NCBI GenBank assembly: GCA_032718475.1 | Contig: JAUCBJ010008837.1 | Span: 1 to 64,000, forward strand | Source: Nemertoderma westbladi | Lineage: Eukaryota; Animalia; Xenacoelomorpha | Reading direction: 5' to 3' | Length of the DNA: 64,000 nucleotides | Part shown: piece by piece, positions 1 through 64,000 of the stretch | Layout of the letters: the number at the start of each line of letters is the position of its first letter | Numbering within the stretch: position 1 is the stretch's first letter | Program-made: the position numbers and the translations under genes | The notes under the pieces: model-generated | Database searches by the model: none | Told to the model about the DNA's origin: nothing | What the model saw: the letters and a program-made list of their open reading frames with translations, nothing else

Positions 1-115
1 TAGGCTTTAGAAATGTGGAAATTTTGGAATTCGTAATTAGAAATTTGTGGAATTTGTATTTATCAATGGGAGGCTTAGATCTATAGTTCAGAGACCCGTA
101 GGTTGCTACCGGACT

Positions 116-270
116 CATCCAGTTTCATAAAGTTAACCGAAACGTACATCCAGTTTCATAAAGTTAACCGAAACGTACATCCAGTTTCATAAAGTTAACC
201 GAAACGTACATCCACTTTCATAAAGTTAACCGAAACGTACATCCAGTTTCATAAAGTTATCCGTAACGTA
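116..270. repeat. 31-bp tandem repeat, 5 copies (CATCCAGTTTCATAAAGTTAACCGAAACGTA)
   Basis: Units start at 116, 147, 178, 209 and 240; 1-2 substitutions in the last two copies. Confidence 0.95.
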
Positions 271-564
271 ATTAGGGCCAAGTTTTTATCGATATATAAT
301 ATTCATTCATCTTCGCTATCGGCTTCAGCCCCACTAGCATCTTCTAGATCCTTCTTTCCACCCTTTTTCTACTGTACGCTTACTTACTGTACTTTTATAC
401 TGTACGCTTGGTACTGGTACACAGATGCTGACTAGTAAGGCAAATATTTAAAAATAATATTTAAAAAATTACACAAGTATCATAAAAATTTAACAAAATA
501 AGAAATGAACAAAGTCAGCGGATGGTCAGCTAGACATAGATATGTTATCCATTGATGAATAATA

Positions 565-869
565 AACGTTAAAAATTAACGTTAAATCAACGTTAAAAAA
601 TTTGGAAATGTCAGATCTCTGTTGATTTTTAACGTATAATTACTGTAAAAAATTAACGTTAAAAATTAACGTTAAAGTAACGTTAAAAAATATGGTATTG
701 TCCGATATTTGTAAATTTTTGACGTATAATTACTGTAAAAAATTAACGTTAAAAATTGACAGAAATCTAACGTATTTTAACGTAGGTTTATGGTTAAATT
801 CTAACTGTCATTTTTTAACGAATGTCTAACATAAACCCAACGTTAGATTAACGTTGGTGGTTTGCAGGG
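565..869. repeat. AACGTT-rich subterminal repeat cluster ending in TTTGCAGGG; possible end of a non-autonomous DNA transposon
   Basis: Many AACGTT/TTAACGTTAA palindromes and a ~90-bp duplication. The terminus reads CCCTGCAAAC on the minus strand. No partner end is seen. Confidence 0.4.
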
Positions 870-2865
870 TAGACTCAGCCAAATCCAGACAGCCCGTCTC
901 CTTGGACATCCATTTGGTTGCTCTGACTAAATGTCGGCTTGCTTTCATTTTTATTATTGACAGATTGTTAACTTACCAGGAGCTGAGTCGGGCATTGCAG
1001 TTGTTGTGACGGGATCGGAGATCCCGACCGGGTTAGAAATGTACGCGTCACCGTTCTGCTGGGCAGTCGTGCTAGTCGTTTTGGCCGAAGGCCGTTGGGG
1101 AAAACAATACGAGTTTTGTTGTTTCTCAGTATTGATTAACATAGATGATAATAGCACGTACACATGAATATAGCAGAAAAACACAGATTAATTGCTGTTA
1201 ATGGCGGTGACGGTCATTAATTATGACCGGTCTGCACTGACTGAATAACTCAACTGACCGGTAAATCAGTAATGTAGGATAATATATGGTTAACACACAT
1301 TGAATATTGATTTCACCTCTTACTGTACTTTGGCCCTCTGTACCCAATGGATGCTTTCCTGTCCCTAACCACGTGCTCCCCTCCCCACTATTGGCTAATA
1401 TACTAATTGTCGCTTTGGCACTCCCTGTGAGTGTTTCCCCTCGCTGCTAGCCTCTACTAGCTGTATTCCCTCTGAGGTGGTTTGACCTCTCACCTTTCTC
1501 TGTGGCTTTGGGGCTTGTGTCGCCCCCCCCCCCCCCCCCCCAATGTTGGTTATGATACGAGATTAATATTGGTAATCTCTATCCCCAACATATTGCTAAA
1601 ATGCCACTATCCCATTTTCTGGTGGAATGAAGTGGAATTGAATCCGCTTACAGTTGTAGTAGAGACCATCCACTGAGGCATTGATACAGCACAGGGCTAA
1701 TACGTAATAAGGGAGTTAGTTGGATGCGGCTTTGTTAAAAGGAGGAACTGTATGTATAATAATCGGATTTTGTGTGTTATTATTAGATAATCACATATTA
1801 GAGTCATTATGAAATGGCAACGTTCTGTATGAAAGCGTCCTAATTATAGTTGGCCTTCTATAGGTAGTAGCTGAGTCTGTTACAGGGCAAGAGGCAGCTA
1901 TTAAATAGCAACACTGTCTCGAACGAGTTCGGTATACTGATGTAATTCACATTAGGTGGCGCGGCCTATTTCTACTGTAGTAGGTGGGGTCTAAATTCGA
2001 GGGCGATAGTGTTCGCTAACGCCGCAAAGATACGCATTTATTTTTCTTTGTTTTTGAATATGATCATGTTTATGTACTATTCCGTCTTTATTTCCACGCA
2101 CGTTTATTTGCTAAATATCTCTTTCGTATTTATCCCAGTATCACTTTCATTGATCTTTCATTTGTTCTATAATTGTTTACACTACTTTCGTATTACTTTG
2201 TTTCCGTTATTTCACATATTTTACCTTTACATAATCACTTTACATACTTACCCTGACCCGTGCTTGTTCCATCTCCCAGAAAGTAATTTTGTAAGTAATT
2301 CAAATAGTCCTTAATTAACAAACATTATAGTGATATTTTTTGATTTGAAAGCTGTCATTGATAAAACTTCAGTCTAGATTTGTTTCTTTTTGGAATATTT
2401 TACACCTTTGTACTATACCTTTCATTCTTGCTGGTCTAAATGTTCGAACCTTTATTTAATTCTCGGCCAATTTAATAAATAATAGCGTAGGTATCATCCT
2501 TTGACCCTGAGACGCTTGACGACGTCCGGCAGTCTTGTGGATTTCATAAGTAGGCTGCCCGTGATCCTCTTACAAGGCTCTCGGCGGGCTAGCTGACCAT
2601 TATACAGTATATTAGTATCTCATCAATCATTTCTCAGTAGGCTGCCTGTGATCCCCTAACAAGGCTCTCGGCGGCTTGGCTGACCATATCACACATCAAA
2701 TTAATATTTCATTTGGGCGAGAGTCAGATATTGGTTCGTGTACATTTCTGACAGCGAAGATCACCCCCTCTCTATCCATCCACATTGTAACTTAATTAAT
2801 ACATCACTGCTCTAACCAATCAAAATAGAGATTCACTTCACACCTTTTCCAATGATAAACACAAT

Positions 2866-4043
2866 TGTTCGCGCTTTTAGACCTTTAGCAGTTTAACCTG
2901 CCAAATTTAGGTGTCTTCTAGGTTATAAATCGACTTTAGCCTATAACAAGTATTTGATACACATAAAACTACATTAGCCGAAGCCAGCCTATGCGCGATC
3001 ATTCACCCACGGTTAAGGGAGACTGGATTCGGATGCTCTGACCTTATTGCGGTGTAGGCCTACTGTATTATTCGATTGATCGTTAATATATAATCTCTGA
3101 GAAATATTATTCACTTTCGGGAAATATTAACAGTTCCTTTAGGACGTGGCGCTCTAAGTATGTAAACAGAGTTATGACTTACACTAAACACAACGGGATG
3201 GCTTATGATTTACGTATAAGGCGCATTCTTTAGGAAATGCTTTGTTATCTATCACACTCATGCACACTACCGCACACTGCTGCACACTGATCTGCCGACC
3301 TTCACTAATTTTGATCATATATAAGGAGAACAGCAACTGACACATGTAGGGTCTATGAAATAGCATTCAATTCACTCCAAAACCACTATAATGTAAGTCG
3401 CAATTGCTATATGTAACCGGTCTCACTAACCTTCAGTATATCAAGAAGATTGGGGTTTTCTGATTATTTATCGATATTCTCCAAATATAACAACATTCCA
3501 TTAACTGATAACAATTAATAACCGACAGTAAATAGCAGTAAAATAATGCGGTGAAAGGTATGTATAGTATGGTATGGGCTGACAATATGAGCAGTTTGAT
3601 AACAGTTATACGTTTCTATGATCAAAGCCGTTCTAATGTTTGGCTAAAGTCTGAAACACAGAATAATTCCACAGCCGATGTTCTGGGCTCAGGAAAAAAG
3701 GTAAACAAAGACCATAATGCATTGCGCGATTTCCCGGAGGCTTCTGTGCAAATAAAATGAAAATCGCTCTGATTGGTCGAGCCAAACAAAGAACAAAGAA
3801 AGCTCTACGAGGACATATCAGCTGATAGATGTCGTCATCTGAACTACACTGTATCAAGAGTATTTTGGCGTATTGCAGCATAAAATCGCTAGTTATGTCC
3901 GCTAAAGTACACATACAGAAAAATGGCTTTTTATGTCCACTAAAACACCTACACAGTAAGAAAACGGCTTTTTATGTCCACTAAAACACCTACAGAGTAC
4001 TTTGCGGGAAAAATGACTAGCTAGATCCGCAAAAGCCTTTACA
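2866..4043 (-). repeat. 3' LTR of the BEL/Pao element
   Basis: TGTTCGCG...CCTTTACA, a direct repeat of 51147-52316. The adjacent purine-rich tract (minus strand CTGGGAGCGG) is PPT-like. Confidence 0.92.
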
Positions 4044-4121
4044 CCGCTCCCAGAAAATGGGATTTAATTCTATAAAATATAAAAAATCACAGTTTCTAAA
4101 ATATAAAAATACTCTAAACAG

Positions 4122-5672
4122 TTAGTCTTTCTTGCGCGGACGGCGTTTACGCAGTTTTTTGAGGCTAGCAAGAGTCCTTTTCTCTTTGGGGCGAGCCACT
4201 TTACTAGGAGGGCTATAACTCCTGGGTGAAAGGGTGCAATACAATTGCATCGGAAGGTTTAGGATTACGGTCGGTGTATCCGCCGGTCGAGGTACCTGGT
4301 TGATCGATATCAACCTCAGTGGAACGAGGTCGAACAACCTTGAGAGCGCATTTTAAGACAGCAGCTCTTACTGGTCCCTGGCGGCTCGTTTGCACGAAAG
4401 CGGTAGGTGGACTGTGTGTAGTGAAAAATTTCCTCGGTTTGATGATTCTTTTCAACTCGCATTCTCAGACTCTATCGGAATCGATATGCTTCTCCTCGAG
4501 CTGATTTTCCTCCGCTTGTTGTTGGAAGCATTCGGCTAAAACTCTTTTAGAGTAGAGTCGTCCAAGTTCGATATCTTCTTAGAGATTCTGGATTTCCTGA
4601 TCGAACTGAGATAAAGCTAATTCGTTTACCGCTTGGACTTGCTGCTGCAATTTACGTTTCTCTAAACAATTGCAGGTTCCTTTTCCGATCTTTTGACGAA
4701 TAGTGTCCAATTCGTTTCGTACAACTCTCTCCTCCGCCTCGGTGACAGGTTGTATCGGGTTAAACCGGGACGATGATACGGTTTAATGGCGATATTAGAT
4801 GTCCGCGTCCCAATCCGACTAGGTAAGATGGGAGAATATTTAGGGAGCCCACAACCGGAGTGCCACCGACTAATTGTTCGGGTAACACTAGATCTTTGAA
4901 CAGTGAGTACAGTTCGGGAGGATCCGTGATACTATTAGGATCAAGAATCTGAGGTCTAACGAGGGAATGAGGAGGTCTGACCGAGTATTCCGGAACTCTG
5001 ATCATAGGTTTATTTAAGGATCGTTTGAATCGAGCGAGCGTAGGTGATACATCGAACAAGTTTCGCTCGAAACTCCCGTAAATATAGCGAGTAAAACTGT
5101 GTTTAAAGCAATGTCTCCGTGGATGTTTATGTCTTTCCGTTTGTTGGTTGGGTCTTGGGCATTCATCGCAATAATACCAAAGACGCATGTCTTGTAGGGG
5201 AAACGCTGGTGATATTTATTCGGTTTTACAATGTTTCTCTCAAGAATTCCAAATATACGTTGGAGTTACCGCGTTTATCCGGTTCTTTAACATCTTCTCT
5301 TTCGAGTCGATTTCGAATAGAATTTTCGCATTCGATTTTCAGTTTATCGTTCCGACTCCGCTGGGTATGATATTTAAATAAAACCATTTCCCTTTCGGTG
5401 TCTATATCGTCCGTATCGTGTAAATCGATAGGATGGCCAGTAGTTAAGAAGTCCATATACGTACCATTACGATGCGTGTAGCGAGCGGTGAATTTTCTAT
5501 AGTCCAATTCACGCGTGAGTTGCTCCTGGGACATTGGCGGTTCGATATAACGACCATCGTCCTCCGTAGTAGTTGGACTAGCATCGCCGCGTATTAAGCT
5601 ATCAACAAACGCTTGCAACGGTAGAGTATATCGCTCCCTGATACCAAGATCATCTTCTATCAACTCAGTCAT
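4122..5672 (-). pseudogene. Degenerate accessory ORF between BEL pol and the 3' LTR (Cys/His cluster, coiled-coil segment, basic C-terminus)
   Basis: Consecutive minus-strand ORFs 5226-5672, 4760-5188, 4213-4455 and 4122-4337, with protein-like sequence continuing through the stops (CDEC...H..H.C..H; EERVVRNELDTIRQK). Confidence 0.5.
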
Positions 5673-5777
5673 AGCTGCTATATGAGTTTATCAATATTAT
5701 AATGAGTTTATAATTAGGCTAGCGGGCGTCGCTGCCTACCCCTCACGGCCCCCGGACAGTGCAAGATCCTCAGCGCT

Positions 5778-5869
5778 GATGTACTGTCGCCGCTGTGCCT
5801 ATCGCCAACATAGTAGCTGCACAGATGTACTGTCGCCGCTGTGCCTATCGCCAACATAGTAGCTGCACA
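5778..5869. repeat. 46-bp tandem duplication
   Basis: GATGTACTGTCGCCGCTGTGCCTATCGCCAACATAGTAGCTGCACA occurs twice. Confidence 0.9.
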
Positions 5870-7426
5870 ACGACAATAACAACCAGCGCGAGTCAGTCCA
5901 CTGTCCGTCCCAAGGGCTTAGATTTACTTCAGGTTCTTACTGCAGAGTTAGGGCTACTTTCACAATTGCGACTCGCTACTGTAAACACACTTTAGTAGTA
6001 ACATTCACCTATAAACGCACAAATTCCACACAACTGTAACAAACCGCACACATTCGGGCCATTTGTCCATTAGTCAAGTGCCTTCCAGAATGCCACGTTA
6101 TTATTGGGTATCCTTGGATACTAGCAGTGTGCTATTTATTCCTTATGCTATTCAATGGGGCAAGCTTTATTGTTCTTTTAACTCACTTCTAATTCTAGCG
6201 TGGTTGTTGCCATGGTGACATTATGGAAAGCTAGCAGTAGAATTAGGGTAATTCTCATGCATACAGATCTGGGATGCTATTTAATAGTAGTTCTTTAATT
6301 GTCAATATTCCTCTTTATACATGATTTTATGAATTTTATCGGCTATTGACTATATATTGGAGATTCTCGCACCTTAATACACTTAATAGGGTGAATCTCC
6401 GCTCCCATGATCTATTAATTAATGGAATTTTGGGAATGTTATAAATTGCATAAAATGACAATTTATCAAATTCATTAAAAGAGATGAATTTAAATTTATT
6501 CCCGTAAATTTTATTATTTAATATTAAAAATATACACAATTTTATTCCAGAACATGTCTGGGGACTGGGATCCTTGATTCTAGGAAATTTGTCTTTTTAA
6601 GAGTATCGGTAAGTGCTATGATATCTTAATATACTAGAATTTTAAAGGATCTAAAATTTTACAGATTTTAATTTATAGATTTTCTAGAGTTAACTTGTAT
6701 GTAGTTACTCTATTGTATTTATTTGACAGATTTTACAAATATTAATAGTTAATATTTAAGATGGGCACCGGTTTATTCCAGAACATGTCTGGGGACGTTA
6801 ACCATTGATTCTAGAATTTTGTCTTTCAAGTATATCGGTGGGTGCTGCGATATCTTAATCGACTAGAATTACAGATGGTCAAAGGGTTTAACAGATTTAT
6901 TTTGCGTTTTACGCTACTGTTAAAGGGACATCACGCTACTATATGTATTATTTAATATGCGGTATGAGAGCAATATCGCAAGAAGCAATGTCAGTGAGAA
7001 GAGGCAAGTCGTTTCCAAGGTCTACCCAGAGCTTGGTTTAGCCGAGACACGAGGATCTGAACTTTGCATTCCTAATACTCTACTTACCAATAATACTTAA
7101 ATATAGTAGGAGCTTTATTGTACTTTAATAAGTACGGACATTTCATCTTACTGTAGTCACGTATTTATAATATGATACGAACAGTAAGGAAAGAGAATAA
7201 TAATTATTTCTCGCCGTCGCACTAAATATATAATATATAAGTAATTAAGTAATAAACGCGAATATATATGTGGCACTAATCTACTAAATAATCGCTAAAA
7301 TAACATTCTAATAAATAAAAGTTAAAGAAAACGATTATAATAAAATTACATAATAATACATACATAAGTATAAAATAATAAAAGCAAATATAAAATAATA
7401 TAGTCACACACCCACTCCAGACGCTG

Positions 7427-10400
7427 TTACGTTGGGGAGTCCCTAGATGTTTGTTGGATTAGGGAGGTGGTCGTGGGAAGAGTATCTTGCCTTCCATAGT
7501 TTCCGGAGAGTTCTCTGTCTCTTTCCAGTAAACATAAACGACCAACTGGGCGATTGAGCTGCTGCATCTCGAAGACAATTCCCGGTTTCTTAAAGTTACG
7601 TCGCATGACGACGAGTTCTACCGATCGCACCAAACCATCATCCGAGATATGAGTCTCGATGATACGACCTGTCTGCCACCGCTTACGTGGAAGATCTGAA
7701 TCCACAATAAGGACCATGTCTCCGGCGCTGACGTTTTCTTGCTGCGCAAACCACTTAGTTCGAAGTTGTTCGAAGGCAGATAATGTTTTTCGAAATGGTC
7801 AGCGAAACGATGGGATAACAACTGCATAAGTTGCCAAGTTTGCCGGCAGTATTCATCTCCGTCCGTGATTTCCGATCGTGGGAGCATGGCTACAGGTTTC
7901 TTCAGTAGGAAGTGCGCGGGTGTTAGCGCTTCCAGGGAATCGGGACTCGATGAGACTGGCATAAGCGGTCTCTCGTTGAGATAGGCGGCGATTTCCTCCA
8001 TTAATGTCCGCAAAAGTTCGTCGGTGAGATACGCGCGGCACGGCACTATAAAGTGAAATGCGGTCTTCACGCTTCTGATTAATCTCTCCCAACTTCCTCC
8101 CCACCACGGGGCGTCGGCGGCGTTGAAGGCCCAGCTAGACGCTGTTACCCTTAGCTGATCATCCACCTGTCTTTGGTTCCAATCTTTAACGTAAGCCTTG
8201 ATTTCATTGTTGGCACCAATGAAGTTCGTTCCCTTATCAGATCTCATCGTGTTACTAGTTCCAAAGCGAGCGATCTGTCGGCGTAAGCTCAATACGAAGC
8301 TATTGGTAGATAAATCGTTCACCATATCGAGATGGATAGCTCTACAAGTCATACAGACAAAGATGACACACCATCTCTTGACTATAGTCCTAGCACGATA
8401 TACTTCAATAGGGCCAAATAAATCCACACCGGTATTAGTAAAGGGTGGTTCATAGAAGCTTACTCGTTCCCTAGGTAATTCTGCCTCTCGCTGTGTTAAA
8501 GGCCTACTGAACGCTTTCCTACAGGGTATACAGTTCCTAAGAACTTGGTTCAGAGCTCTACGGGGTTTATAAAAATAATAGCGAGTTCGAATTTCGCTAA
8601 GAACTCGTTCTCTACCAGCATGATAAAAGCCTACTGTGAACATCTACAATCATCTTGATTTGTATTTAAAGATTTCTAATGAGTATGGGAAACTTAGTGT
8701 CAAAGGGTAATGGAGCATTAGTTAGTCTTCCTCCAACAAGTATTAACCCATCTATCATTGTGCTAGAGAAACGATCCCTTAAGCGCATCTGTGGATTTCT
8801 CAACAACAGGAAATACTTATCGGAATCCTCATAGCATTGCAGGAGTCTCAGTATCTGCTTATTGGTTTCTTCATGCTCCTGGTAACTGATCTGCTCCTTC
8901 AGAAACCTTTCTGATATCTTATATTTGGGAAGATCTTTAACAACATGGACGTGCGCAGATGTCGGTGGAGCGGTATCGCTAGCGATCTTCGTCCTGGAGT
9001 AGTGATGATGAAAACATCGCTTTAAATAAGCAACGGCCTTACAAAGCCGATTCCAGGAGCTATAGTGATGTATCGCTCTCTGCAGGCTGCGAGACGTCTG
9101 GTGTTCCAGATTTCCAATCTCTCTCTCTGATTTCCACAACAGACTTATTTGTGGCGGGGAATTGTGGATCCAAAGCATCGTCTCCGGAAACGTGTAGTAC
9201 AGACAGATCTATCGCGGGTTTAAATAACTTCGATTTACTCGCCCGGGTTTTAGGTTTGACTTTCTCCGCTCCCTTGACTTGTCTAATCTCAGCCGTGGTA
9301 AGATGAGGAGGCCATTCATCCTCTTCCTTACTCAGGAAGTCGGGTCCACCCAACCAGTCTGGAGTATCTATCAGTTCCTGTGGAGTCGCTCCCCTGGAGG
9401 CGATATCGGCTGGATTAATCGTCCCGGGGCAATGTCTCCATTGATCTATCTTCGTACGACTAAGTATAATGGCTACTCTGTTGGTAACGAAGATGCTGAA
9501 CTGACAAACTTCATTGGTTATATACTCCAACACGAGTAAAGCATTGGTCCAATAGACAGTTTTCTCCAGTGGATAGTCGATCTGTTCTGTTACATTCCGG
9601 CCGATGGCTGTAGCGTATAGAGCCGCTTTTAACTCCGCTCGAGGAACTTTCAACTTGTTGTTTATCAAGGCCTTAGAGGTAACCAAGGCGACCTTAATTC
9701 CATCCGGAGTTTAACTCTCAGGTAGGCTACTATACCTATTCCCATGTTGCTGGCGTCTCCAAACATATGGAGTTGATAGGAATACGTGGGGAGAACATGA
9801 CCAAAATATGAACGGGAAATTAGAAAGTTCTCGATGGATGGTAGAGAATCCTCCCATTTCATCCACTTCTTTAATAGTTCTCCCTTAAGTGGATCGTCTC
9901 ATGAGTGGTTTTCAAGCCACATTTGTTGTACTAAACTCAGAGCAATCAATATAACTGGGCTAATAAATCCCAATTGATCGAAATAAGTGCTCAGGATACT
10001 TAGACAAATCCGTTTAGTCTGAACTGGATTATCTCGCTGTTTTAGCTGGAAAAACAGGATATCTCTCTCCGTGTCCCATTTCAAACCAAGCGTCTTGGTT
10101 TCTGGAAGATCGTCCTTGATTAGGTCTAGATCTTTAACTCCTCGGACTTCTACCGGGATCGATTCCAGAAACTCACGGGAGTTGCTGGTGAATTTAGTTA
10201 ATCGAAATCCACCTCTTTTCAAGCACTCTACCATTCCTTTGGCGACATCAATGGCTTCTTCCACCAATGGGAGGGACTTTAAATTGTCGTCCATGTATAT
10301 ATCCCGTTTGATGTTGTCGATAACCTCTTTGGAGAAGGCATCCCGGTTGTCATCAGCAGTGGTGCGCACTACTGAGCAGGCGTTTGAAGGGCTCGAGATG

Positions 10401-12352
10401 ATCCCAAAAGCCTGGATGGTCATCCAGTACTCCACCGGTTTCTGGTTGAGGTCTCCTTCAGGCCAGCACAGAAATCGTAGGCTGTCTCGATCTCTATCCA
10501 GCGCCTTAACTTGTAAGAACATGCCTTCTATATCAGAGGCGAAAGCGATTGATTATTGTCGTAATCTTAAGAGTATTCCCAACAAGGATTGTAGTAAGTT
10601 GGGTCCTGGCAACAACTCGGAGTTAAGGGATTGGCCCATGTAGAGGGCGGAGCCGTCAAATACTACCCGGACTTCGTTGGGTTTACCGGGTTTGGGAACG
10701 TAATGGTGTGTTAAATAGTACGTTCTCTCAGTTATGGGTGTTCCTTCCGGTACTCGCTCCACATATCCCTTGTCAATGAATTTCTTCAGCTGGGTCTTGT
10801 ACATCTCCTTAGCTGAAGCATTTGCCGTAAGGCGTCGATGTAGCTGCGCAATTCTCTTCTCCGCCAAGGGTAGGTTGTTTATAAAATTGAGTTCTCGCCG
10901 TCGGAAGGGCAGACCAATCTCATATCTACCTTGATCTTTAAGAAAACGTGTAGTCGTTTCTTGTATCTGCTTGGCTCTTTCTTCTTCTACCGATAGGGCC
11001 TTATCGTAGGAATTGGGCTCTACAGCCTCTTGAGTAAAGAATCGTACGGCGTGTTCATCACGAGTCTTCGCGTTGTAGCGATCTATCACTTCATTCAGTT
11101 CGTCGTTGTAGTCGACTTGTCCTGCTGGATGAATGAGGTGACATAGGTTCACTTGGTTTTGCCAAGTTTTGTTTTCTGTAAGGAGGTCGATGGTATTCTC
11201 CTCATCGAAGAGTTGGTGGATATCGTCATTATCTGACGAGTATGGTATTCCCTCAGTTGTGTCGTCTACCTCACTGATCTCCTCTTCCCATTCACTTACC
11301 TGGTAGACCCGTTCTTTGGGTAACCTTTCCATGAGAGTTCTACGGGAAGGGCCAGTAAAGTACCAACCTACTCTAGTTCTTCCCGCATAGGTTTGTAGTG
11401 GTTGCGGTTGAGCAGGCCGTTTCTCCAATGTCTCAAGCGCCTCATGCGCATTTTGGCCGATGAGTATTTGCACTCCAGGGTAGTCTGTGTTGAATCTAGG
11501 TATCTTATGCTGCTGGGTGAAGTCGTCCTCATCCCAGTTATAAGGTTCCACTTGGCTGGTAGCGAAGTTCTTTATCGCCACCATTTTTACTGACCTTATA
11601 CTGTGTTCTCCTAGTTCATCCTGGGGGGTGGACAACGCGCCTACATAGTAATCTGTAGTTACTGTAGATTTCCAAACCTGCATAATTCCTGACATGTTCA
11701 ACTTAGTTCGGAACTTGGGTTGTCCAGCAAAGATGTCTTCGGCTAGTTCTTTGTCGATGAATGTTCCTGTGCTGCTGGAGTCAAGGAGGGCGTTCACTAT
11801 ATAGCTCTTTTTTGGCCCGTGGACTCTCAACTGCACTACGGGAAATTCTCGGATTCCTACGTTGGAAGTTGGTGCTTTCCAAGATGGTTGTCGGTCAGGA
11901 GTAGTTAGGGGGAGCTCACTGTCGGTTTCTTTCTCATACGTAAGTGCTCGATACACTGCGGTATTTATTAGGTAACAAGATTCGTTTTTGTCGGAGAATT
12001 CATCCGTATAGAATCCTTCCATCTCAGAACTTTGGTCAGTGTCGTTCACATCACTGAATTGGACATGTAGTTCGGACTCACTTACCTGACTCGGGCGGTT
12101 TCTTTCGAATTCAGTGTGCAACAAGATATGATGTTTCGCGCCGAACTTTGCACACCTTGTGTCGGAATAACAGGTTCGCCGTTGGTGTCCTTGTCTGAGG
12201 CAATTATAACACAACCGCTTATCCCACATGACTTCACGTCTATCTTTTAGTGATTTCTTTAAAAATTTATCACATACACTTAAATGGTGGGGCCCGTCGC
12301 ACAGCGCACATTTTGGTTTGATGTTACTCACCTTACCTTGGGTAACGTTGTG
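7427..12352 (-). pseudogene. BEL/Pao polyprotein, 3' part: zinc knuckles, aspartic protease, RT, RNase H, integrase, DUF5641-like tail; stops and frameshifts
   Basis: CALCDGPHHLSVC / CYNCLRQGHQRRTC / CAKFGAKHHILLH knuckles; ALLDSSS protease; YMDD; LHMFGDAS; TGVDLFGP, SDKGTNF and PWWGGSWERL integrase motifs. Confidence 0.93.
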
Positions 12353-13357
12353 AGTAGTAGGGTCTTGGTCCTCTCTGTGACACTTGGACCTCACTGACAC
12401 CCATTGGGTGTCATATGACACCCAATTATCACCCATAGGGTGTCATTGGCGCCAGACTGTCTGGGTGACACCTCCCAATTAGGCTAATTAGATCCTAATT
12501 GACAGGTGTCATCAATTAATTAGTACAATTAAACCCTAATAGGTGTCTTACGACTCCTAATTAGGGTTTAATTGATTATCCTAATTAATCAGACTGATTA
12601 GCGCCCTGACACACAATGGGTCATCAGTGTTGTCCAAGTGTCACAGAGCCGGAGCAAGAGGGTGTCATAAGTGACACCGCAGCTCTTTTATTTATTAATA
12701 CTTATTTATTTGTACTTTATTTTAAATTAATTAATTGTATTTATTTTTACTTTATTTATTTGTACTTAATTTTAGATTTACCAATAATTAGTTTTATATA
12801 TTGGTTTCTAAATGACCTCATTGACTTTCATCTCGTTATCCTTAGCCATAGGGTATACAGCTCCCTTACTGGTAACTAATTACTCTTATCTATTTCCAGA
12901 CAGCTTTTTCGTTGACCTTTGACCCCCAATTAGCTTTAACCAAGCAACAACCAATTAATAATAGTTGTATCCAAGCGCCCCGCCCTCTATTGTGACACCT
13001 CTGATTACTAATTACTCTTACCTATATCCAGCCGTCTGCAGTTCCATAGTCTGCCGCTAGAGGGCGTATTATTTGAAAATTATCATCTTCTCTAGCTTTG
13101 TTATTTACAATCCGCAAAACTATGAAGTTATATTGCTTAAGAGTTCTAAGGGGCGAGCCATGAGGCAAGATGTTTGAGGCTTATTTATTTATATTTAATT
13201 TTAATTAATTATTTGTATTCTATTTTACTTTATTTATTCATTTGTACTTTATTTTAAATTAAATATTTGTATTACTTTTACTTTATACATTGATTTCTAT
13301 TTTTAGATTAATTAGTTTTTATATTACCAATGAGATCACTATGACATAATGTCTATA
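12353..13357 (+). repeat. Left terminal inverted repeat (~1 kb) of the reduced element
   Basis: Reverse complement of ~26171-27204; the inner boundary is approximate. Confidence 0.9.
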
Positions 13358-13859
13358 ATTAACTTTATAATGGCTATGGTATACGGCTCCCTACTGGCAA
13401 CTATCAACTACGTTCATCGGCGGGGGGCCCCTCCTCTATCCGCATTATTCATTAACTAGATACAACAGGCAGTGAATCTACACGTATACCCCCAAGGCAA
13501 ATATAAATGAGCAGTCCCGTCTGTTAGCAGCCCCTTCGATGACTCACTAATAATCCCATCGCGGCCTTGACTACACCAAATCCGTATATCGCTCAAGGCT
13601 AATGCTCTAGCGGCCCTCCTTTGTTCTCATTATAGCATCACTCGGGTCCTTTCCTATATCCAGGCAGCCGATATCATAACAATGAAGCGCCTCTAAACAT
13701 GCATTCCTCTCTACTAATCCCTTTCCTTTGCACCAGACCTGCTTCTGTTATACAGTCAACTCAACATAATTAGTCAAGTTGCCTACAGGAGTTTTCTAAT
13801 ATAGATTCATCAACACGAGAAGTTGCCCTGGTAACCGCTTATGCATGAACACACAATTA

Positions 13860-15400
13860 GCGAACCATCCGATTGGTGCTGCGCTCTGATTGGCTCATTT
13901 AAGAGACAAGGGCCTCCCTTAATAACCGAATTGCTATTTAATACATCCCCACCAATATATTAGGTCATTATTTCAATTGCAAGTTACGATTAACATCATT
14001 TACCATTATTTTGTTTTCGAATTTAATATTATTTATTAAGAATATTTATTTGTTATCATCAGTCAACAACCCACTTGTATTATTGTCATTTCGCCGCGTT
14101 ATCGTTCATCGTCGACAACAAACTTTCCGCGTATCCGACTTACAACCGCGTAATATTCCAATATTTCTAATATCCGATACCATTCCGTTCTATCGGTAAA
14201 TAAACTCTCTCGTCGTCCACGTCAACCAACTTCCTCATCGCCACCGAACTTCCAAACTTCATCTTTCCGTGAATATTAACTGACACCGTAAGTAAAATCT
14301 GCCTTCCATCTAGCTATACTTTCGACGCCGCTAGCAAACAATTTACCTTTAATGTCTACCGGTACAACAGTATTGCAGTAGGCTCATTATTAATTACTGT
14401 CAGACTGCGGTGGTACCGATAGCATAAACCGTGATCGGGCATTCAATCAATAGGTCTACATCTGTCTATCTGCTTATAGTATTTTTTCTTTTTACAAATA
14501 ATCATCTTATTTTTCTAGTATCATTTCGCCGCGTTATCGCTTATTGTCGACAACAAACTTTCCGCGTATCCGACGCGTAATATTCCAATATTTCTAATTT
14601 CCGATACCATTCCGTTCTATCGACTAATAAACTCTCTCGTCGTCCACGGCAACCAACTTCCTCACGAACTTCCAAACTTCATCTTTCCGTGAATATTAAC
14701 TGCCACCGTAAGTAAAATCTGCCTTCCACCATCTGACGATACTATCGATGCCGGTAGCAAACAATTTACCTTTAATGTCTACCGGTACAACAGTATTGCA
14801 GTAGGCTCATTATTAATTACTGTCAGACTGCGGTGGTACCGATAGCCTAAACCGTGATCGAAGCATTCGATCAATAGGCCTACATCTGCCTATCTGCTTG
14901 TCTACCTGACTACCGATACCGATCTGCCGATAGCCTAGGGCCATTGTAGTAGCGCTATAGACCCTACTGAACAACAATGAATACTGTAGTTTTCACTATA
15001 TATCCTACTGACTAACTGAGATCTCACACAGCGATTAGCTAGGCCTATCGTTGATTTGTATTGGTTAGCGCTGACTTCTGGCGGACTATATCAAGCACTA
15101 CTGCACTAACTAACTGACTGTTGTTTATAGACCCTCTTTCCACGAATAATAACTGCCATCGCTATTGTGTCTTGGTTATCGCCACTATCTAACCGCTGGT
15201 ACACTAACACTTCCACACTAGACACTACCGACTGTCTGCATTATGTTTCACTGACTGATTGCTACAATACAGCAATAGGCCTAACTATATGAACACAGTA
15301 TTGTTGCCTAGTAACCGATTAATACCTACTGTTTTACTTTATTTTTAGCAAGTATACAGTATTTTTTATCTTTTTACAAATAATCAATGTATTTTTCTAG
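13860..15400 (+). promoter_or_regulatory. Putative Pol II promoter and spliced non-coding leader of pPolB, including a ~435-bp tandem duplication
   Basis: Two ATTGG (CCAAT) boxes at ~13870-13895. GTAAGT donors at 14288 and 14708. TTTTCTAG acceptors end at 14518 and 15400, the latter 7 nt before the ATG at 15408. Duplicated units start at 14086 and 14521. Confidence 0.5.
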
Positions 15401-15407
15401 ATTCAAG

Positions 15408-18400
15408 ATGCCAAGATCAACAAATAAAGTCAGCTGCCCCCATCTGCGACAAAGAGACGCGGAGTGATAATTTATCTCGTCATATTAAAACTCATTTCGT
15501 GCAATATAGATGCGACTGCTGCTCGACTTGGTCCTCGGAAAAGAAGACACTGGTTGGCCATCTGGTATCGTGTCCTCAGGGGGGAACAGGATTTACTTAC
15601 GTAAATGAGCCATCCGATTGCCGCTGCGGGGATTCGCTCACCCTATCATCCTTCACTGAGCATGAATGCTACACTCGACTTTTTTCGCGGAAACGCAAAA
15701 CTCCGGCTACCTCCCACTCATCCCCCATCAACTCTACTCCAGAACAAGTCGGCGGCTGCGGCTCCAATAATGAACCTTCAACTTCGCGAGATTCTATTTC
15801 CCCAAACAATCCCTTTCAACCCCCCTCTATTGGAAGTGCACACGGACGACTGTTTACTTATAACAATGACCTCGCAGAAACAAGACTCGACGCTGAACTA
15901 ACTTTAAATGAAAATTTTCCACATATTCAAGAACACGTTAGTAGCCATTTACATAGTGCTTTGGGAACTTTTTTAAGAGTCTGGCTTACAATCAATATCG
16001 TAATGGAGCGTGAAACTAGCGAGGGTTTCCAAATTGAATCCTTCTGTTTTAAATCTAGCGGTAACAATAATCAAATTCTAAATAATAGCGACTTTAATAA
16101 CTGGTTTTCTAGCGCCGTCAATCGTATCGATCAACTGTTAAGCGTGTTTCTCTGTCTCGGCTCGGGTTGGCGCATAATAGCCATCGAGCGAATAACTATT
16201 GAGATTGCGCGTTCCCAACGCAACCCCTATTTAAAGGGTCAAGGCTTCAATAATTCTAAATTATTATTAAATAAAAAATGTACCGTAAGCGTAGACTGCC
16301 CGCTGGGGGAATGCTTTAAATATGCAGTATTAGCCGCCGCAAATTATAATAAAATTGATAGAAAACAAAATAATATCATAAGAATTTCAACGTATACTCG
16401 TTTCCTAAACATGTTTGATTTTTCCAATTTAAGTTTTCCGGTGGACAGAGTAACTGGTATTCCCCAGTTTCTGAAAGCCAACCCTATATACTGTATAAAT
16501 CTTCTTTATTGGAGTAATACGGAAGAACTCTCCATTCTAAGTCAACCAGATAGCGCGCACTGTTCCGGTAAAACTGTACTAAATTTATTATTTATCGAAG
16601 CCACAAGCAAAAACCCCGCCCACTATGTAGCTATTACTGACATAGATAGACTAATAAATTCAAAAGATTCTAACGGTAACAAGACGCACTGCGAACGCTG
16701 TCTCAGAGGCTTTTACACTGACAAATCATTGGAAGAACATCGAGAGCGGTGCTATATGGGTAAACGCCAACTCGAGTATATGCCCGAAAATCTCTTGGTT
16801 AGGTACGATAAGACTCTATCCCCACCTTTCTGTATATACGCCGACATTGAAACTATTCTAGAACCTACAAACAATATTAAACTCCCACAGAAACATATAG
16901 CTAGCGCGGCAGCCTTTTATACAGTACCAAATCAGAAATTAATTAACCCTCCTAAAACAGATGTTCAAATTTTCCGCGACGATGGCAGTAACCACGTAAT
17001 GCGCGACTTTCTAACCGCTATGGAAAGTCATTGTAGGGAGTTATACGATTGGTCCATTTCTAGTACAAACACGCACGCCCCCATGCAACTCACTACTAGC
17101 CAACAAACTGACTTTAATAACGCTACACAATGCTACGTCTGCAACCGTAATTTAACCCCCGATTCTCATAATTTAAACCTCAATGACAATCTCAGCACCA
17201 AAGTCCGCGATCACGATCATTATAGCGGGGAGTATCGAGGGGCTTCTTGCGTCAGCTGCAACAGGAAACTTTCCCTAAAACGGAATAATTTTTATATTAT
17301 ATTTCATAACTTGAGGAAATTCGATATGCATTTACTACTAAAAGAAGGAATGACCGATAGTTCTAGAACACACTGGAAAATGACTGTAATGCCAAAAAAC
17401 ACTGAAACTTATATTCACCTTAAAGTTAGCTTTCCAATCGATCCGAGTACACCAACAGCCAACGCTAAAGAAAGTATCTCCATTAATTTTCTAGATTCCT
17501 ATCAATTTATGACTGCCAGCCTAGATAATCTTAGTAGTTATCTCACTAAAAATAACAGTAACCTTGCAACGGCCATACCCCCCCCATACACTAGCTCAAA
17601 TGACCCAACTCTATCCCAACATTAGCGATAACACAATAAAAAACAAGGGCGTATTCCCATATTCCTACATTCAAAATATTTCAAACCTACACGAAACTAC
17701 ACTCCCCCCAATAGAAAGCTTCTATAATGATCTCAAATTGGAACAATGTAGCGCAGACAACTATCAGCGCGCGCTTACTACTTGGGATGAATTAAACTGC
17801 GCAACAATCTTCGACTATATGATTGGCTATTTGGTTCTAGACGTTACCCTATTGGCTGATACTTTCGAGCAGTTCCGATCCCTCTTTCTTACTAATTATG
17901 GACTCGAGCCCGTAATGTACTTCACTGCCCCGGGATTAACTTACGACGCGGCGCTGAAATTCACGCAATCAGAAATTCAATTACTATCAGACGCTTCCAT
18001 CTACTCGGACTTTGAAACAAATATTAGGGGTGGTCTAGTTTTCTTGAATACACATTCTGTAGACGCAAATATTCCCGATAAACCCAACTACGACTCCAGT
18101 CTCCCCGAGAAATATCTAATTCCCATCGATGCGAATAACCTTTACGGCTGCGCCCTGAGCCAGAAACTTCCCTACACTAATATTAAACTCGTAACTACCC
18201 CCATAGACCTAGCTACAGTAGACGCGAGTGGGGACACTGGTTATTATTGCATAGTTGATCTACATTACCCGAAAGAAATTCACGATTTGACCGCCAATCT
18301 GCCTCTAGGAGCGGAGAAGATGTCAGTCCCTAAATCCTTTCTTAGCGAATACATGGAAGATCTTTGGGAGCATTACAATCTCACCGATACGGCTACCTGT

Positions 18401-19456
18401 AGACCATACAACGATACCTGTACTAAGCTACTACTACATCAGTTTAATAAGGTTGAATACGGTATCCATATTAAGCTACTTCAACTCTATTTGAAGCTCG
18501 GTCTTAAACTTACACAAGTACATAGGGTCTACTCTTTCTCACAAAAATATATTTTCAAGGACTACATTAGTTTTAATACGAATAAAAGACAGTCGGCAAA
18601 TAACCCATTCGAGGTCCTATTTTATAAGTTGATGAACAATGCCCTGTATGGGAAATGCCTCCAAAAGGTTAGAGACCGCGTTTCTTTCAGGTTATGCAAT
18701 AGCGACGAACAATGCGATTTGCTCTTAGCCAAGCCCAACCACGAATCGTTTGTTGTCTTTACCCCCAACTTGAGTGGACATACTTTCACTAAAGAGGCTG
18801 TTTGCCTAAATCAGGGCGTGTTCATCGGTTGCACTATACTAGATCTATCTAAGCTACAGATGTACGACCTATTTTACTACAAACTGAAGCCTCTAGAACA
18901 AAAACTGGATTGCCAGATTCGCTGTCTAGCCGGTGACACGGATTCTCTAATGCTAAGCGTAACTAATGCACCACAGCTAACCTTTCTACGGGCAATGTTT
19001 GAGGGTGGTTTCCTAGATACTTCCAACTACAGTACAACACATCCACTCTATACCATTAAACACAAAGCGGCTCTCGGCTTCATAAAAGATGAGAGCTGCG
19101 GTTTGCAGTATAAACATTGGGTTTTCCTTAAACCAAAGGTCTATAGTTTTCAATCCTACGATGCCCCAATCAAGAAAACCGCCAAAGGTGTATCTAGATC
19201 GGTTGTCGATAAGCAACTAACACACGAGGATTATGCAGACTGTTTTGAAAACGAAGCAATGCTCTTCCGCTATAACTCTACCTTCACTTCTAGAAAGCAT
19301 CAAATTTTTACTGGTCATGTCTATAAGAAGGCACTAACGCTCTGGGATACGAAATCATATTGGAGTAGTAAATATAGCAGCAAACCATACGGGCACTATA
19401 GCACTAAGCTTGTTAGACCGGCGAAACGAGTAGTAATCCCCCCTACTAGGATTTAA
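15408..19456 (+). CDS. Protein-primed family B DNA polymerase (pPolB) with N-terminal C2H2 finger and endonuclease VII-like insert; two frameshifts in C runs
   Basis: MPRSTNKVSCP-ICDKETRSDNLSRHIKTH; GSGW; YADIE; DHDHYSGEYRGASCVSCN; HNLRKFD; FLDSYQF; KGVFPY; DANNLYG; KLMNNALYGK; GDTDS; PKVY; AKGV. Frameshifts near 15440 and 17580. Confidence 0.92.
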
Positions 19457-19470
19457 TTTAATTTTTCTAG

Positions 19471-19986
19471 AATAAGAAATTGAGCAACAAAATAGAAATA
19501 ACCAATAAACAGTTTACCGGAAAAAACATTGCCAAATTTGAACTAGAGAAAATTTCATAGCAAATTACAGGTCAAAGTTGCTTAAAACCAAACATGTTTA
19601 TCTACAAAGGTGACGATTCAACTATAATGCTATTTCCCAGCGGCGCAGTAACAATTGTAGGCCTGTGCAATAATTTAGCTAGTGAATTGCTTTATTTAAA
19701 ACAAACTATCGGTATGCAATTACAAAATTTGAAACTTAATACCGAAACGCGAACTATTATTTTTCCAAGTGTTAATTTTAAATTATTAATGAAAAAATGT
19801 GGACATCATACAATTAATAATAAAGCAATATTTATTAGCTATACCCCCGAATTATTTTGCGCGATTAGAATATATATAGGACGTGCATATTTCAGTGTAT
19901 TTCATAGTAATAAAATCGTTTCCATGTGTCCTGCCGGTGAATTCCCCGGATCATTATCTATTTTACAAACTTTATTATTAAATTAG
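19471..19986 (+). pseudogene. TBP-like (TATA-binding protein fold) gene with an in-frame TAG at 19558
   Basis: IMLFPSGAVTIVG and SYTPELF...FSVFHSNKIV resemble the two TBP repeats. KPNMFIYK matches KPNQFIYK of the homologue at 43279-43790. It follows a TTTTCTAG acceptor at 19470. Confidence 0.65.
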
Positions 19987-22190
19987 TTTATTTACTATGG
20001 TATACATGAAAGTTTACTATATTATTTATTTTGTGTTGGTTTTTATTTTTCCATGAGTAGGGTTTGAATCCGTGATCATCCGTGTTACCTACTTTTTATA
20101 ATTGCATTAGTAGGACTCGAACCCTGGTTTAACTTATTTTGTGTTGGTTTTATATTGGTCGCGAGTAGGGATTGAACCCGTGACCTTCTGTTTATTTTCC
20201 ATAAAACGGGATATGAATAGGGATCGAACCTGTGAGCATATGTTTTTCCTATTTTACCTCTTCTTCTCCATCTTTCTCACTCAAATTTTCCCCATTTTCT
20301 AGGGGTAACTGTTTTTGTATCCCTTTCAAAATATTCATAACTTTATGAAATTTATTTTCCATTGTCTGTTTTATATTTAATATATCACGCTCATCTCTCT
20401 TTTTCTTTTCATATTCACTAAAAATATCTTCGGATTTTTTAAATTTTTTGGTAACGGAGCCAATAGTTTTTCCTTTCTATGTGTTTCCATCTGACGAGAT
20501 AAATTGTCTTGTCTCATTTCTTTATTACAAACCAAAAAACTTTCATGTCTATGCATTATATAGCAATGTCAATTGATAATATTGAATTTTCACATTATAT
20601 TTATGTTAAATTATAAATTTATGCTACAATTATTATTTTTATTATAAAAAACAGAAATATTCGAGTTATATTGCATTATATAATTTGCATTGAAGTGGAA
20701 TACTTTAGATGTTGGGGGAATCTGGTTTGCGAGGGATATTTGAATGGTGAGTATAACTATCCTTGAGAGCTAGTGCAACGCTATCTCACTATGGATGGGC
20801 TTTACCACTGTACTCGCATCTGCTCTCTCATTGGCTGTTCGATGCCTCCGATTAAGGGTCTAAGGCCTTCAAGCTGGTCATTTGCTTAGTTCTCTAATTG
20901 GAGGGATGTGAGTTTGGACCCTAGAAGTGCATTATTCTTTTTCCTAGCTCTTGGTTAACTCTAGCATACACTCTAGCTTTGACTCTCCCGGCTATAGTGA
21001 TAGTATGCAACCTTGGGAGTTAATGTGAGTACATATTTCAGTGTATTTCATAGCAATAAAATCGTTTCCATGTGTCCTGCCGGTGAATTCCCCGGATCAT
21101 TATCTATTTTACAAACTTTATTATTAAATTAGTTTATTTACTATGGTATACATGAAAGTTTACTATATTATTTATTTTGTGTTGGTTTTTATTTTTCCGT
21201 GAGTAGGGTTTGAATCCGTGACCATCCCTGTTACCTACTTTTTATAATTGCATTAGTAGGATTCGAATCTTGGTTTAACTTATTTTGTGTTGGATTTATA
21301 ATGGTCGCGAGTAGGGATTGAACCCGTGACCTTCTGTTTATTTTCCATAAAACGGATATGAATAGGGATTGAGCCCGTGACCATATGTTTTTCCTATTTT
21401 GTGTTTAGTTTAGTTATTCTAGTTATTCTATGTTTACTTTTTATATTTTCATGACTAGGATTCGAACCCTGGTTTAACTTATTTTGTGTTAAATTATAAA
21501 TTTATGCTACAATTATTATTTATATTATAAAAAACATGTTTATTTTCCATAAAACGGGATACGAGTAGGGATTGAGCCCGTGACCTTCTGTTTTTCCTAT
21601 TTTGTGTTTAGTTTAGGTACTCTAGTTATTCTATGTTTAACTTATTTTGTGTTGGTTTTATATTGGTCGCGAGTAGGGATTGAACCCGTGATCATCTGTT
21701 TATCCTATTTCGTGTTTAGTTTAGTTACTCTATGTTAAAGTGAATTTTCACATTATATTTATGTTAAATTATAAATTTATGCTACAATTATTATTTTTAT
21801 TATAAAAAACAGAAATATTCGAGTTATATTGCATTATATATTTTGCATTGAAGTGGAATACTTTAGATGTTGGGGGAATCTGGTTTGCGAGGGATATTTG
21901 AATGGTGAGTATAACTATCCTTGAGAGCTAGTGCAACGCTATCTCACTATGGATGGGCTTTACCACTGTACTCGCATCTGCTCTCTCATTGGCTGTTCGA
22001 TGTCTCCGATTAAGGGTCTAAGGCCTTCAAGCTGACCATTTGCTTAGTTTTCTAATTAGAAGGTCGTGAGTTTGCACCCTAGAAGAGCATTATTCTTTTT
22101 CCTAGCTCTTGGTTAACTCTAGCATACATTCTAGCTTTGACTCTCCCAGCTATAGTGAGAGTATGCAACCTTGGGAGTTAATGTGAGTAA
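19886..22190. repeat. ~1.15-kb tandem duplication containing an array of ~11 B-box-like motifs on the minus strand
   Basis: 19886-21030 is repeated with rearrangement from 21031. The motif reads GGTTCRAnYCC on the minus strand. Confidence 0.8.
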
Positions 22191-24104
22191 AGGCCAAGAG
22201 ATTAGACTTCTGGTTGCCTCTATTGGTTCATTCTTCTTAACTTTATAAAATAACTCAACCCGTATCTAAAGTTTTAAAAATTATGACTTAGTCGACTAAT
22301 TTTCCAAAGTATATTATAAAAACATATAATTTCTTGAATAAATAGACCTAATAGTAATAAATAATGTGGGGGTAAATACATTTATAATTCTAATATAATT
22401 ATTAAGGATAAATAGTCCTAATACTAATATAATTATGTAATAGTAAGCAAAATTTTTATGCGCAACCATCACAGATTATTTGGATATAAAAGATCACACA
22501 GCCGGAGGCTAACTTGCTGGGATCGACAAAGGCTTTGTGTGCGGTGTGCCGCTATGTCTTATATCGGGTGGATGAGAGAGCCCCCCTAAGCGTAACATTG
22601 CGAACATGGGCTATATTGCTAGAGAGAGAACTACATATAAGACCACATGGAGGTTCATGGAGTGGATGGGCTACGTGAATGGAGGAGCCTAGACCATTGA
22701 ATAATTAATTTAGTGCAGGAAGATGTCACGCCATTAGTCTGACACCGAGAGGGCACAGAGAAACACCAGAAGATGCCTTAACATCACTAACTATGGGCCT
22801 ACTAGACACTATTAACCGCACACTATAAAGGTAAACAAAATCCTTATCGCATTTTCAGCTATAATGAGCGACAGTTCGCGGCAAACTATAGAGAGTTTCC
22901 AGATTACTAAACGTTTCAAATTAACTGTCTCCTTGAATGGCTTACTAGCAATCATACTACTAAAAAATTCATTAGAGAGTGGGATTGAACTCGTTGTATA
23001 GTAAAAAAGTAAAACGAGTGAAATACTATATGTATAATTACAGGACGGCTGGGTGCAACCTTCGTTCACCTACAACCTCCCCCCAGGTGCAATCTTTGTT
23101 CGCGAAAATTTTCAGGAATTTTGAATTTTGCAGTCGCATGGAGTGATAACCCTTAGGTGAAAGCTAAATTTGCTCTACTTTAATCAAATGGGGCATTAAA
23201 GCTACGAGTATATTTTCCTTTACATACTCCCTCGATCTTACACAAATCTGGGTAAAAGGCGGTTGAAGGGCTATCATTCGCAACATATGCGGTCCCCCCT
23301 TTAATGTTTCATTGTTCAATTCATAGTCGCCTTTAAGAATTTCTCAGGAAAATAAGGACGATCACTTTCAACCCATGCGGCCCTCCCTTTCATGATTTCA
23401 TTGAACTATCCATAGTATGAACAATCAAACCAAAGCCTTTGAATATAGGACTAAATATCCTCGCGGCTTATCAGCGGCGCCATGGCTAACGGCTTAATAT
23501 CAATAGTGAAGCATCTAAAAGAATAGAAGAGTAATAGAAGAATAATAGGGCAGAACAGCGTACTTACAGCTTAGAGGTGGGCGCGCTGAAAACTTTGCTC
23601 GCCATCAATACATACAAAGCATCGCTTGATGGAAAGAGTAATAGCGTGGATATTTTCATTTTGGTGAATATAATTTATAGCATTAATCACGAAAATCGCT
23701 AAATAATATATTTTAACTAAAGTCAACTCTGATAAACAACTTGCATAACGAGTTTGTAAAGAATTCATAGGGATTGGCTGTTTATTTAGGGATTAACATT
23801 CAAAATGATTATGAACGAGCAATAGGGTCATTAGTGGTATGCTGAGACTCACTTATTTCATGGCTCGCTCTCATAGTATAGATTAACTAATAGAGAAAAT
23901 GAAAAATAAGTGGTTAAACATCCTATATTTTTAAACATTATGGGGAAACAAGAATAAATAATTTACCGACAACATCAATATTAAATAATATAACAACAAC
24001 GGATAAATAATTTACCAACAACATTAATAATAAATAATATAAGAACATCAACAATAACAAAAGATATAGTCAGAACAGTTTTTAATAAATAGAGACTGTT
24101 TATA

Positions 24105-25817
24105 TTAATAGGGTTGCTGGTCTCCGAGAATAAGGTTTGGTTTAACCCTTTTAGGGTCCGATACTATTAATGGCTGCGATAATTTTCTCTTTAATAGTTT
24201 GTTGAGATAACCTTTTCTTGGGGGGTGAAATAGATTAAGGTGTGTTTGCTGCGGGAGAAAGATGCCTTCTCTGAGAGAACGTTTTAGTAATTCGAAAAGG
24301 CGCGCGATGGTAAAGTTGTTGGATAGGGTGATAGTGTTGGTATTTTTCGTATTGGTGAATATAATTTCTGCTGGTTTGTTCTCGATATGGATGTAAGGAC
24401 TGAGGTAGTAGTGAGAGTTGGGTGGGTTGGTTGTATTTATCGTGAGAAAAGCGCTGCCCCTAATATTGAGACCGTTGGTGAACTAAAAAGTGGTATTCTC
24501 TTCGTCTTTCATTAAAATGGGCCAGATACCGACATATTTTTCGGATTTGAACTTATAGATAAAGGCTGCGATACTGCTATTTATGAGATAGCGTTGGTGA
24601 TTGGGAATCGTAATCTGCTTTGGTTTGAAAGCAAATTGTATAGCCATAGCCTTGAATCTGATTAGAGCCTCGCGCGCTTGAATCGTGTTAGCTATAGTAA
24701 AGGATTCGTTAAATTTTCTCTCGGTTATCTGTAAATCAATTTCTGAATCACTGATACAACTTTGTATCGATATTCGCTCGGAAATGTTGTCTTTGTAGAT
24801 GTTAAGTTCATCGTAGCAGACACATTCACTATCCTCGATAGTTGAATCGAACCATTTCAAATCGCCTACCTCGGTTGGTGTAAGAAGAATCATGCCCCTA
24901 GAAGAAACAATAGCCTTTCCATTGTCAACCTCGTAGCCATTGGTGATCGCTAAATTGCGCTCGTTCCAAATATTTGTAACAAACCCAAAAGTGCAATAGT
25001 CAAAAGCAACCCAATTACCCGGTTTTAGGACAAGGTGAGTAGTAGGATTAATAAAAGGGCGACATATGTTTACATATTGTTGAAATAAATTGGCGCAGGC
25101 AACGGAAAATGTGATCCATGAACTGTTTACAGTGTCTTCCAGCTTTATTAACTCGAGTGGATTCACTGGGTTAATACTTCCATAGGTGCCAACTCTATAA
25201 TTGAATCCAAAGTAATAGGAGACTTTATTGGCGAAAAAGCATGTGAGCTCATTCAATTTCTCGCCGAAAGCGAGAACATCCTTGTCGAAAAGTTTAAAGA
25301 AACGAGTCTCCTCTTCCTCGGTCGGAGTCGACGAGTTCCAGATGAGAAGAAGAATCGAGTTTGCGATACTATGAAAATCGAATAAGCGATCATCGGAGAA
25401 GAAGGAGGTTACGAGAGTGGTTAAACCCAGTAAACGATTTGCCACATCTTGGTTGATGTTTTCTCGAATAAAATCGACTATACTAGTTGGAATCGTAAAC
25501 GTCTCGGGCGAAGTAGTTAGATTGAACGTTATTTTGTTGGCCCTTTTTAAAAGTTTGAAACCGTGGTTGGAGGAATGAAGTTTATTATCGTCGAGGGTTT
25601 GATATTGTCCATCGTGAAGTTCGTAGCAGGCCCGGAAAATAAAGTGCGCGTAGTTTGCCGGAATCGGGATGGGTTGGTTTAAGGTTGTATTTATCGTTAA
25701 CGGGAAGAGTTTGTTCGCCGAATCGAAATATAGACCAAACGAGTTGTCTTGTAGCATAAACTGATTTTCGTTGCAAACCAGATCGTTGCTTGAATAGCTG
25801 ATTTCTGAATGTGCCAT
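24105..25817 (-). pseudogene. Multi-domain PC4-like (putative ssDNA-binding) protein, copy 1, premature TAG at 24483
   Basis: Nearly identical to the intact 563-aa ORF at 59147-60838, with a CAG>TAG change. The segment IYKFKSEKYVGIW...GLNI is PC4-like. Confidence 0.6.
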
Positions 25818-26170
25818 CGTGATTGTGTACCGGTAACTCGTTTAGGAAATAAAAATAAATAAATACTTTTACGAAAATAATTAAAACTTTTCAGGAAAAC
25901 AAAGAGACAATGATTGGGAATGTGGTGAACGGGGGCTATTATAGAGGGGGCTAGAATGGGTTAGCCAATCAGGGAACAGTAGGGAGAAAAGATTGTATAA
26001 TTAAACCAATCAGAGAGCAGCTTTGATGACGTCACATCAGGCGAGATAATGATTGCCCAATGTTATTCAATGGTAGCCAGAGTGGCGCCATTGAATAACG
26101 AAGGCAAAGGGGCCGCGAGAGGAAAGATTATAAAGTTAACGATAAGGGATCTATAAACCATAGAGCTAAA

Positions 26171-27204
26171 TATAGACATTATGTCATAATTACGTCATTG
26201 GTAATATAAAAACTAATTAATCTAAAAATAGAAATCAATGTATAAAGTAAAAGTAATACAATTAATTAATTTAAAATAAAGTACAAATGAATAAATAATT
26301 TAGAATTAAATACGAATAAAATAAAATGCAAATAATTAATTAAAATTAAATATAAATAAATAAGCCTCAAACATCTTGCCTCATGGCTCGCCCCTTAGAA
26401 CTCTTAAGCAATATAACTTCATAGTTTTGCGGATTGTAAATAACAAAGCTAGAGAAGATGATAATTTTCAAATAATACGCCCTCTAGTGGCAGACTATGG
26501 AACTGCAGACGACTGGATATAGGTAAGAGTAATTAGTAATCAGAGGTGTCACAATAGAGGGCGGGGCGCTTGGATACAACTATTATTAATTGGTTGTTGC
26601 TTGGTTAAAGCTAATTGGGGGTCAAAGGTCAACGAAAAAGCTGTCTGGAAATAGAGTAATAGAGTAATTAGTTACCAGTAAGGGAGCTGTATACCCTATG
26701 GCTAAGGATAACGAGATGAAAGTCAATGAGGTCATTTAGAAACCAATATATAAAACTAATTATTGGTAAATCTAAAATTAAGTACAAATAAATAAAGTAA
26801 AAATAAATACAATTAATTAATTTAAAATAAAGTACAAATAAATAAGTATTAATAAATAAAAGAGCTGCGGTGTCACTTATGACACCCTCTTGATCCGGCT
26901 CTGTGACACTTGGACAACACTGATGACCCATTGTGTGTCAGGGCGCTAATCAGTCTGATTAATTAGGATAATCAATTAAACCCTAATTAGGAGTCGTAAG
27001 ACACCTATTAGGGTTTAATTGTACTAATTAATTGATGACACCTGTCAATTAGGATCTAATTAGCCTAATTGGGAGGTGTCATCCAGACAGTCTGGCGCCA
27101 ATGACACCCAATGACACCCTATGGGTGATAATTGGGTGTCATATGACACCCAATGGGTGTCAGTGAGGTCCAAGTGTCACAGAGAGGACCAAGACCCTAC
27201 TACT
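26171..27204 (-). repeat. Right terminal inverted repeat of the reduced element
   Basis: Reverse complement of 12353-13357; ends CCCTACTACT. Confidence 0.9.
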
Positions 27205-30195
27205 GTTGTGCACTCTCGTTCTTTCCTCGGGCTTTCTTCCGTGAACTCTATTAGGAGACGTAGGAGGAGTTTTTGTTACCTGTTCTCTCCTGTCATTGGT
27301 TCGAGACTTAAATTTACTTACATCTTTAGGCGCTTTGTTGACATAGTAAGATCTTTCAGTGTCTTTCCTGCTGTCCTCTTCTTGAGAAGCCTGGCTTTCG
27401 CCGTCGTCTGTATAACACACTGGTGTTACCTTTCTCCTAGAAACGGGTTTCTCACTTACCTTATTTTCCGGTGTCTTCTCTCTGGACTGCTTTAGGAGCT
27501 GTAATTTTACCTCTCCATCTAAGAATGACATGAGATCAGCCATGGTAGGGTCTCTTCGTTGTTGTTCCATCATATATAACACTTTCTTGTCCCAGCGTGT
27601 ACCTACTCCACCCTTTGGTAAAGTAGATGCTACGGCTCCAATAACCAGAGAACTCTGATATTCATGAGACTTACCTAGCCAATCTAATTGTCTACAGATC
27701 TCCTGAATCTCATCGAAAAACTCTATAATCCCACTGCTAATGAACTTTCGGGGCGCTACCAATTTTGCATACAAATACCTAGCTATGTTATTCCTATTAC
27801 CATACCTGATGTTTAAGGTATTCCAAACTTGGCTTAATCCATCTGGATGTCCAATAAACTTTAACGCCATTAACTTGGGAGATCCTTCTAAGCACTCGAT
27901 GAGGAATCTAAGTTTCTCTCCGTTAGATAGCGCAGAGTTCTGTATGTTATCTTTGTAATATTAATTAAAAGGTAACCATTTCATCTCATCTCCATTGAAC
28001 TTGACGATCTCTCCCACCTTTACCGCTTGACAGGCTTCGGTTCTAGCCATTTGACGTGTAAAACTTTCTTGGGCCATCGTATTATTTAATATCGAGTTAT
28101 CGGTATATAAATTTCTCGGATTGTTATCAAGTCTATATGGAATATCATTATCAACAGGTTTACAATTACCCTTAATAAGGTTTACTATAGGAGTATCTAT
28201 TTCACTAGCAGTATAGATGCGTGTAGGCTCCACACCTTGCGCATGAAATACTTCAGACCGAACAGGTTGACACATTGTTACAGGGGGTGGTGGTATACCT
28301 CTTTGTATATTTACCAATTTATCGTGTTCTAACGCGATACTCTGCTGCACTTCTTGCAACTCTAACCTACCCTCTCTGACTGTGCCCTTTAACTACTGAA
28401 CAGTCCCTTCCATCTCCCGGACCTGCTGAGAGGAGCACAAACGGTGTTCCCTCAGCTGCCCGAGCAGGAGACCCATCTCCCGCCGTCCCTCATCCACCCA
28501 CTCTACCGCTGAAGCGGGAGCCGCCAACATAGTAGCGGGTAGACGAGGGACAACGGGCGACAAATCGTTGATATTTCGCTCGGAGTCCAGGACAGGAACT
28601 GTCTCAGGGGCAGTTCTGCTGGGCACAGGTAGTTTAGTGCTGTGCAAAGGGAATTTAGAGGTAGGTTCTGGGAGTACAGGTGTCTCTATCACCGAAGGGG
28701 TGGCTTCGAGAACAGGCCTAATTATTTCAGGCTCATCTACTATAGTAGGGAGTCTTTCTACTCTAATAATTTGGTCTGTGGGTTCTGTACTACCTAAGTC
28801 TGTGCTAGCTAGTTGCCTTCTCACAGCTGGGGGCAAATCAGGCAATTTCTGACGGTGAGGCATTCTTCTACGTCTGTTGGAACGAGATCTATTTCTTCCG
28901 CCTTCAGGATCGGTGGTATCGCCTTCATCCGATGATGTAAAGCCCTGTCGCTTGGGGGTGGATCGACTTATCATCTGCCACTGAGTAGCTGTTCTCTGTT
29001 TATCTATGTAGTCTTGCTTCTCTTGCAGATTTTCCAACTCTAGTTGGGTGGTCTCTTCAGATGCTCTCCGTTCTGCTTCTGCCACTGCTATCTTTCTTTC
29101 TGCTTCTGCCGCTTTTCTTTCCGCTTCTGCCGCTGCCACTGCCGCTTTTATTTCCACTTCTGCCGCTTTTCTTTCCGCTTCTGCCGCTGCTGCTGCCTCT
29201 GCCGCCTTTCTTTCCACTTCTGCCGCTGCCTCTGCCGCTTTTCTTTCCACTTCTGCCGCTGCCTCTGCCGCTTTTCTTTCCACTTCTGCCGCTTTTCTTT
29301 CCGCTTCTGCCGCTGCCACTGCCGCTGCTGCTGTCTTTCTGCGTTCTATACGTTTTTTCTTTACTTGTTCTTCTTGGACCCTAGCGATGCGGCTGCTTTC
29401 ATCAAATTTAGCTTGGTTCGCAGCTAACATTTCCGCATCTATTGCGTCCAGCACAAACTTGGCTCCTTCACTATTAGGGCGAAGTCCAGCCAGCCTTCTC
29501 CTCAACTCTTCGTCACCTAGAAATCGTTGATAGTCTGACAGATAGATGTCAATAGCTTCCTTCTTCTGCGGTTTCTCTGCTGTCGATTCGCTTTCCACTT
29601 GAGAAAAGGTAGCGTCTGCTGATTCTCCATGGGTTGAGCGCTCAGCCAGCTGAAATTTCCACTGGGCCGTTCCTTGAACCTTGAGACTCACCCGCTGGAA
29701 CCAAGTCTTTACGGCAACTTGCAATGACGTGTCTTGTCTTCTTTTTGAAGCTTCCTCAAAGGCCGATAGGATTAGTCTGATTCTTAGAATTCTTTCTCGA
29801 ACTTGATAAAGCAGTTCTCCCTGCTCTTGAGGTCCTTGGGGTTGTTGAAACAGTTGTTCCTCTAATCGCTCCAAAGAGCTGAAGAATCCCTGTATATATC
29901 CTGCTGCCGACCTCTTCCACACAGCTGGATCACTAGTGTCTTTTGTCACTCCCATCCTGTGTATGTCTTCCCAGGCAGCTTCCGATAAGTCAAACGGGAG
30001 TCCGGGTCCGGGGAAGTTCCATTGCGACTCGACAATAGACTTCAGTTCCTCCCTTGTGTATCCCGCATAACTGTTCTTGGTCGATCGCTTACTTCTCGCC
30101 CAATCAATTTGGTGTTCCTCCACCGCAATCAATACCCTAGTGAGTACGGCTGCAGGAAGAATGAGAAGGGGATCCGAATAAACCGCATCAGCCAT
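27205..30195 (-). pseudogene. BEL/Pao gag, 5' part (coiled-coil and DUF1759-like region) with in-frame stops
   Basis: ORFs 28393-30195, 27961-28359 and 27160-27870 share one frame. KFNGDEMKWLPF and WNTLNIRYGN are BEL gag-like. The frame resumes on the far side of the insertion. Confidence 0.85.
29070..29335 (-). repeat. Coding minisatellite giving an (AAEAERK/AAEVERK)n coiled coil in gag
   Basis: Repeated TCTGCCGCT units; Ala/Glu/Arg/Lys repeat in the translation. Confidence 0.85.
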
Positions 30196-31547
30196 TTTTG
30201 CTCCGCGCTCGGGTGTCAGCTCTACAGTATCCGAACTACTGGAGCTGTTGGGCCGCTGAGAAATAAGTTCTCAGCTCGGGTGTTGCTGTTGTTTAACAGC
30301 TGCTTCTTGGTCACGCTTGACTTGAGCCCGAGTGCCTATGATAGACCTACGGTGTTGGACTAGCCTAGGGTCTGATACTACTACTGGAGGGATGTTCTTT
30401 CTTACAGTAGGAGGTGAGTTGAACTTCGGTCTCAAACGTTCAGCACTCCTATCTGGGGCACAGATGGTTGTATCTAGGAGACTGTCTACAGGTTTTGCTT
30501 GGTGTCAGACATGTTTGTTTGTACAGTTGAATGCCTACTGCTATATTACAGTTAAAGCAAGTCAAGTAATTCAGTATCAACTGTTAGCCTAGTAATTAAT
30601 TACCGATATCGTTACTCTATATAACGTGATATATATACAATATATTAGAGTACCGGTATACTCTTATAGTATATATATAAGTATTATTACAGACTAGGTT
30701 TGTCACAGTATACCGGTATATTATTTCAGCTCAAGTATATATAAATATATAATAAGTCTACTGTGAATACCGGTATACAACTTACACTTATAGTATATAA
30801 GTATAATTATAGACTAGAATTAATTACAGAATACCGGTATATAATTTCAGCTTAAATTTATAGAAATAAATATAATAAGCCTATTGTAAATACCGGTATG
30901 TCAATTATTTTAGAATAATTGAATTTCTGAATTTTTAGGGGTTACTTGGTTACTTTACTTTACTTTATTACCGTTATTTAAGCAGTAGTCCAACTGATAT
31001 TAAGACCTAATTGATGTATAACAGGCCTACTGTTTTATAAATCGGTTTGAGTTGATTTATAATATATATATACCCGTATAAAGGGTTTTTGTCAATGTTT
31101 GAAATAAATGTTATTATTTCTGGTAAGGAGTCACTTCACAGAAGCTAAACGCTCTCAGTGGAGTGCTACTTATTGTATTGGACACTAAAACAAATAATTC
31201 TAATTTACTAAGTTACTTATTACTACAAATTACGTACAATTAAGGGGTGAGATTACAACCTCTAAATAAACACAAAAATTACACGTACGAATTTTTAGGG
31301 TTAATTTTACAGGGAATCTACAAACCAGCCTAACAAGGAGTTAGAATATCTGGTTATTACAAACGGACAAGATACTACGGTATTTGAAAATAATAAAGCA
31401 GTAGTAAATATATTGCGTTGTCTAGATAGGAAAATACCACCATCTGACGACTTATAGCCGTATCGCTATAAGTACTACGTTATGTATCACGGAGTGTTCC
31501 TACCCAGAAGTTAATTACCGCAGCCTACTATAGCTAACGTGCCTATT

Positions 31548-32062
31548 AGTAGTAGGAGAAGCATAGTTCCTCCATATCTCCTCCCTATCTTGGGCTACGG
31601 CTCGCATCTCGGAGGCAATTAAAAAATGCCAAATTCCGGTGCTAAATCGCGGTGTTTAATGACCATCTGTCACCATCAATATTGATTCGCGTCGTTGCCT
31701 TCAACCAATCGTTGCTTATCACCTACGCGTAGCCTAACCTCGCGATGCCTACCTTACTCGACAACTGTTACCACCCGTGAGTATTGATTCGCGTCGTTGC
31801 ATCAACCAACCATCGCATATTCATCTTCGCGTAACCTAACTTCTCATCGCATGGCTAGCCCCCACTACGCTATTATATCGAATCGATTGCCAACTCACCA
31901 CCACCACCACCACCGTCGCTAGCCACGCACGGCTACTCTTCGACGGCTGTCGCCAAACCAATCAATCCAACCAACCAAGCGGCCTGCCTACCCCAACGCT
32001 ATTATGATACGTGTTGAAATTTCGCCACGTTCTAGCTACACGTATACGAATATTTCCATAGT
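31548..32062 (+). repeat. Polinton left TIR
   Basis: Reverse complement of 49753-50267; the internal direct repeat TATTGATTCGCGTCGTTGC occurs twice. Confidence 0.93.
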
Positions 32063-32477
32063 TATTTCCTATCCACGCAACCAACCACGGTCTACTGTAT
32101 ATGCTGACAACGTGGCCACCAACTACACGCATCACGCATATATTATATTATATTGATTGCCAACTCCACGACTGCTGTCGCCAAATCAACAAACCAAGCA
32201 GTATGATACATGAGATTCCGTCACGTTCTAGCTACGCGTATACGATCATTAGTGATTATTACGCAATAATTTTTTTGTTTATACAGTAGTTACCCACCAG
32301 CTAATCAACCAATCAATAAACCGAATTTAGGCTATTTCTCAGTTTAAGACCTGTATTATTTTTGAAAATATCTTATATATATAATCTCTTGCTTTAATCG
32401 CAATTAATCATTTGTAATGGTTTTAGTTTAAAAGTTTTTACTTTGTTTGTTTGATTTACAATAAAATAAATTAAATA

Positions 32478-32924
32478 ATGTCTTCTGATTCCAATATGGT
32501 TATGCCAATGGTAAGGCATTCATTTTTTGCAGAAGATGGTCAAGCCTATATTGTTATTGATTATACAATTTACCATCAGGGAGATGATAAATATAAAATT
32601 GAATTTTCTGAAAAAGCCAGGAAAGTTTTAAGCTCAATTGATATTGATGCTTCTGATAATAGTATTCATCTTTTAGATTACAACCTGAAAGCTGAGCATG
32701 GGGGAGGAAAATTAAGCAACATTTTACTATTTTCCATGATAGAGGGATTTATTGTTATTACACAATACAACGAAGCTGGTGAAAAGTTTGAAATATGGCT
32801 AAATCGGCATAGCCCCTACGAAATTATGTCTTTCTTTATTGTAATGATTTCAAAAGAATCCTTTGTCGAACCTGAAGAATCAGCGGATAATGTTGAATAT
32901 GTTGATAATATCATTGATTCTTGA
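32478..32924 (+). CDS. Polinton hypothetical protein (148 aa)
   Basis: ATG-started ORF with protein-like composition, downstream of CCAAT/TATA-like motifs; no recognised domain. Confidence 0.6.
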   Translation: MSSDSNMVMPMVRHSFFAEDGQAYIVIDYTIYHQGDDKYKIEFSEKARKVLSSIDIDASDNSIHLLDYNLKAEHGGGKLSNILLFSMIEGFIVITQYNEAGEKFEIWLNRHSPYEIMSFFIVMISKESFVEPEESADNVEYVDNIIDS

Positions 32925-33086
32925 CTTTTCCCTCTATATTATAAATATTTTATGATTATATATAAAATTTTGTTGTTTTTAAATAATCGAAAATTGTAGT
33001 AGTATTTGTATATACAGTATAACAGTTTTGTTTGTTGTTGTTGTGTATTGTGGTAATTATTTTCAATTTACTTTAAAATTTGGAAA

Positions 33087-33572
33087 ATGGATATTTTAAA
33101 TGAAAAATGTCCAGTTTGCTATTCTAAGTTATTGCAACAACATCGAGATTATTATAAATGTGAAAATAAACATGCAACTTGCGTACAATGTATTGCACAA
33201 TATTCCGAAATGAATAATTATTGATCTAAAATTTGTCCTATTTGTCGCGCACCCATATCTAAGTTTAATATAAAGTTGGCAAGATACCAACCCTATTATT
33301 GGAAAGAGCTTCGCAATATAACTTATATTTCTGCGAAAAGTAATGATCCGGGAGATTTATTTACAATATTGGAGAATATTTTTTATAGAAACGTAGTACG
33401 ACGCTGTTGCTACTATATTCCTTATTTTTTTAGCAGCGAACATAAAAAAATCATTAGCGCGAAATTTTCGGGAAGTGATTTCCAATCCGCCGATGTTACC
33501 TATCATTATTTCGCGTATAAAGATGCTCACCATGCTAGAAATTACATCGGTCTATACTATAATTGGAAATAG
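33087..33572 (+). pseudogene. RING-HC (C3HC4) finger protein, in-frame TGA at 33222
   Basis: Manual translation: MDILNEKCPVC...KCENKHATCVQC...NY*SKICPICRAP, in frame with ORF 33276-33572. Confidence 0.8.
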
Positions 33573-33755
33573 CACCTTTTGCTGCAGCGAGCGTCACATA
33601 CTGTAGCGGCGCCGTATGTTAATTAAATATACAGTACTCTAATATTGTAGTTGCATCAATTATTGTTATATACATAGTAATGGTGTTGGTTTATTGATAT
33701 TGATATTGATATTATATTATATTGTATTGTTGATATATCTTAATAATAATAATAA

Positions 33756-34436
33756 ATGGCTGACTTTAATTCAGGTCCATATAATTTAAATTTTCAAATG
33801 GGAACGAGTATGATAATTTCAGGGCCATCTGGCTCCGGAAAGTCTACATTTGTTGGCAATTTAATTAAACACAAGAATGGTTGTTTCAACGAAGCCCCCT
33901 TGCGAGTATTGTATTGTTACGGGAGCAATCCCCCGACTATTCCTGGTATTACTCACCTTTACAAAGGCTTGCCTGAAAATATAGATAGTTTAGTGAATAG
34001 TCGAGATTTATTAATTATAGATGATTTGTTAACAGAAACTGAGTCCAGTACAGCTTTAACTGTATTGTTTACTAAGGTAGCTCATCATTCCAATATATTT
34101 ATTTGTTTTATAACGCAAAACATGTTTTACGGTGGGAAGCATAACCGCACAAGATCAATTAATAGCCATACTTTAGTATTAATGAAAAATCCGAGAGATA
34201 GTCTATCGGTTTTAAATTTCGCGAAGCAGATGTTACCAGGGCAGACCAAATTTTTAGTTGATTCCTATCAAGATGCGACAATTGAACCATTTTCACATTT
34301 CTTAATTGATTTACGACAGGAAACACCCGAACATTTAAGATTTAGATCTGATATATTTCGTAATCATAATTGTTACATTAAAAATTACACTGACTATAAA
34401 CGTAGCGAAAATAATAATAATAATAATGATAAATAA
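33756..34436 (+). CDS. Polinton packaging ATPase (A32/FtsK-HerA type)
   Basis: Walker A GPSGSGKS, Walker B LLIIDD, and ITQN / MKNPRD / FLIDL motifs. Confidence 0.93.
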   Translation: MADFNSGPYNLNFQMGTSMIISGPSGSGKSTFVGNLIKHKNGCFNEAPLRVLYCYGSNPPTIPGITHLYKGLPENIDSLVNSRDLLIIDDLLTETESSTALTVLFTKVAHHSNIFICFITQNMFYGGKHNRTRSINSHTLVLMKNPRDSLSVLNFAKQMLPGQTKFLVDSYQDATIEPFSHFLIDLRQETPEHLRFRSDIFRNHNCYIKNYTDYKRSENNNNNNDK

Positions 34437-34473
34437 TTAATATTTTGTAACAATTTTCAATAATGTTGCAACA

Positions 34474-34857
34474 ATGAATAGACTTGTGCAGAAATATCGT
34501 AACGAACTGGAATTTCTACGCAGCGCTACCCCTCAACAAAGAACTTATTTTATTAACCATACCGCCAGTAACGAATTAATACGGCTCATTGTAAATACTG
34601 CATTAAATGTTCTAAAAGGTAATGTACAATTGACCCCACATTCATTTAGAAATATTCGCCGCTATAAGAAGGTATTGAAATCACTCAACCGTAAAACAAA
34701 AAATATATCAAGTTACAGAAAAAAGTTAAGCAATCAATCTGGAGGCATACTACCGTTTCTAATACCCTTACTCGGCATTGGTGTGAAACTTGCCGCGAGT
34801 GCTGGTGCCGCGGCCGCGGGGGCTGCTATTGCGAAAAAAATTAACCGTGGACGGTAG
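34474..34857 (+). CDS. Small basic Polinton structural/core protein with a putative adenain cleavage site
   Basis: LNVLKGNV...QSGGILPFLIPLL, typical of Polinton small virion proteins. Confidence 0.7.
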   Translation: MNRLVQKYRNELEFLRSATPQQRTYFINHTASNELIRLIVNTALNVLKGNVQLTPHSFRNIRRYKKVLKSLNRKTKNISSYRKKLSNQSGGILPFLIPLLGIGVKLAASAGAAAAGAAIAKKINRGR

Positions 34858-35070
34858 GTAATAATGGTTAAAACGGGAGTAACATTTAGAAAATTATATT
34901 TAGTATCGAGTAAACCGTTAGCTGCTGATTTAAAACCACAAGATATACCTAGAGTAAATACTACAAAAAGAAAACCCTTTAAAACATCAACTTCGAAGAA
35001 AATAATTAAAAAATTTCAGTTGTTCTTACGGTGATGCCCTTTATAAGAGATTTGAATATACATATTACTT

Positions 35071-36177
35071 GTGGTTGTCGAAAAGATGCCTCGCAAGATG
35101 AAACCGATTTTAAGCCGAAGCTTAGACAAAAAACTGTTAAGAATTTATTTAGATCCTTCATCCCCTGCGGGATTTGCAAGTGTTGCAAAATTAGCAAAAG
35201 CTGCAAACATCAAACCGGCGCAAGCCCAGCAATGGTTGAGCGGACAAAAGACATACACCCTTCACGCTCCACATAGACAACATTATCCAACATCTAAAAT
35301 ATTTACGGGAGGCATAAAAGATATATATATGATAGATCTGGTGGATATGCAGCAATATAAGTCGCAAAATAATAATTATAACTATATATTAACGTGCATT
35401 GATGCCTTCAGTCGGCTTGCTTTTGGCTATGCTATGAAAACAAAAAAGGGTGTTGAAATTATTAGTATATTGCAAAAAATATTCCAGAAAGGAAAACCAA
35501 ACAGAATCGCCACGGATCAAGGTTCTGAGTTTCTAAATAAATCTGTAAGGAAATATTTAGATACGTTAGGTATACAGTATTACGTAATGTATTCTGTGAA
35601 TAAGGCGGCTATTGTCGAGAGATTTAACAGAACCTTAAAAACAAAGATGTTCAAAATTTTCACGCAAAGGGGAAATAATATTTGGATAAAAATTTTACCT
35701 AAGCTTATCTCGGCTTATAATAGGTCGTATCATAGAACAATACAAATGACACCTATTGAAGTTAATAAATTTAATGAAACTGAATTAATGAATAGATTAT
35801 ATGGGAAATATAGACAGATAAATCACAAGAAAATAAAATTTAAAGTTGGAGATACAGTACGATTATCTATTGCTCGTACTGCTTTTGCTAAAGGCTATCG
35901 AGAACAATGGACACGTGAATTATTTATTATTCATCGGGTCAGGTTGGATAGAGTACCAGCGGTAATGTTCGATATTAAGGACAGCACCGGAGCTATAATA
36001 AAGGGCTCATTTTATTCTCACGAACTTCAAAAGGTCCACCCGAATAATAATATTTATCTAGCAATTGACAAAAAAAATATTGGCAAACTTAAAGAACGTG
36101 TACGCAATGGGAAGAAAGAATATTTAGTCCGATTCATCGGATCCAAGAAACAGTCCTGGGTACAGCATATTCAATAA
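35071..36177 (+). CDS. Retroviral-like (RVE) integrase with a chromo-like C-terminus
   Basis: IDLVDM, CIDAFSR, TDQGSEF, KAAIVERFNRTLK, YNRSYHRTI, FAKGY, KEYLVRFIG. Confidence 0.95.
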   Translation: MVVEKMPRKMKPILSRSLDKKLLRIYLDPSSPAGFASVAKLAKAANIKPAQAQQWLSGQKTYTLHAPHRQHYPTSKIFTGGIKDIYMIDLVDMQQYKSQNNNYNYILTCIDAFSRLAFGYAMKTKKGVEIISILQKIFQKGKPNRIATDQGSEFLNKSVRKYLDTLGIQYYVMYSVNKAAIVERFNRTLKTKMFKIFTQRGNNIWIKILPKLISAYNRSYHRTIQMTPIEVNKFNETELMNRLYGKYRQINHKKIKFKVGDTVRLSIARTAFAKGYREQWTRELFIIHRVRLDRVPAVMFDIKDSTGAIIKGSFYSHELQKVHPNNNIYLAIDKKNIGKLKERVRNGKKEYLVRFIGSKKQSWVQHIQ

Positions 36178-36429
36178 GCTTAGGTTTATACTGTATATTA
36201 ATTCATTTTGGTCGCATATGACCGTAATTAATCAATAATATTAACTCGAATGATATTACTATATCTATAGTTCATCCGCTTTAAATAAAGCCAGTAAAAT
36301 ATTGATCCCACGCATATACTGTAGAAGATGCTGGCAATGAACGTGGTCACAGATGTCTATAATTTAACATTATACTGTATGTACAAAGGAGTCAAGTAGA
36401 GAGAGCGAGCTTAAATAATAATAATAATA

Positions 36430-37302
36430 ATGGCCACAGATACATATATCACTCTACTTTCAGATAGCTCATTGAACACTTATCCCAATAATAATCCTAG
36501 TGAGTTTACTGTTGATTTAGCCGAAGAATTATATATTGGTCCAAATGCCAAAATTGGACTTGCCGAACTTCAATACCAAGCAACATACAGTAATATTACG
36601 CTGCAAACTCAAATTTCGCTGTCAATCGGGGTAGATGCAAAAGATGCCAAATTATATAGTTTATTTCCTGGTATGCATAACTCTATTCAAGTGATTATTG
36701 ATGATATAAATAAACTGTTTAATTCTGAAGCGAAATATAGAGATTTCGAATTCATTTTTAATACAAATAATTCTAGAATTAAATTTAAATTTCCTAAAAA
36801 GTTGAAAAAAATACAATTAAGTCCACGCGGCGATTTAATACAAATTCTAGGCTTAAAACCGTTATTGGATCGGAATCATCTGGATATTCCGAATTGGGAT
36901 ATATACAGTACCACTACAGTAGATGAATTAAGCAATATAGAACAGCCGATATTAATTTTAAATTATAGCGGGCCAAAAATTTCGGAAATCGGCATTTTAG
37001 ATTTTCCAGCTCCCACAAATATAACACGTAATAAAGACACTATCTTTATATACACAGATATTATTAAGAGCTCATTTGTTGGCGATGCTTTAGCTCCGCT
37101 CTTAAGAACCTGCCCTTTAACGCAATTAAATCGAAAATATATTAATCACGAATACGAGAGCATTTGCTATTTCCCATTGTTGAATAAAAAACTAAAAACA
37201 ATCTTAATTACTTTACGTGACGGCCAAGGCCAATTAATTAACTTCAGCGGAGGTCGCACTGTTATAACACTTAAGTTAATACGGGGTGGCGGTGATGGAT
37301 GA
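36430..37302 (+). CDS. Minor capsid (penton-like) protein 1
   Basis: YITLLSDSS...PNNNPSEF at the N-terminus; IFIYTDII...VGDALAPLLR...ITLRDGQGQLINF at the C-terminus. Confidence 0.85.
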   Translation: MATDTYITLLSDSSLNTYPNNNPSEFTVDLAEELYIGPNAKIGLAELQYQATYSNITLQTQISLSIGVDAKDAKLYSLFPGMHNSIQVIIDDINKLFNSEAKYRDFEFIFNTNNSRIKFKFPKKLKKIQLSPRGDLIQILGLKPLLDRNHLDIPNWDIYSTTTVDELSNIEQPILILNYSGPKISEIGILDFPAPTNITRNKDTIFIYTDIIKSSFVGDALAPLLRTCPLTQLNRKYINHEYESICYFPLLNKKLKTILITLRDGQGQLINFSGGRTVITLKLIRGGGDG

Positions 37303-38152
37303 GTTCTACGTTAGACTACCAAGTAATTCCTGTCCGATTGATTTTCCCCGCAATAGCGCTAGTAATTATCAGATAAATTTCCACGGCGCCTTACCTATAA
37401 ATCCAAACGAAAACTGGGTGGTAGGTATAAAAAGTATATTTTACTTAGCAACGTTGCCGTCCATGTATAACAATGTAGAGAATGTTATTTTATTAAAAAA
37501 AGGGAAAAAAATTTTTGAGGATACACTTCCATCTGGTTTATTCTACAGTATCAACGACATTATAGATTATTTTAACACGGGGACATTGAAAGATAAATTA
37601 CAAATAGTTGAAAATACTCAGCAAAATAGATTGCAATTTATTTTAGGGAAAACTGTGCGAGAGTTATTTATAGGTCAACAATTAGCCTATTATTTTGGAA
37701 TTACTGAAAATAATCTCGGCGCGAATTTAAATCCAAATTTTAAAATTATTTTGAAGACGAAAAATAATATAAAGGGTTATTTAATAAAGGTTATCGGAAA
37801 TGGAGAAAAAGCTTACCAGATGGTATTTTTATGCCCTCAACCGCCCAACTCTATTCCAGAACCTAAATCGAACATGTACGTGACTACTAATATAATTGAA
37901 AATCAATATATTAATGACTTTGGTTTAGCTTTACTTCGTCGTGTTGCGATACCTGATGATGTGAAATATGGTAGCGTAATAAATAAAGAATTTGTCAAGG
38001 ATACAATTCATTATATCCCTGTAAAAAAATCATATAAGATAACATACATTCATATTGAAATAACAGACAAAGAAGGAAAAGATTTGAATTTTGAATACGG
38101 GACAACATCTATTACATTACACTTTAAACGAATAAATTCAAATGGATTCTGA
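37286..38152 (+). CDS. Minor capsid (penton-like) protein 2
   Basis: FYVRLPSNS...FPRNSASNY; MYVTTNII...LLRRV...IEITDKEG...ITLHFK; paralogue of the preceding ORF. Confidence 0.85.
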   Translation: MAVMDEFYVRLPSNSCPIDFPRNSASNYQINFHGALPINPNENWVVGIKSIFYLATLPSMYNNVENVILLKKGKKIFEDTLPSGLFYSINDIIDYFNTGTLKDKLQIVENTQQNRLQFILGKTVRELFIGQQLAYYFGITENNLGANLNPNFKIILKTKNNIKGYLIKVIGNGEKAYQMVFLCPQPPNSIPEPKSNMYVTTNIIENQYINDFGLALLRRVAIPDDVKYGSVINKEFVKDTIHYIPVKKSYKITYIHIEITDKEGKDLNFEYGTTSITLHFKRINSNGF

Positions 38153-38702
38153 TTTATTTCAAAGATACAGTAAACCTCAATATGGGGGTTCAGACTCTAA
38201 TCTTGCTGTTTTTAAAGGCGGAAGAAGTACCAGAGGCTCGACGCAAGTTCCTGTTTTTCGTGGTGGTTCATATATTGACCCTTACGGTCAACAAATTGGC
38301 ACATTTGGTCCAAACTTAAAACAACGTCGTTTTCAGCGTTATCGTAGGGGTATGCGGGCAAATCAACACGGAGAAGGTATATTTACAGACGCTTTATCTA
38401 CATTGAAAAAATTTGGTAAGCCATTAGCTAAAAAAGTTTTACAGAAAGCTTTACCATTTACCACAAAATTTATGAGACAACACGTAATACCAAAAGGTAA
38501 GCGGGTCTTACATCAGCAGGCTAATACGGTTATTAATAAAGCATTAAATAAAATGAAACCGTCAACAAGGTCGGTTGTAGAAAAAGTTTATAGAGATTTA
38601 AAGCGACCCGCTAGACCAATGTCTATGAACATACATCATCGACGTAGTAAAAAGAGAAATATAAAAGGCAAACTGAAACACTGCGAAAAAAGTATTTTTT
38701 AA
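38142..38702 (+). CDS. Basic core protein with QxGG/QxGxG motifs and an amphipathic helix
   Basis: QYGG, FKGG, FRGG and QHGEGIFTDALSTLKKFGKPLAKK; Arg/Lys rich; lies directly before the MCP. Confidence 0.7.
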   Translation: MDSDLFQRYSKPQYGGSDSNLAVFKGGRSTRGSTQVPVFRGGSYIDPYGQQIGTFGPNLKQRRFQRYRRGMRANQHGEGIFTDALSTLKKFGKPLAKKVLQKALPFTTKFMRQHVIPKGKRVLHQQANTVINKALNKMKPSTRSVVEKVYRDLKRPARPMSMNIHHRRSKKRNIKGKLKHCEKSIF

Positions 38703-38704
38703 TA

Positions 38705-39964
38705 ATGTCAATTATTAAGGAATTAGATTTATTTTCTACACAGCCAATACAGACTGAATTTAAAGCAAAACATTATGAAACAATTTACCCCGTATCTAAT
38801 CTCAGAAGTGAATCTAGGGAGGTCACCTTCCTTGTACCCAGATCCAATGAATTCTATACGAAACTGCAAGACACGTTATTAATTACAAAATGTACAGTAC
38901 GTTGGGATAGACGACTTGAAAACTCCCATATTTATATGCTGAATTACCCAGCTGAAACTATGTGGAGTGATATTAAAATAGACCTTAATGAGAAGCAGGT
39001 TGAAAATAGCAATAACCATTATTTCTACAAGTCGTACTTATCCAATTTATTATTTACAACTTACGAGGATAAAAATTGGCTACTGGGTGCTGGTGGCTTT
39101 CATCAACCTTTATCTGAACACGGAAATGAAATTGATCCCGGCGCGCATCCTATTGCCGATGCCTTTAGTAAACAAATGCAATTTGTAAGTGGATTGACGA
39201 TTGATTTTGATACTGAAACTAAAATAATACAACCTGGGTATGATTTAAGAATGCATTTTAGAAAAGTATCAAATTCGTTTATTTTTAAAATCACTCCAAA
39301 CGCAAACGCCGTGACAAATCTTCGACTAGAATTAGATGAAATAAAAATTCTAATCCCTAGAATGGAGGTTAATCCAGTAATAGAAAGCAGTCACCTAAAA
39401 GGTTTAGAGAGCTACGATATTGAATATCAATTTCAAAAAAAGGAGGTGACAACATTTACTATTCCCGCTCAAACCACAAATTACACTCAAACAAACATAT
39501 TTGATGGTAAAAAACCCAAATTAGTTATTATTGGCTTCATAACAAATAACGCTTATTCGGGAGAATTAATTAGCAATCCCTTGAAATTTGAACATTTTAA
39601 CCTTAGACACGCGGAACTGATTGTAGACGGTCTTCCAGTAGGGGGTGTAATATACGAACCTAATTTTACAGATGGAACATATATTTTTGAGTATACTCAA
39701 TTAATGAAGAACATTAATACATATATTAACGGTTATGGGGGTAATAATATAGACCATGAAACCTACTTAGGTAATTGTCCCCTCCTATCCTGGGACCTAA
39801 TCGCCGACGGCTATGTTAGAGATCCGCAACCGTCGATATATACTAACGGTCAATTAAAATTAAGATTTGCCAAACCATTGGTTGAAACCATAAATGTAAT
39901 CGTTTTTAATATTTATGATCAATCATTAAGTTTAAATAGCAGGAAAGAAATACATATCGATTAA
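38705..39964 (+). CDS. Major capsid protein (double jelly-roll)
   Basis: ELDLFS, YKSYL, NIFDGKKPKLVIIGF, AYSG...NPLKFEHF, LKLRFAKPL; 419 aa; canonical position. Confidence 0.9.
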   Translation: MSIIKELDLFSTQPIQTEFKAKHYETIYPVSNLRSESREVTFLVPRSNEFYTKLQDTLLITKCTVRWDRRLENSHIYMLNYPAETMWSDIKIDLNEKQVENSNNHYFYKSYLSNLLFTTYEDKNWLLGAGGFHQPLSEHGNEIDPGAHPIADAFSKQMQFVSGLTIDFDTETKIIQPGYDLRMHFRKVSNSFIFKITPNANAVTNLRLELDEIKILIPRMEVNPVIESSHLKGLESYDIEYQFQKKEVTTFTIPAQTTNYTQTNIFDGKKPKLVIIGFITNNAYSGELISNPLKFEHFNLRHAELIVDGLPVGGVIYEPNFTDGTYIFEYTQLMKNINTYINGYGGNNIDHETYLGNCPLLSWDLIADGYVRDPQPSIYTNGQLKLRFAKPLVETINVIVFNIYDQSLSLNSRKEIHID

Positions 39965-39966
39965 GT

Positions 39967-40419
39967 ATGTTATCTACAGAGGACCTTGATATGTTTCCAG
40001 TGGGTGGTCACTATTTGGGCGCGTTTCCAGCTAATAAATTACCTAAATTAGATAATAATAAGCAGCAGGATTATGGCTTGATAGTAAATACCGATAAACA
40101 GCATCTGCCTGGGATTCATTGGATCGCGATATATATACGAGATAATGAGGCCGAAGTATTTGACTCGTTTGGACCAAAATATCCAAACAGATGCATCGAA
40201 AAATGGCTTGAGAAAAATTCCGCAAGGTGGCGTACTACACGCAAACAATTTCAAGACCCCAGGAGGACCACATGCGGTCTATACTGTCTCTATTACTTAG
40301 TAAATCGAATTGACACAAACTATCCAATGAGAGCATTTACAAATAATGTGGAAATCAATGAAATAATATTATATAAATGGCTTGTTAATTATTATAAATT
40401 AAACCAACAAACTTTGTAA
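39967..40419 (+). CDS. Adenain-like cysteine protease
   Basis: IVNTD...PGIHWIA...FDSFG...QFQ...TCGLYCLY (H-D-Q-C). Confidence 0.93.
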   Translation: MLSTEDLDMFPVGGHYLGAFPANKLPKLDNNKQQDYGLIVNTDKQHLPGIHWIAIYIRDNEAEVFDSFGPKYPNRCIEKWLEKNSARWRTTRKQFQDPRRTTCGLYCLYYLVNRIDTNYPMRAFTNNVEINEIILYKWLVNYYKLNQQTL

Positions 40420-40450
40420 TTAATTATTTAACTTTTGTTTATCAGATAAA

Positions 40451-41050
40451 ATGGATAATATTATTTTTGTTGATTTTCAATACTATAAGATAGACAATAA
40501 AGAGTATCCGGTAGTATTTAAAGAATTTGCAATATATGATTCTAATTACACCAAAACTAATGTAAAGACGTTTTTAATTAAAGGCCCGTCTAATATTAAG
40601 TTATCAGCTTTAGATGCAGCTCACGTAAACAATTTACGTGATATGACTTCTCACTTGCCCTGGAACTACGGGGACATTTCTCAAGACAACTTTAAAAAAT
40701 ATATGAAGAGACATTTAAAATATAAAAAAAATATTCATGTATTTGGGTTGATGAAGCGGGCAATATTAGTTTCCCAACTCGATGTTCTCGAGCCAAATTT
40801 GGTTGAGAAATTGGGAATATATAAGCAATATCACGATTATTTAACCCCATGCCGGTTCCACGACCGATTTACTACAGTGGAAAGTAAACGCTCGTTTCAC
40901 TTAAACATAAGGGATAACTGTCTGCGATACTGCTCAGCAAAACGTGTTGGCGGGTATGAGGCTCTACACTTTTTCATGAGAAAGCGTTTAACTGCGGCTG
41001 ATGATGATGATAAACAGAAAGAAATAACTGCGGTGGAAGATGTACTGTAG
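40451..41050 (+). CDS. Putative DEDD-fold exonuclease-like protein
   Basis: IIFVDFQ...VFKEFAI...HLPWNYG and a C-terminal C..H...C pattern; catalytic residues look divergent. Confidence 0.55.
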   Translation: MDNIIFVDFQYYKIDNKEYPVVFKEFAIYDSNYTKTNVKTFLIKGPSNIKLSALDAAHVNNLRDMTSHLPWNYGDISQDNFKKYMKRHLKYKKNIHVFGLMKRAILVSQLDVLEPNLVEKLGIYKQYHDYLTPCRFHDRFTTVESKRSFHLNIRDNCLRYCSAKRVGGYEALHFFMRKRLTAADDDDKQKEITAVEDVL

Positions 41051-41148
41051 GTTTACTCTAAGCATGTAATGTGATGGGATAATATAATTGTTTTAATGTC
41101 AATAAAAATAATAAAAACATTAAAATCTATTTTTTTATATCTCAGTTT

Positions 41149-41165
41149 ACACACACACACACACA

Positions 41166-41256
<91 letters not shown>

Positions 41257-41266
41257 ACACACACAC
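41149..41266. repeat. (CA)n microsatellite
   Basis: About 58 CA units with two interruptions, just after an AATAAA-rich 3' region. Confidence 0.97.
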
Positions 41267-42139
41267 CCTGCACCTACCGGTAGCCGGCGGTTGTATCAGA
41301 GTTTAACTGTAGAACGACAGAATGGCCCCCGACAGCAACCACAGAGCTTTAGCGTTACCGGTACCGTACTTACTAATAATAAAATTAAATTAAGTTGAGA
41401 TGCGGGGTTTGTGAATACAGCATTAGAGGAGGCCTAGCTAACAATAGGGCTACTGGTACTGGCACGGTAGCACTCTTGTACCTGTATACTTGGATAGCGT
41501 AAGAGCATGCTGGTTTCTTTGATTTAAGGATTAGGCTATTACACTTGAATGCTTCCAATTTTCTGTTTACAACTTTAATTGGTCTAATCTACATTACTGC
41601 GTGCTACTGTTGCATAGGTAAGCCTATACAGCTATAGTTAACTTTATGCGGGGCCCTTTTTCGCATGTTGACCCAATATGGTTTACGGATAGGTAAGGTA
41701 CACCTTCATTCGGTTAGGTATATAGGCCTAATGACTACTCCTCAACTGAAAGCTGACTACCTCACAGACACAATAGGTGTAGTTAGGTACCGGTAGCGCT
41801 ATTGGACCTATAAAATCCCTCGCACTCTCTGTTACTAACTTTCAACATTCACTTTATGTTGTATGCTATACCGTTAACTTTTAGTCAGGAACCCCATCAT
41901 TCAACCAGTCATATAATGGCTCCACGCGGATACAATAGGTGTGGCCCGCAGTATACCTAACTAAGCCTATATAAAATCCACCCCATTCTCTGTTACTAAC
42001 ATTCACTCTATGTTGACGGGGGACTATATAAAACATAGTTAATTTATTTATGTTTAATAAATTTATAACAATAACTGATAGGCCTAACAATAACAATAAC
42101 AACAACCCTAAATTTATTACTGTATTAGGTCTATACTTT

Positions 42140-42526
42140 TTATAGTCCTATATGTGAGTCCTCCTGTAGAGTTTCCTCCATTACCGGTCTTTGCGTTGGT
42201 ATATTGAAGTGAAGTGTGTCATCTCTATCATTCTCCCAATTTTCGTTAGAAGCTGAGCTTCCCGATATTCGCGATGGTTGTATCTTTATAACTAGCGAGA
42301 AATCTTTTGAAATTTCAACTGTTGTTGGGGATAAAGGTAGACCATCTACCTGTACTTGACCAACTTCATATTCTATCGAAGTGAATCCAATCTCGAATTT
42401 TTTGTTAATATATCGTAACTCCATCTCAGCAATATTTGATGCAGTGAGATACGTTTCATCGCATGATTGTAATTCGATTTTTATACTACTTTTCAACTCA
42501 CGGTTATTGAAAAAGGCGAATGTCAT
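42140..42526 (-). CDS. Polinton hypothetical protein (128 aa)
   Basis: ATG-started ORF with protein-like composition; no recognised motif. Confidence 0.5.
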   Translation of the reverse strand: MTFAFFNNRELKSSIKIELQSCDETYLTASNIAEMELRYINKKFEIGFTSIEYEVGQVQVDGLPLSPTTVEISKDFSLVIKIQPSRISGSSASNENWENDRDDTLHFNIPTQRPVMEETLQEDSHIGL

Positions 42527-43278
42527 CTTCGAGTTGACAGTTGAGGTAAGTTGTCGTTGTCGTCGTCGTCGTCGTAACTAGGTACCGGTACTAGAAAGAG
42601 TATCTTTAAATTGAATAGGTACCGTAAGCCTACTGATATTTTTTTTTCTTTTGTTTAACAAAATTATAGTTCACACTGTCAGAAAAATTGAGTTTATATA
42701 TATTTTTGTAGAGGGTCGCAGATGTGTACATTACAAAATTCTCATAGTTAACAAAATGCATAACATAAACCTTTCCCATGCGGATTAGCGATATATGCTC
42801 TGATCGTTGTTCTATACTGAATGTAGGGAGATGCATAGCGGATGTTTTAATGATATGTACCGGTATACAGACTAGTAACAGATAGGATGGCATCGTCTTT
42901 GACTATGAATATCAGCACATACCCCTAATCTTTTCTCACTGAGCTTAGCGTTGCCTGCTGTATACTCGCACACTCATAAGTAACAGATGCGCTATTGTGG
43001 CTCACTCGTGAGCAACAATGCCAAGTTAGCTAGCCGCGGCTGCTGAGTATACTATGCCTACTTGAGTGTTACAAGAAACAATCTCGCTACTGAAGTTAAT
43101 TTCCCTCCTCAAACTAGTTGTTGATTTTAAAAAAATATTCATAAATTTCTTCTCCCTTCAATTTAATATATATATTTTACAGTAAAAATCTCCACCACCA
43201 AACAGCAACAACAATAAATTTCATTCGTACTAATTATATTTTACATCAAAAACTCCCACACCAAACAATAATAAATTA

Positions 43279-43790
43279 TTAACCAGCTTGGATAATAGGA
43301 TAATATATATGAAATTTAAACGGGGAACACATTAATGTACATTTACCAGTGTAGAAACAGCAAACAACAACAATATTATTTATTCTGACTTTACAGTTAT
43401 TGAATATTTCAGGGTCGTATGAAATTTCTAGTTTAACATTATCAAATATAACATAAAACCCGATATTGTTTATAAGTAACCTATAAATTACAGTATCGAT
43501 ACTAAAAATATAAGTACACAAATTGATTGATTTAAAAATCAAATTAATGTTTGTTTTTTCTAATATATGTTTTTTCACTTTATTAAAATTATATTTTCTA
43601 CCGAGAATTGTTATTCATCCATTTGTAAACATTAATATAGTTGCACCAAATACCTTATATATAAACTGATTAGGTTTGAGTACAATTTTACCATTCAATT
43701 GATTTTTTAATTCTTTCAAATTAAGTCCATAAATAATCTGCTTACAACTTATATTTTTATTTACTATTTGATAATTCATCATCAACACCA
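43279..43790 (-). pseudogene. TBP-like gene with one in-frame TGA at 43615
   Basis: ORFs 43615-43809 and 43279-43578 are in frame: KPNQFIYKVFGATILMFTNG*ITILG...ISYDPEIFNN...CFYTGKCTLM. Confidence 0.68.
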
Positions 43791-46700
43791 TCGTCTTTTG
43801 GTTCTTCATAAATTGGTATATTTGATATTTTTATAGGTTTTTTGAGGTTTGTTTTATAGTGCCCCCAAGGAAGCGATTGATTTTTATTAAGCCAATAAAG
43901 TTTATCATCAAAGCTGCTGAGCGCAAATTTATTTTGCTTTAAGGTATAAATACGATGTAATTTAGATTGAAATCTGTGTATGTTTTTTTTTATTTCTTCA
44001 TTTGAGTTATATGCTTTTAAATATTCTTCATGTGTAATATTCGTTTCCACAACAGCTCTTGTAATACCTTTTGCTCTACGAATATTTTTATTATTCCATT
44101 CCAAAATTGAATATAATTTTGGTCTTAAAAATACTGCTTGTTTAATTTCACGTGAGGCTAGTTCGTCTTTACAGTAATAGAGCCTAGATTTATTTTTATC
44201 ACTGTAGAGCGGGTGATCCTTAGGGTAATTGGATGTATCTAAAATATTATTTTTAATTAATGCTTTAAAAAAATTATTCTGCGATGTATTATAGTAACAG
44301 CCTATCAAAGAGTCAGTGTCTGACGCAGCAATTTCAATACGACAGTTTAATTCTTTCTCAATAGGTAGCAATTTATTGTAATACAGATCATACATATCCA
44401 ATTTAGCCAAGTCCAACACAGCGCTACCAATAAATATAGGCTTATCGAGAGTTACAGAGTCTTTCACTAATAAATGTCCCGATAGTGTATTATTGTATAT
44501 TATAAATTGTTCATGATTAATACGATTTACCAATTGATCGCATTTATCATTGCTATTTGCGATACGAAAGTTACACCGATCTCTTATTTTTTCTATTGAT
44601 TTGCCAAACAGTGAATTATTGAGCAATTTCGCGACAGCTGTTTCAATGTAACTTTTTGCTAGGCGCCTTTGATTAATATTAAAATCGATGTAATTTTTAA
44701 ATACAAATTCTTGTTGAAAAGAATATAATTTATGTAGTTTAGTAACAATTAATCCATGTTTTATATAAAATTTTAACAGTTTCAAATGTAAATGATAAAA
44801 CTCTTTATCAAATTGTGTCAGCATGAGTTTTGGTATAGACATTCTATATTTACGGGAGGTACCTCTTTGTATTGACAAGTTATTAAATTGTTCCCGCATA
44901 TAAGGCGAAAGCATTGATTCATTTATACTTAAATGCTCAGGGGCTAACAGTAATTGTAATGTTTGATCGTGAATAGCCTTGGGATAATTTAAATCACATA
45001 TTAAAAAATATCCAGTAGATCCCTCAATATCTAAATCTACCAAGTACTCGATTAGTTTTTCTGGTATTGCATTCTCTAAATGTTTAATACTTACTTCTTT
45101 GAATTGTGAGGTGGGTAGTTTTTTACTTAAATTCCCAGAATATAAGGAGTTGAAATCAATATTAAAAATATGGCATTCTTCCTTAGTAGAATCATATGTA
45201 CTTGTACCTGGTATATTTGATTCTATATAATGCTTTCGACAAAATGAAACACCACCCCTAATTGATTTTTCAAAATCTCTATATGTCTGATAATCCTTTA
45301 TTAATTCTATTTTACATTTATTATATTTTAGCGCGCAATCATATGTAAATGACGCGATACTACAGTAAAAAACCACTTCTAAATCGTAATTTTGTTTACA
45401 AACATTCCTAAAATTCTCAAATATATCGGCAAGCAAACAAACATCGAGTTTTAAATAGGCTAAAAGATAATCTTTGAGATTCACGCAGTCGAATTCAACC
45501 CATGATATTCCCGCAAACCTATAATCTTCAATTGTGCATGTTTTTTGACTTAAGTTACTAAAAAAATTATTTATAGACGGCAAACCAGTATCATTAAATT
45601 TATTAATATCTGTCAAGTACTCGTATGGAAATACTCCTTTCCGTTTAATTGTTGAGTTATTCAAGTTTGGATAAAAATATTTCATTTCTTGTAGAGTAAT
45701 AGGTAAAATTGAGCTTATATCATGACTGGCTACATCCTTTGTTGAACACTCAACTAAATTACTTAAAGAAAAGCTTAAAAATTGATATGTGTCTAAGAAA
45801 CGTAACTCAATTTTTTAGAAGTGTTTTTAATTGGGATAAACGCACTCAGTGAAATATATCGTTCTGTATTTCTCGGTATAACCTTTATATCCCAATCTGT
45901 GTATTTCTTATCTCTAAATCCGCTTTGTAATATACAATGTATATCATAGTTGTTGGAATTGTGGCCGCAAAGTACATACAGGTATCGTTTCAACGATAAA
46001 CTTCGGTTACAACTATTACAGGCTGCCGCAATATATTTACCTGTAATATGTGAATGATGTCTGTTTTTCCCTACTTTATTATTTAAAGTAACATTACAAT
46101 AAAAACAAAATTTTGCTTGTTCAAAATTTACAAAATCAATATTAGTAAATGACATAGTTTTATGAGTGTATATGTCTGACCAACAACATAATTCAGTTAT
46201 ATCAGTATATAATGAATCTAAGAAATCTTGAATACAATTATTATTATTATTTGTCTTTACAAATGTTTTCAAATGACATTTTGGAGGGTCAATTAATTCA
46301 GTATTGGGAACAATTAAATAACTCACAGCACACGGTATATGCTCCTGTATAATTTGATTATTAACTGACGGTTGTAAGATACATTCTATATCAAAGTAGG
46401 TGACAAACAATGGGGATAAGGTTCTATCTAAATTTGTAAAACTAATGTGTGTTCTTTTTTTAGGTAGTGTCTCCCGCTGACTTCTTCCTTGGTAGCAAGC
46501 GAGACGGTGTTGATGAAGAACTTCTGCTCGAAAAAAATGAGCCAAACACCTTTCGCAATATTTCCTATTTTGGATATGAAGAGCTGTCGTATTCAGCAAT
46601 CGATTCAAGTTAGTTATGGAAACATAATGATTCTGTTTAGGTACATTGTTATTTTTTACTACAAGTAATATATTTAATAACTGTTTATCGGGTGTAATTT

Positions 46701-47814
46701 TACTAAACGGAGGTTGTCTTAATATAGATACCGGGGTGCGTTTTTTGTCGTTATTCCAACATAATAAATTAATTATATATTTTGAATTTTGTTTTTCAAA
46801 AAGTTTAATAGCTAGCTTCCACTCTGTTGGATAATCTTTGTTCCCATTGTCAAAAATGAAATGACTCATATAATTTTTGTACGATGAAGTACGGTTTTTG
46901 TTTATCTTCACTTTGCTACTAAATTTTGCGGATATAATTGCCCATTTAAAACAGTTATTATCAGCCGATTGTACATTTATAACACATTTTTTAACTGATA
47001 AAGCCTTAGGTAATTCCATATACCCATGCCCCTTATATAGTAACGAGCTACACTTAGATTCAGCTAATTTAATTTCAACCCTTAATAAAGATTTAATACG
47101 CCACCCCGAACCACGTGTGTTAAAGATGGCTATTTTTTGTAATATATTTTCCCGCACATACTCAAACCATGTCTCAAAACTTTGCGGTGAATCTACAGTA
47201 TTAATAGCACCACCGGAAGAATTAAAATAAAAGGTTTCCAATTGCTCACCTTGTGAAAAATGTGATCTGTACATTAATACATTTAGACCTAACCACAGTC
47301 TAAGAACATTCATTTCTTTCAATCTGTCTAATATTAACTGAAGAATATTACCTCGAATTTGTGTTACTGCTGTTTCTACATCGGGATAATCTCTAGAAGT
47401 TGGGAGGTCGTGGACATAAATTTCAAGACGATTATCGTGAGCTTCTTGTTCCCTCGTAAAAATTGTTGCGCATGTGCCAAGAGCCACCCTTAAGTTTTTT
47501 CTGGATATTATGTTTTTATGTTGCGAAAATTTACGCTTTCTTGTGTAGTAACATTTCAAGTGACAGTCGTGTCGTAGATAATCGTCATATGTATACTCTT
47601 TATTACAGGTAGAACAAGTCAATTGATAGGTGCGGAACTGCATTTCTTTACAACCAGTAGTCGTTTCATGTCGTTTACAAATTTCGCTGCATGAAGTCAC
47701 GACATGACACTTTAAACAAGAATAACCTTCAAAATGTGACCGTAGGTGGCGTAAATAATTATGTCTAGTTACATTCATATGACAGAATGAACAACATATT
47801 GTTATTTTATCCAT
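43757..47814 (-). CDS. Protein-primed family B DNA polymerase (pPolB); one frameshift in an A run at ~45811-45816
   Basis: N-terminal C2H2, GSGW, YFDIE, HSHITGKYIAAACNSCN, HNSNNYD, KGVFPY, DFNSLY, KLLNNSLFGK, SDTDS, PKLY, AKGI. Adding one A restores KKIELRFLDTYQF. Confidence 0.93.
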
Positions 47815-47998
47815 GTTGAAGTTTATTTAGATAAATAATAATAATAATAAAATATCTCCAAAAAATTAAAATAAAATGAAATGAAATGAAATTGACTACA
47901 TCTAAACATTTATATGCTAGCGAGGGAAATAATTTTAAACCAATCACCAATCGCTTATGACTATTGGAAACCGCAAAGAGTTTAACTTATGATTAGGT

Positions 47999-49066
47999 TT
48001 ACATGTTAGAATAATAATCTGGTTTCCATGGAGAATTAGTAACAGGCTCTACTAGAACTGGGTTACTGACGACTTTCTGTTTCTTTGCAGGTGATGCGTT
48101 GGTAAATTTACTCGATGATCTTGGCTTCCGAGGTAATATTTCAGGAAAGACCTGTTGCGGTTGAGAGCAGCTCTCTTCAACATCCTGATTAGGTGATGGG
48201 ATCTCTACGAAAGCTTTAGGTTTATCCAAAAGGACAAAGCCGTCAACGTGGGCTTCAGTAAGAGAAACGCCATCCAGCGATTCTTTGAGAAAACTAATAT
48301 GGGCTTTATCATTCAAGTAATGCAACTCGATAGAATTTCCGCCGGCGCCTACTTCAGTAGAATTATCGGTGTTGGTGATAATAATTTTTTTATTATTGGT
48401 TTTAATCATTTTGAGACGGTCTGATAATTGAATGATATTTTTATCAAAAAGATGCTTGTCTGTTTCAGCGACTTGGTTGTCCCACTCTCGCAACAAAACA
48501 GTTAGTTCCAGTTTTGACAAATTGAAACCCGTATAATAGTTAAAACCAACACTATCAGTGTATCTGAGGCTGATTTTCCATAAGCCAACATAGTTGGTTC
48601 CTTTAAAAGCTGTTACAAATCCAATAAAGTCTGGATTTGATAATTCAATGTAGAATTGATCGCTAATAATCTCTAGCGGTGGAGAGAGAAATTGTAATAA
48701 TTTCCCTCTGTATTGAATTAGAACTTCAGTAAAAGCTTTGTTGAGAACTTTACATTTGCCTTGTTTCTGAACATAAACATCACCCGATGTGGGGTTGATG
48801 GAAATATTCAAATTTCCCCGCGCAAAACGAGGAGTAGGATATATCCTACCTGGTATAATTGCTGGTCTGGATTGATGTTGGTTGTTGTTGTTGGTTGTTT
48901 CTAGAATGTCTAACAAATAGCGGGTATCTTGATGGGAAAAACAAATGGATTCGTTGTCCTCCTGAGATTCCACAATAAAATACTTGCTGTGAACGACGGT
49001 ACAAGTATATTTATTGTAAGTAAATTTCCAGCTATTTGTTGCTCCGGTTTTTTGCGTTAAGGCCAT
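47999..49066 (-). CDS. PC4-like putative ssDNA-binding protein (355 aa)
   Basis: FVTAFKGTNYVGLWK...TGFNLSKLEL resembles the PC4 fold motif; NLS-like PAKKQK; related to ORF 59147-60838. Confidence 0.55.
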   Translation of the reverse strand: MALTQKTGATNSWKFTYNKYTCTVVHSKYFIVESQEDNESICFSHQDTRYLLDILETTNNNNQHQSRPAIIPGRIYPTPRFARGNLNISINPTSGDVYVQKQGKCKVLNKAFTEVLIQYRGKLLQFLSPPLEIISDQFYIELSNPDFIGFVTAFKGTNYVGLWKISLRYTDSVGFNYYTGFNLSKLELTVLLREWDNQVAETDKHLFDKNIIQLSDRLKMIKTNNKKIIITNTDNSTEVGAGGNSIELHYLNDKAHISFLKESLDGVSLTEAHVDGFVLLDKPKAFVEIPSPNQDVEESCSQPQQVFPEILPRKPRSSSKFTNASPAKKQKVVSNPVLVEPVTNSPWKPDYYSNM

Positions 49067-49121
49067 AATAATAATAAATACGAAAAATATTACAAGTGAT
49101 AAATTTTAAACCGTATCGCTG

Positions 49122-49420
49122 TAATAAATTGACACCATAGTTCTCACTCTAAAATTGTGTTTGGTCGGAAAACGACGCCAGAGAAAAATGATGCTGAGTT
49201 CGACATTAGGTATCGACACAAAAACAAAGATTGGGCGAGACACGTAGCTCAGATTTTCGTTTTTGAGTCGATACCCAATGCTGGAATCAGTATCATTTTA
49301 TGCGGTGTCGTTTTCCGACCAACGAATATACAACGCGTAAGATAATGTATGAATTATTAAGGAAAAAAAACACAATGTCAGAGTGAGAACAAAAAAATTA
49401 GATATGGTATCAATATATTA
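49122..49420. repeat. Long imperfect palindrome (~300 bp)
   Basis: Nested arm pairs: GTTCTCACTCT/AGAGTGAGAAC, TTGGTCGGAAAACGAC/GTCGTTTTCCGACCAA, GGTATCGAC-CAAAAAC/GTTTTTG-GTCGATACC. Confidence 0.88.
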
Positions 49421-49752
49421 CCATGAAGAAGATTACAAGTGATGAATTTTATTAAAAACATTCACTTATATATATAAAAATTTGCGATGTGGCATAGTCA
49501 ACGAAGAAGAGATGGTACGTGTCATAATCATCAACGAATAAGAAAAGAGATGGGGAGCAACGTGGATGAATAGCTGGTTGGTTGATTGCGTGGATAGGAA
49601 ATACGTGAAAGAATATGAATCATAGGGTTGTGTGTGTGCGTGTGTGTGTAATAATCAATAATTATTATAATAAAAAACGCACAGTATAATGTTAGTGGTG
49701 GAAGCCTTTCAATATGGCACAGATGCTGCGGGATCGGTTAGCTTGAGTAACT

Positions 49753-50267
49753 ACTATGGAAATATTCGTATACGTGTAGCTAGAACGTGGCGAAATTTCA
49801 ACACGTATCATAATAGCGTTGGGGTAGGCAGGCCGCTTGGTTGGTTGGATTGATTGGTTTGGCGACAGCCGTCGAAGAGTAGCCGTGCGTGGCTAGCGAC
49901 GGTGGTGGTGGTGGTGGTGAGTTGGCAATCGATTCGATATAATAGCGTAGTGGGGGCTAGCCATGCGATGAGAAGTTAGGTTACGCGAAGATGAATATGC
50001 GATGGTTGGTTGATGCAACGACGCGAATCAATACTCACGGGTGGTAACAGTTGTCGAGTAAGGTAGGCATCGCGAGGTTAGGCTACGCGTAGGTGATAAG
50101 CAACAATTGGTTGAAGGCAACGACGCGAATCAATATTGATGGTGACAGATGGTCATTAAACACCGCGATTTAGCACCGGAATTTGGCATTTTTTAATTGC
50201 CTCCGAGATGCGAGCCGTAGCCCAAGCTAGGGAGGAGATATGGAGGAACTATGCTTCTCCTACTACT
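49753..50267 (-). repeat. Polinton right TIR
   Basis: Reverse complement of 31548-32062. Confidence 0.93.
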
Positions 50268-51146
50268 CCTATTAACCACTTTACAACACAAATACACTGC
50301 CTACACACTAATTACCTTCGGAAAGCACTGTACACTAAACCCTAAATTAGGTACAAGTACTTATACAACAAATAACCAGCAGTTAAAAATACTTGTACAG
50401 CTAAAAGAACCACGGTATCGGCCAGAGTGACCAGAGCATAAAATCACCAGTCTTTACCTACGCCAAACAGCCATGATGTAGTACCAGGGTTAATTTAACT
50501 ATAACGGTATGTATAACAAGCACAATTACTGTAGGAATAAACTTGGGGTATGTATGTTGCGAATAATCGCATAAACTCTGAATAATAAATATTACACTAC
50601 CCGTACAGACTACATAACCAAAATACAAACCAAATGCTGGCAGACTACTATCAAACCTAAATAAACTACAGTATATGCAGACTCCGAAATGGTTAGTTAG
50701 TATGCGTTCTAACCGAGTAGTACGACTTATTCTTTCGGGGGGATTCACCTTACAACACTGGATGCCCCCACGTTCCTAACTAGTACTTTATCGGACAAAC
50801 ACTCTACACACACTGCAATCTCTTCAGACCTGACAACAGCCAGACAACAATCCAGCTTACAAATTATCTGTATAATCTGAGCAGGCTTACACGCCTTATG
50901 TTCAATATTAACTTACAAATAAATAAAACTGACAGAAATAAGTAAAATCCCAATAAAAACCAGGCGTCCCCGATTAAATATTGAGACCTACCGGTATATA
51001 ATTATCAAAATCGAATAATACTGCTGTACCTGTACTGCTGTAAGTACCGGTTCGGGTGGTTAGGTAGTCAGGCCTACTGGTTACCGGTCGACCGGTACTT
51101 TTACCTTTATTGCCTACATTGCAATAAAGAAAGCTATAACTGTTAT

Positions 51147-52316
51147 TGTTCGCGCTTTTAGACCTTTAGCAGTTTAACCTGCCAAATTTAGGTGTCTTCT
51201 AGGTTATAAATTGACTTTAGCCTATAACAAGTATTTGATACACATAAAACTACATTAGCCGAAGCCAGCCTATGCGCGATCATTCACCCACGGTTAAGGG
51301 AGACTGGATTCGGATGCTCTGACCTTATTGCGGTGTAGGCCTACTGTATTATTCGATTGATCATTAATATATAATCTCTGACAAATATTATTCACTTTCG
51401 GGAAATATTAACAGTTCCTTTAGGACGTGGCGCTCTAAGTATGTAAACAGAGTTATGACTTACACTAAACACAACGGGATGGCTTATGATTTACGTATAA
51501 GGCGCATTCTTTAGGAAATGCTTTTTATCTATCACACTCATGCACACTACCGCACACTGCTGCACACTGATCTGCCGACCTTCACTAATTTTGATCATAT
51601 ATAAGGAGAACAGCAACTGACACATGTAGGTTCTATGAAATAGCATTCAATTCACTCCAAAACCACTATAATCTAAGTCGCAATTGCTATATGTAACCGG
51701 TCTCTCTAACCTTCAGTATATCAAGAAGATTGGGGTTTTCTGATTATTTATCGATATTCTCCAAATATAACAACATTCCATTAACTGATAACAATTAATA
51801 ACCGACAGTAAATAGCAGTAAAATAATGCGGTGAAAGGTATGTATAGTATGGTATGGGCTGACAATATGAGCAGTTTGATAACAGTTATACGTTTCTATG
51901 ATCAAAGCCGTTCTAATGTTTGGCTAAAGTCTGAAACACAGAATAATTCCACAGCCGATGTTCTGGGCTCAGGAAAAAAGGTAAACAAAGACCATAATGC
52001 ATTGCGCGATTTCCCGGAGGCTTCTGTGCAAATAAAATGAAAATCGCTCTGATTGGTCGAGCCGAACAAAGAAAGCTCTGCATGGACATATCAGCTGATA
52101 GATGTCGTCATCTGAACTACACTATATCAAGAGTATTTTGGCGTATTGCGGCATAAAATCGCTAGTTATGTCCGCTAAAGTACACATACAGAAAAATGGC
52201 TTTTTATGTCCACTAAAACACCTACACAGTAAGAAAACGGCTTTTTATGTCCGCTAAAACACCTACAGAGTACTTTGCGGGAAAAATGACTAGCTAGATC
52301 CGCAAAAGCCTTTACA
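51147..52316 (-). repeat. 5' LTR of the BEL/Pao element
   Basis: Direct repeat of 2866-4043, followed by the TSD ACAAT. Confidence 0.92.
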
Positions 52317-52411
52317 ACAATATAGCTTTCCTGATTGACCTCTCAATTATCCCCATCCCAAGTAATTCAGCTTTCAATCTCGTTAAATATCAAATTGCTC
52401 TTCATTCTTTG

Positions 52412-52744
52412 TGTAATGAGGGCCTTCTCCCTCTAACCCGGCTCTAGCACGGCTGCTATATTTGAACTGTCAACCAAACAATACAGCAATAATAAGCATG
52501 ATATTTATTATCAAAGTATAATATTAATAAGCAGAGAATAAGAATATGTGATTCACTTAACTGTATAACAACCTACCGGTCGGCGGTCAACCGCTACCGG
52601 TACAAGCAGTAACCTACTTCGTATGGTACTGCAGTACTGCCTTCCTAGTCCAGTAGTCTGCTAGTCTACAACATAACTACATACAACATAACATAACTGT
52701 ACTCTGTATTCTTGGTACCGATCATACAGTACATTTCTATTACA
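52412..52744 (-). repeat. Probable 3' LTR of the Ty3/Gypsy element
   Basis: TGTAAT...ATTACA terminal inverted repeat. A PPT-like GGGGTGGA is immediately upstream on the minus strand. AATAAA lies on the minus strand near 52505. The partner LTR is outside the window. Confidence 0.6.
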
Positions 52745-53031
52745 TCCACCCCGTTATAAAAAGATCGACCCGATCTTTACAATAATAAAATAAATGAAAT
52801 ACATAATTAAATTAATTCATAAGTCACCAACAACTTTACTTTCAGTTTCGAAAATTCCAATGTTAACTATCAACACCTTAATTATTATAACCAAAGATAA
52901 AAAAAAATACACATATACCCAATTCAACAATTAATAATTGCATCATTATTTAGTTATTATTACATATTGTTATACACCAATTAATGAATTATTCTTACAA
53001 ACAACAAAAAAAAACTAAAAATATTACTAAT

Positions 53032-56000
53032 TTATTTATTATCCCTACAATCTTCACAAAACCGTAATTCTGAATCCGGTTCACCTTCTAACCCAACACA
53101 ATGAAAATGGAACCATTCTAAACAACCATCGCACCCAACCATTGATGGTCCTTCGTCAAACCATGGAATACCGCATATGGGGCACGGTAAAACATCTGTT
53201 TCACCATCAAAAGGTGGATTTTCCGTGCTGCGTGCAGCATCTACTTCACGTCCTAATACTGCGTCAGTCGGTCGTGGAGTAATGGTTTCATTTGTGTGTA
53301 GTGATGGTAAGTAAGGACCTACTCGCAATCTGACGTCATCTCGACTTATCGTTTTCGTTTTAGAATCTCTCATTCCACCAATTTTAACATTCTTTGAGTC
53401 CAATTCTACAACTCTAAATGGTCCAGAAAACTTTGGAGCAAGTTTCCTATCTGTCCCGGTTAAATCACTGTGATGTCTACACCACACGAGATCACCAACT
53501 TTAATTAGTTCGTCACGTACATTCTTATTATAATTTCGTTTCTGTGTCAACTGTGCTCTGCCTATGTATTCCTTCGCCAATTTCCAAATCTCCGTCATCT
53601 GTTCTCCTATTATCTGGGCTCGCTCATCAGGTTTAATGTTATTTGATGTCCTTATAATCAAGTTATCTACGGGACGTCTAGCTTCATAACCATGTAATGT
53701 ATAAAAAGGTGTTTGGTTCGTCAACGTGTGAATTGTATTATTATATGCAAATTGCGTCATTAATAACAATTCGTCCCAATTCCTCGACTTGTGATCTGTC
53801 AATGTCCGTAAGAGTCTAATGACAGTCTGAATAGTCCGTTCAGCCAACCCATCAGCCTGTGGATGGTATGGGACTGTAAATGTCTTCAATGATCTACATC
53901 GTTTCGTAATTTCATCTATTAACGTCGACCTAAAATTCGGTCCTTGATCTGATAATAATAATTCTGGTGCACCAAATCTCAACACAATTCGATTAATAAA
54001 TAACTCGTTCAAATGGGCGATCTACTTGAATAGATTCCATCTCATATTTATTTCGAATATCTCTACACGTAGCACAAATATGACAACTCTTATAAAATTT
54101 ATCAACATTGCTATACATGCCTCTCCAATAATAAAATCGAAGCATTGTATTGTACATCTTGGTGGTCGCAAAATGACCAGCTGAACAATTTTTGTGATAT
54201 GCCTCTAGTAACACTGTCCGTAAACAACGTGGTACAACTGTAAGCAAATCAACTTTAAGTTGCCCTTTTACATGTTGTTTATAATAAAGCACATCATCAT
54301 GTAATTCGTAAAACTGTGCTTCAGCTGTGATACGATAACATTCTTTCTTATTTTCAGGTAAAATACCGTCACTTAAATATATCATTAAAGGTTTGAGTTC
54401 AACATCTTGCAACTGTTTAATTCCTATATCTACCTTTAATGGCACTGTTTCTAGAACATTGATTTCTACACTATCTACACACACCTCTGAATCTACTTCT
54501 CGTTGTATGGTCTCTATGGGACACTTGCCAAATTCTTTATCTGGACAACACAATGGCGCCAATCTACTCATAGCATCAGCGTCTTTGTGTTTTGCACCTG
54601 GGCGATATCTAATTTCACAATTAAATTGTGTTAACCACATCGCCCATCGCGCTAATCTACCTTCTAAATGTTTTGCAGTTAATAAATAAGTTAATGCACT
54701 ATGATCAGTATAAACAATAAATCTGCGTCCATACAAATAAGGACGGAAATGTTTTACAGCCCAAATAATGTTGATACAAGACAATGTTGATGCAAATGAC
54801 TGATACCATAATTTACTTCGCTTCCATGCAACACTCGTGAAGCATATGCCACTGGTTGCGGTTTATTATTACTGTTCAATTGAGCTAAAATTGCTCCTAG
54901 TCCTGTATGACATGCATCTGTGTGTAAATAAAAATCATTATCAAAATCGGGGTGAATCAAACAAGGAGTGTTCGTAAGTGCTTGTTTGATATCAATAAAT
55001 GCACTCTGCTGTGCAGAACCCCACACAAAAGTAGTACTGTTTTTCATTAATTCAGTCATCGGTCGTAATCTATGAGCACAATGTGGTATGTAAATACGGT
55101 AATATGAGGCTAAACCTGTAAAACAACGCACATCCTTTTTACACTTAGGTTCGCTCAAATCTAACAATTTTTGCACAGTTTCAATATCTGGTTGCCTTCC
55201 ATTAATATCTACAGTATGACCCAAATACGTAATTCGAGACATTATAAAATAGCATTTCTTTAACTTCAACTTAATACCAATACGACCTAGGGCTTGCAAT
55301 ACCTCATCTAATCGATGGTTATGCTCAGAAATCGTATAAGCCCATACTAAAATGTCATCTAAATAAACTAAACAAGTAATAAATTGTAACCCTGTTAAAG
55401 CTGTGTCCATCACACGCTGCCATGTCGGGGGCGCGTTTATTAATCCAAACGGCATACGTTTGAATTGATATGACCCTTTGTGAGTTGCAAACGCCGTCTT
55501 ACATCGATCTTGAGGTGCCATCTCTACTGTCCAATACGCCGAATATGCATCTAAAACCGTAAAATACATTCGTTTCGAATCATGCGGGGAAGAACCAATA
55601 CAATCCATTAAATCGTTTATTGACGGAAGGGGATAAACATCTTTCCGAGTTACAGCATTTAATGGTCGATAATCGATGCAAAATCTGAGATTGCCATCCT
55701 TCTTTAACGCAAATACCGTTTGAAACTGCCATGGACTCGCTGCCGGCTCGATAACATCTTGCTCGAGCATTGCGTTTATGTGTTTTTCAACCATGGGCCA
55801 TTGTGACCTTGGTGTCCGAATCCCCTTTATTTGTATGGGTTTACTATTTCCAGTATCTATATGATGTTGGACTCTATGAATACGACCTAAATCAAGATCA
55901 TCCTGAGCAAATATATTTGCGTTGCTATACAACAGCTTCTTCACATTTTCTTTCTCATCTTCAGTTGCTCCACTGTCTATCTGTAACTTTGAGTTAAATT

Positions 56001-57901
56001 CTTCTTCTGTCCATGGTTCTCTGTACTTATTATCTTCCTCGACTGGACATGACATTACATTATAGTCATCTTCATCTTCATCAAGTAAAACTTCATCACC
56101 AGTATTTATGTAATTTACTTCCCCCAATTTTGTATGTTTATTTATTGTCACTGGAACTGACAAAGGATTTAATAATTGAATAGGAATTCGAAAGTGTTCA
56201 TCTGGAATCGATATTGATCGTGCTGCAGCTATGGAGTGTCGTTTAGTAAGTTTGTTAGCCTGTTCAAATAAAACTGCATTATAATTAATTTCAGGCATTG
56301 TGTCAAGTTGCCCTGTAACCAACATTCGACTTCGAGCAGGAATCGTAACTATTTCATTACACCAAACAGTAGCAATTTCGGACTCACCAATTGATCTAGT
56401 TATCATCTCTGCTGGTATTTGTTTACCATCTATGTAAACAGCTATATCATCAGGATTAGTCAAATCCATCATACACCTAAATCCTGCCATTAAATCTAAT
56501 CCAATCAAAATGTCATATTTACAATATGAGTCAAGTAATAGATCAACTTCATGAGTTATATCACCTAATTTCAATGGAACTGTAACCACACCTGCAATGT
56601 CTAAAGGATGACCTGAAGCAGACTTTGGTGCAAAGGGTGGTTGCCCCATCTTAAATTTACTCTTCTTTTTCTTCTGTAACTTATAAAGTACTGATTTCTG
56701 CATTAGTGAAATTTCACTTCTACTGTCTATTAGAGCTTTGAATGTATTTCCTTGTATTTCGATAGAAACTACAGCCCGTCTGAGATATTGCCCAGCGAAT
56801 CTACTTCCATTAGCTTTACTGTTATCAACCGAAATTCTGGCAGAATCTGCCTCTGTTGCTTTGATTTGTTCTTCCTTAATTTCACGGAAATCATCTTTAT
56901 GTATTTTCAAATCATCCTGACCAACTTGAACTAAATTACATTTCACATGTTTATTATCCGTACTATTAACATTACTAAATGAATTTCTATTTGTATCTCT
57001 CAGTTTAGTATCATCACTGCTACTATTTTTCCATTTTCCTTGTGTACAATCTTTAGCTTTATGGCCTGTTTTCTGGCATTTATAACATAATGTAGGTGCT
57101 CTACAATCTTTAATTTGGTGGTTAGTTCTTCCACAATTATAGCAAGCATTATTATTTTGTGACACTGACTGCATTCTTGGGTATTGAACATCTAATTCAT
57201 ATGCCTGTTGTAATAAATCTTTCCAAGAAGATCCAACATTAATTCGTCGCCAACCTCTTAAACGCCCACTTATTTCATTTCGCACATTTCCAGCAAACAA
57301 ATCTTGGAAAATTTCTTGTTCACCATCACCACTATGATCCTCACGTCGCCGCCGAACTGCAATCATAAAACGCTCTACAAATTCTGGTATTGTTTCATTT
57401 AAACCTTGCTTACATTGTGCAATGTCTGCTACCAGAACAACATTGGTACAACATTACGTTTATGATCTCCTAAAATTTGAATAATAGCCCTCTTCATACT
57501 TTCATAATCTATTCTATCTCTGGGTTCTAAAGTTTCATCTAACATTGAATGTAATCTACCTATTTTAACTAGAAGTCTATTCTTTCTTTCTTCCATTGGT
57601 ACTTGCGAATCTATCATTATTCGCTCATAATATTCACTAAACCAATCCTGGATGCTCATCTTTTTAGGATCAAAAGGAGGTATTTGCTCTGTTAACTTCG
57701 TAGAACGACTTGCCAAAGAACCCGTTGGTGCCTCATCTGATCCAGGACCACCATCATCTCGACGACTTCTCGACAAGTTTAGCATCTGCTCATCTCTAGC
57801 ATCAGCTCGTCTGCATCTATCCTCCTCTCATTGATGAATTTCTGCCATCATTGTAGAGAACATTTGATTTTGTTGCGTCATCATAGAATTAAACATTCGT
57901 A
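53032..57901 (-). pseudogene. Gypsy gag-pol: CCHC knuckles, protease, RT, RNase H, integrase with a C-terminal PHD finger; frameshifts
   Basis: CYNCGRTNHQIKDC, ALIDS, RFCIDYR, MPFGL, YLDD, LHTDAC, YTDHSAL, SDQGPNF, YHPQADGLAER, GPFRV, then CPIC...MVGCDGCLEWFHFHCVG...FCEDC. Confidence 0.92.
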
Positions 57902-58924
57902 AGTAGTAGGGTCTTGGCCGGCTCTGCGACAGTTAGACCTAACTGACACCCATTGGGTGTCATATGACACCCAATTATCACCCTATGGGTGTCATTGGGT
58001 GTCATTGGCGCCAGACTGTCTGGGTGACACCTCCCAATTAGGCTAATTAGACCCTAATTGACAGGTGTCATCAATTAATTAGTACAATTAAACCCTAACA
58101 GGTGTCATATGACTCCTAATTAGGGTTTATTTGATTATCCTAATTAATCAGACTGATTAGCGCCCTGACACACAATGGGTCATCAGTGATGTCTAACTGT
58201 CGCAGAGCCGGCTCAAGAGGGTGTCATAAGTGACACCGCAGCTCTTTTATTCATTAATACTTATTTATTTATATTTAATTTTAATTAATTGTATTCTATT
58301 TTACTTTATTTTATATTAATTATTCATTTGTACTTTATGGGTATACAGCTCCCTTACTGGTAACTAATTACTCTTATCTATATCCAGACAGCTTTATCGT
58401 TGACCTTTGACCTTTGACCCCCCAATTAGCTTTAACCAAGCAACAGCATATTAATGATAGTTGTATCCAAGCGCCCCTGCCCCCCCACCCCGTGACAGCT
58501 CTGATTACTAATTACTCTTACATATATCCAACCGCCTGCAGTTCCATAGTCTGCCGCTAGAGGGCGTATTATCTGAAAATTAACATCTTCTCTAACTTTG
58601 TTATTTTCAATTTAACTATTTATTTATATTTAATTTTAATTAATTAATTGTACTTTATTTTACTTTATTTATTCATTTGTAGTTTATTTTAAATTAATTA
58701 ATTGTATTCTATTTTACTTTATATAATGATTTCTATTTTTAGATGAATTTGGTTTTAAATTGCCAATGAGATCACTATGACATAATGTCTATTTTTAGCT
58801 CTATGGTTTATAGATCCCTTATCGTTAACTTTATAATCTTTCCTCTCGTGGCCCCTTTGTCTTCGTTATTCAATGGCGCCATTCTGTCTACCATTGAATA
58901 ACATTGGGCAATCATTATCTCGCC

Positions 58925-59030
58925 TGATGTGACGTCATCAAAGCTGCTCTCTGATTGGTTTAATTATACAGTCTTTTCTCCCTCCTGTTCCCTGATTGGC
59001 TAACCCATTCTAGCCCCCTCTATAATAGCC
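58925..59030 (+). promoter_or_regulatory. Pol II-type promoter of the PC4-like gene: CRE, two CCAAT boxes, TATA-like
   Basis: TGACGTCA at 58930, CTGATTGG at 58951 and 58992, TATAAT at 59021; conserved in copy 1 at ~25935-26035. Confidence 0.6.
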
Positions 59031-59146
59031 CCCGTTCACCACATTCCCAATCATTGTCTCTTTGTTTTCCTGAAAAGTTTTAATTATTTTCGTAAAAGTA
59101 TTTATTTATTTTTATTTCCTAAACGAGTTACCGGTACACAATCACG

Positions 59147-60838
59147 ATGGCACATTCAGAAATCAGCTATTCAAGCAACGATCTGGTTTGCAACGAAAAT
59201 CAGTTTATGCTACAAGACAACTCGTTTGGTCTATATTTCGATTCGGCGAACAAACTCTTCCCGTTAACGATAAATACAACCTTAAACCAACCCATCCCGA
59301 TTCCGGCAAACTACGCGCACTTTATTTTCCGCGCCTGCTACGAACTTCACGATGGACAATATCAAACCCTCGACGATAATAAACTTCATTCCTCCAACCA
59401 CGGTTTCAAACTTTTAAAAAGGGACAACAAAATCACGTTCAATCTAACTACTTCGCCCGAGACGTTTACGATTCCAACTAGTATAGTCGATTTTATTCGA
59501 GAAAACATCAACCAAGATGTGGCAAATCGTCTACTGGGTTTAACCACCCTCGTAACCTCCTTCTTCTCCGATGATCGCTTATTTGATTTTCATAGTATCG
59601 CAAACTCGATTCTTCTTCTCATCTGGAACTCGTCGACTCCGACCGAGGAAGAGGAGACTCGTTTCTTTAAACTTTTCGACAAGGATGTTCTCACTTTCGG
59701 CGAGAAATTGAATGAGCTCACATGCTTTTTCGCCAATAAAGTCTCCTATTACTTTGGATTCAATTATAGAGTTGGCACCTATGGAAGTATTAACCCAGTG
59801 AATCCACTCGAGTTAATAAAGCTGGAAGACACTGTAAACAGTTCATGGATCACATTTTCCGTCACCTGCGCCAATTTATTTCAACAATATGTAAACATCT
59901 GTCGCCCTTTTATTAATCCTACTACTCACCTTGTCCTAAAACCGGGAATTTGGGTTGCTTTTGACTATTGCACTTTTGGGTTTGTTACAAATATTCGGAA
60001 CGAGCGCAATTTAGCGATCACCAATGGCTACGAGGTTGACGATGGAAAGGCTATTGTTTCTTCTAGGGGCATGATTCTTCTTACACCAACCGAGGTCGGC
60101 GAATTGAAATGGTTCGATTCAACCGTCGAGGATAGTGAATGTGTCTGCTACGATGAACTTAACGTATACAAAGACAACATTTCCGAGCGAATATCGATAC
60201 AAAGTTGTATCAGCGATTCAGAAATTGATTTACAGATAACCGAGAGAAAATTTAACGAATCCTTTACTATAGCTAACACGATTCAAGCGCGCGAGGCTCT
60301 AATCAGATTCAAGGCTATGGCTATACAATTTGCTTTCAAACCAAAGCAGATTACGATCCCCAATCACCAACGCTATCTCATAAATAGCAGTATCGCAGCC
60401 TTTATCTATAAGTTCAAATCCGAAAAATATGTTGGTATCTGGCCCATTTTAATGAAAGACGAAGAGAATACCACTTTTCAGTTCACCAACGGTCTCAATA
60501 TTAGGGGCAGCGATTTTCTCGCGATAAATATAACCAACCCACCCAACTCTCACTACTATCTCAGTCCTTACATTCATATCGAGAACAAACCAGCAGAAAT
60601 TATATTCACCAATACGAAAAATACCAACACTATCACCCTATCCAACGACTTTACCATCGCGCGCCTTTTCAAATTACTAAAACGTTCTCTCAGAGAAGGC
60701 ATATTTCTCCCGCAGCAAACACACCTTAATCTATTTCACCCCCCAAGAAAAGGTTATCTCAACAAACTATTAAAGAGAAAATTATCGCAACCATTAATAG
60801 TATCGGACCCTAAAAGGGTTAAACCAGTTATTCTCTGA
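59147..60838 (+). CDS. Intact multi-PC4-like protein (563 aa)
   Basis: Long intact ORF; PC4-like segments FGFVTNI...RGMILLT and IYKFKSEKYVGIW...NGLNI; basic NLS-like tail PKRVK. Confidence 0.7.
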   Translation: MAHSEISYSSNDLVCNENQFMLQDNSFGLYFDSANKLFPLTINTTLNQPIPIPANYAHFIFRACYELHDGQYQTLDDNKLHSSNHGFKLLKRDNKITFNLTTSPETFTIPTSIVDFIRENINQDVANRLLGLTTLVTSFFSDDRLFDFHSIANSILLLIWNSSTPTEEEETRFFKLFDKDVLTFGEKLNELTCFFANKVSYYFGFNYRVGTYGSINPVNPLELIKLEDTVNSSWITFSVTCANLFQQYVNICRPFINPTTHLVLKPGIWVAFDYCTFGFVTNIRNERNLAITNGYEVDDGKAIVSSRGMILLTPTEVGELKWFDSTVEDSECVCYDELNVYKDNISERISIQSCISDSEIDLQITERKFNESFTIANTIQAREALIRFKAMAIQFAFKPKQITIPNHQRYLINSSIAAFIYKFKSEKYVGIWPILMKDEENTTFQFTNGLNIRGSDFLAINITNPPNSHYYLSPYIHIENKPAEIIFTNTKNTNTITLSNDFTIARLFKLLKRSLREGIFLPQQTHLNLFHPPRKGYLNKLLKRKLSQPLIVSDPKRVKPVIL

Positions 60839-63132
60839 GACCAGCAACCCTATTAATATAAACAGTCTCTATTTAATAAAAACTGTTCTCACTATATCTT
60901 TTGTTATTGTCGATGTTCTTATATTATTTATTTTCAATGTTGTTGGTAAATTATTTATCTGTTGTTATATTATTTAATATTGATGTTGTCGGTAAATTAT
61001 TTATTCTTGTTTCCCCATATTGTTTAAAAAATATAAGATGCTTAACCGGCTATTTTTCATTTTTCTCTACTAGTTAATCTATTCTATGAGAGCGAGCCAT
61101 GAAGTAAGTGAGTCTCAGCATACCATTAATGACCCCTACTGCTTCTTCGTAATCAATTTGAATGTTAACCCCTAAATAAACAGCCAATCCCTATGAATTC
61201 TTTACAAACTCGATATGCAAGTTGTTTATCAGAGCTGATTTTAATTAAAATATATTATTTAGCGATTTTCGTGATTAATGCTATAAATTATATTCACCAA
61301 AATGAAAATATCCACCCTATTACTCTATCCATCAAGCGATGCTTTGTATGTATTGATGGCGAGCAAAGTTTTCAGGGCGACCACCTCTAGGCTGTAAGTA
61401 CGCTGTTCTGTCCTATCATAGACACTCTGTCTTTTAGATGCTTCACTGTTAATATTAAGCCGTTAGCCATGGCGCCGCTGATAAGCCGCGAGGATATTCA
61501 AAGGCTTTGGTTTGATTGTTCGTACTATGGATAGTTCAATGAAATCATGAAAGGGAGGGCCGCATGGGGTTGAAAGTGATAGCCCCTCATCCTTATTTTC
61601 CCGAGAAATTCTTAAAGGCGACTATGAATAGAACAATGAAACATTAAAGGGAGGACCGCATATGATGGGAATGATAGCCTTTCAACTGCCTTTGCCCAGA
61701 TTTGTGTAAGTTCGAGGGAGGATGTAGAGGAAAATATACTCGTAGCTTTAATGCCCCATTTGATTAAAGTAGAGCAAATTTAGCTTTCACCTAAGGGTTA
61801 TCACTCCTTGCAACTGCAAAATTTAAAATTCTATCTATGATGTATTCACTATATTTCGTTTGCTGACATTATTTCATCGCGAAATTAAAAGCATCTGCTA
61901 TCACTATTATTATAGTATATTATCTAAACTAGTGACACCGAGTTGGAACAGATAGGATAATTGCACTTTGTTATGTTTTAGTTTAGTAGCTTTAATCATA
62001 ATACTACCAGGCTATAAAATGTTGTATAAATATCGGGGGGAGGGTCATAATGACCCCGGTCGAGGTGGGGAATCGAATCTATGACAATCTGTATATCCTA
62101 TTTTGTGTTTACTTTTTATATTTTCCACGAAGCGAGGGCAAAAATTTAAATTTCCTGAAAATTTCTGAGTCTCAGCACACCATTAATGATCCCTATGCCT
62201 TTTTCGTAGTCAATTTGAATGATAATCCCTAAATCCCTATATTTTTCATAAAAACCCTCAAAACTTTACAAATTTTGAAAAATCGGCTAATATAAAATGC
62301 CCCATAGTTTCAATAAAAATGGTACTCGAAATGTGAATACAATGCTTCCACTTCATCAAGGTGAAACCTTAACGAAAACTATCCTGATCCACACTCGATT
62401 TGTAAATACATTGCATCCACTTTTACCCAGATGGAGCATTTGTATTGTATTTAAGATTTATTTTCATGAGTCACATAATAACCCCAATACTACCGGCCTA
62501 TAAAATATTGTATAAATATTGGGGGGAGGGTCATAATGACTCTGGTCGAGATAGGGAATCAAATCTATGACAATCTGTATATCCTATTTTGTGTTTACTT
62601 TTTATTTTTTCCGTGAAGCGACCAAAATTTAAAATTCCTGAAAATTTCGCGGATAGAGAATATAAATATAATTGGTGAGCATAGTGCTACGCGAAGGCTC
62701 CATGGCAGATGTATTTTAGCTATGGACTCGTATATCCATTCTACTCTACTATAGCCAGACTGTCTTCGAGGTGCCCCGTTAGCCTTGGCGCCGCTAAATC
62801 TGCATGAGGGTCGGCCGGCAAGCGAGATATCTCTATTGCTAATAAGCTTGAGGGCCCAAATAAGGCTAACATTCATATGCTATATCCCATAGTTATTACC
62901 GATATATAATTACTACTGGCTCCTAACGACTTATCACTGGGAGCCCTTTAATTAAAGCCGCCGCTCGTTGAAACTGTTGCGTTGCTCCCTCTGCGCTGAT
63001 GCTATATAAACCGAGACGGGGCCTTCATTCGTCACCAGTTTTGAGTTCGAAAAATTTTATGTGATTTATTCTACATTTTAAACTTTTGCGTTTACAATTT
63101 TAAACTTGTTAATTTACCAATTAATCAATACC

Positions 63133-63558
63133 ATGGATTCCACCTCCAACACCCAGCTAGCTGCCCCCGTGGCATCGGTCTCCATCACCACCACAGCTAC
63201 ATCCATCACCACTGCTTCCAACGCTATCAACACAACCATGACCAGAAGCGTTGGTACACAGACCATGGAGAGCAGGTCGGAAGCGGCCACTCCCTATGGC
63301 CGTTTTATGAGGGATCAGGAAGAGGAGATGGCCTGGGAGGAGGATTTGGTTAATCGAGAGCTCGAGATTCGAGCATTGGAGGAAGCGCGTGTGGAAGGGC
63401 TTCGGACCTCCTCCAACTGGTACGACCAGTATTTGTACCAGGAATATGTTCTGAAAGAGAAAGCAGCGGCTGAGGAACAGCGTTTCCTTCACCCTTTTCC
63501 CCAGGAAAACTGGGAGGAAACAGAGGATTTTAGGGAGGAACCATGGTGTAAGTTTTAA
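63133..63558 (+). CDS. Hypothetical protein (Thr-rich N-terminus, acidic helical C-terminus)
   Basis: GC-richer ORF from ATG 63133; TATATAAA at 63003 upstream and AATAAA at ~63592 downstream. Confidence 0.6.
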   Translation: MDSTSNTQLAAPVASVSITTTATSITTASNAINTTMTRSVGTQTMESRSEAATPYGRFMRDQEEEMAWEEDLVNRELEIRALEEARVEGLRTSSNWYDQYLYQEYVLKEKAAAEEQRFLHPFPQENWEETEDFREEPWCKF

Positions 63559-64000
63559 TTAATACTAACATTCCTTTATATAATATGATATAATAAAATA
63601 GGTTAAAGCAATATGCAGTTTGAATAGAAATTAATTTGAGTAATTACAATAATTTTAACGTTATAAGAATGACCAAGATGGCTATAAAGCAATTACTTAA
63701 ATAATAAATTATTATTTAATTATAAAATAAATTATTTATTTTCTCATAGGCTAAATTTGCGTGAGGACCGGCCGGCGAGCGAGATTGGGAGCGCAGTTGT
63801 CCCTTACAGTTACTCCTTACAGTATTTGCCTATGTCGAACCATCTGAAATTCCTCGGACACAAACTGGGAAATTCTAACCCCGCTAGCAACCTCCACAAT
63901 GTTATCCAGACAATAGCCATGATGTCGCAAGTTTTCCATACCAAAGGATGGACAGCAAGGTGGCTCAACCTAGAGACCATCTTTAAGATGTGGAACACAC

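Follow-up and report, generated by a model that had tools for sequence, protein, structure and literature searches.

A Polinton-like element with intact ends and no integrase or virion genes in Nemertoderma westbladi, possibly a truncated derivative of a second Polinton family

The locus described in this study raises the question of how a unit with the ends, the target site duplication and the polymerase of a Polinton came to sit in a chromosome with no integrase or virion gene of its own. The element occupies 14.85 kb (12353-27204) of the window, the whole 64,000-nucleotide stretch of Nemertoderma westbladi DNA that was analysed (Table 1), and an earlier note on this DNA had read it as a self-replicating, replication-only lineage. 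The data instead give a probability of roughly 0.5 that the element is a dead, internally truncated derivative of a second Polinton family, the longer members of which would carry the missing module, and the self-replicating or satellite reading comes out as somewhat less probable than that.

Table 1. Coordinates of the features of the 14.85-kb element, of its second copy and of the neighbouring Polinton in the window.
Feature	Position	Strand	Remarks
Left TSD copy GTTGTG	12347-12352	+	6-bp target site duplication
Left TIR	12353-13368	+	begins AGTAGTAGG
Branched fold-back hairpin, outer TIR	12363-12660	+	10 terminal nt left unpaired
Direct duplication	14086-14899	+	non-coding, upstream of pPolB; 90% alike
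pPolB	15349-19456	+	zinc-finger-like start, HNH/EndoVII-like insert, exonuclease and polymerase motifs; two frame breaks, at ~15.4 and ~17.55 kb
TBP-like gene	19486-19986	+	in-frame stop in 5' part
Tandem duplication	19883-22189	+	unit of ~1.15 kb present twice (96-97% alike), the second time rearranged
Degenerate repeat array	20026-21710	-	B-box/T-arm-like word matched 11 times on the minus strand; related repeats 62058-62611
Small frameshifted gene remnant	20249-20568	-	zinc-finger-like start resembling that of pPolB (11/18 residues, E 0.008), then K/E-rich tail
45-codon ORF	22864-23001	+	after TATA-like word and short intron-like stretch (by eye); other copies diverge at 22920-22923
Right arm in common with second copy (57902-61831)	23116-26159	-	
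Orphan gene, earlier called 'PC4-like'	24105-25817	-	444 aa to premature stop; 563 aa in second copy
Right TIR	26160-27204	-	
Right TSD copy	27205-27210	+	
Neighbouring full Polinton	31548-50267		515-nt TIRs, TSD CCTATT, intact 363-aa RVE integrase ORF, ATPase, MCP, two mCP, protease
Second family member	57902-64000	+	runs off window end; TIR, 563-aa ORF 59147-60838, related repeats
Second copy extras	63133-63558; 63688-64000		141-aa ORF; open frame; no counterpart in 12353 copy

The unit had been described as complete, with ~1-kb TIRs, AGTAGTAGG termini and a perfect 6-bp TSD, and all of these were recovered. AGTAGTAGG stands at both ends, GTTGTG lies on either flank (probability of a chance match of this 6-mer, 3.5e-4), and the TIRs, of ~1.02-1.05 kb each, are 95.7% alike by BLAST. 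Left and right TIR differ by 4 substitutions in the outer 850 nt and by 11 in the inner 166 nt, and the small number of differences, especially in the outer part, suggests that the insertion is recent. The insertion site lies inside the gag ORF of a BEL/Pao retrotransposon, which the element splits; the TSD is in frame and the ORF is open on both sides. By eye, loose contig ends at 27204/27205 in three public runs (X1, X2 and X4) correspond to the left flank, which suggests that uninterrupted BEL copies exist. Both TIR and TSD lengths fall in the range given for Polintons (100-1500 bp and 5-8 bp, respectively; 10.1101/2023.08.22.554363). With Polinton ends and a TSD kept and mobility genes lost, the element has the make-up of a non-autonomous Polinton, and it is like one in its workings.

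Integrase and virion genes were searched for in all six frames, with X at stops, using profiles of INT (14 sequences), ATPase (8), MCP (8), mCP (26) and protease (7). These profiles include the neighbouring Polinton's own proteins, and that Polinton was the control. No remnant of any of the five was found in the 14.85-kb element (best i-E 0.75 or worse), RVE integrase was found there neither by tblastn nor by six-frame profiles (best i-E 13), and the non-pPolB parts of the element together with the interior of the second copy (2.2 kb extra) gave no INT or virion match (best i-E 0.6 or worse). The centre, which the earlier note had singled out as a place where INT or MCP remnants might persist, gave no such match either, while the control scored 1e-53 to 1e-171. 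The claim of an element without integrase or virion genes, inserted with a Polinton-type 6-bp TSD, was therefore upheld. Since a Polinton by definition has pPolB plus integrase, the 14.85-kb unit fails as an autonomous Polinton; a 6-bp TSD is a mark of RVE integrase. It should also be noted that no INT or capsid gene was linked to this TIR in any sequence searched and that the centre is free of traces of the module, both of which speak against a deletion derivative.

The only substantial ORFs had been given as pPolB, a TBP-like gene and a multi-PC4-like gene. The first two identifications stood, whereas the PC4 identity was not confirmed; all three genes are broken in the 12353 copy, and two further small gene remnants lie in the centre. 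The pPolB matches PF03175 in both halves (E 4e-14 and 2e-5, Pfam) and has the motifs DANNLY and DTDS of a protein-primed family B polymerase, though the gene is split across two frames near 17.55 kb and broken a second time near 15.4 kb. As sequenced, the 12353 copy therefore cannot replicate itself. The deepest contigs over the stretches with the breaks differ from the window by gaps, and the breaks are thus probably specific to the 12353 copy or to its assembly. The TBP-like gene scored E 5e-17 with a profile built from 9 Pfam-positive Polinton TBPs of related loci, and TBP genes are common in the related Polinton clade (9 of the 94 ORFs scanned in related loci and the window).

The third gene is an orphan whose only relative is a 355-aa ORF of the neighbouring Polinton, a weak similarity of 27% over 104 aa (E 4e-7). 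Homologue searches with the 563-aa and the 355-aa protein were empty apart from each other and gave no usable Atlas match, and searches of Pfam and PDB and for homologues produced no support for a PC4 identity. Models of the two proteins were of low confidence (pLDDT 31 and 34), and Foldseek with such models gave nothing. In the stretch that both ORFs have in common a pattern can be seen by eye that may be PC4-like. Since neither sequence searches (Pfam, PDB, homologues) nor folding back it, the multi-PC4-like label is no more than a lead. Between the 12353 and 57902 copies the orphan differs by 17 synonymous and 15 non-synonymous changes in 560 codons, which is consistent with purifying selection between the copies; such selection would suggest that the lineage still worked in some form until recently.

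Contigs of four public runs (X1-X4; three samples from three studies, with X2 and X3 from one sample and one run possibly the window's source) were used to compare the 12353 copy with the rest of its family. Contig depth is not copy number, summed depth is inflated by short contigs, and the figures, which refer to the contigs listed, are rough. Every one of the 30 bins is covered by contigs in X1-X3, and 27 of them are in X4. Depth over the pPolB arm (at 19117) was 1975, 6648, 1489 and 56 in X1, X2, X3 and X4, and over the orphan arm 980, 5348 and 2120 in X1-X3. Relative to a low-copy Gypsy in the window (100, 395 and 109-140 in X1-X3; absent from X4), both arms are multi-copy, at roughly 10-20 times the reference depth. 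Between 22889 and 22974 the depth falls 36- to 227-fold, from 18616 to 462 in X1, from 38396 to 1077 in X2, from 26324 to 116 in X3 and from 922 to 24 in X4. Contigs depart from the window sequence behind 22920 (at least 5 each in X2 and X3 and at least 1 in X4) and before 22923 (at least 3 in X4), which indicates that other copies have DNA at this point that is missing from the 12353 copy. In each of the four runs depth is greater at 19117 than at 22974, so most copies of the pPolB arm are likely to be without this centre, and the layout of the 12353 copy is likely a minority form of its family. The ORF at 22864, in which the departure falls, is likely the start of a truncated gene. A second family member does begin at 57902, as BLAST confirmed; it matches the right arm only, up to 23116/61831, and its interior differs and has merely a few times the reference depth. 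Among the minor features of the centre, the B-box-like array gave no tRNA and no Rfam match, and the remnant at 20249-20568 was ruled out as the C2H2 gene that precedes INT at two related loci (L016 and L019), there being no match.

The proposal that the element is not a deletion derivative of the neighbouring Polinton itself was confirmed, as the two have no DNA match and their pPolBs are 42% identical. Their TIRs are alike at the terminus only, where the ends have just 9 nt in common, again as had been claimed. The closest database pPolBs are 40-43% identical to that of the element, and the named matches are animals. In a tree of 72 sequences (the two pPolBs of the window and the best 70 of 120 matches) the element's and the neighbour's pPolB are sisters with a support of 0.988, 1.36 substitutions per site apart, and a 46-sequence IQ-TREE tree without supports has the same pairing. 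The expected separate pPolB clade was thus not recovered, though the branch is long. Among 83 related loci, all 9 of those of at least 9 kb carry INT, the shorter ones being too short to judge. Observations of a different tendency, which speak against a deletion derivative, are the deep divergence from the neighbour, the element's own hairpin TIR and the presence of replication-type genes at both ends.

The reading of the element as an internally truncated derivative, about as probable as all others together, is backed by the drop in depth, the differing interior of the second copy, the breakage of all genes, the sister position of its pPolB to that of a complete Polinton, the presence of INT at all 9 long related loci and the precedent of integrase-less TIR and pPolB remnants in C. 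elegans. Truncation is favoured because the 22920 break cuts the apparent first gene of a transcription unit and because most copies continue otherwise there. The neighbour's integrase-virion module forms one contiguous ~7-kb block, so one deletion would remove the whole module. Family members would be linear DNA during replication, which would be primed by a protein at the TIR ends; the 6-bp TSD would come from the action of an RVE integrase on the AGTAGTAGG termini. The 12353 copy would have lost DNA at about 22920, where the gene behind the promoter is cut short. At 3-10% divergence, against 0.5% for the outer TIRs, the internal duplications are older than the insertion, and a rearranged form was probably mobile already before it inserted. 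Its integrase probably came in trans, from intact family members or from the far more abundant neighbour family.

The TIR of the element has a property of its own. Folded as single-stranded DNA, its outer ~310 nt give a branched hairpin of -104.8 kcal/mol (z -22); the TIR of the 57902 copy also folds (z -17.5), and the neighbouring Polinton's TIR has no hairpin on the same folding test (z -0.7). This hairpin-forming TIR is a new feature here. The 12353 and 57902 hairpins differ by 19 substitutions, of which 6 make 3 compensatory pairs; the remaining ones hit 5 other pairs without a Watson-Crick pair being kept or fall at unpaired positions (7). On these sequences the compensatory changes would show either arm-to-arm homogenisation or selection, which two variants cannot separate. 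It is a serious possibility, somewhat short of an even chance, that the hairpin-ended family never has integrase or capsid genes on the polymerase's molecule, being either a self-replicating satellite with integrase borrowed from a helper Polinton or, in a two-segment Polinton, the segment that has the polymerase, with the common conserved ~310-nt branched hairpin as replication and integration signal.

The first of these forms, taken alone, is rather unlikely. The whole family would be an integrase-less and capsid-less replicon that retains pPolB, the TBP-like gene and the orphan next to a small, variable set of accessory genes, and it would borrow the neighbour family's integrase via the common AGTAGTAGG ends. 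The lack of any INT or MCP remnant in the element, the similar depth of its two multi-copy arms and the selection on the orphan gene would fit such a replicon. A candidate helper is also at hand in the neighbouring full Polinton, with its intact INT ORF and a family whose pPolB contigs are deeper than the element's in X1-X3, and polintons are described as having given rise to cytoplasmic linear plasmids by losing the morphogenetic module (PMC11161782). However, the centre of the 12353 copy is a minority form and other copies have extra DNA at 22920, the identity with the neighbour at the termini is limited to 9 nt, and every one of the 9 long related loci has INT. The earlier note's self-replicating, replication-only lineage does not follow from the data, as the pPolB is broken, the centre is a minority form and the pPolB groups with that of the neighbour.

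The second form makes the element one half of a bipartite Polinton, the half with the polymerase, while a partner with the same hairpin ends holds the integrase and capsid genes and no pPolB; this form is less likely still. No partner segment was seen in the window or the contigs. What points to one is depth: the outer TIR (27054) had rough summed depths of 54205, 407570, 201287 and 567 in X1, X2, X3 and X4, far above the pPolB arm, so that the terminal hairpin is roughly 10 to 135 times as deep as that arm, and the central cassette is also several-fold deeper. Many elements with these ends may therefore be without this pPolB. However, summing depth over 47-68 short contigs makes these ends look more abundant than they are, the ratios differ between X2 and X3 although these are one sample, and the excess could consist of gene-less miniature elements or diverged sister families. 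Segments with termini in common are known from Bidnavirus (PMC8502044). As observations in their own right, the purifying selection on the orphan, and the excess of hairpin and central-cassette depth, which fits pPolB-less partners, speak against a deletion derivative.

An assembly artefact, in which the missing centre reflects a collapse or a chimera of two copies, is very improbable: no bridge over 22920-22923 was present among the contigs listed and several frame breaks fall at single-base runs, in the neighbour too, but the TSD matches at both ends, the junction has no flanking repeat pair, the sequence to its right is covered in 4 of 4 runs, and in-frame stops are not run-length errors.

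Polintons/Mavericks and the element have in common a PF03175-class pPolB, long TIRs, AGTAGT ends, a 6-bp TSD, a size in the 13-25 kb range and a TBP-like gene. The element differs in having no RVE integrase, ATPase, protease, MCP or mCP, in its broken genes and in the large TIR hairpin that is absent in the neighbour. Repbase includes non-autonomous Polintons. The gene set of pGKL-type plasmids contains RNA polymerase and capping genes; the element has neither and, unlike these plasmids, is integrated in a chromosome with a TSD. It is similar to these fungal cytoplasmic linear plasmids as a polinton-derived pPolB replicon without the morphogenetic module, and elements with pPolB replicate by protein priming (PMC11161782). 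Nine Polintons jointly without MCP, PRO and ATPase have been described (PMC4028283); the joint absence of the virion module is the same here, whereas the element also lacks integrase, a loss that does not appear to be reported for those Polintons. In C. elegans, TIR and pPolB remnants without INT occur at 10 loci (PMC11414722), and they likewise retain TIR and pPolB without integrase; they are described as partial remnants, whereas the element has kept its two TIRs and its TSD intact, and each of its arms is multi-copy. Alpha-class adintoviruses (Polintoviricetes) combine OTU with a PF03175 PolB (PMC8502044). Bidnaviridae have a polinton-type pPolB, and their matching segment termini would parallel a bipartite element, but they are ssDNA viruses with a parvovirus-like capsid and no integrase, and no such capsid genes are present in the element (PMC8502044).

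If the element is a deletion derivative, it is ordinary, the hairpin TIR excepted. A family without integrase, or a segmented one, would instead link Polintons, as a living intermediate, with linear plasmids or with segmented pPolB viruses; so far this transition has been deduced from phylogeny (PMC11161782). In that case Polinton integrases would also act in trans on ends with just ~9 nt in common. No description of a bipartite Polinton, or of an integrase-less family that keeps pPolB and has complete TIRs and TSD, was found in the mostly open-access main texts searched, and such elements would escape surveys that require five Polinton proteins (10.1101/2023.08.22.554363). In viral contigs the TIR word did not occur and a single-protein scan gave no match; an alignment scan of these contigs yielded 3 distant loci.

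The second copy of the hairpin-ended Polinton-like family, which runs from 57902 to the end of the window, breaks up the PHD-like C-terminal stretch of a Gypsy element. Contigs from two public sequencing runs (X1 and X2) continue beyond 57902 into other DNA, and therefore the site of the second copy in the Gypsy element also occurs empty. The Gypsy element is almost missing from another run, X4. When the first copy (12353-27204) and the second were compared, compensatory changes were found in the terminal hairpin of their TIRs; the TIR of the neighbouring full Polinton (31548-50267) is without this branched hairpin.

Features in the window and in related metagenomic Polinton loci (L prefix; coordinates within the locus)
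Feature	Position	Remark
Branched terminal hairpin, family TIR	12363-12660, 26897-27194, 57912-58218	
Direct repeat, ~1.2 kb	2864-4043, 51145-52316	high-copy, LTR-like
Gypsy element	52873-57901	low-copy; PHD-like C-terminal stretch
Degenerate array	20026-21710, 62058-62611	B-box/tRNA T-arm-like words
Orphan 141-aa ORF, second copy	63133-63558	T/S-rich start, acidic end
Additional open frame, second copy	63688-64000	
Phospholipase A2-like gene	L016:13727-15139, L019:3994-5207, L009:7276-8519, L027:5246-6477	beside TBP

The B-box-like array directly follows the TBP-like gene and gave no tRNA or Rfam matches; speculatively, it might serve as a binding site for Pol III factors or as an insulator. 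No family match was found for the 141-aa ORF or the additional frame of the second copy. Among the metagenomic loci, a C2H2 gene lies immediately upstream of INT in L016 and L019.

The two copies of the ~1.2-kb repeat are 98-99% alike and separated by 48 kb, and one of them adjoins the neighbouring Polinton. In the present assembly, the pPolB of that Polinton is split and its TBP-like gene frameshifted (45700-45810 and 43285-43700); despite this, the ORFs for its integrase and virion genes are open. Two minor-capsid-like ORFs with a mutual identity of 27% lie in tandem at 36430-38152, and upstream of the ATPase a reading frame at 33087-33570 appears, by eye, RING-finger-like.

Follow-up and report, generated by a model that had tools for sequence, protein, structure and literature searches.

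A predicted self-folding end within the terminal repeat of a Polinton-derived element, whose arms are probably kept complementary by copying

Parvovirus and AAV genomes end in branched palindromic hairpins, with Rep/NS1 and flip/flop isomers, and non-autonomous Polintons are recorded in Repbase. For Polintons themselves, the standing model in the excerpted sections of two accounts combines protein priming with a single-stranded DNA (ssDNA) intermediate, in which the two TIRs pair to form a 'racket' (PMC4196379, PMC6431247). In adenovirus and PRD1, according to the corresponding sections of a further account, protein-primed strand displacement that frees one end first is established, and the panhandle is without direct evidence (PMC11886824). 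The ITRs of bidnaviruses, which are pPolB-bearing ssDNA viruses, are described in the accessible part of the source as forming no parvovirus-type hairpins (PMC4061559). In rRNA genes, multiple compensatory changes and in-place loop inversions have been attributed to template switching, as stated in the available text (PMC8794818).

We analysed a window of 64,000 nucleotides, the whole stretch of Nemertoderma westbladi DNA introduced above (GCA_032718475.1, contig JAUCBJ010008837.1). At 12353–27204, within a BEL/Pao retrotransposon, lies a Polinton-derived element of 14,852 bp (element A), flanked by the 6-bp TSD GTTGTG at 12347–12352 and 27205–27210 (both plus strand). Its left TIR (12353–13368, plus strand) measures around 1.02 kb and its right TIR occupies 26160–27204 (minus strand); both tips read AGTAGTAG, a short tandem tip as in Polinton/Maverick elements. 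Element A has the long TIRs, short tandem tip, 6-bp TSD and pPolB by which Polinton/Maverick elements are recognized. The pPolB (15349–19456, plus strand; PF03175, E 4e-14) is split across two frames and contains an EndoVII-like nuclease domain; the best relatives are 40–42% identical (42% for the best of 1051), and no close loci were found among viral contigs. A small TBP-like ORF (19561–19986, plus strand) matches Pfam TBP weakly (E 0.009), is 29% identical to a similar ORF in the neighbouring Polinton and has no sequence match in the PDB. Directly after it, at 20070–21686, come repeated units with B-box-like motifs, which we take to be those of tRNA genes. A loose B-box-like pattern on the minus strand has 10 of its 15 window matches within these 1.6 kb, related repeats occur in a second element (element B) at around 62000–62650, and the repeats at 20070–21686 are possible Pol III promoters.

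The remaining gene of element A is an orphan ORF (24105–25841, minus strand), broken by one stop and 27% identical over 104 aa to an ORF upstream of the neighbouring Polinton's pPolB. Sequence searches returned no homologues and no usable Atlas match, and the predicted model had a mean pLDDT of 31; a PC4-like resemblance judged by eye was not confirmed on checking. Because the ORF is without relatives or a usable model, it could conceivably have a highly divergent structural role. It is intact in element B (59123–60838), and the two versions differ by 17 synonymous and 15 non-synonymous changes in 555 codons, suggesting that the family was functional until recently. Among the element A ORFs scanned, none gave a Pfam match to the rve integrase or to a Tap/Tpg family, and none was recognizable as coding for a Rep/HUH protein or a helicase. 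A tblastn comparison in which 1120 ORFs of the neighbouring Polinton and of 110 related loci were run against element A revealed no remnants of integrase, ATPase, protease or capsid genes, and yielded, besides the pPolB and orphan matches, two weak matches only (E 0.007 and 0.009). Searches with DNA patterns brought up no relatives: they matched 0 stretches in metagenome contigs, and a 16-mer had 8 matches in viral contigs, none of which extended. We classify element A as Polinton-derived and non-autonomous rather than parvovirus-like.

The neighbouring Polinton (31548–50267; TSD CCTATT, 515-bp TIRs) is complete, with ATPase, integrase, protease and capsid-sized ORFs as well as the TBP-like ORF (43279–43614), and is a candidate helper for element A. 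Its pPolB, 32–42% identical to that of element A, also lies in two frames, split at another place. A 16-bp inverted repeat is present in its right TIR, 430 nt inside (49161–49322). Within a single LTR pair (2864–4043 and 51145–52316; 99% identical by substitutions, 12/1172; 5-bp TSD ACAAT) lie BEL/Pao ORFs as well as element A and the full Polinton, and the latter two appear to be young insertions nested in one retrotransposon. Element B enters the window with one end only, its far end lying beyond; this end (57902–61831, plus strand) is 90.6% identical, gaps included, to the right 4.1 kb of element A. The match stops at 61831, after which element B runs on with different sequence (61832–64000), including a 158-aa ORF at 63082–63558 with no convincing Pfam match. 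Because element B diverges from element A at this point, the family interior looks modular.

Ten nucleotides inside the 1-kb TIR of element A, the DNA is predicted to fold back on itself (12363–12678). The left outer arm (12363–12389, plus strand) contains an exact 17-nt arm at 12373–12389, the right outer arm (12632–12659, plus strand) its exact partner at 12632–12648. Between them, a conserved interior of 242 nt (12390–12631, plus strand) forms a long stem with branches at 12415–12446, 12464–12513 and 12515–12589 and is rich in TGACAC/GTGTCA and TAATT motifs. Just inside the fold-back is a small invariant hairpin of 7 bp with a TGACAC motif (12661–12678, plus strand), and TGACAC motifs occur in both orientations within the fold-back, beside it (12661–12678) and beyond it (12993). 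The tip (12353–12362, plus strand) is not palindromic, and at both ends its 10 nt take no part in the pairing of the DNA fold. The unpaired stretch coincides with the first 9 nt, AGTAGTAGG, which are the sole terminal sequence common to element A and the full Polinton tip. A sequence-only reading of this DNA had described two copies of the fold-back, with four arms whose positions and exact reverse complementarity were borne out, as were the inner palindromes, of which the TTAGGGTTTAATT arm carries one change in copy 2. That copy is the end of element B (57902–58237, plus strand), in which the exact arms extend to 22 nt (57917–57938 and 58191–58212). The window holds three copies rather than two: the right TIR of element A carries another at 26857–27204, with an outer stem at around 26888–27194 and exact arms at 26899–26915 and 27168–27184.

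Folded as ssDNA, 12353–12690 reached −104.8 kcal/mol (z −19.1), with 0/100 shuffles as good, and the element B end (57902–58250) reached −111.7 kcal/mol (z −20.1). The TIR of the full Polinton, in which no comparable fold had been seen by eye, indeed gave z −0.35, with 38/100 shuffles as good. When the window was divided into 213 non-overlapping 300-nt tiles, the top three folds were the three ends of the element A/B family, and the first 345 nt of element A contain 16 exact inverted repeats of at least 8 nt. The formation of a real branched structure in single-stranded DNA is supported by the covariation of the arms across more copies and by the placing of interior variants, both described below. 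The first 330 nt and their complement folded about equally well as DNA (−104.8 versus −102.8 kcal/mol). The RNA folds of the two strands were also strong (−168.4 and −175.9 kcal/mol; z −16 and −14), as a role in RNA would predict, in which a transcript of the TIR end would fold into a long hairpin that gives rise to small RNAs or serves as a decoy of host RNA sensors. In the top-strand RNA fold, unlike in the DNA fold, part of the tip is also paired. However, the fold-back matched no Rfam family (the best score was 22.9 bits, below the cut-off of 56), and there is no strand preference: the two strands fold alike, and one-sided variants create wobble pairs on the top strand in one case (12476) and on the bottom strand in another (12540). 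We consider an RNA role quite improbable.

Comparison of the three window copies revealed that the outer stem and the interior vary differently. Three substitutions had been said to separate the copies. This is accurate inside the 17-nt arms; outside them, there are five pairs broken in copy 2, two of which re-form in a shifted register, and a 10-nt indel. All three arm substitutions are mirrored in the partner arm, as had been noted, and the chance of such a match of place and base is around 5e-5; in a three-row shuffle control, which is weak, 16/500 shuffles reached three double changes. Over the three copies, the 122 pairs of the copy 1 fold comprise 113 invariant pairs, 3 with double-sided changes, 1 with a one-sided change and the 5 broken in copy 2, and all three copies retain the internal loops and branch points. 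Between elements A and B, divergence is 3/17 in each arm, 8/251 in the interior and 40/550 in the rest of the TIR, compared with 53/965 in the 3′ non-coding part and 24/1359 in the orphan ORF. The arms change faster than the interior (p 0.026) and the interior more slowly than the TIR remainder (p 0.024); for the arms versus the TIR remainder, the excess did not reach significance (p 0.12). CpG decay was ruled out as the source of the mirrored transitions (CpG o/e 0.98).

Variation among further copies came from contigs of four of seven public sequencing runs (X1–X4; 1772, 562, 855 and 16 contigs) aligned to 12330–12780. These runs represent at most three samples, X1 and X3 sharing one, and one sample is possibly the source of the window. 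The frequencies below are shares of contig depth, which is not copy number, and are mostly unphased; they come from the 40 variants listed of 97, none of these 40 falling in 12353–12382. At 12383, the share in X1/X2/X3 was 85/80/87%, against 89/95/93% at its partner 12638, and at 12386 it was 46/47/44%, against 50/63/45% at 12635. Two further right-arm sites were also variable, 12643 (67/93/70%) and 12646 (15/4/10%), with left partners (12378 and 12375) outside the variants listed. In X4, a contig of 368 nt (record 30, depth 30.5) aligned from 12484 with 74 loose letters, which agrees in length with a 74-letter loose end whose left arm is changed at 12375, 12378, 12383 and 12386. The X4 calls at 12635 and 12646 have a depth exactly equal to that of record 30, and those at 12638 and 12643 equal the sum of records 30 and 31. 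Read from these length and depth tables rather than from contig letters, record 30 appears to hold a third type of arm pair, which is exactly complementary and brings the mirrored pairs to four by adding 12375/12646. In the main X4 type the 12383 pair is changed and the 12386 pair is not, so these two changes were separate events. Records 28 and 30 of X4 represent divergent TIR subfamilies, with 38–39 differences over around 250–280 nt; in record 30, part of the left interior is apparently missing and the arms are still exactly paired.

The covariation for which the sequence-only reading had suggested testing additional copies was found in the arms but was confined to the outer 17-bp stem. Variants just inside it do not mirror one another (12391, 28/25/27%; 12630, 34/6/47% in X1/X2/X3), and common variants break pairs at 12392 and 12540. 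In the interior, among the variants listed, those reaching at least 5% in X1 affect 8/62 unpaired and 3/180 paired positions (Fisher p 0.001, or p 0.01 with a 3-nt loop change counted once). That loop, at 12435–12437, is either ATA or its reverse complement, the latter making up 86/65/86% of depth in X1/X2/X3. By these contrasts in rate and variants, the outer stem retains its base pairing while its sequence changes, whereas the interior retains both.

These observations bear on how the arms stay complementary. If selection alone maintained the structure as an origin, packaging or integrase signal, mirrored changes would arise one by one through mismatch or wobble intermediates, with no copying. 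Such a route, by way of a G-T wobble, is open to three of the four mirrored pairs, which are transitions, and the interior is conserved as such selection would predict. But the remaining pair exchanges C-G and G-C, for which no wobble intermediate exists, selected stems should evolve more slowly than neutral DNA, which these arms do not, and the inverted 3-nt loop requires a copying event; pure selection is thus an unlikely account. Arm-to-arm copying probably explains the mirrored changes better than slow two-step selection, given the arm rate (3/17, against 40/550 in the TIR remainder), the C-G/G-C swap and the 3-nt loop in both orientations. Of the selected branched structure originally proposed, the ssDNA structure is supported, and its mirrored arm changes are better attributed to copying. 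Homogenization of the arms by template switching, which had been named as the finding that would undo that proposal, is probably at work, with selection acting on the interior alongside. Either template switching or mismatch repair in a folded strand would entail that the arms pair in ssDNA.

Copying could also be the whole story. In the main rival explanation, the fold-back arose neutrally: the arms of an old inverted duplication at the TIR end would have been kept perfect by nothing more than template switching, and the interior would owe its conservation to protein binding or promoter activity of the double-stranded DNA, not to a structure. The near-neutral rate of arm change is as expected from this, as are the recurrence of TGACAC motifs both ways inside, beside and beyond the fold-back and the scarcity of such folds at most of the Polinton-like ends examined (below). 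It does not predict that interior variants should avoid paired sites (3/180, against 8/62 unpaired), that loops and branch points should be kept rather than erased in all three copies, or that the fold should end exactly at the start of the shared tip. We regard neutral self-copying with a conserved binding region as possible, though somewhat unlikely.

Two further readings of the fold-back are less likely. Contigs run into unlike flanks beginning at 12353 in 24, 18 and 17 cases (agreement 0.42–0.46; among the loose ends listed, 24 of 310), indicating many insertion sites for the family. The inverted arms have GGG on either side, as might be left by a separate MITE-like element inserted 10 nt inside the TIR and then carried along. 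Such an insertion should leave mixed flanks at the stem's own borders, but none was present there among the same loose ends listed (24 of 310), cover continues past 12660, and the same motif lies just outside the fold-back; its prospects are slim. Slimmer still are those of a parvovirus-type rolling-hairpin telomere, whose 3′ end would fold back, prime itself and be resolved by nicking. The sequence-only reading had likened the fold-back to parvovirus hairpins, and element A does share with parvovirus and AAV genomes a branched palindromic end, an EndoVII-like nuclease domain in the pPolB could be set beside it, and one small loop is found in two orientations. As a mechanism, however, the likeness fails: the palindrome is not at the extreme end, the terminal 10 nt being unpaired with no self-priming 3′ end; the ORFs scanned included no Rep/NS1 gene and, more broadly, none for a Rep/HUH protein or helicase; and the tip and 6-bp TSD are of the Polinton type. 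Nor was flip/flop seen. Among the 13 joints listed for the 1772, 562, 855 and 16 contigs, in which rare forms are dropped, none inverts the interior, and only the 3-nt loop is inverted.

We surveyed 110 loci with related pPolBs (80 of 527 from one set and all 30 of another) for comparable ends. A local exact inverted repeat of at least 13 nt was present in 22/110, mostly internally. Twelve control ends were folded with 12 shuffles each, and the counts are rough, since short-read contigs often lose TIRs and hairpins. Of the nine that had been selected for a TIR or tip motif, L013 had the strongest fold (z −6.1) and the other eight fell between −3.1 and +1.4; three ends picked for a fold at the contig end gave z −15.3 (L011), −17.7 (L061) and −3.6 (L037). 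The L011 contig, which belongs to a complete Polinton (pPolB, ATPase, protease, integrase-chromo and PC4), opens with a fold-back of 250 nt (3–251), the loop of which contains a minisatellite, and has no DNA similarity to the element A TIR. Neither the true tip nor the other end was visible, so this fold-back could be a MITE or an assembly artefact; a search found no relatives of L011. In L013, which opens on a GTAGTAG tip, hairpins of around 25–27 bp lie within 260 nt (134–260), and L061 has a nested fold-back at its end with no visible tip (5567–5906).

We propose that the fold-back is a likely working end structure of a putative ssDNA replication intermediate, its outer arms kept complementary by copying one from the other, a reading to which we give about even confidence. 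A pPolB together with the tip points to extrachromosomal, protein-primed replication of element A through an ssDNA form. The element's own pPolB would carry out this replication by protein-primed strand displacement, and folding of the displaced end, confined to its initial 330 nt, would occur well before release of the far TIR. Beside the resulting branched duplex, the AGTAGTAGGG tip (or its 3′ complement) would stay single-stranded, offering both the priming template and an interior rich in motifs as origin or protected end. If the folded end underwent template switching or mismatch repair, a change would become fixed in the two arms at the same time, and selection would maintain the interior. 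Integration would rely on an integrase supplied in trans that recognizes only the short shared tip, such that priming and the borrowed integrase would both depend on the tip, and the folded part would act as an origin or protect the end. The origin role is our inference from sequence. The fold is presumably not needed for such replication in general, because most Polinton-like ends are without one. It would act beside rather than instead of end-to-end pairing, because the duplex formed end to end by the TIRs is far more stable than two local folds (−435 versus −219 kcal/mol) and rare variants are common to both TIRs of element A, whose outer 860 nt differ by just 4 substitutions. The idea that these two ends escape homogenization was dropped (16 substitutions in 1016 nt, compared with 12/1172 for the surrounding LTRs; p 0.26).

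Arms that mirror mutations would amount to a record, written in sequence, of folded single-stranded ends in vivo, and the multi-copy family offers many natural variants with which folded ends can be tested. The arms would offer a handle on a replication step that has so far only been proposed. Two further implications are that a Polinton derivative may be reduced to replication functions and spread with no integrase of its own, and that the sequence an integrase is likely to read shrinks to around 9 nt. More tentatively, element A may represent a Polinton satellite lineage that is replication-only (a pPolB and two accessory genes) and borrows integrase, and perhaps capsids, from full Polintons through the 9-nt tip; its self-folded, self-correcting ssDNA ends would then be telomere-like origins, a eukaryotic counterpart of those of Streptomyces, that recur in unrelated Polintons.

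Fold-backs inside Polinton TIRs were not found in the titles and abstract openings of the literature covered; the original Polinton papers, Repbase entries and supplements may hold such. The word 'hairpin' is absent from the accessible portions of the nematode Polinton preprint and of the adintovirus paper, in which a figure legend labels TBP-like genes. The excerpted Polinton/Maverick accounts (PMC4196379, PMC6431247) describe the same 6-bp TSD, ~1-kb TIR, short tandem tip and pPolB as in element A, which differs in having no detected integrase, ATPase, protease or capsid ORF. Whereas the racket model in those excerpts pairs the two TIRs, each TIR of element A also folds on itself over 300 nt. 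Ca_PLV1, in the available text, is similarly integrated without a detectable integrase and presumably helped in trans (PMC11296320); it is among the capsid-encoding PLVs, whereas element A keeps a pPolB and two accessory genes, shows no capsid ORF and has structured ends. The combination of multiple compensatory stem changes with an in-place loop inversion resembles the template switching reported in the accessible part of the rRNA gene study (PMC8794818), although here it affects the DNA end of a mobile element and is polymorphic among copies. The closest working analogy, with no homology found or expected, is that of Streptomyces telomeres, in which, as far as the source extract goes, packed palindromes in the last 170–330 nt and predicted ssDNA folds accompany a terminal-protein-primed end (PMC5449611). 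There, the first 13 nt are palindromic and Tap/Tpg prime; in element A, the tip is free and the pPolB would prime.
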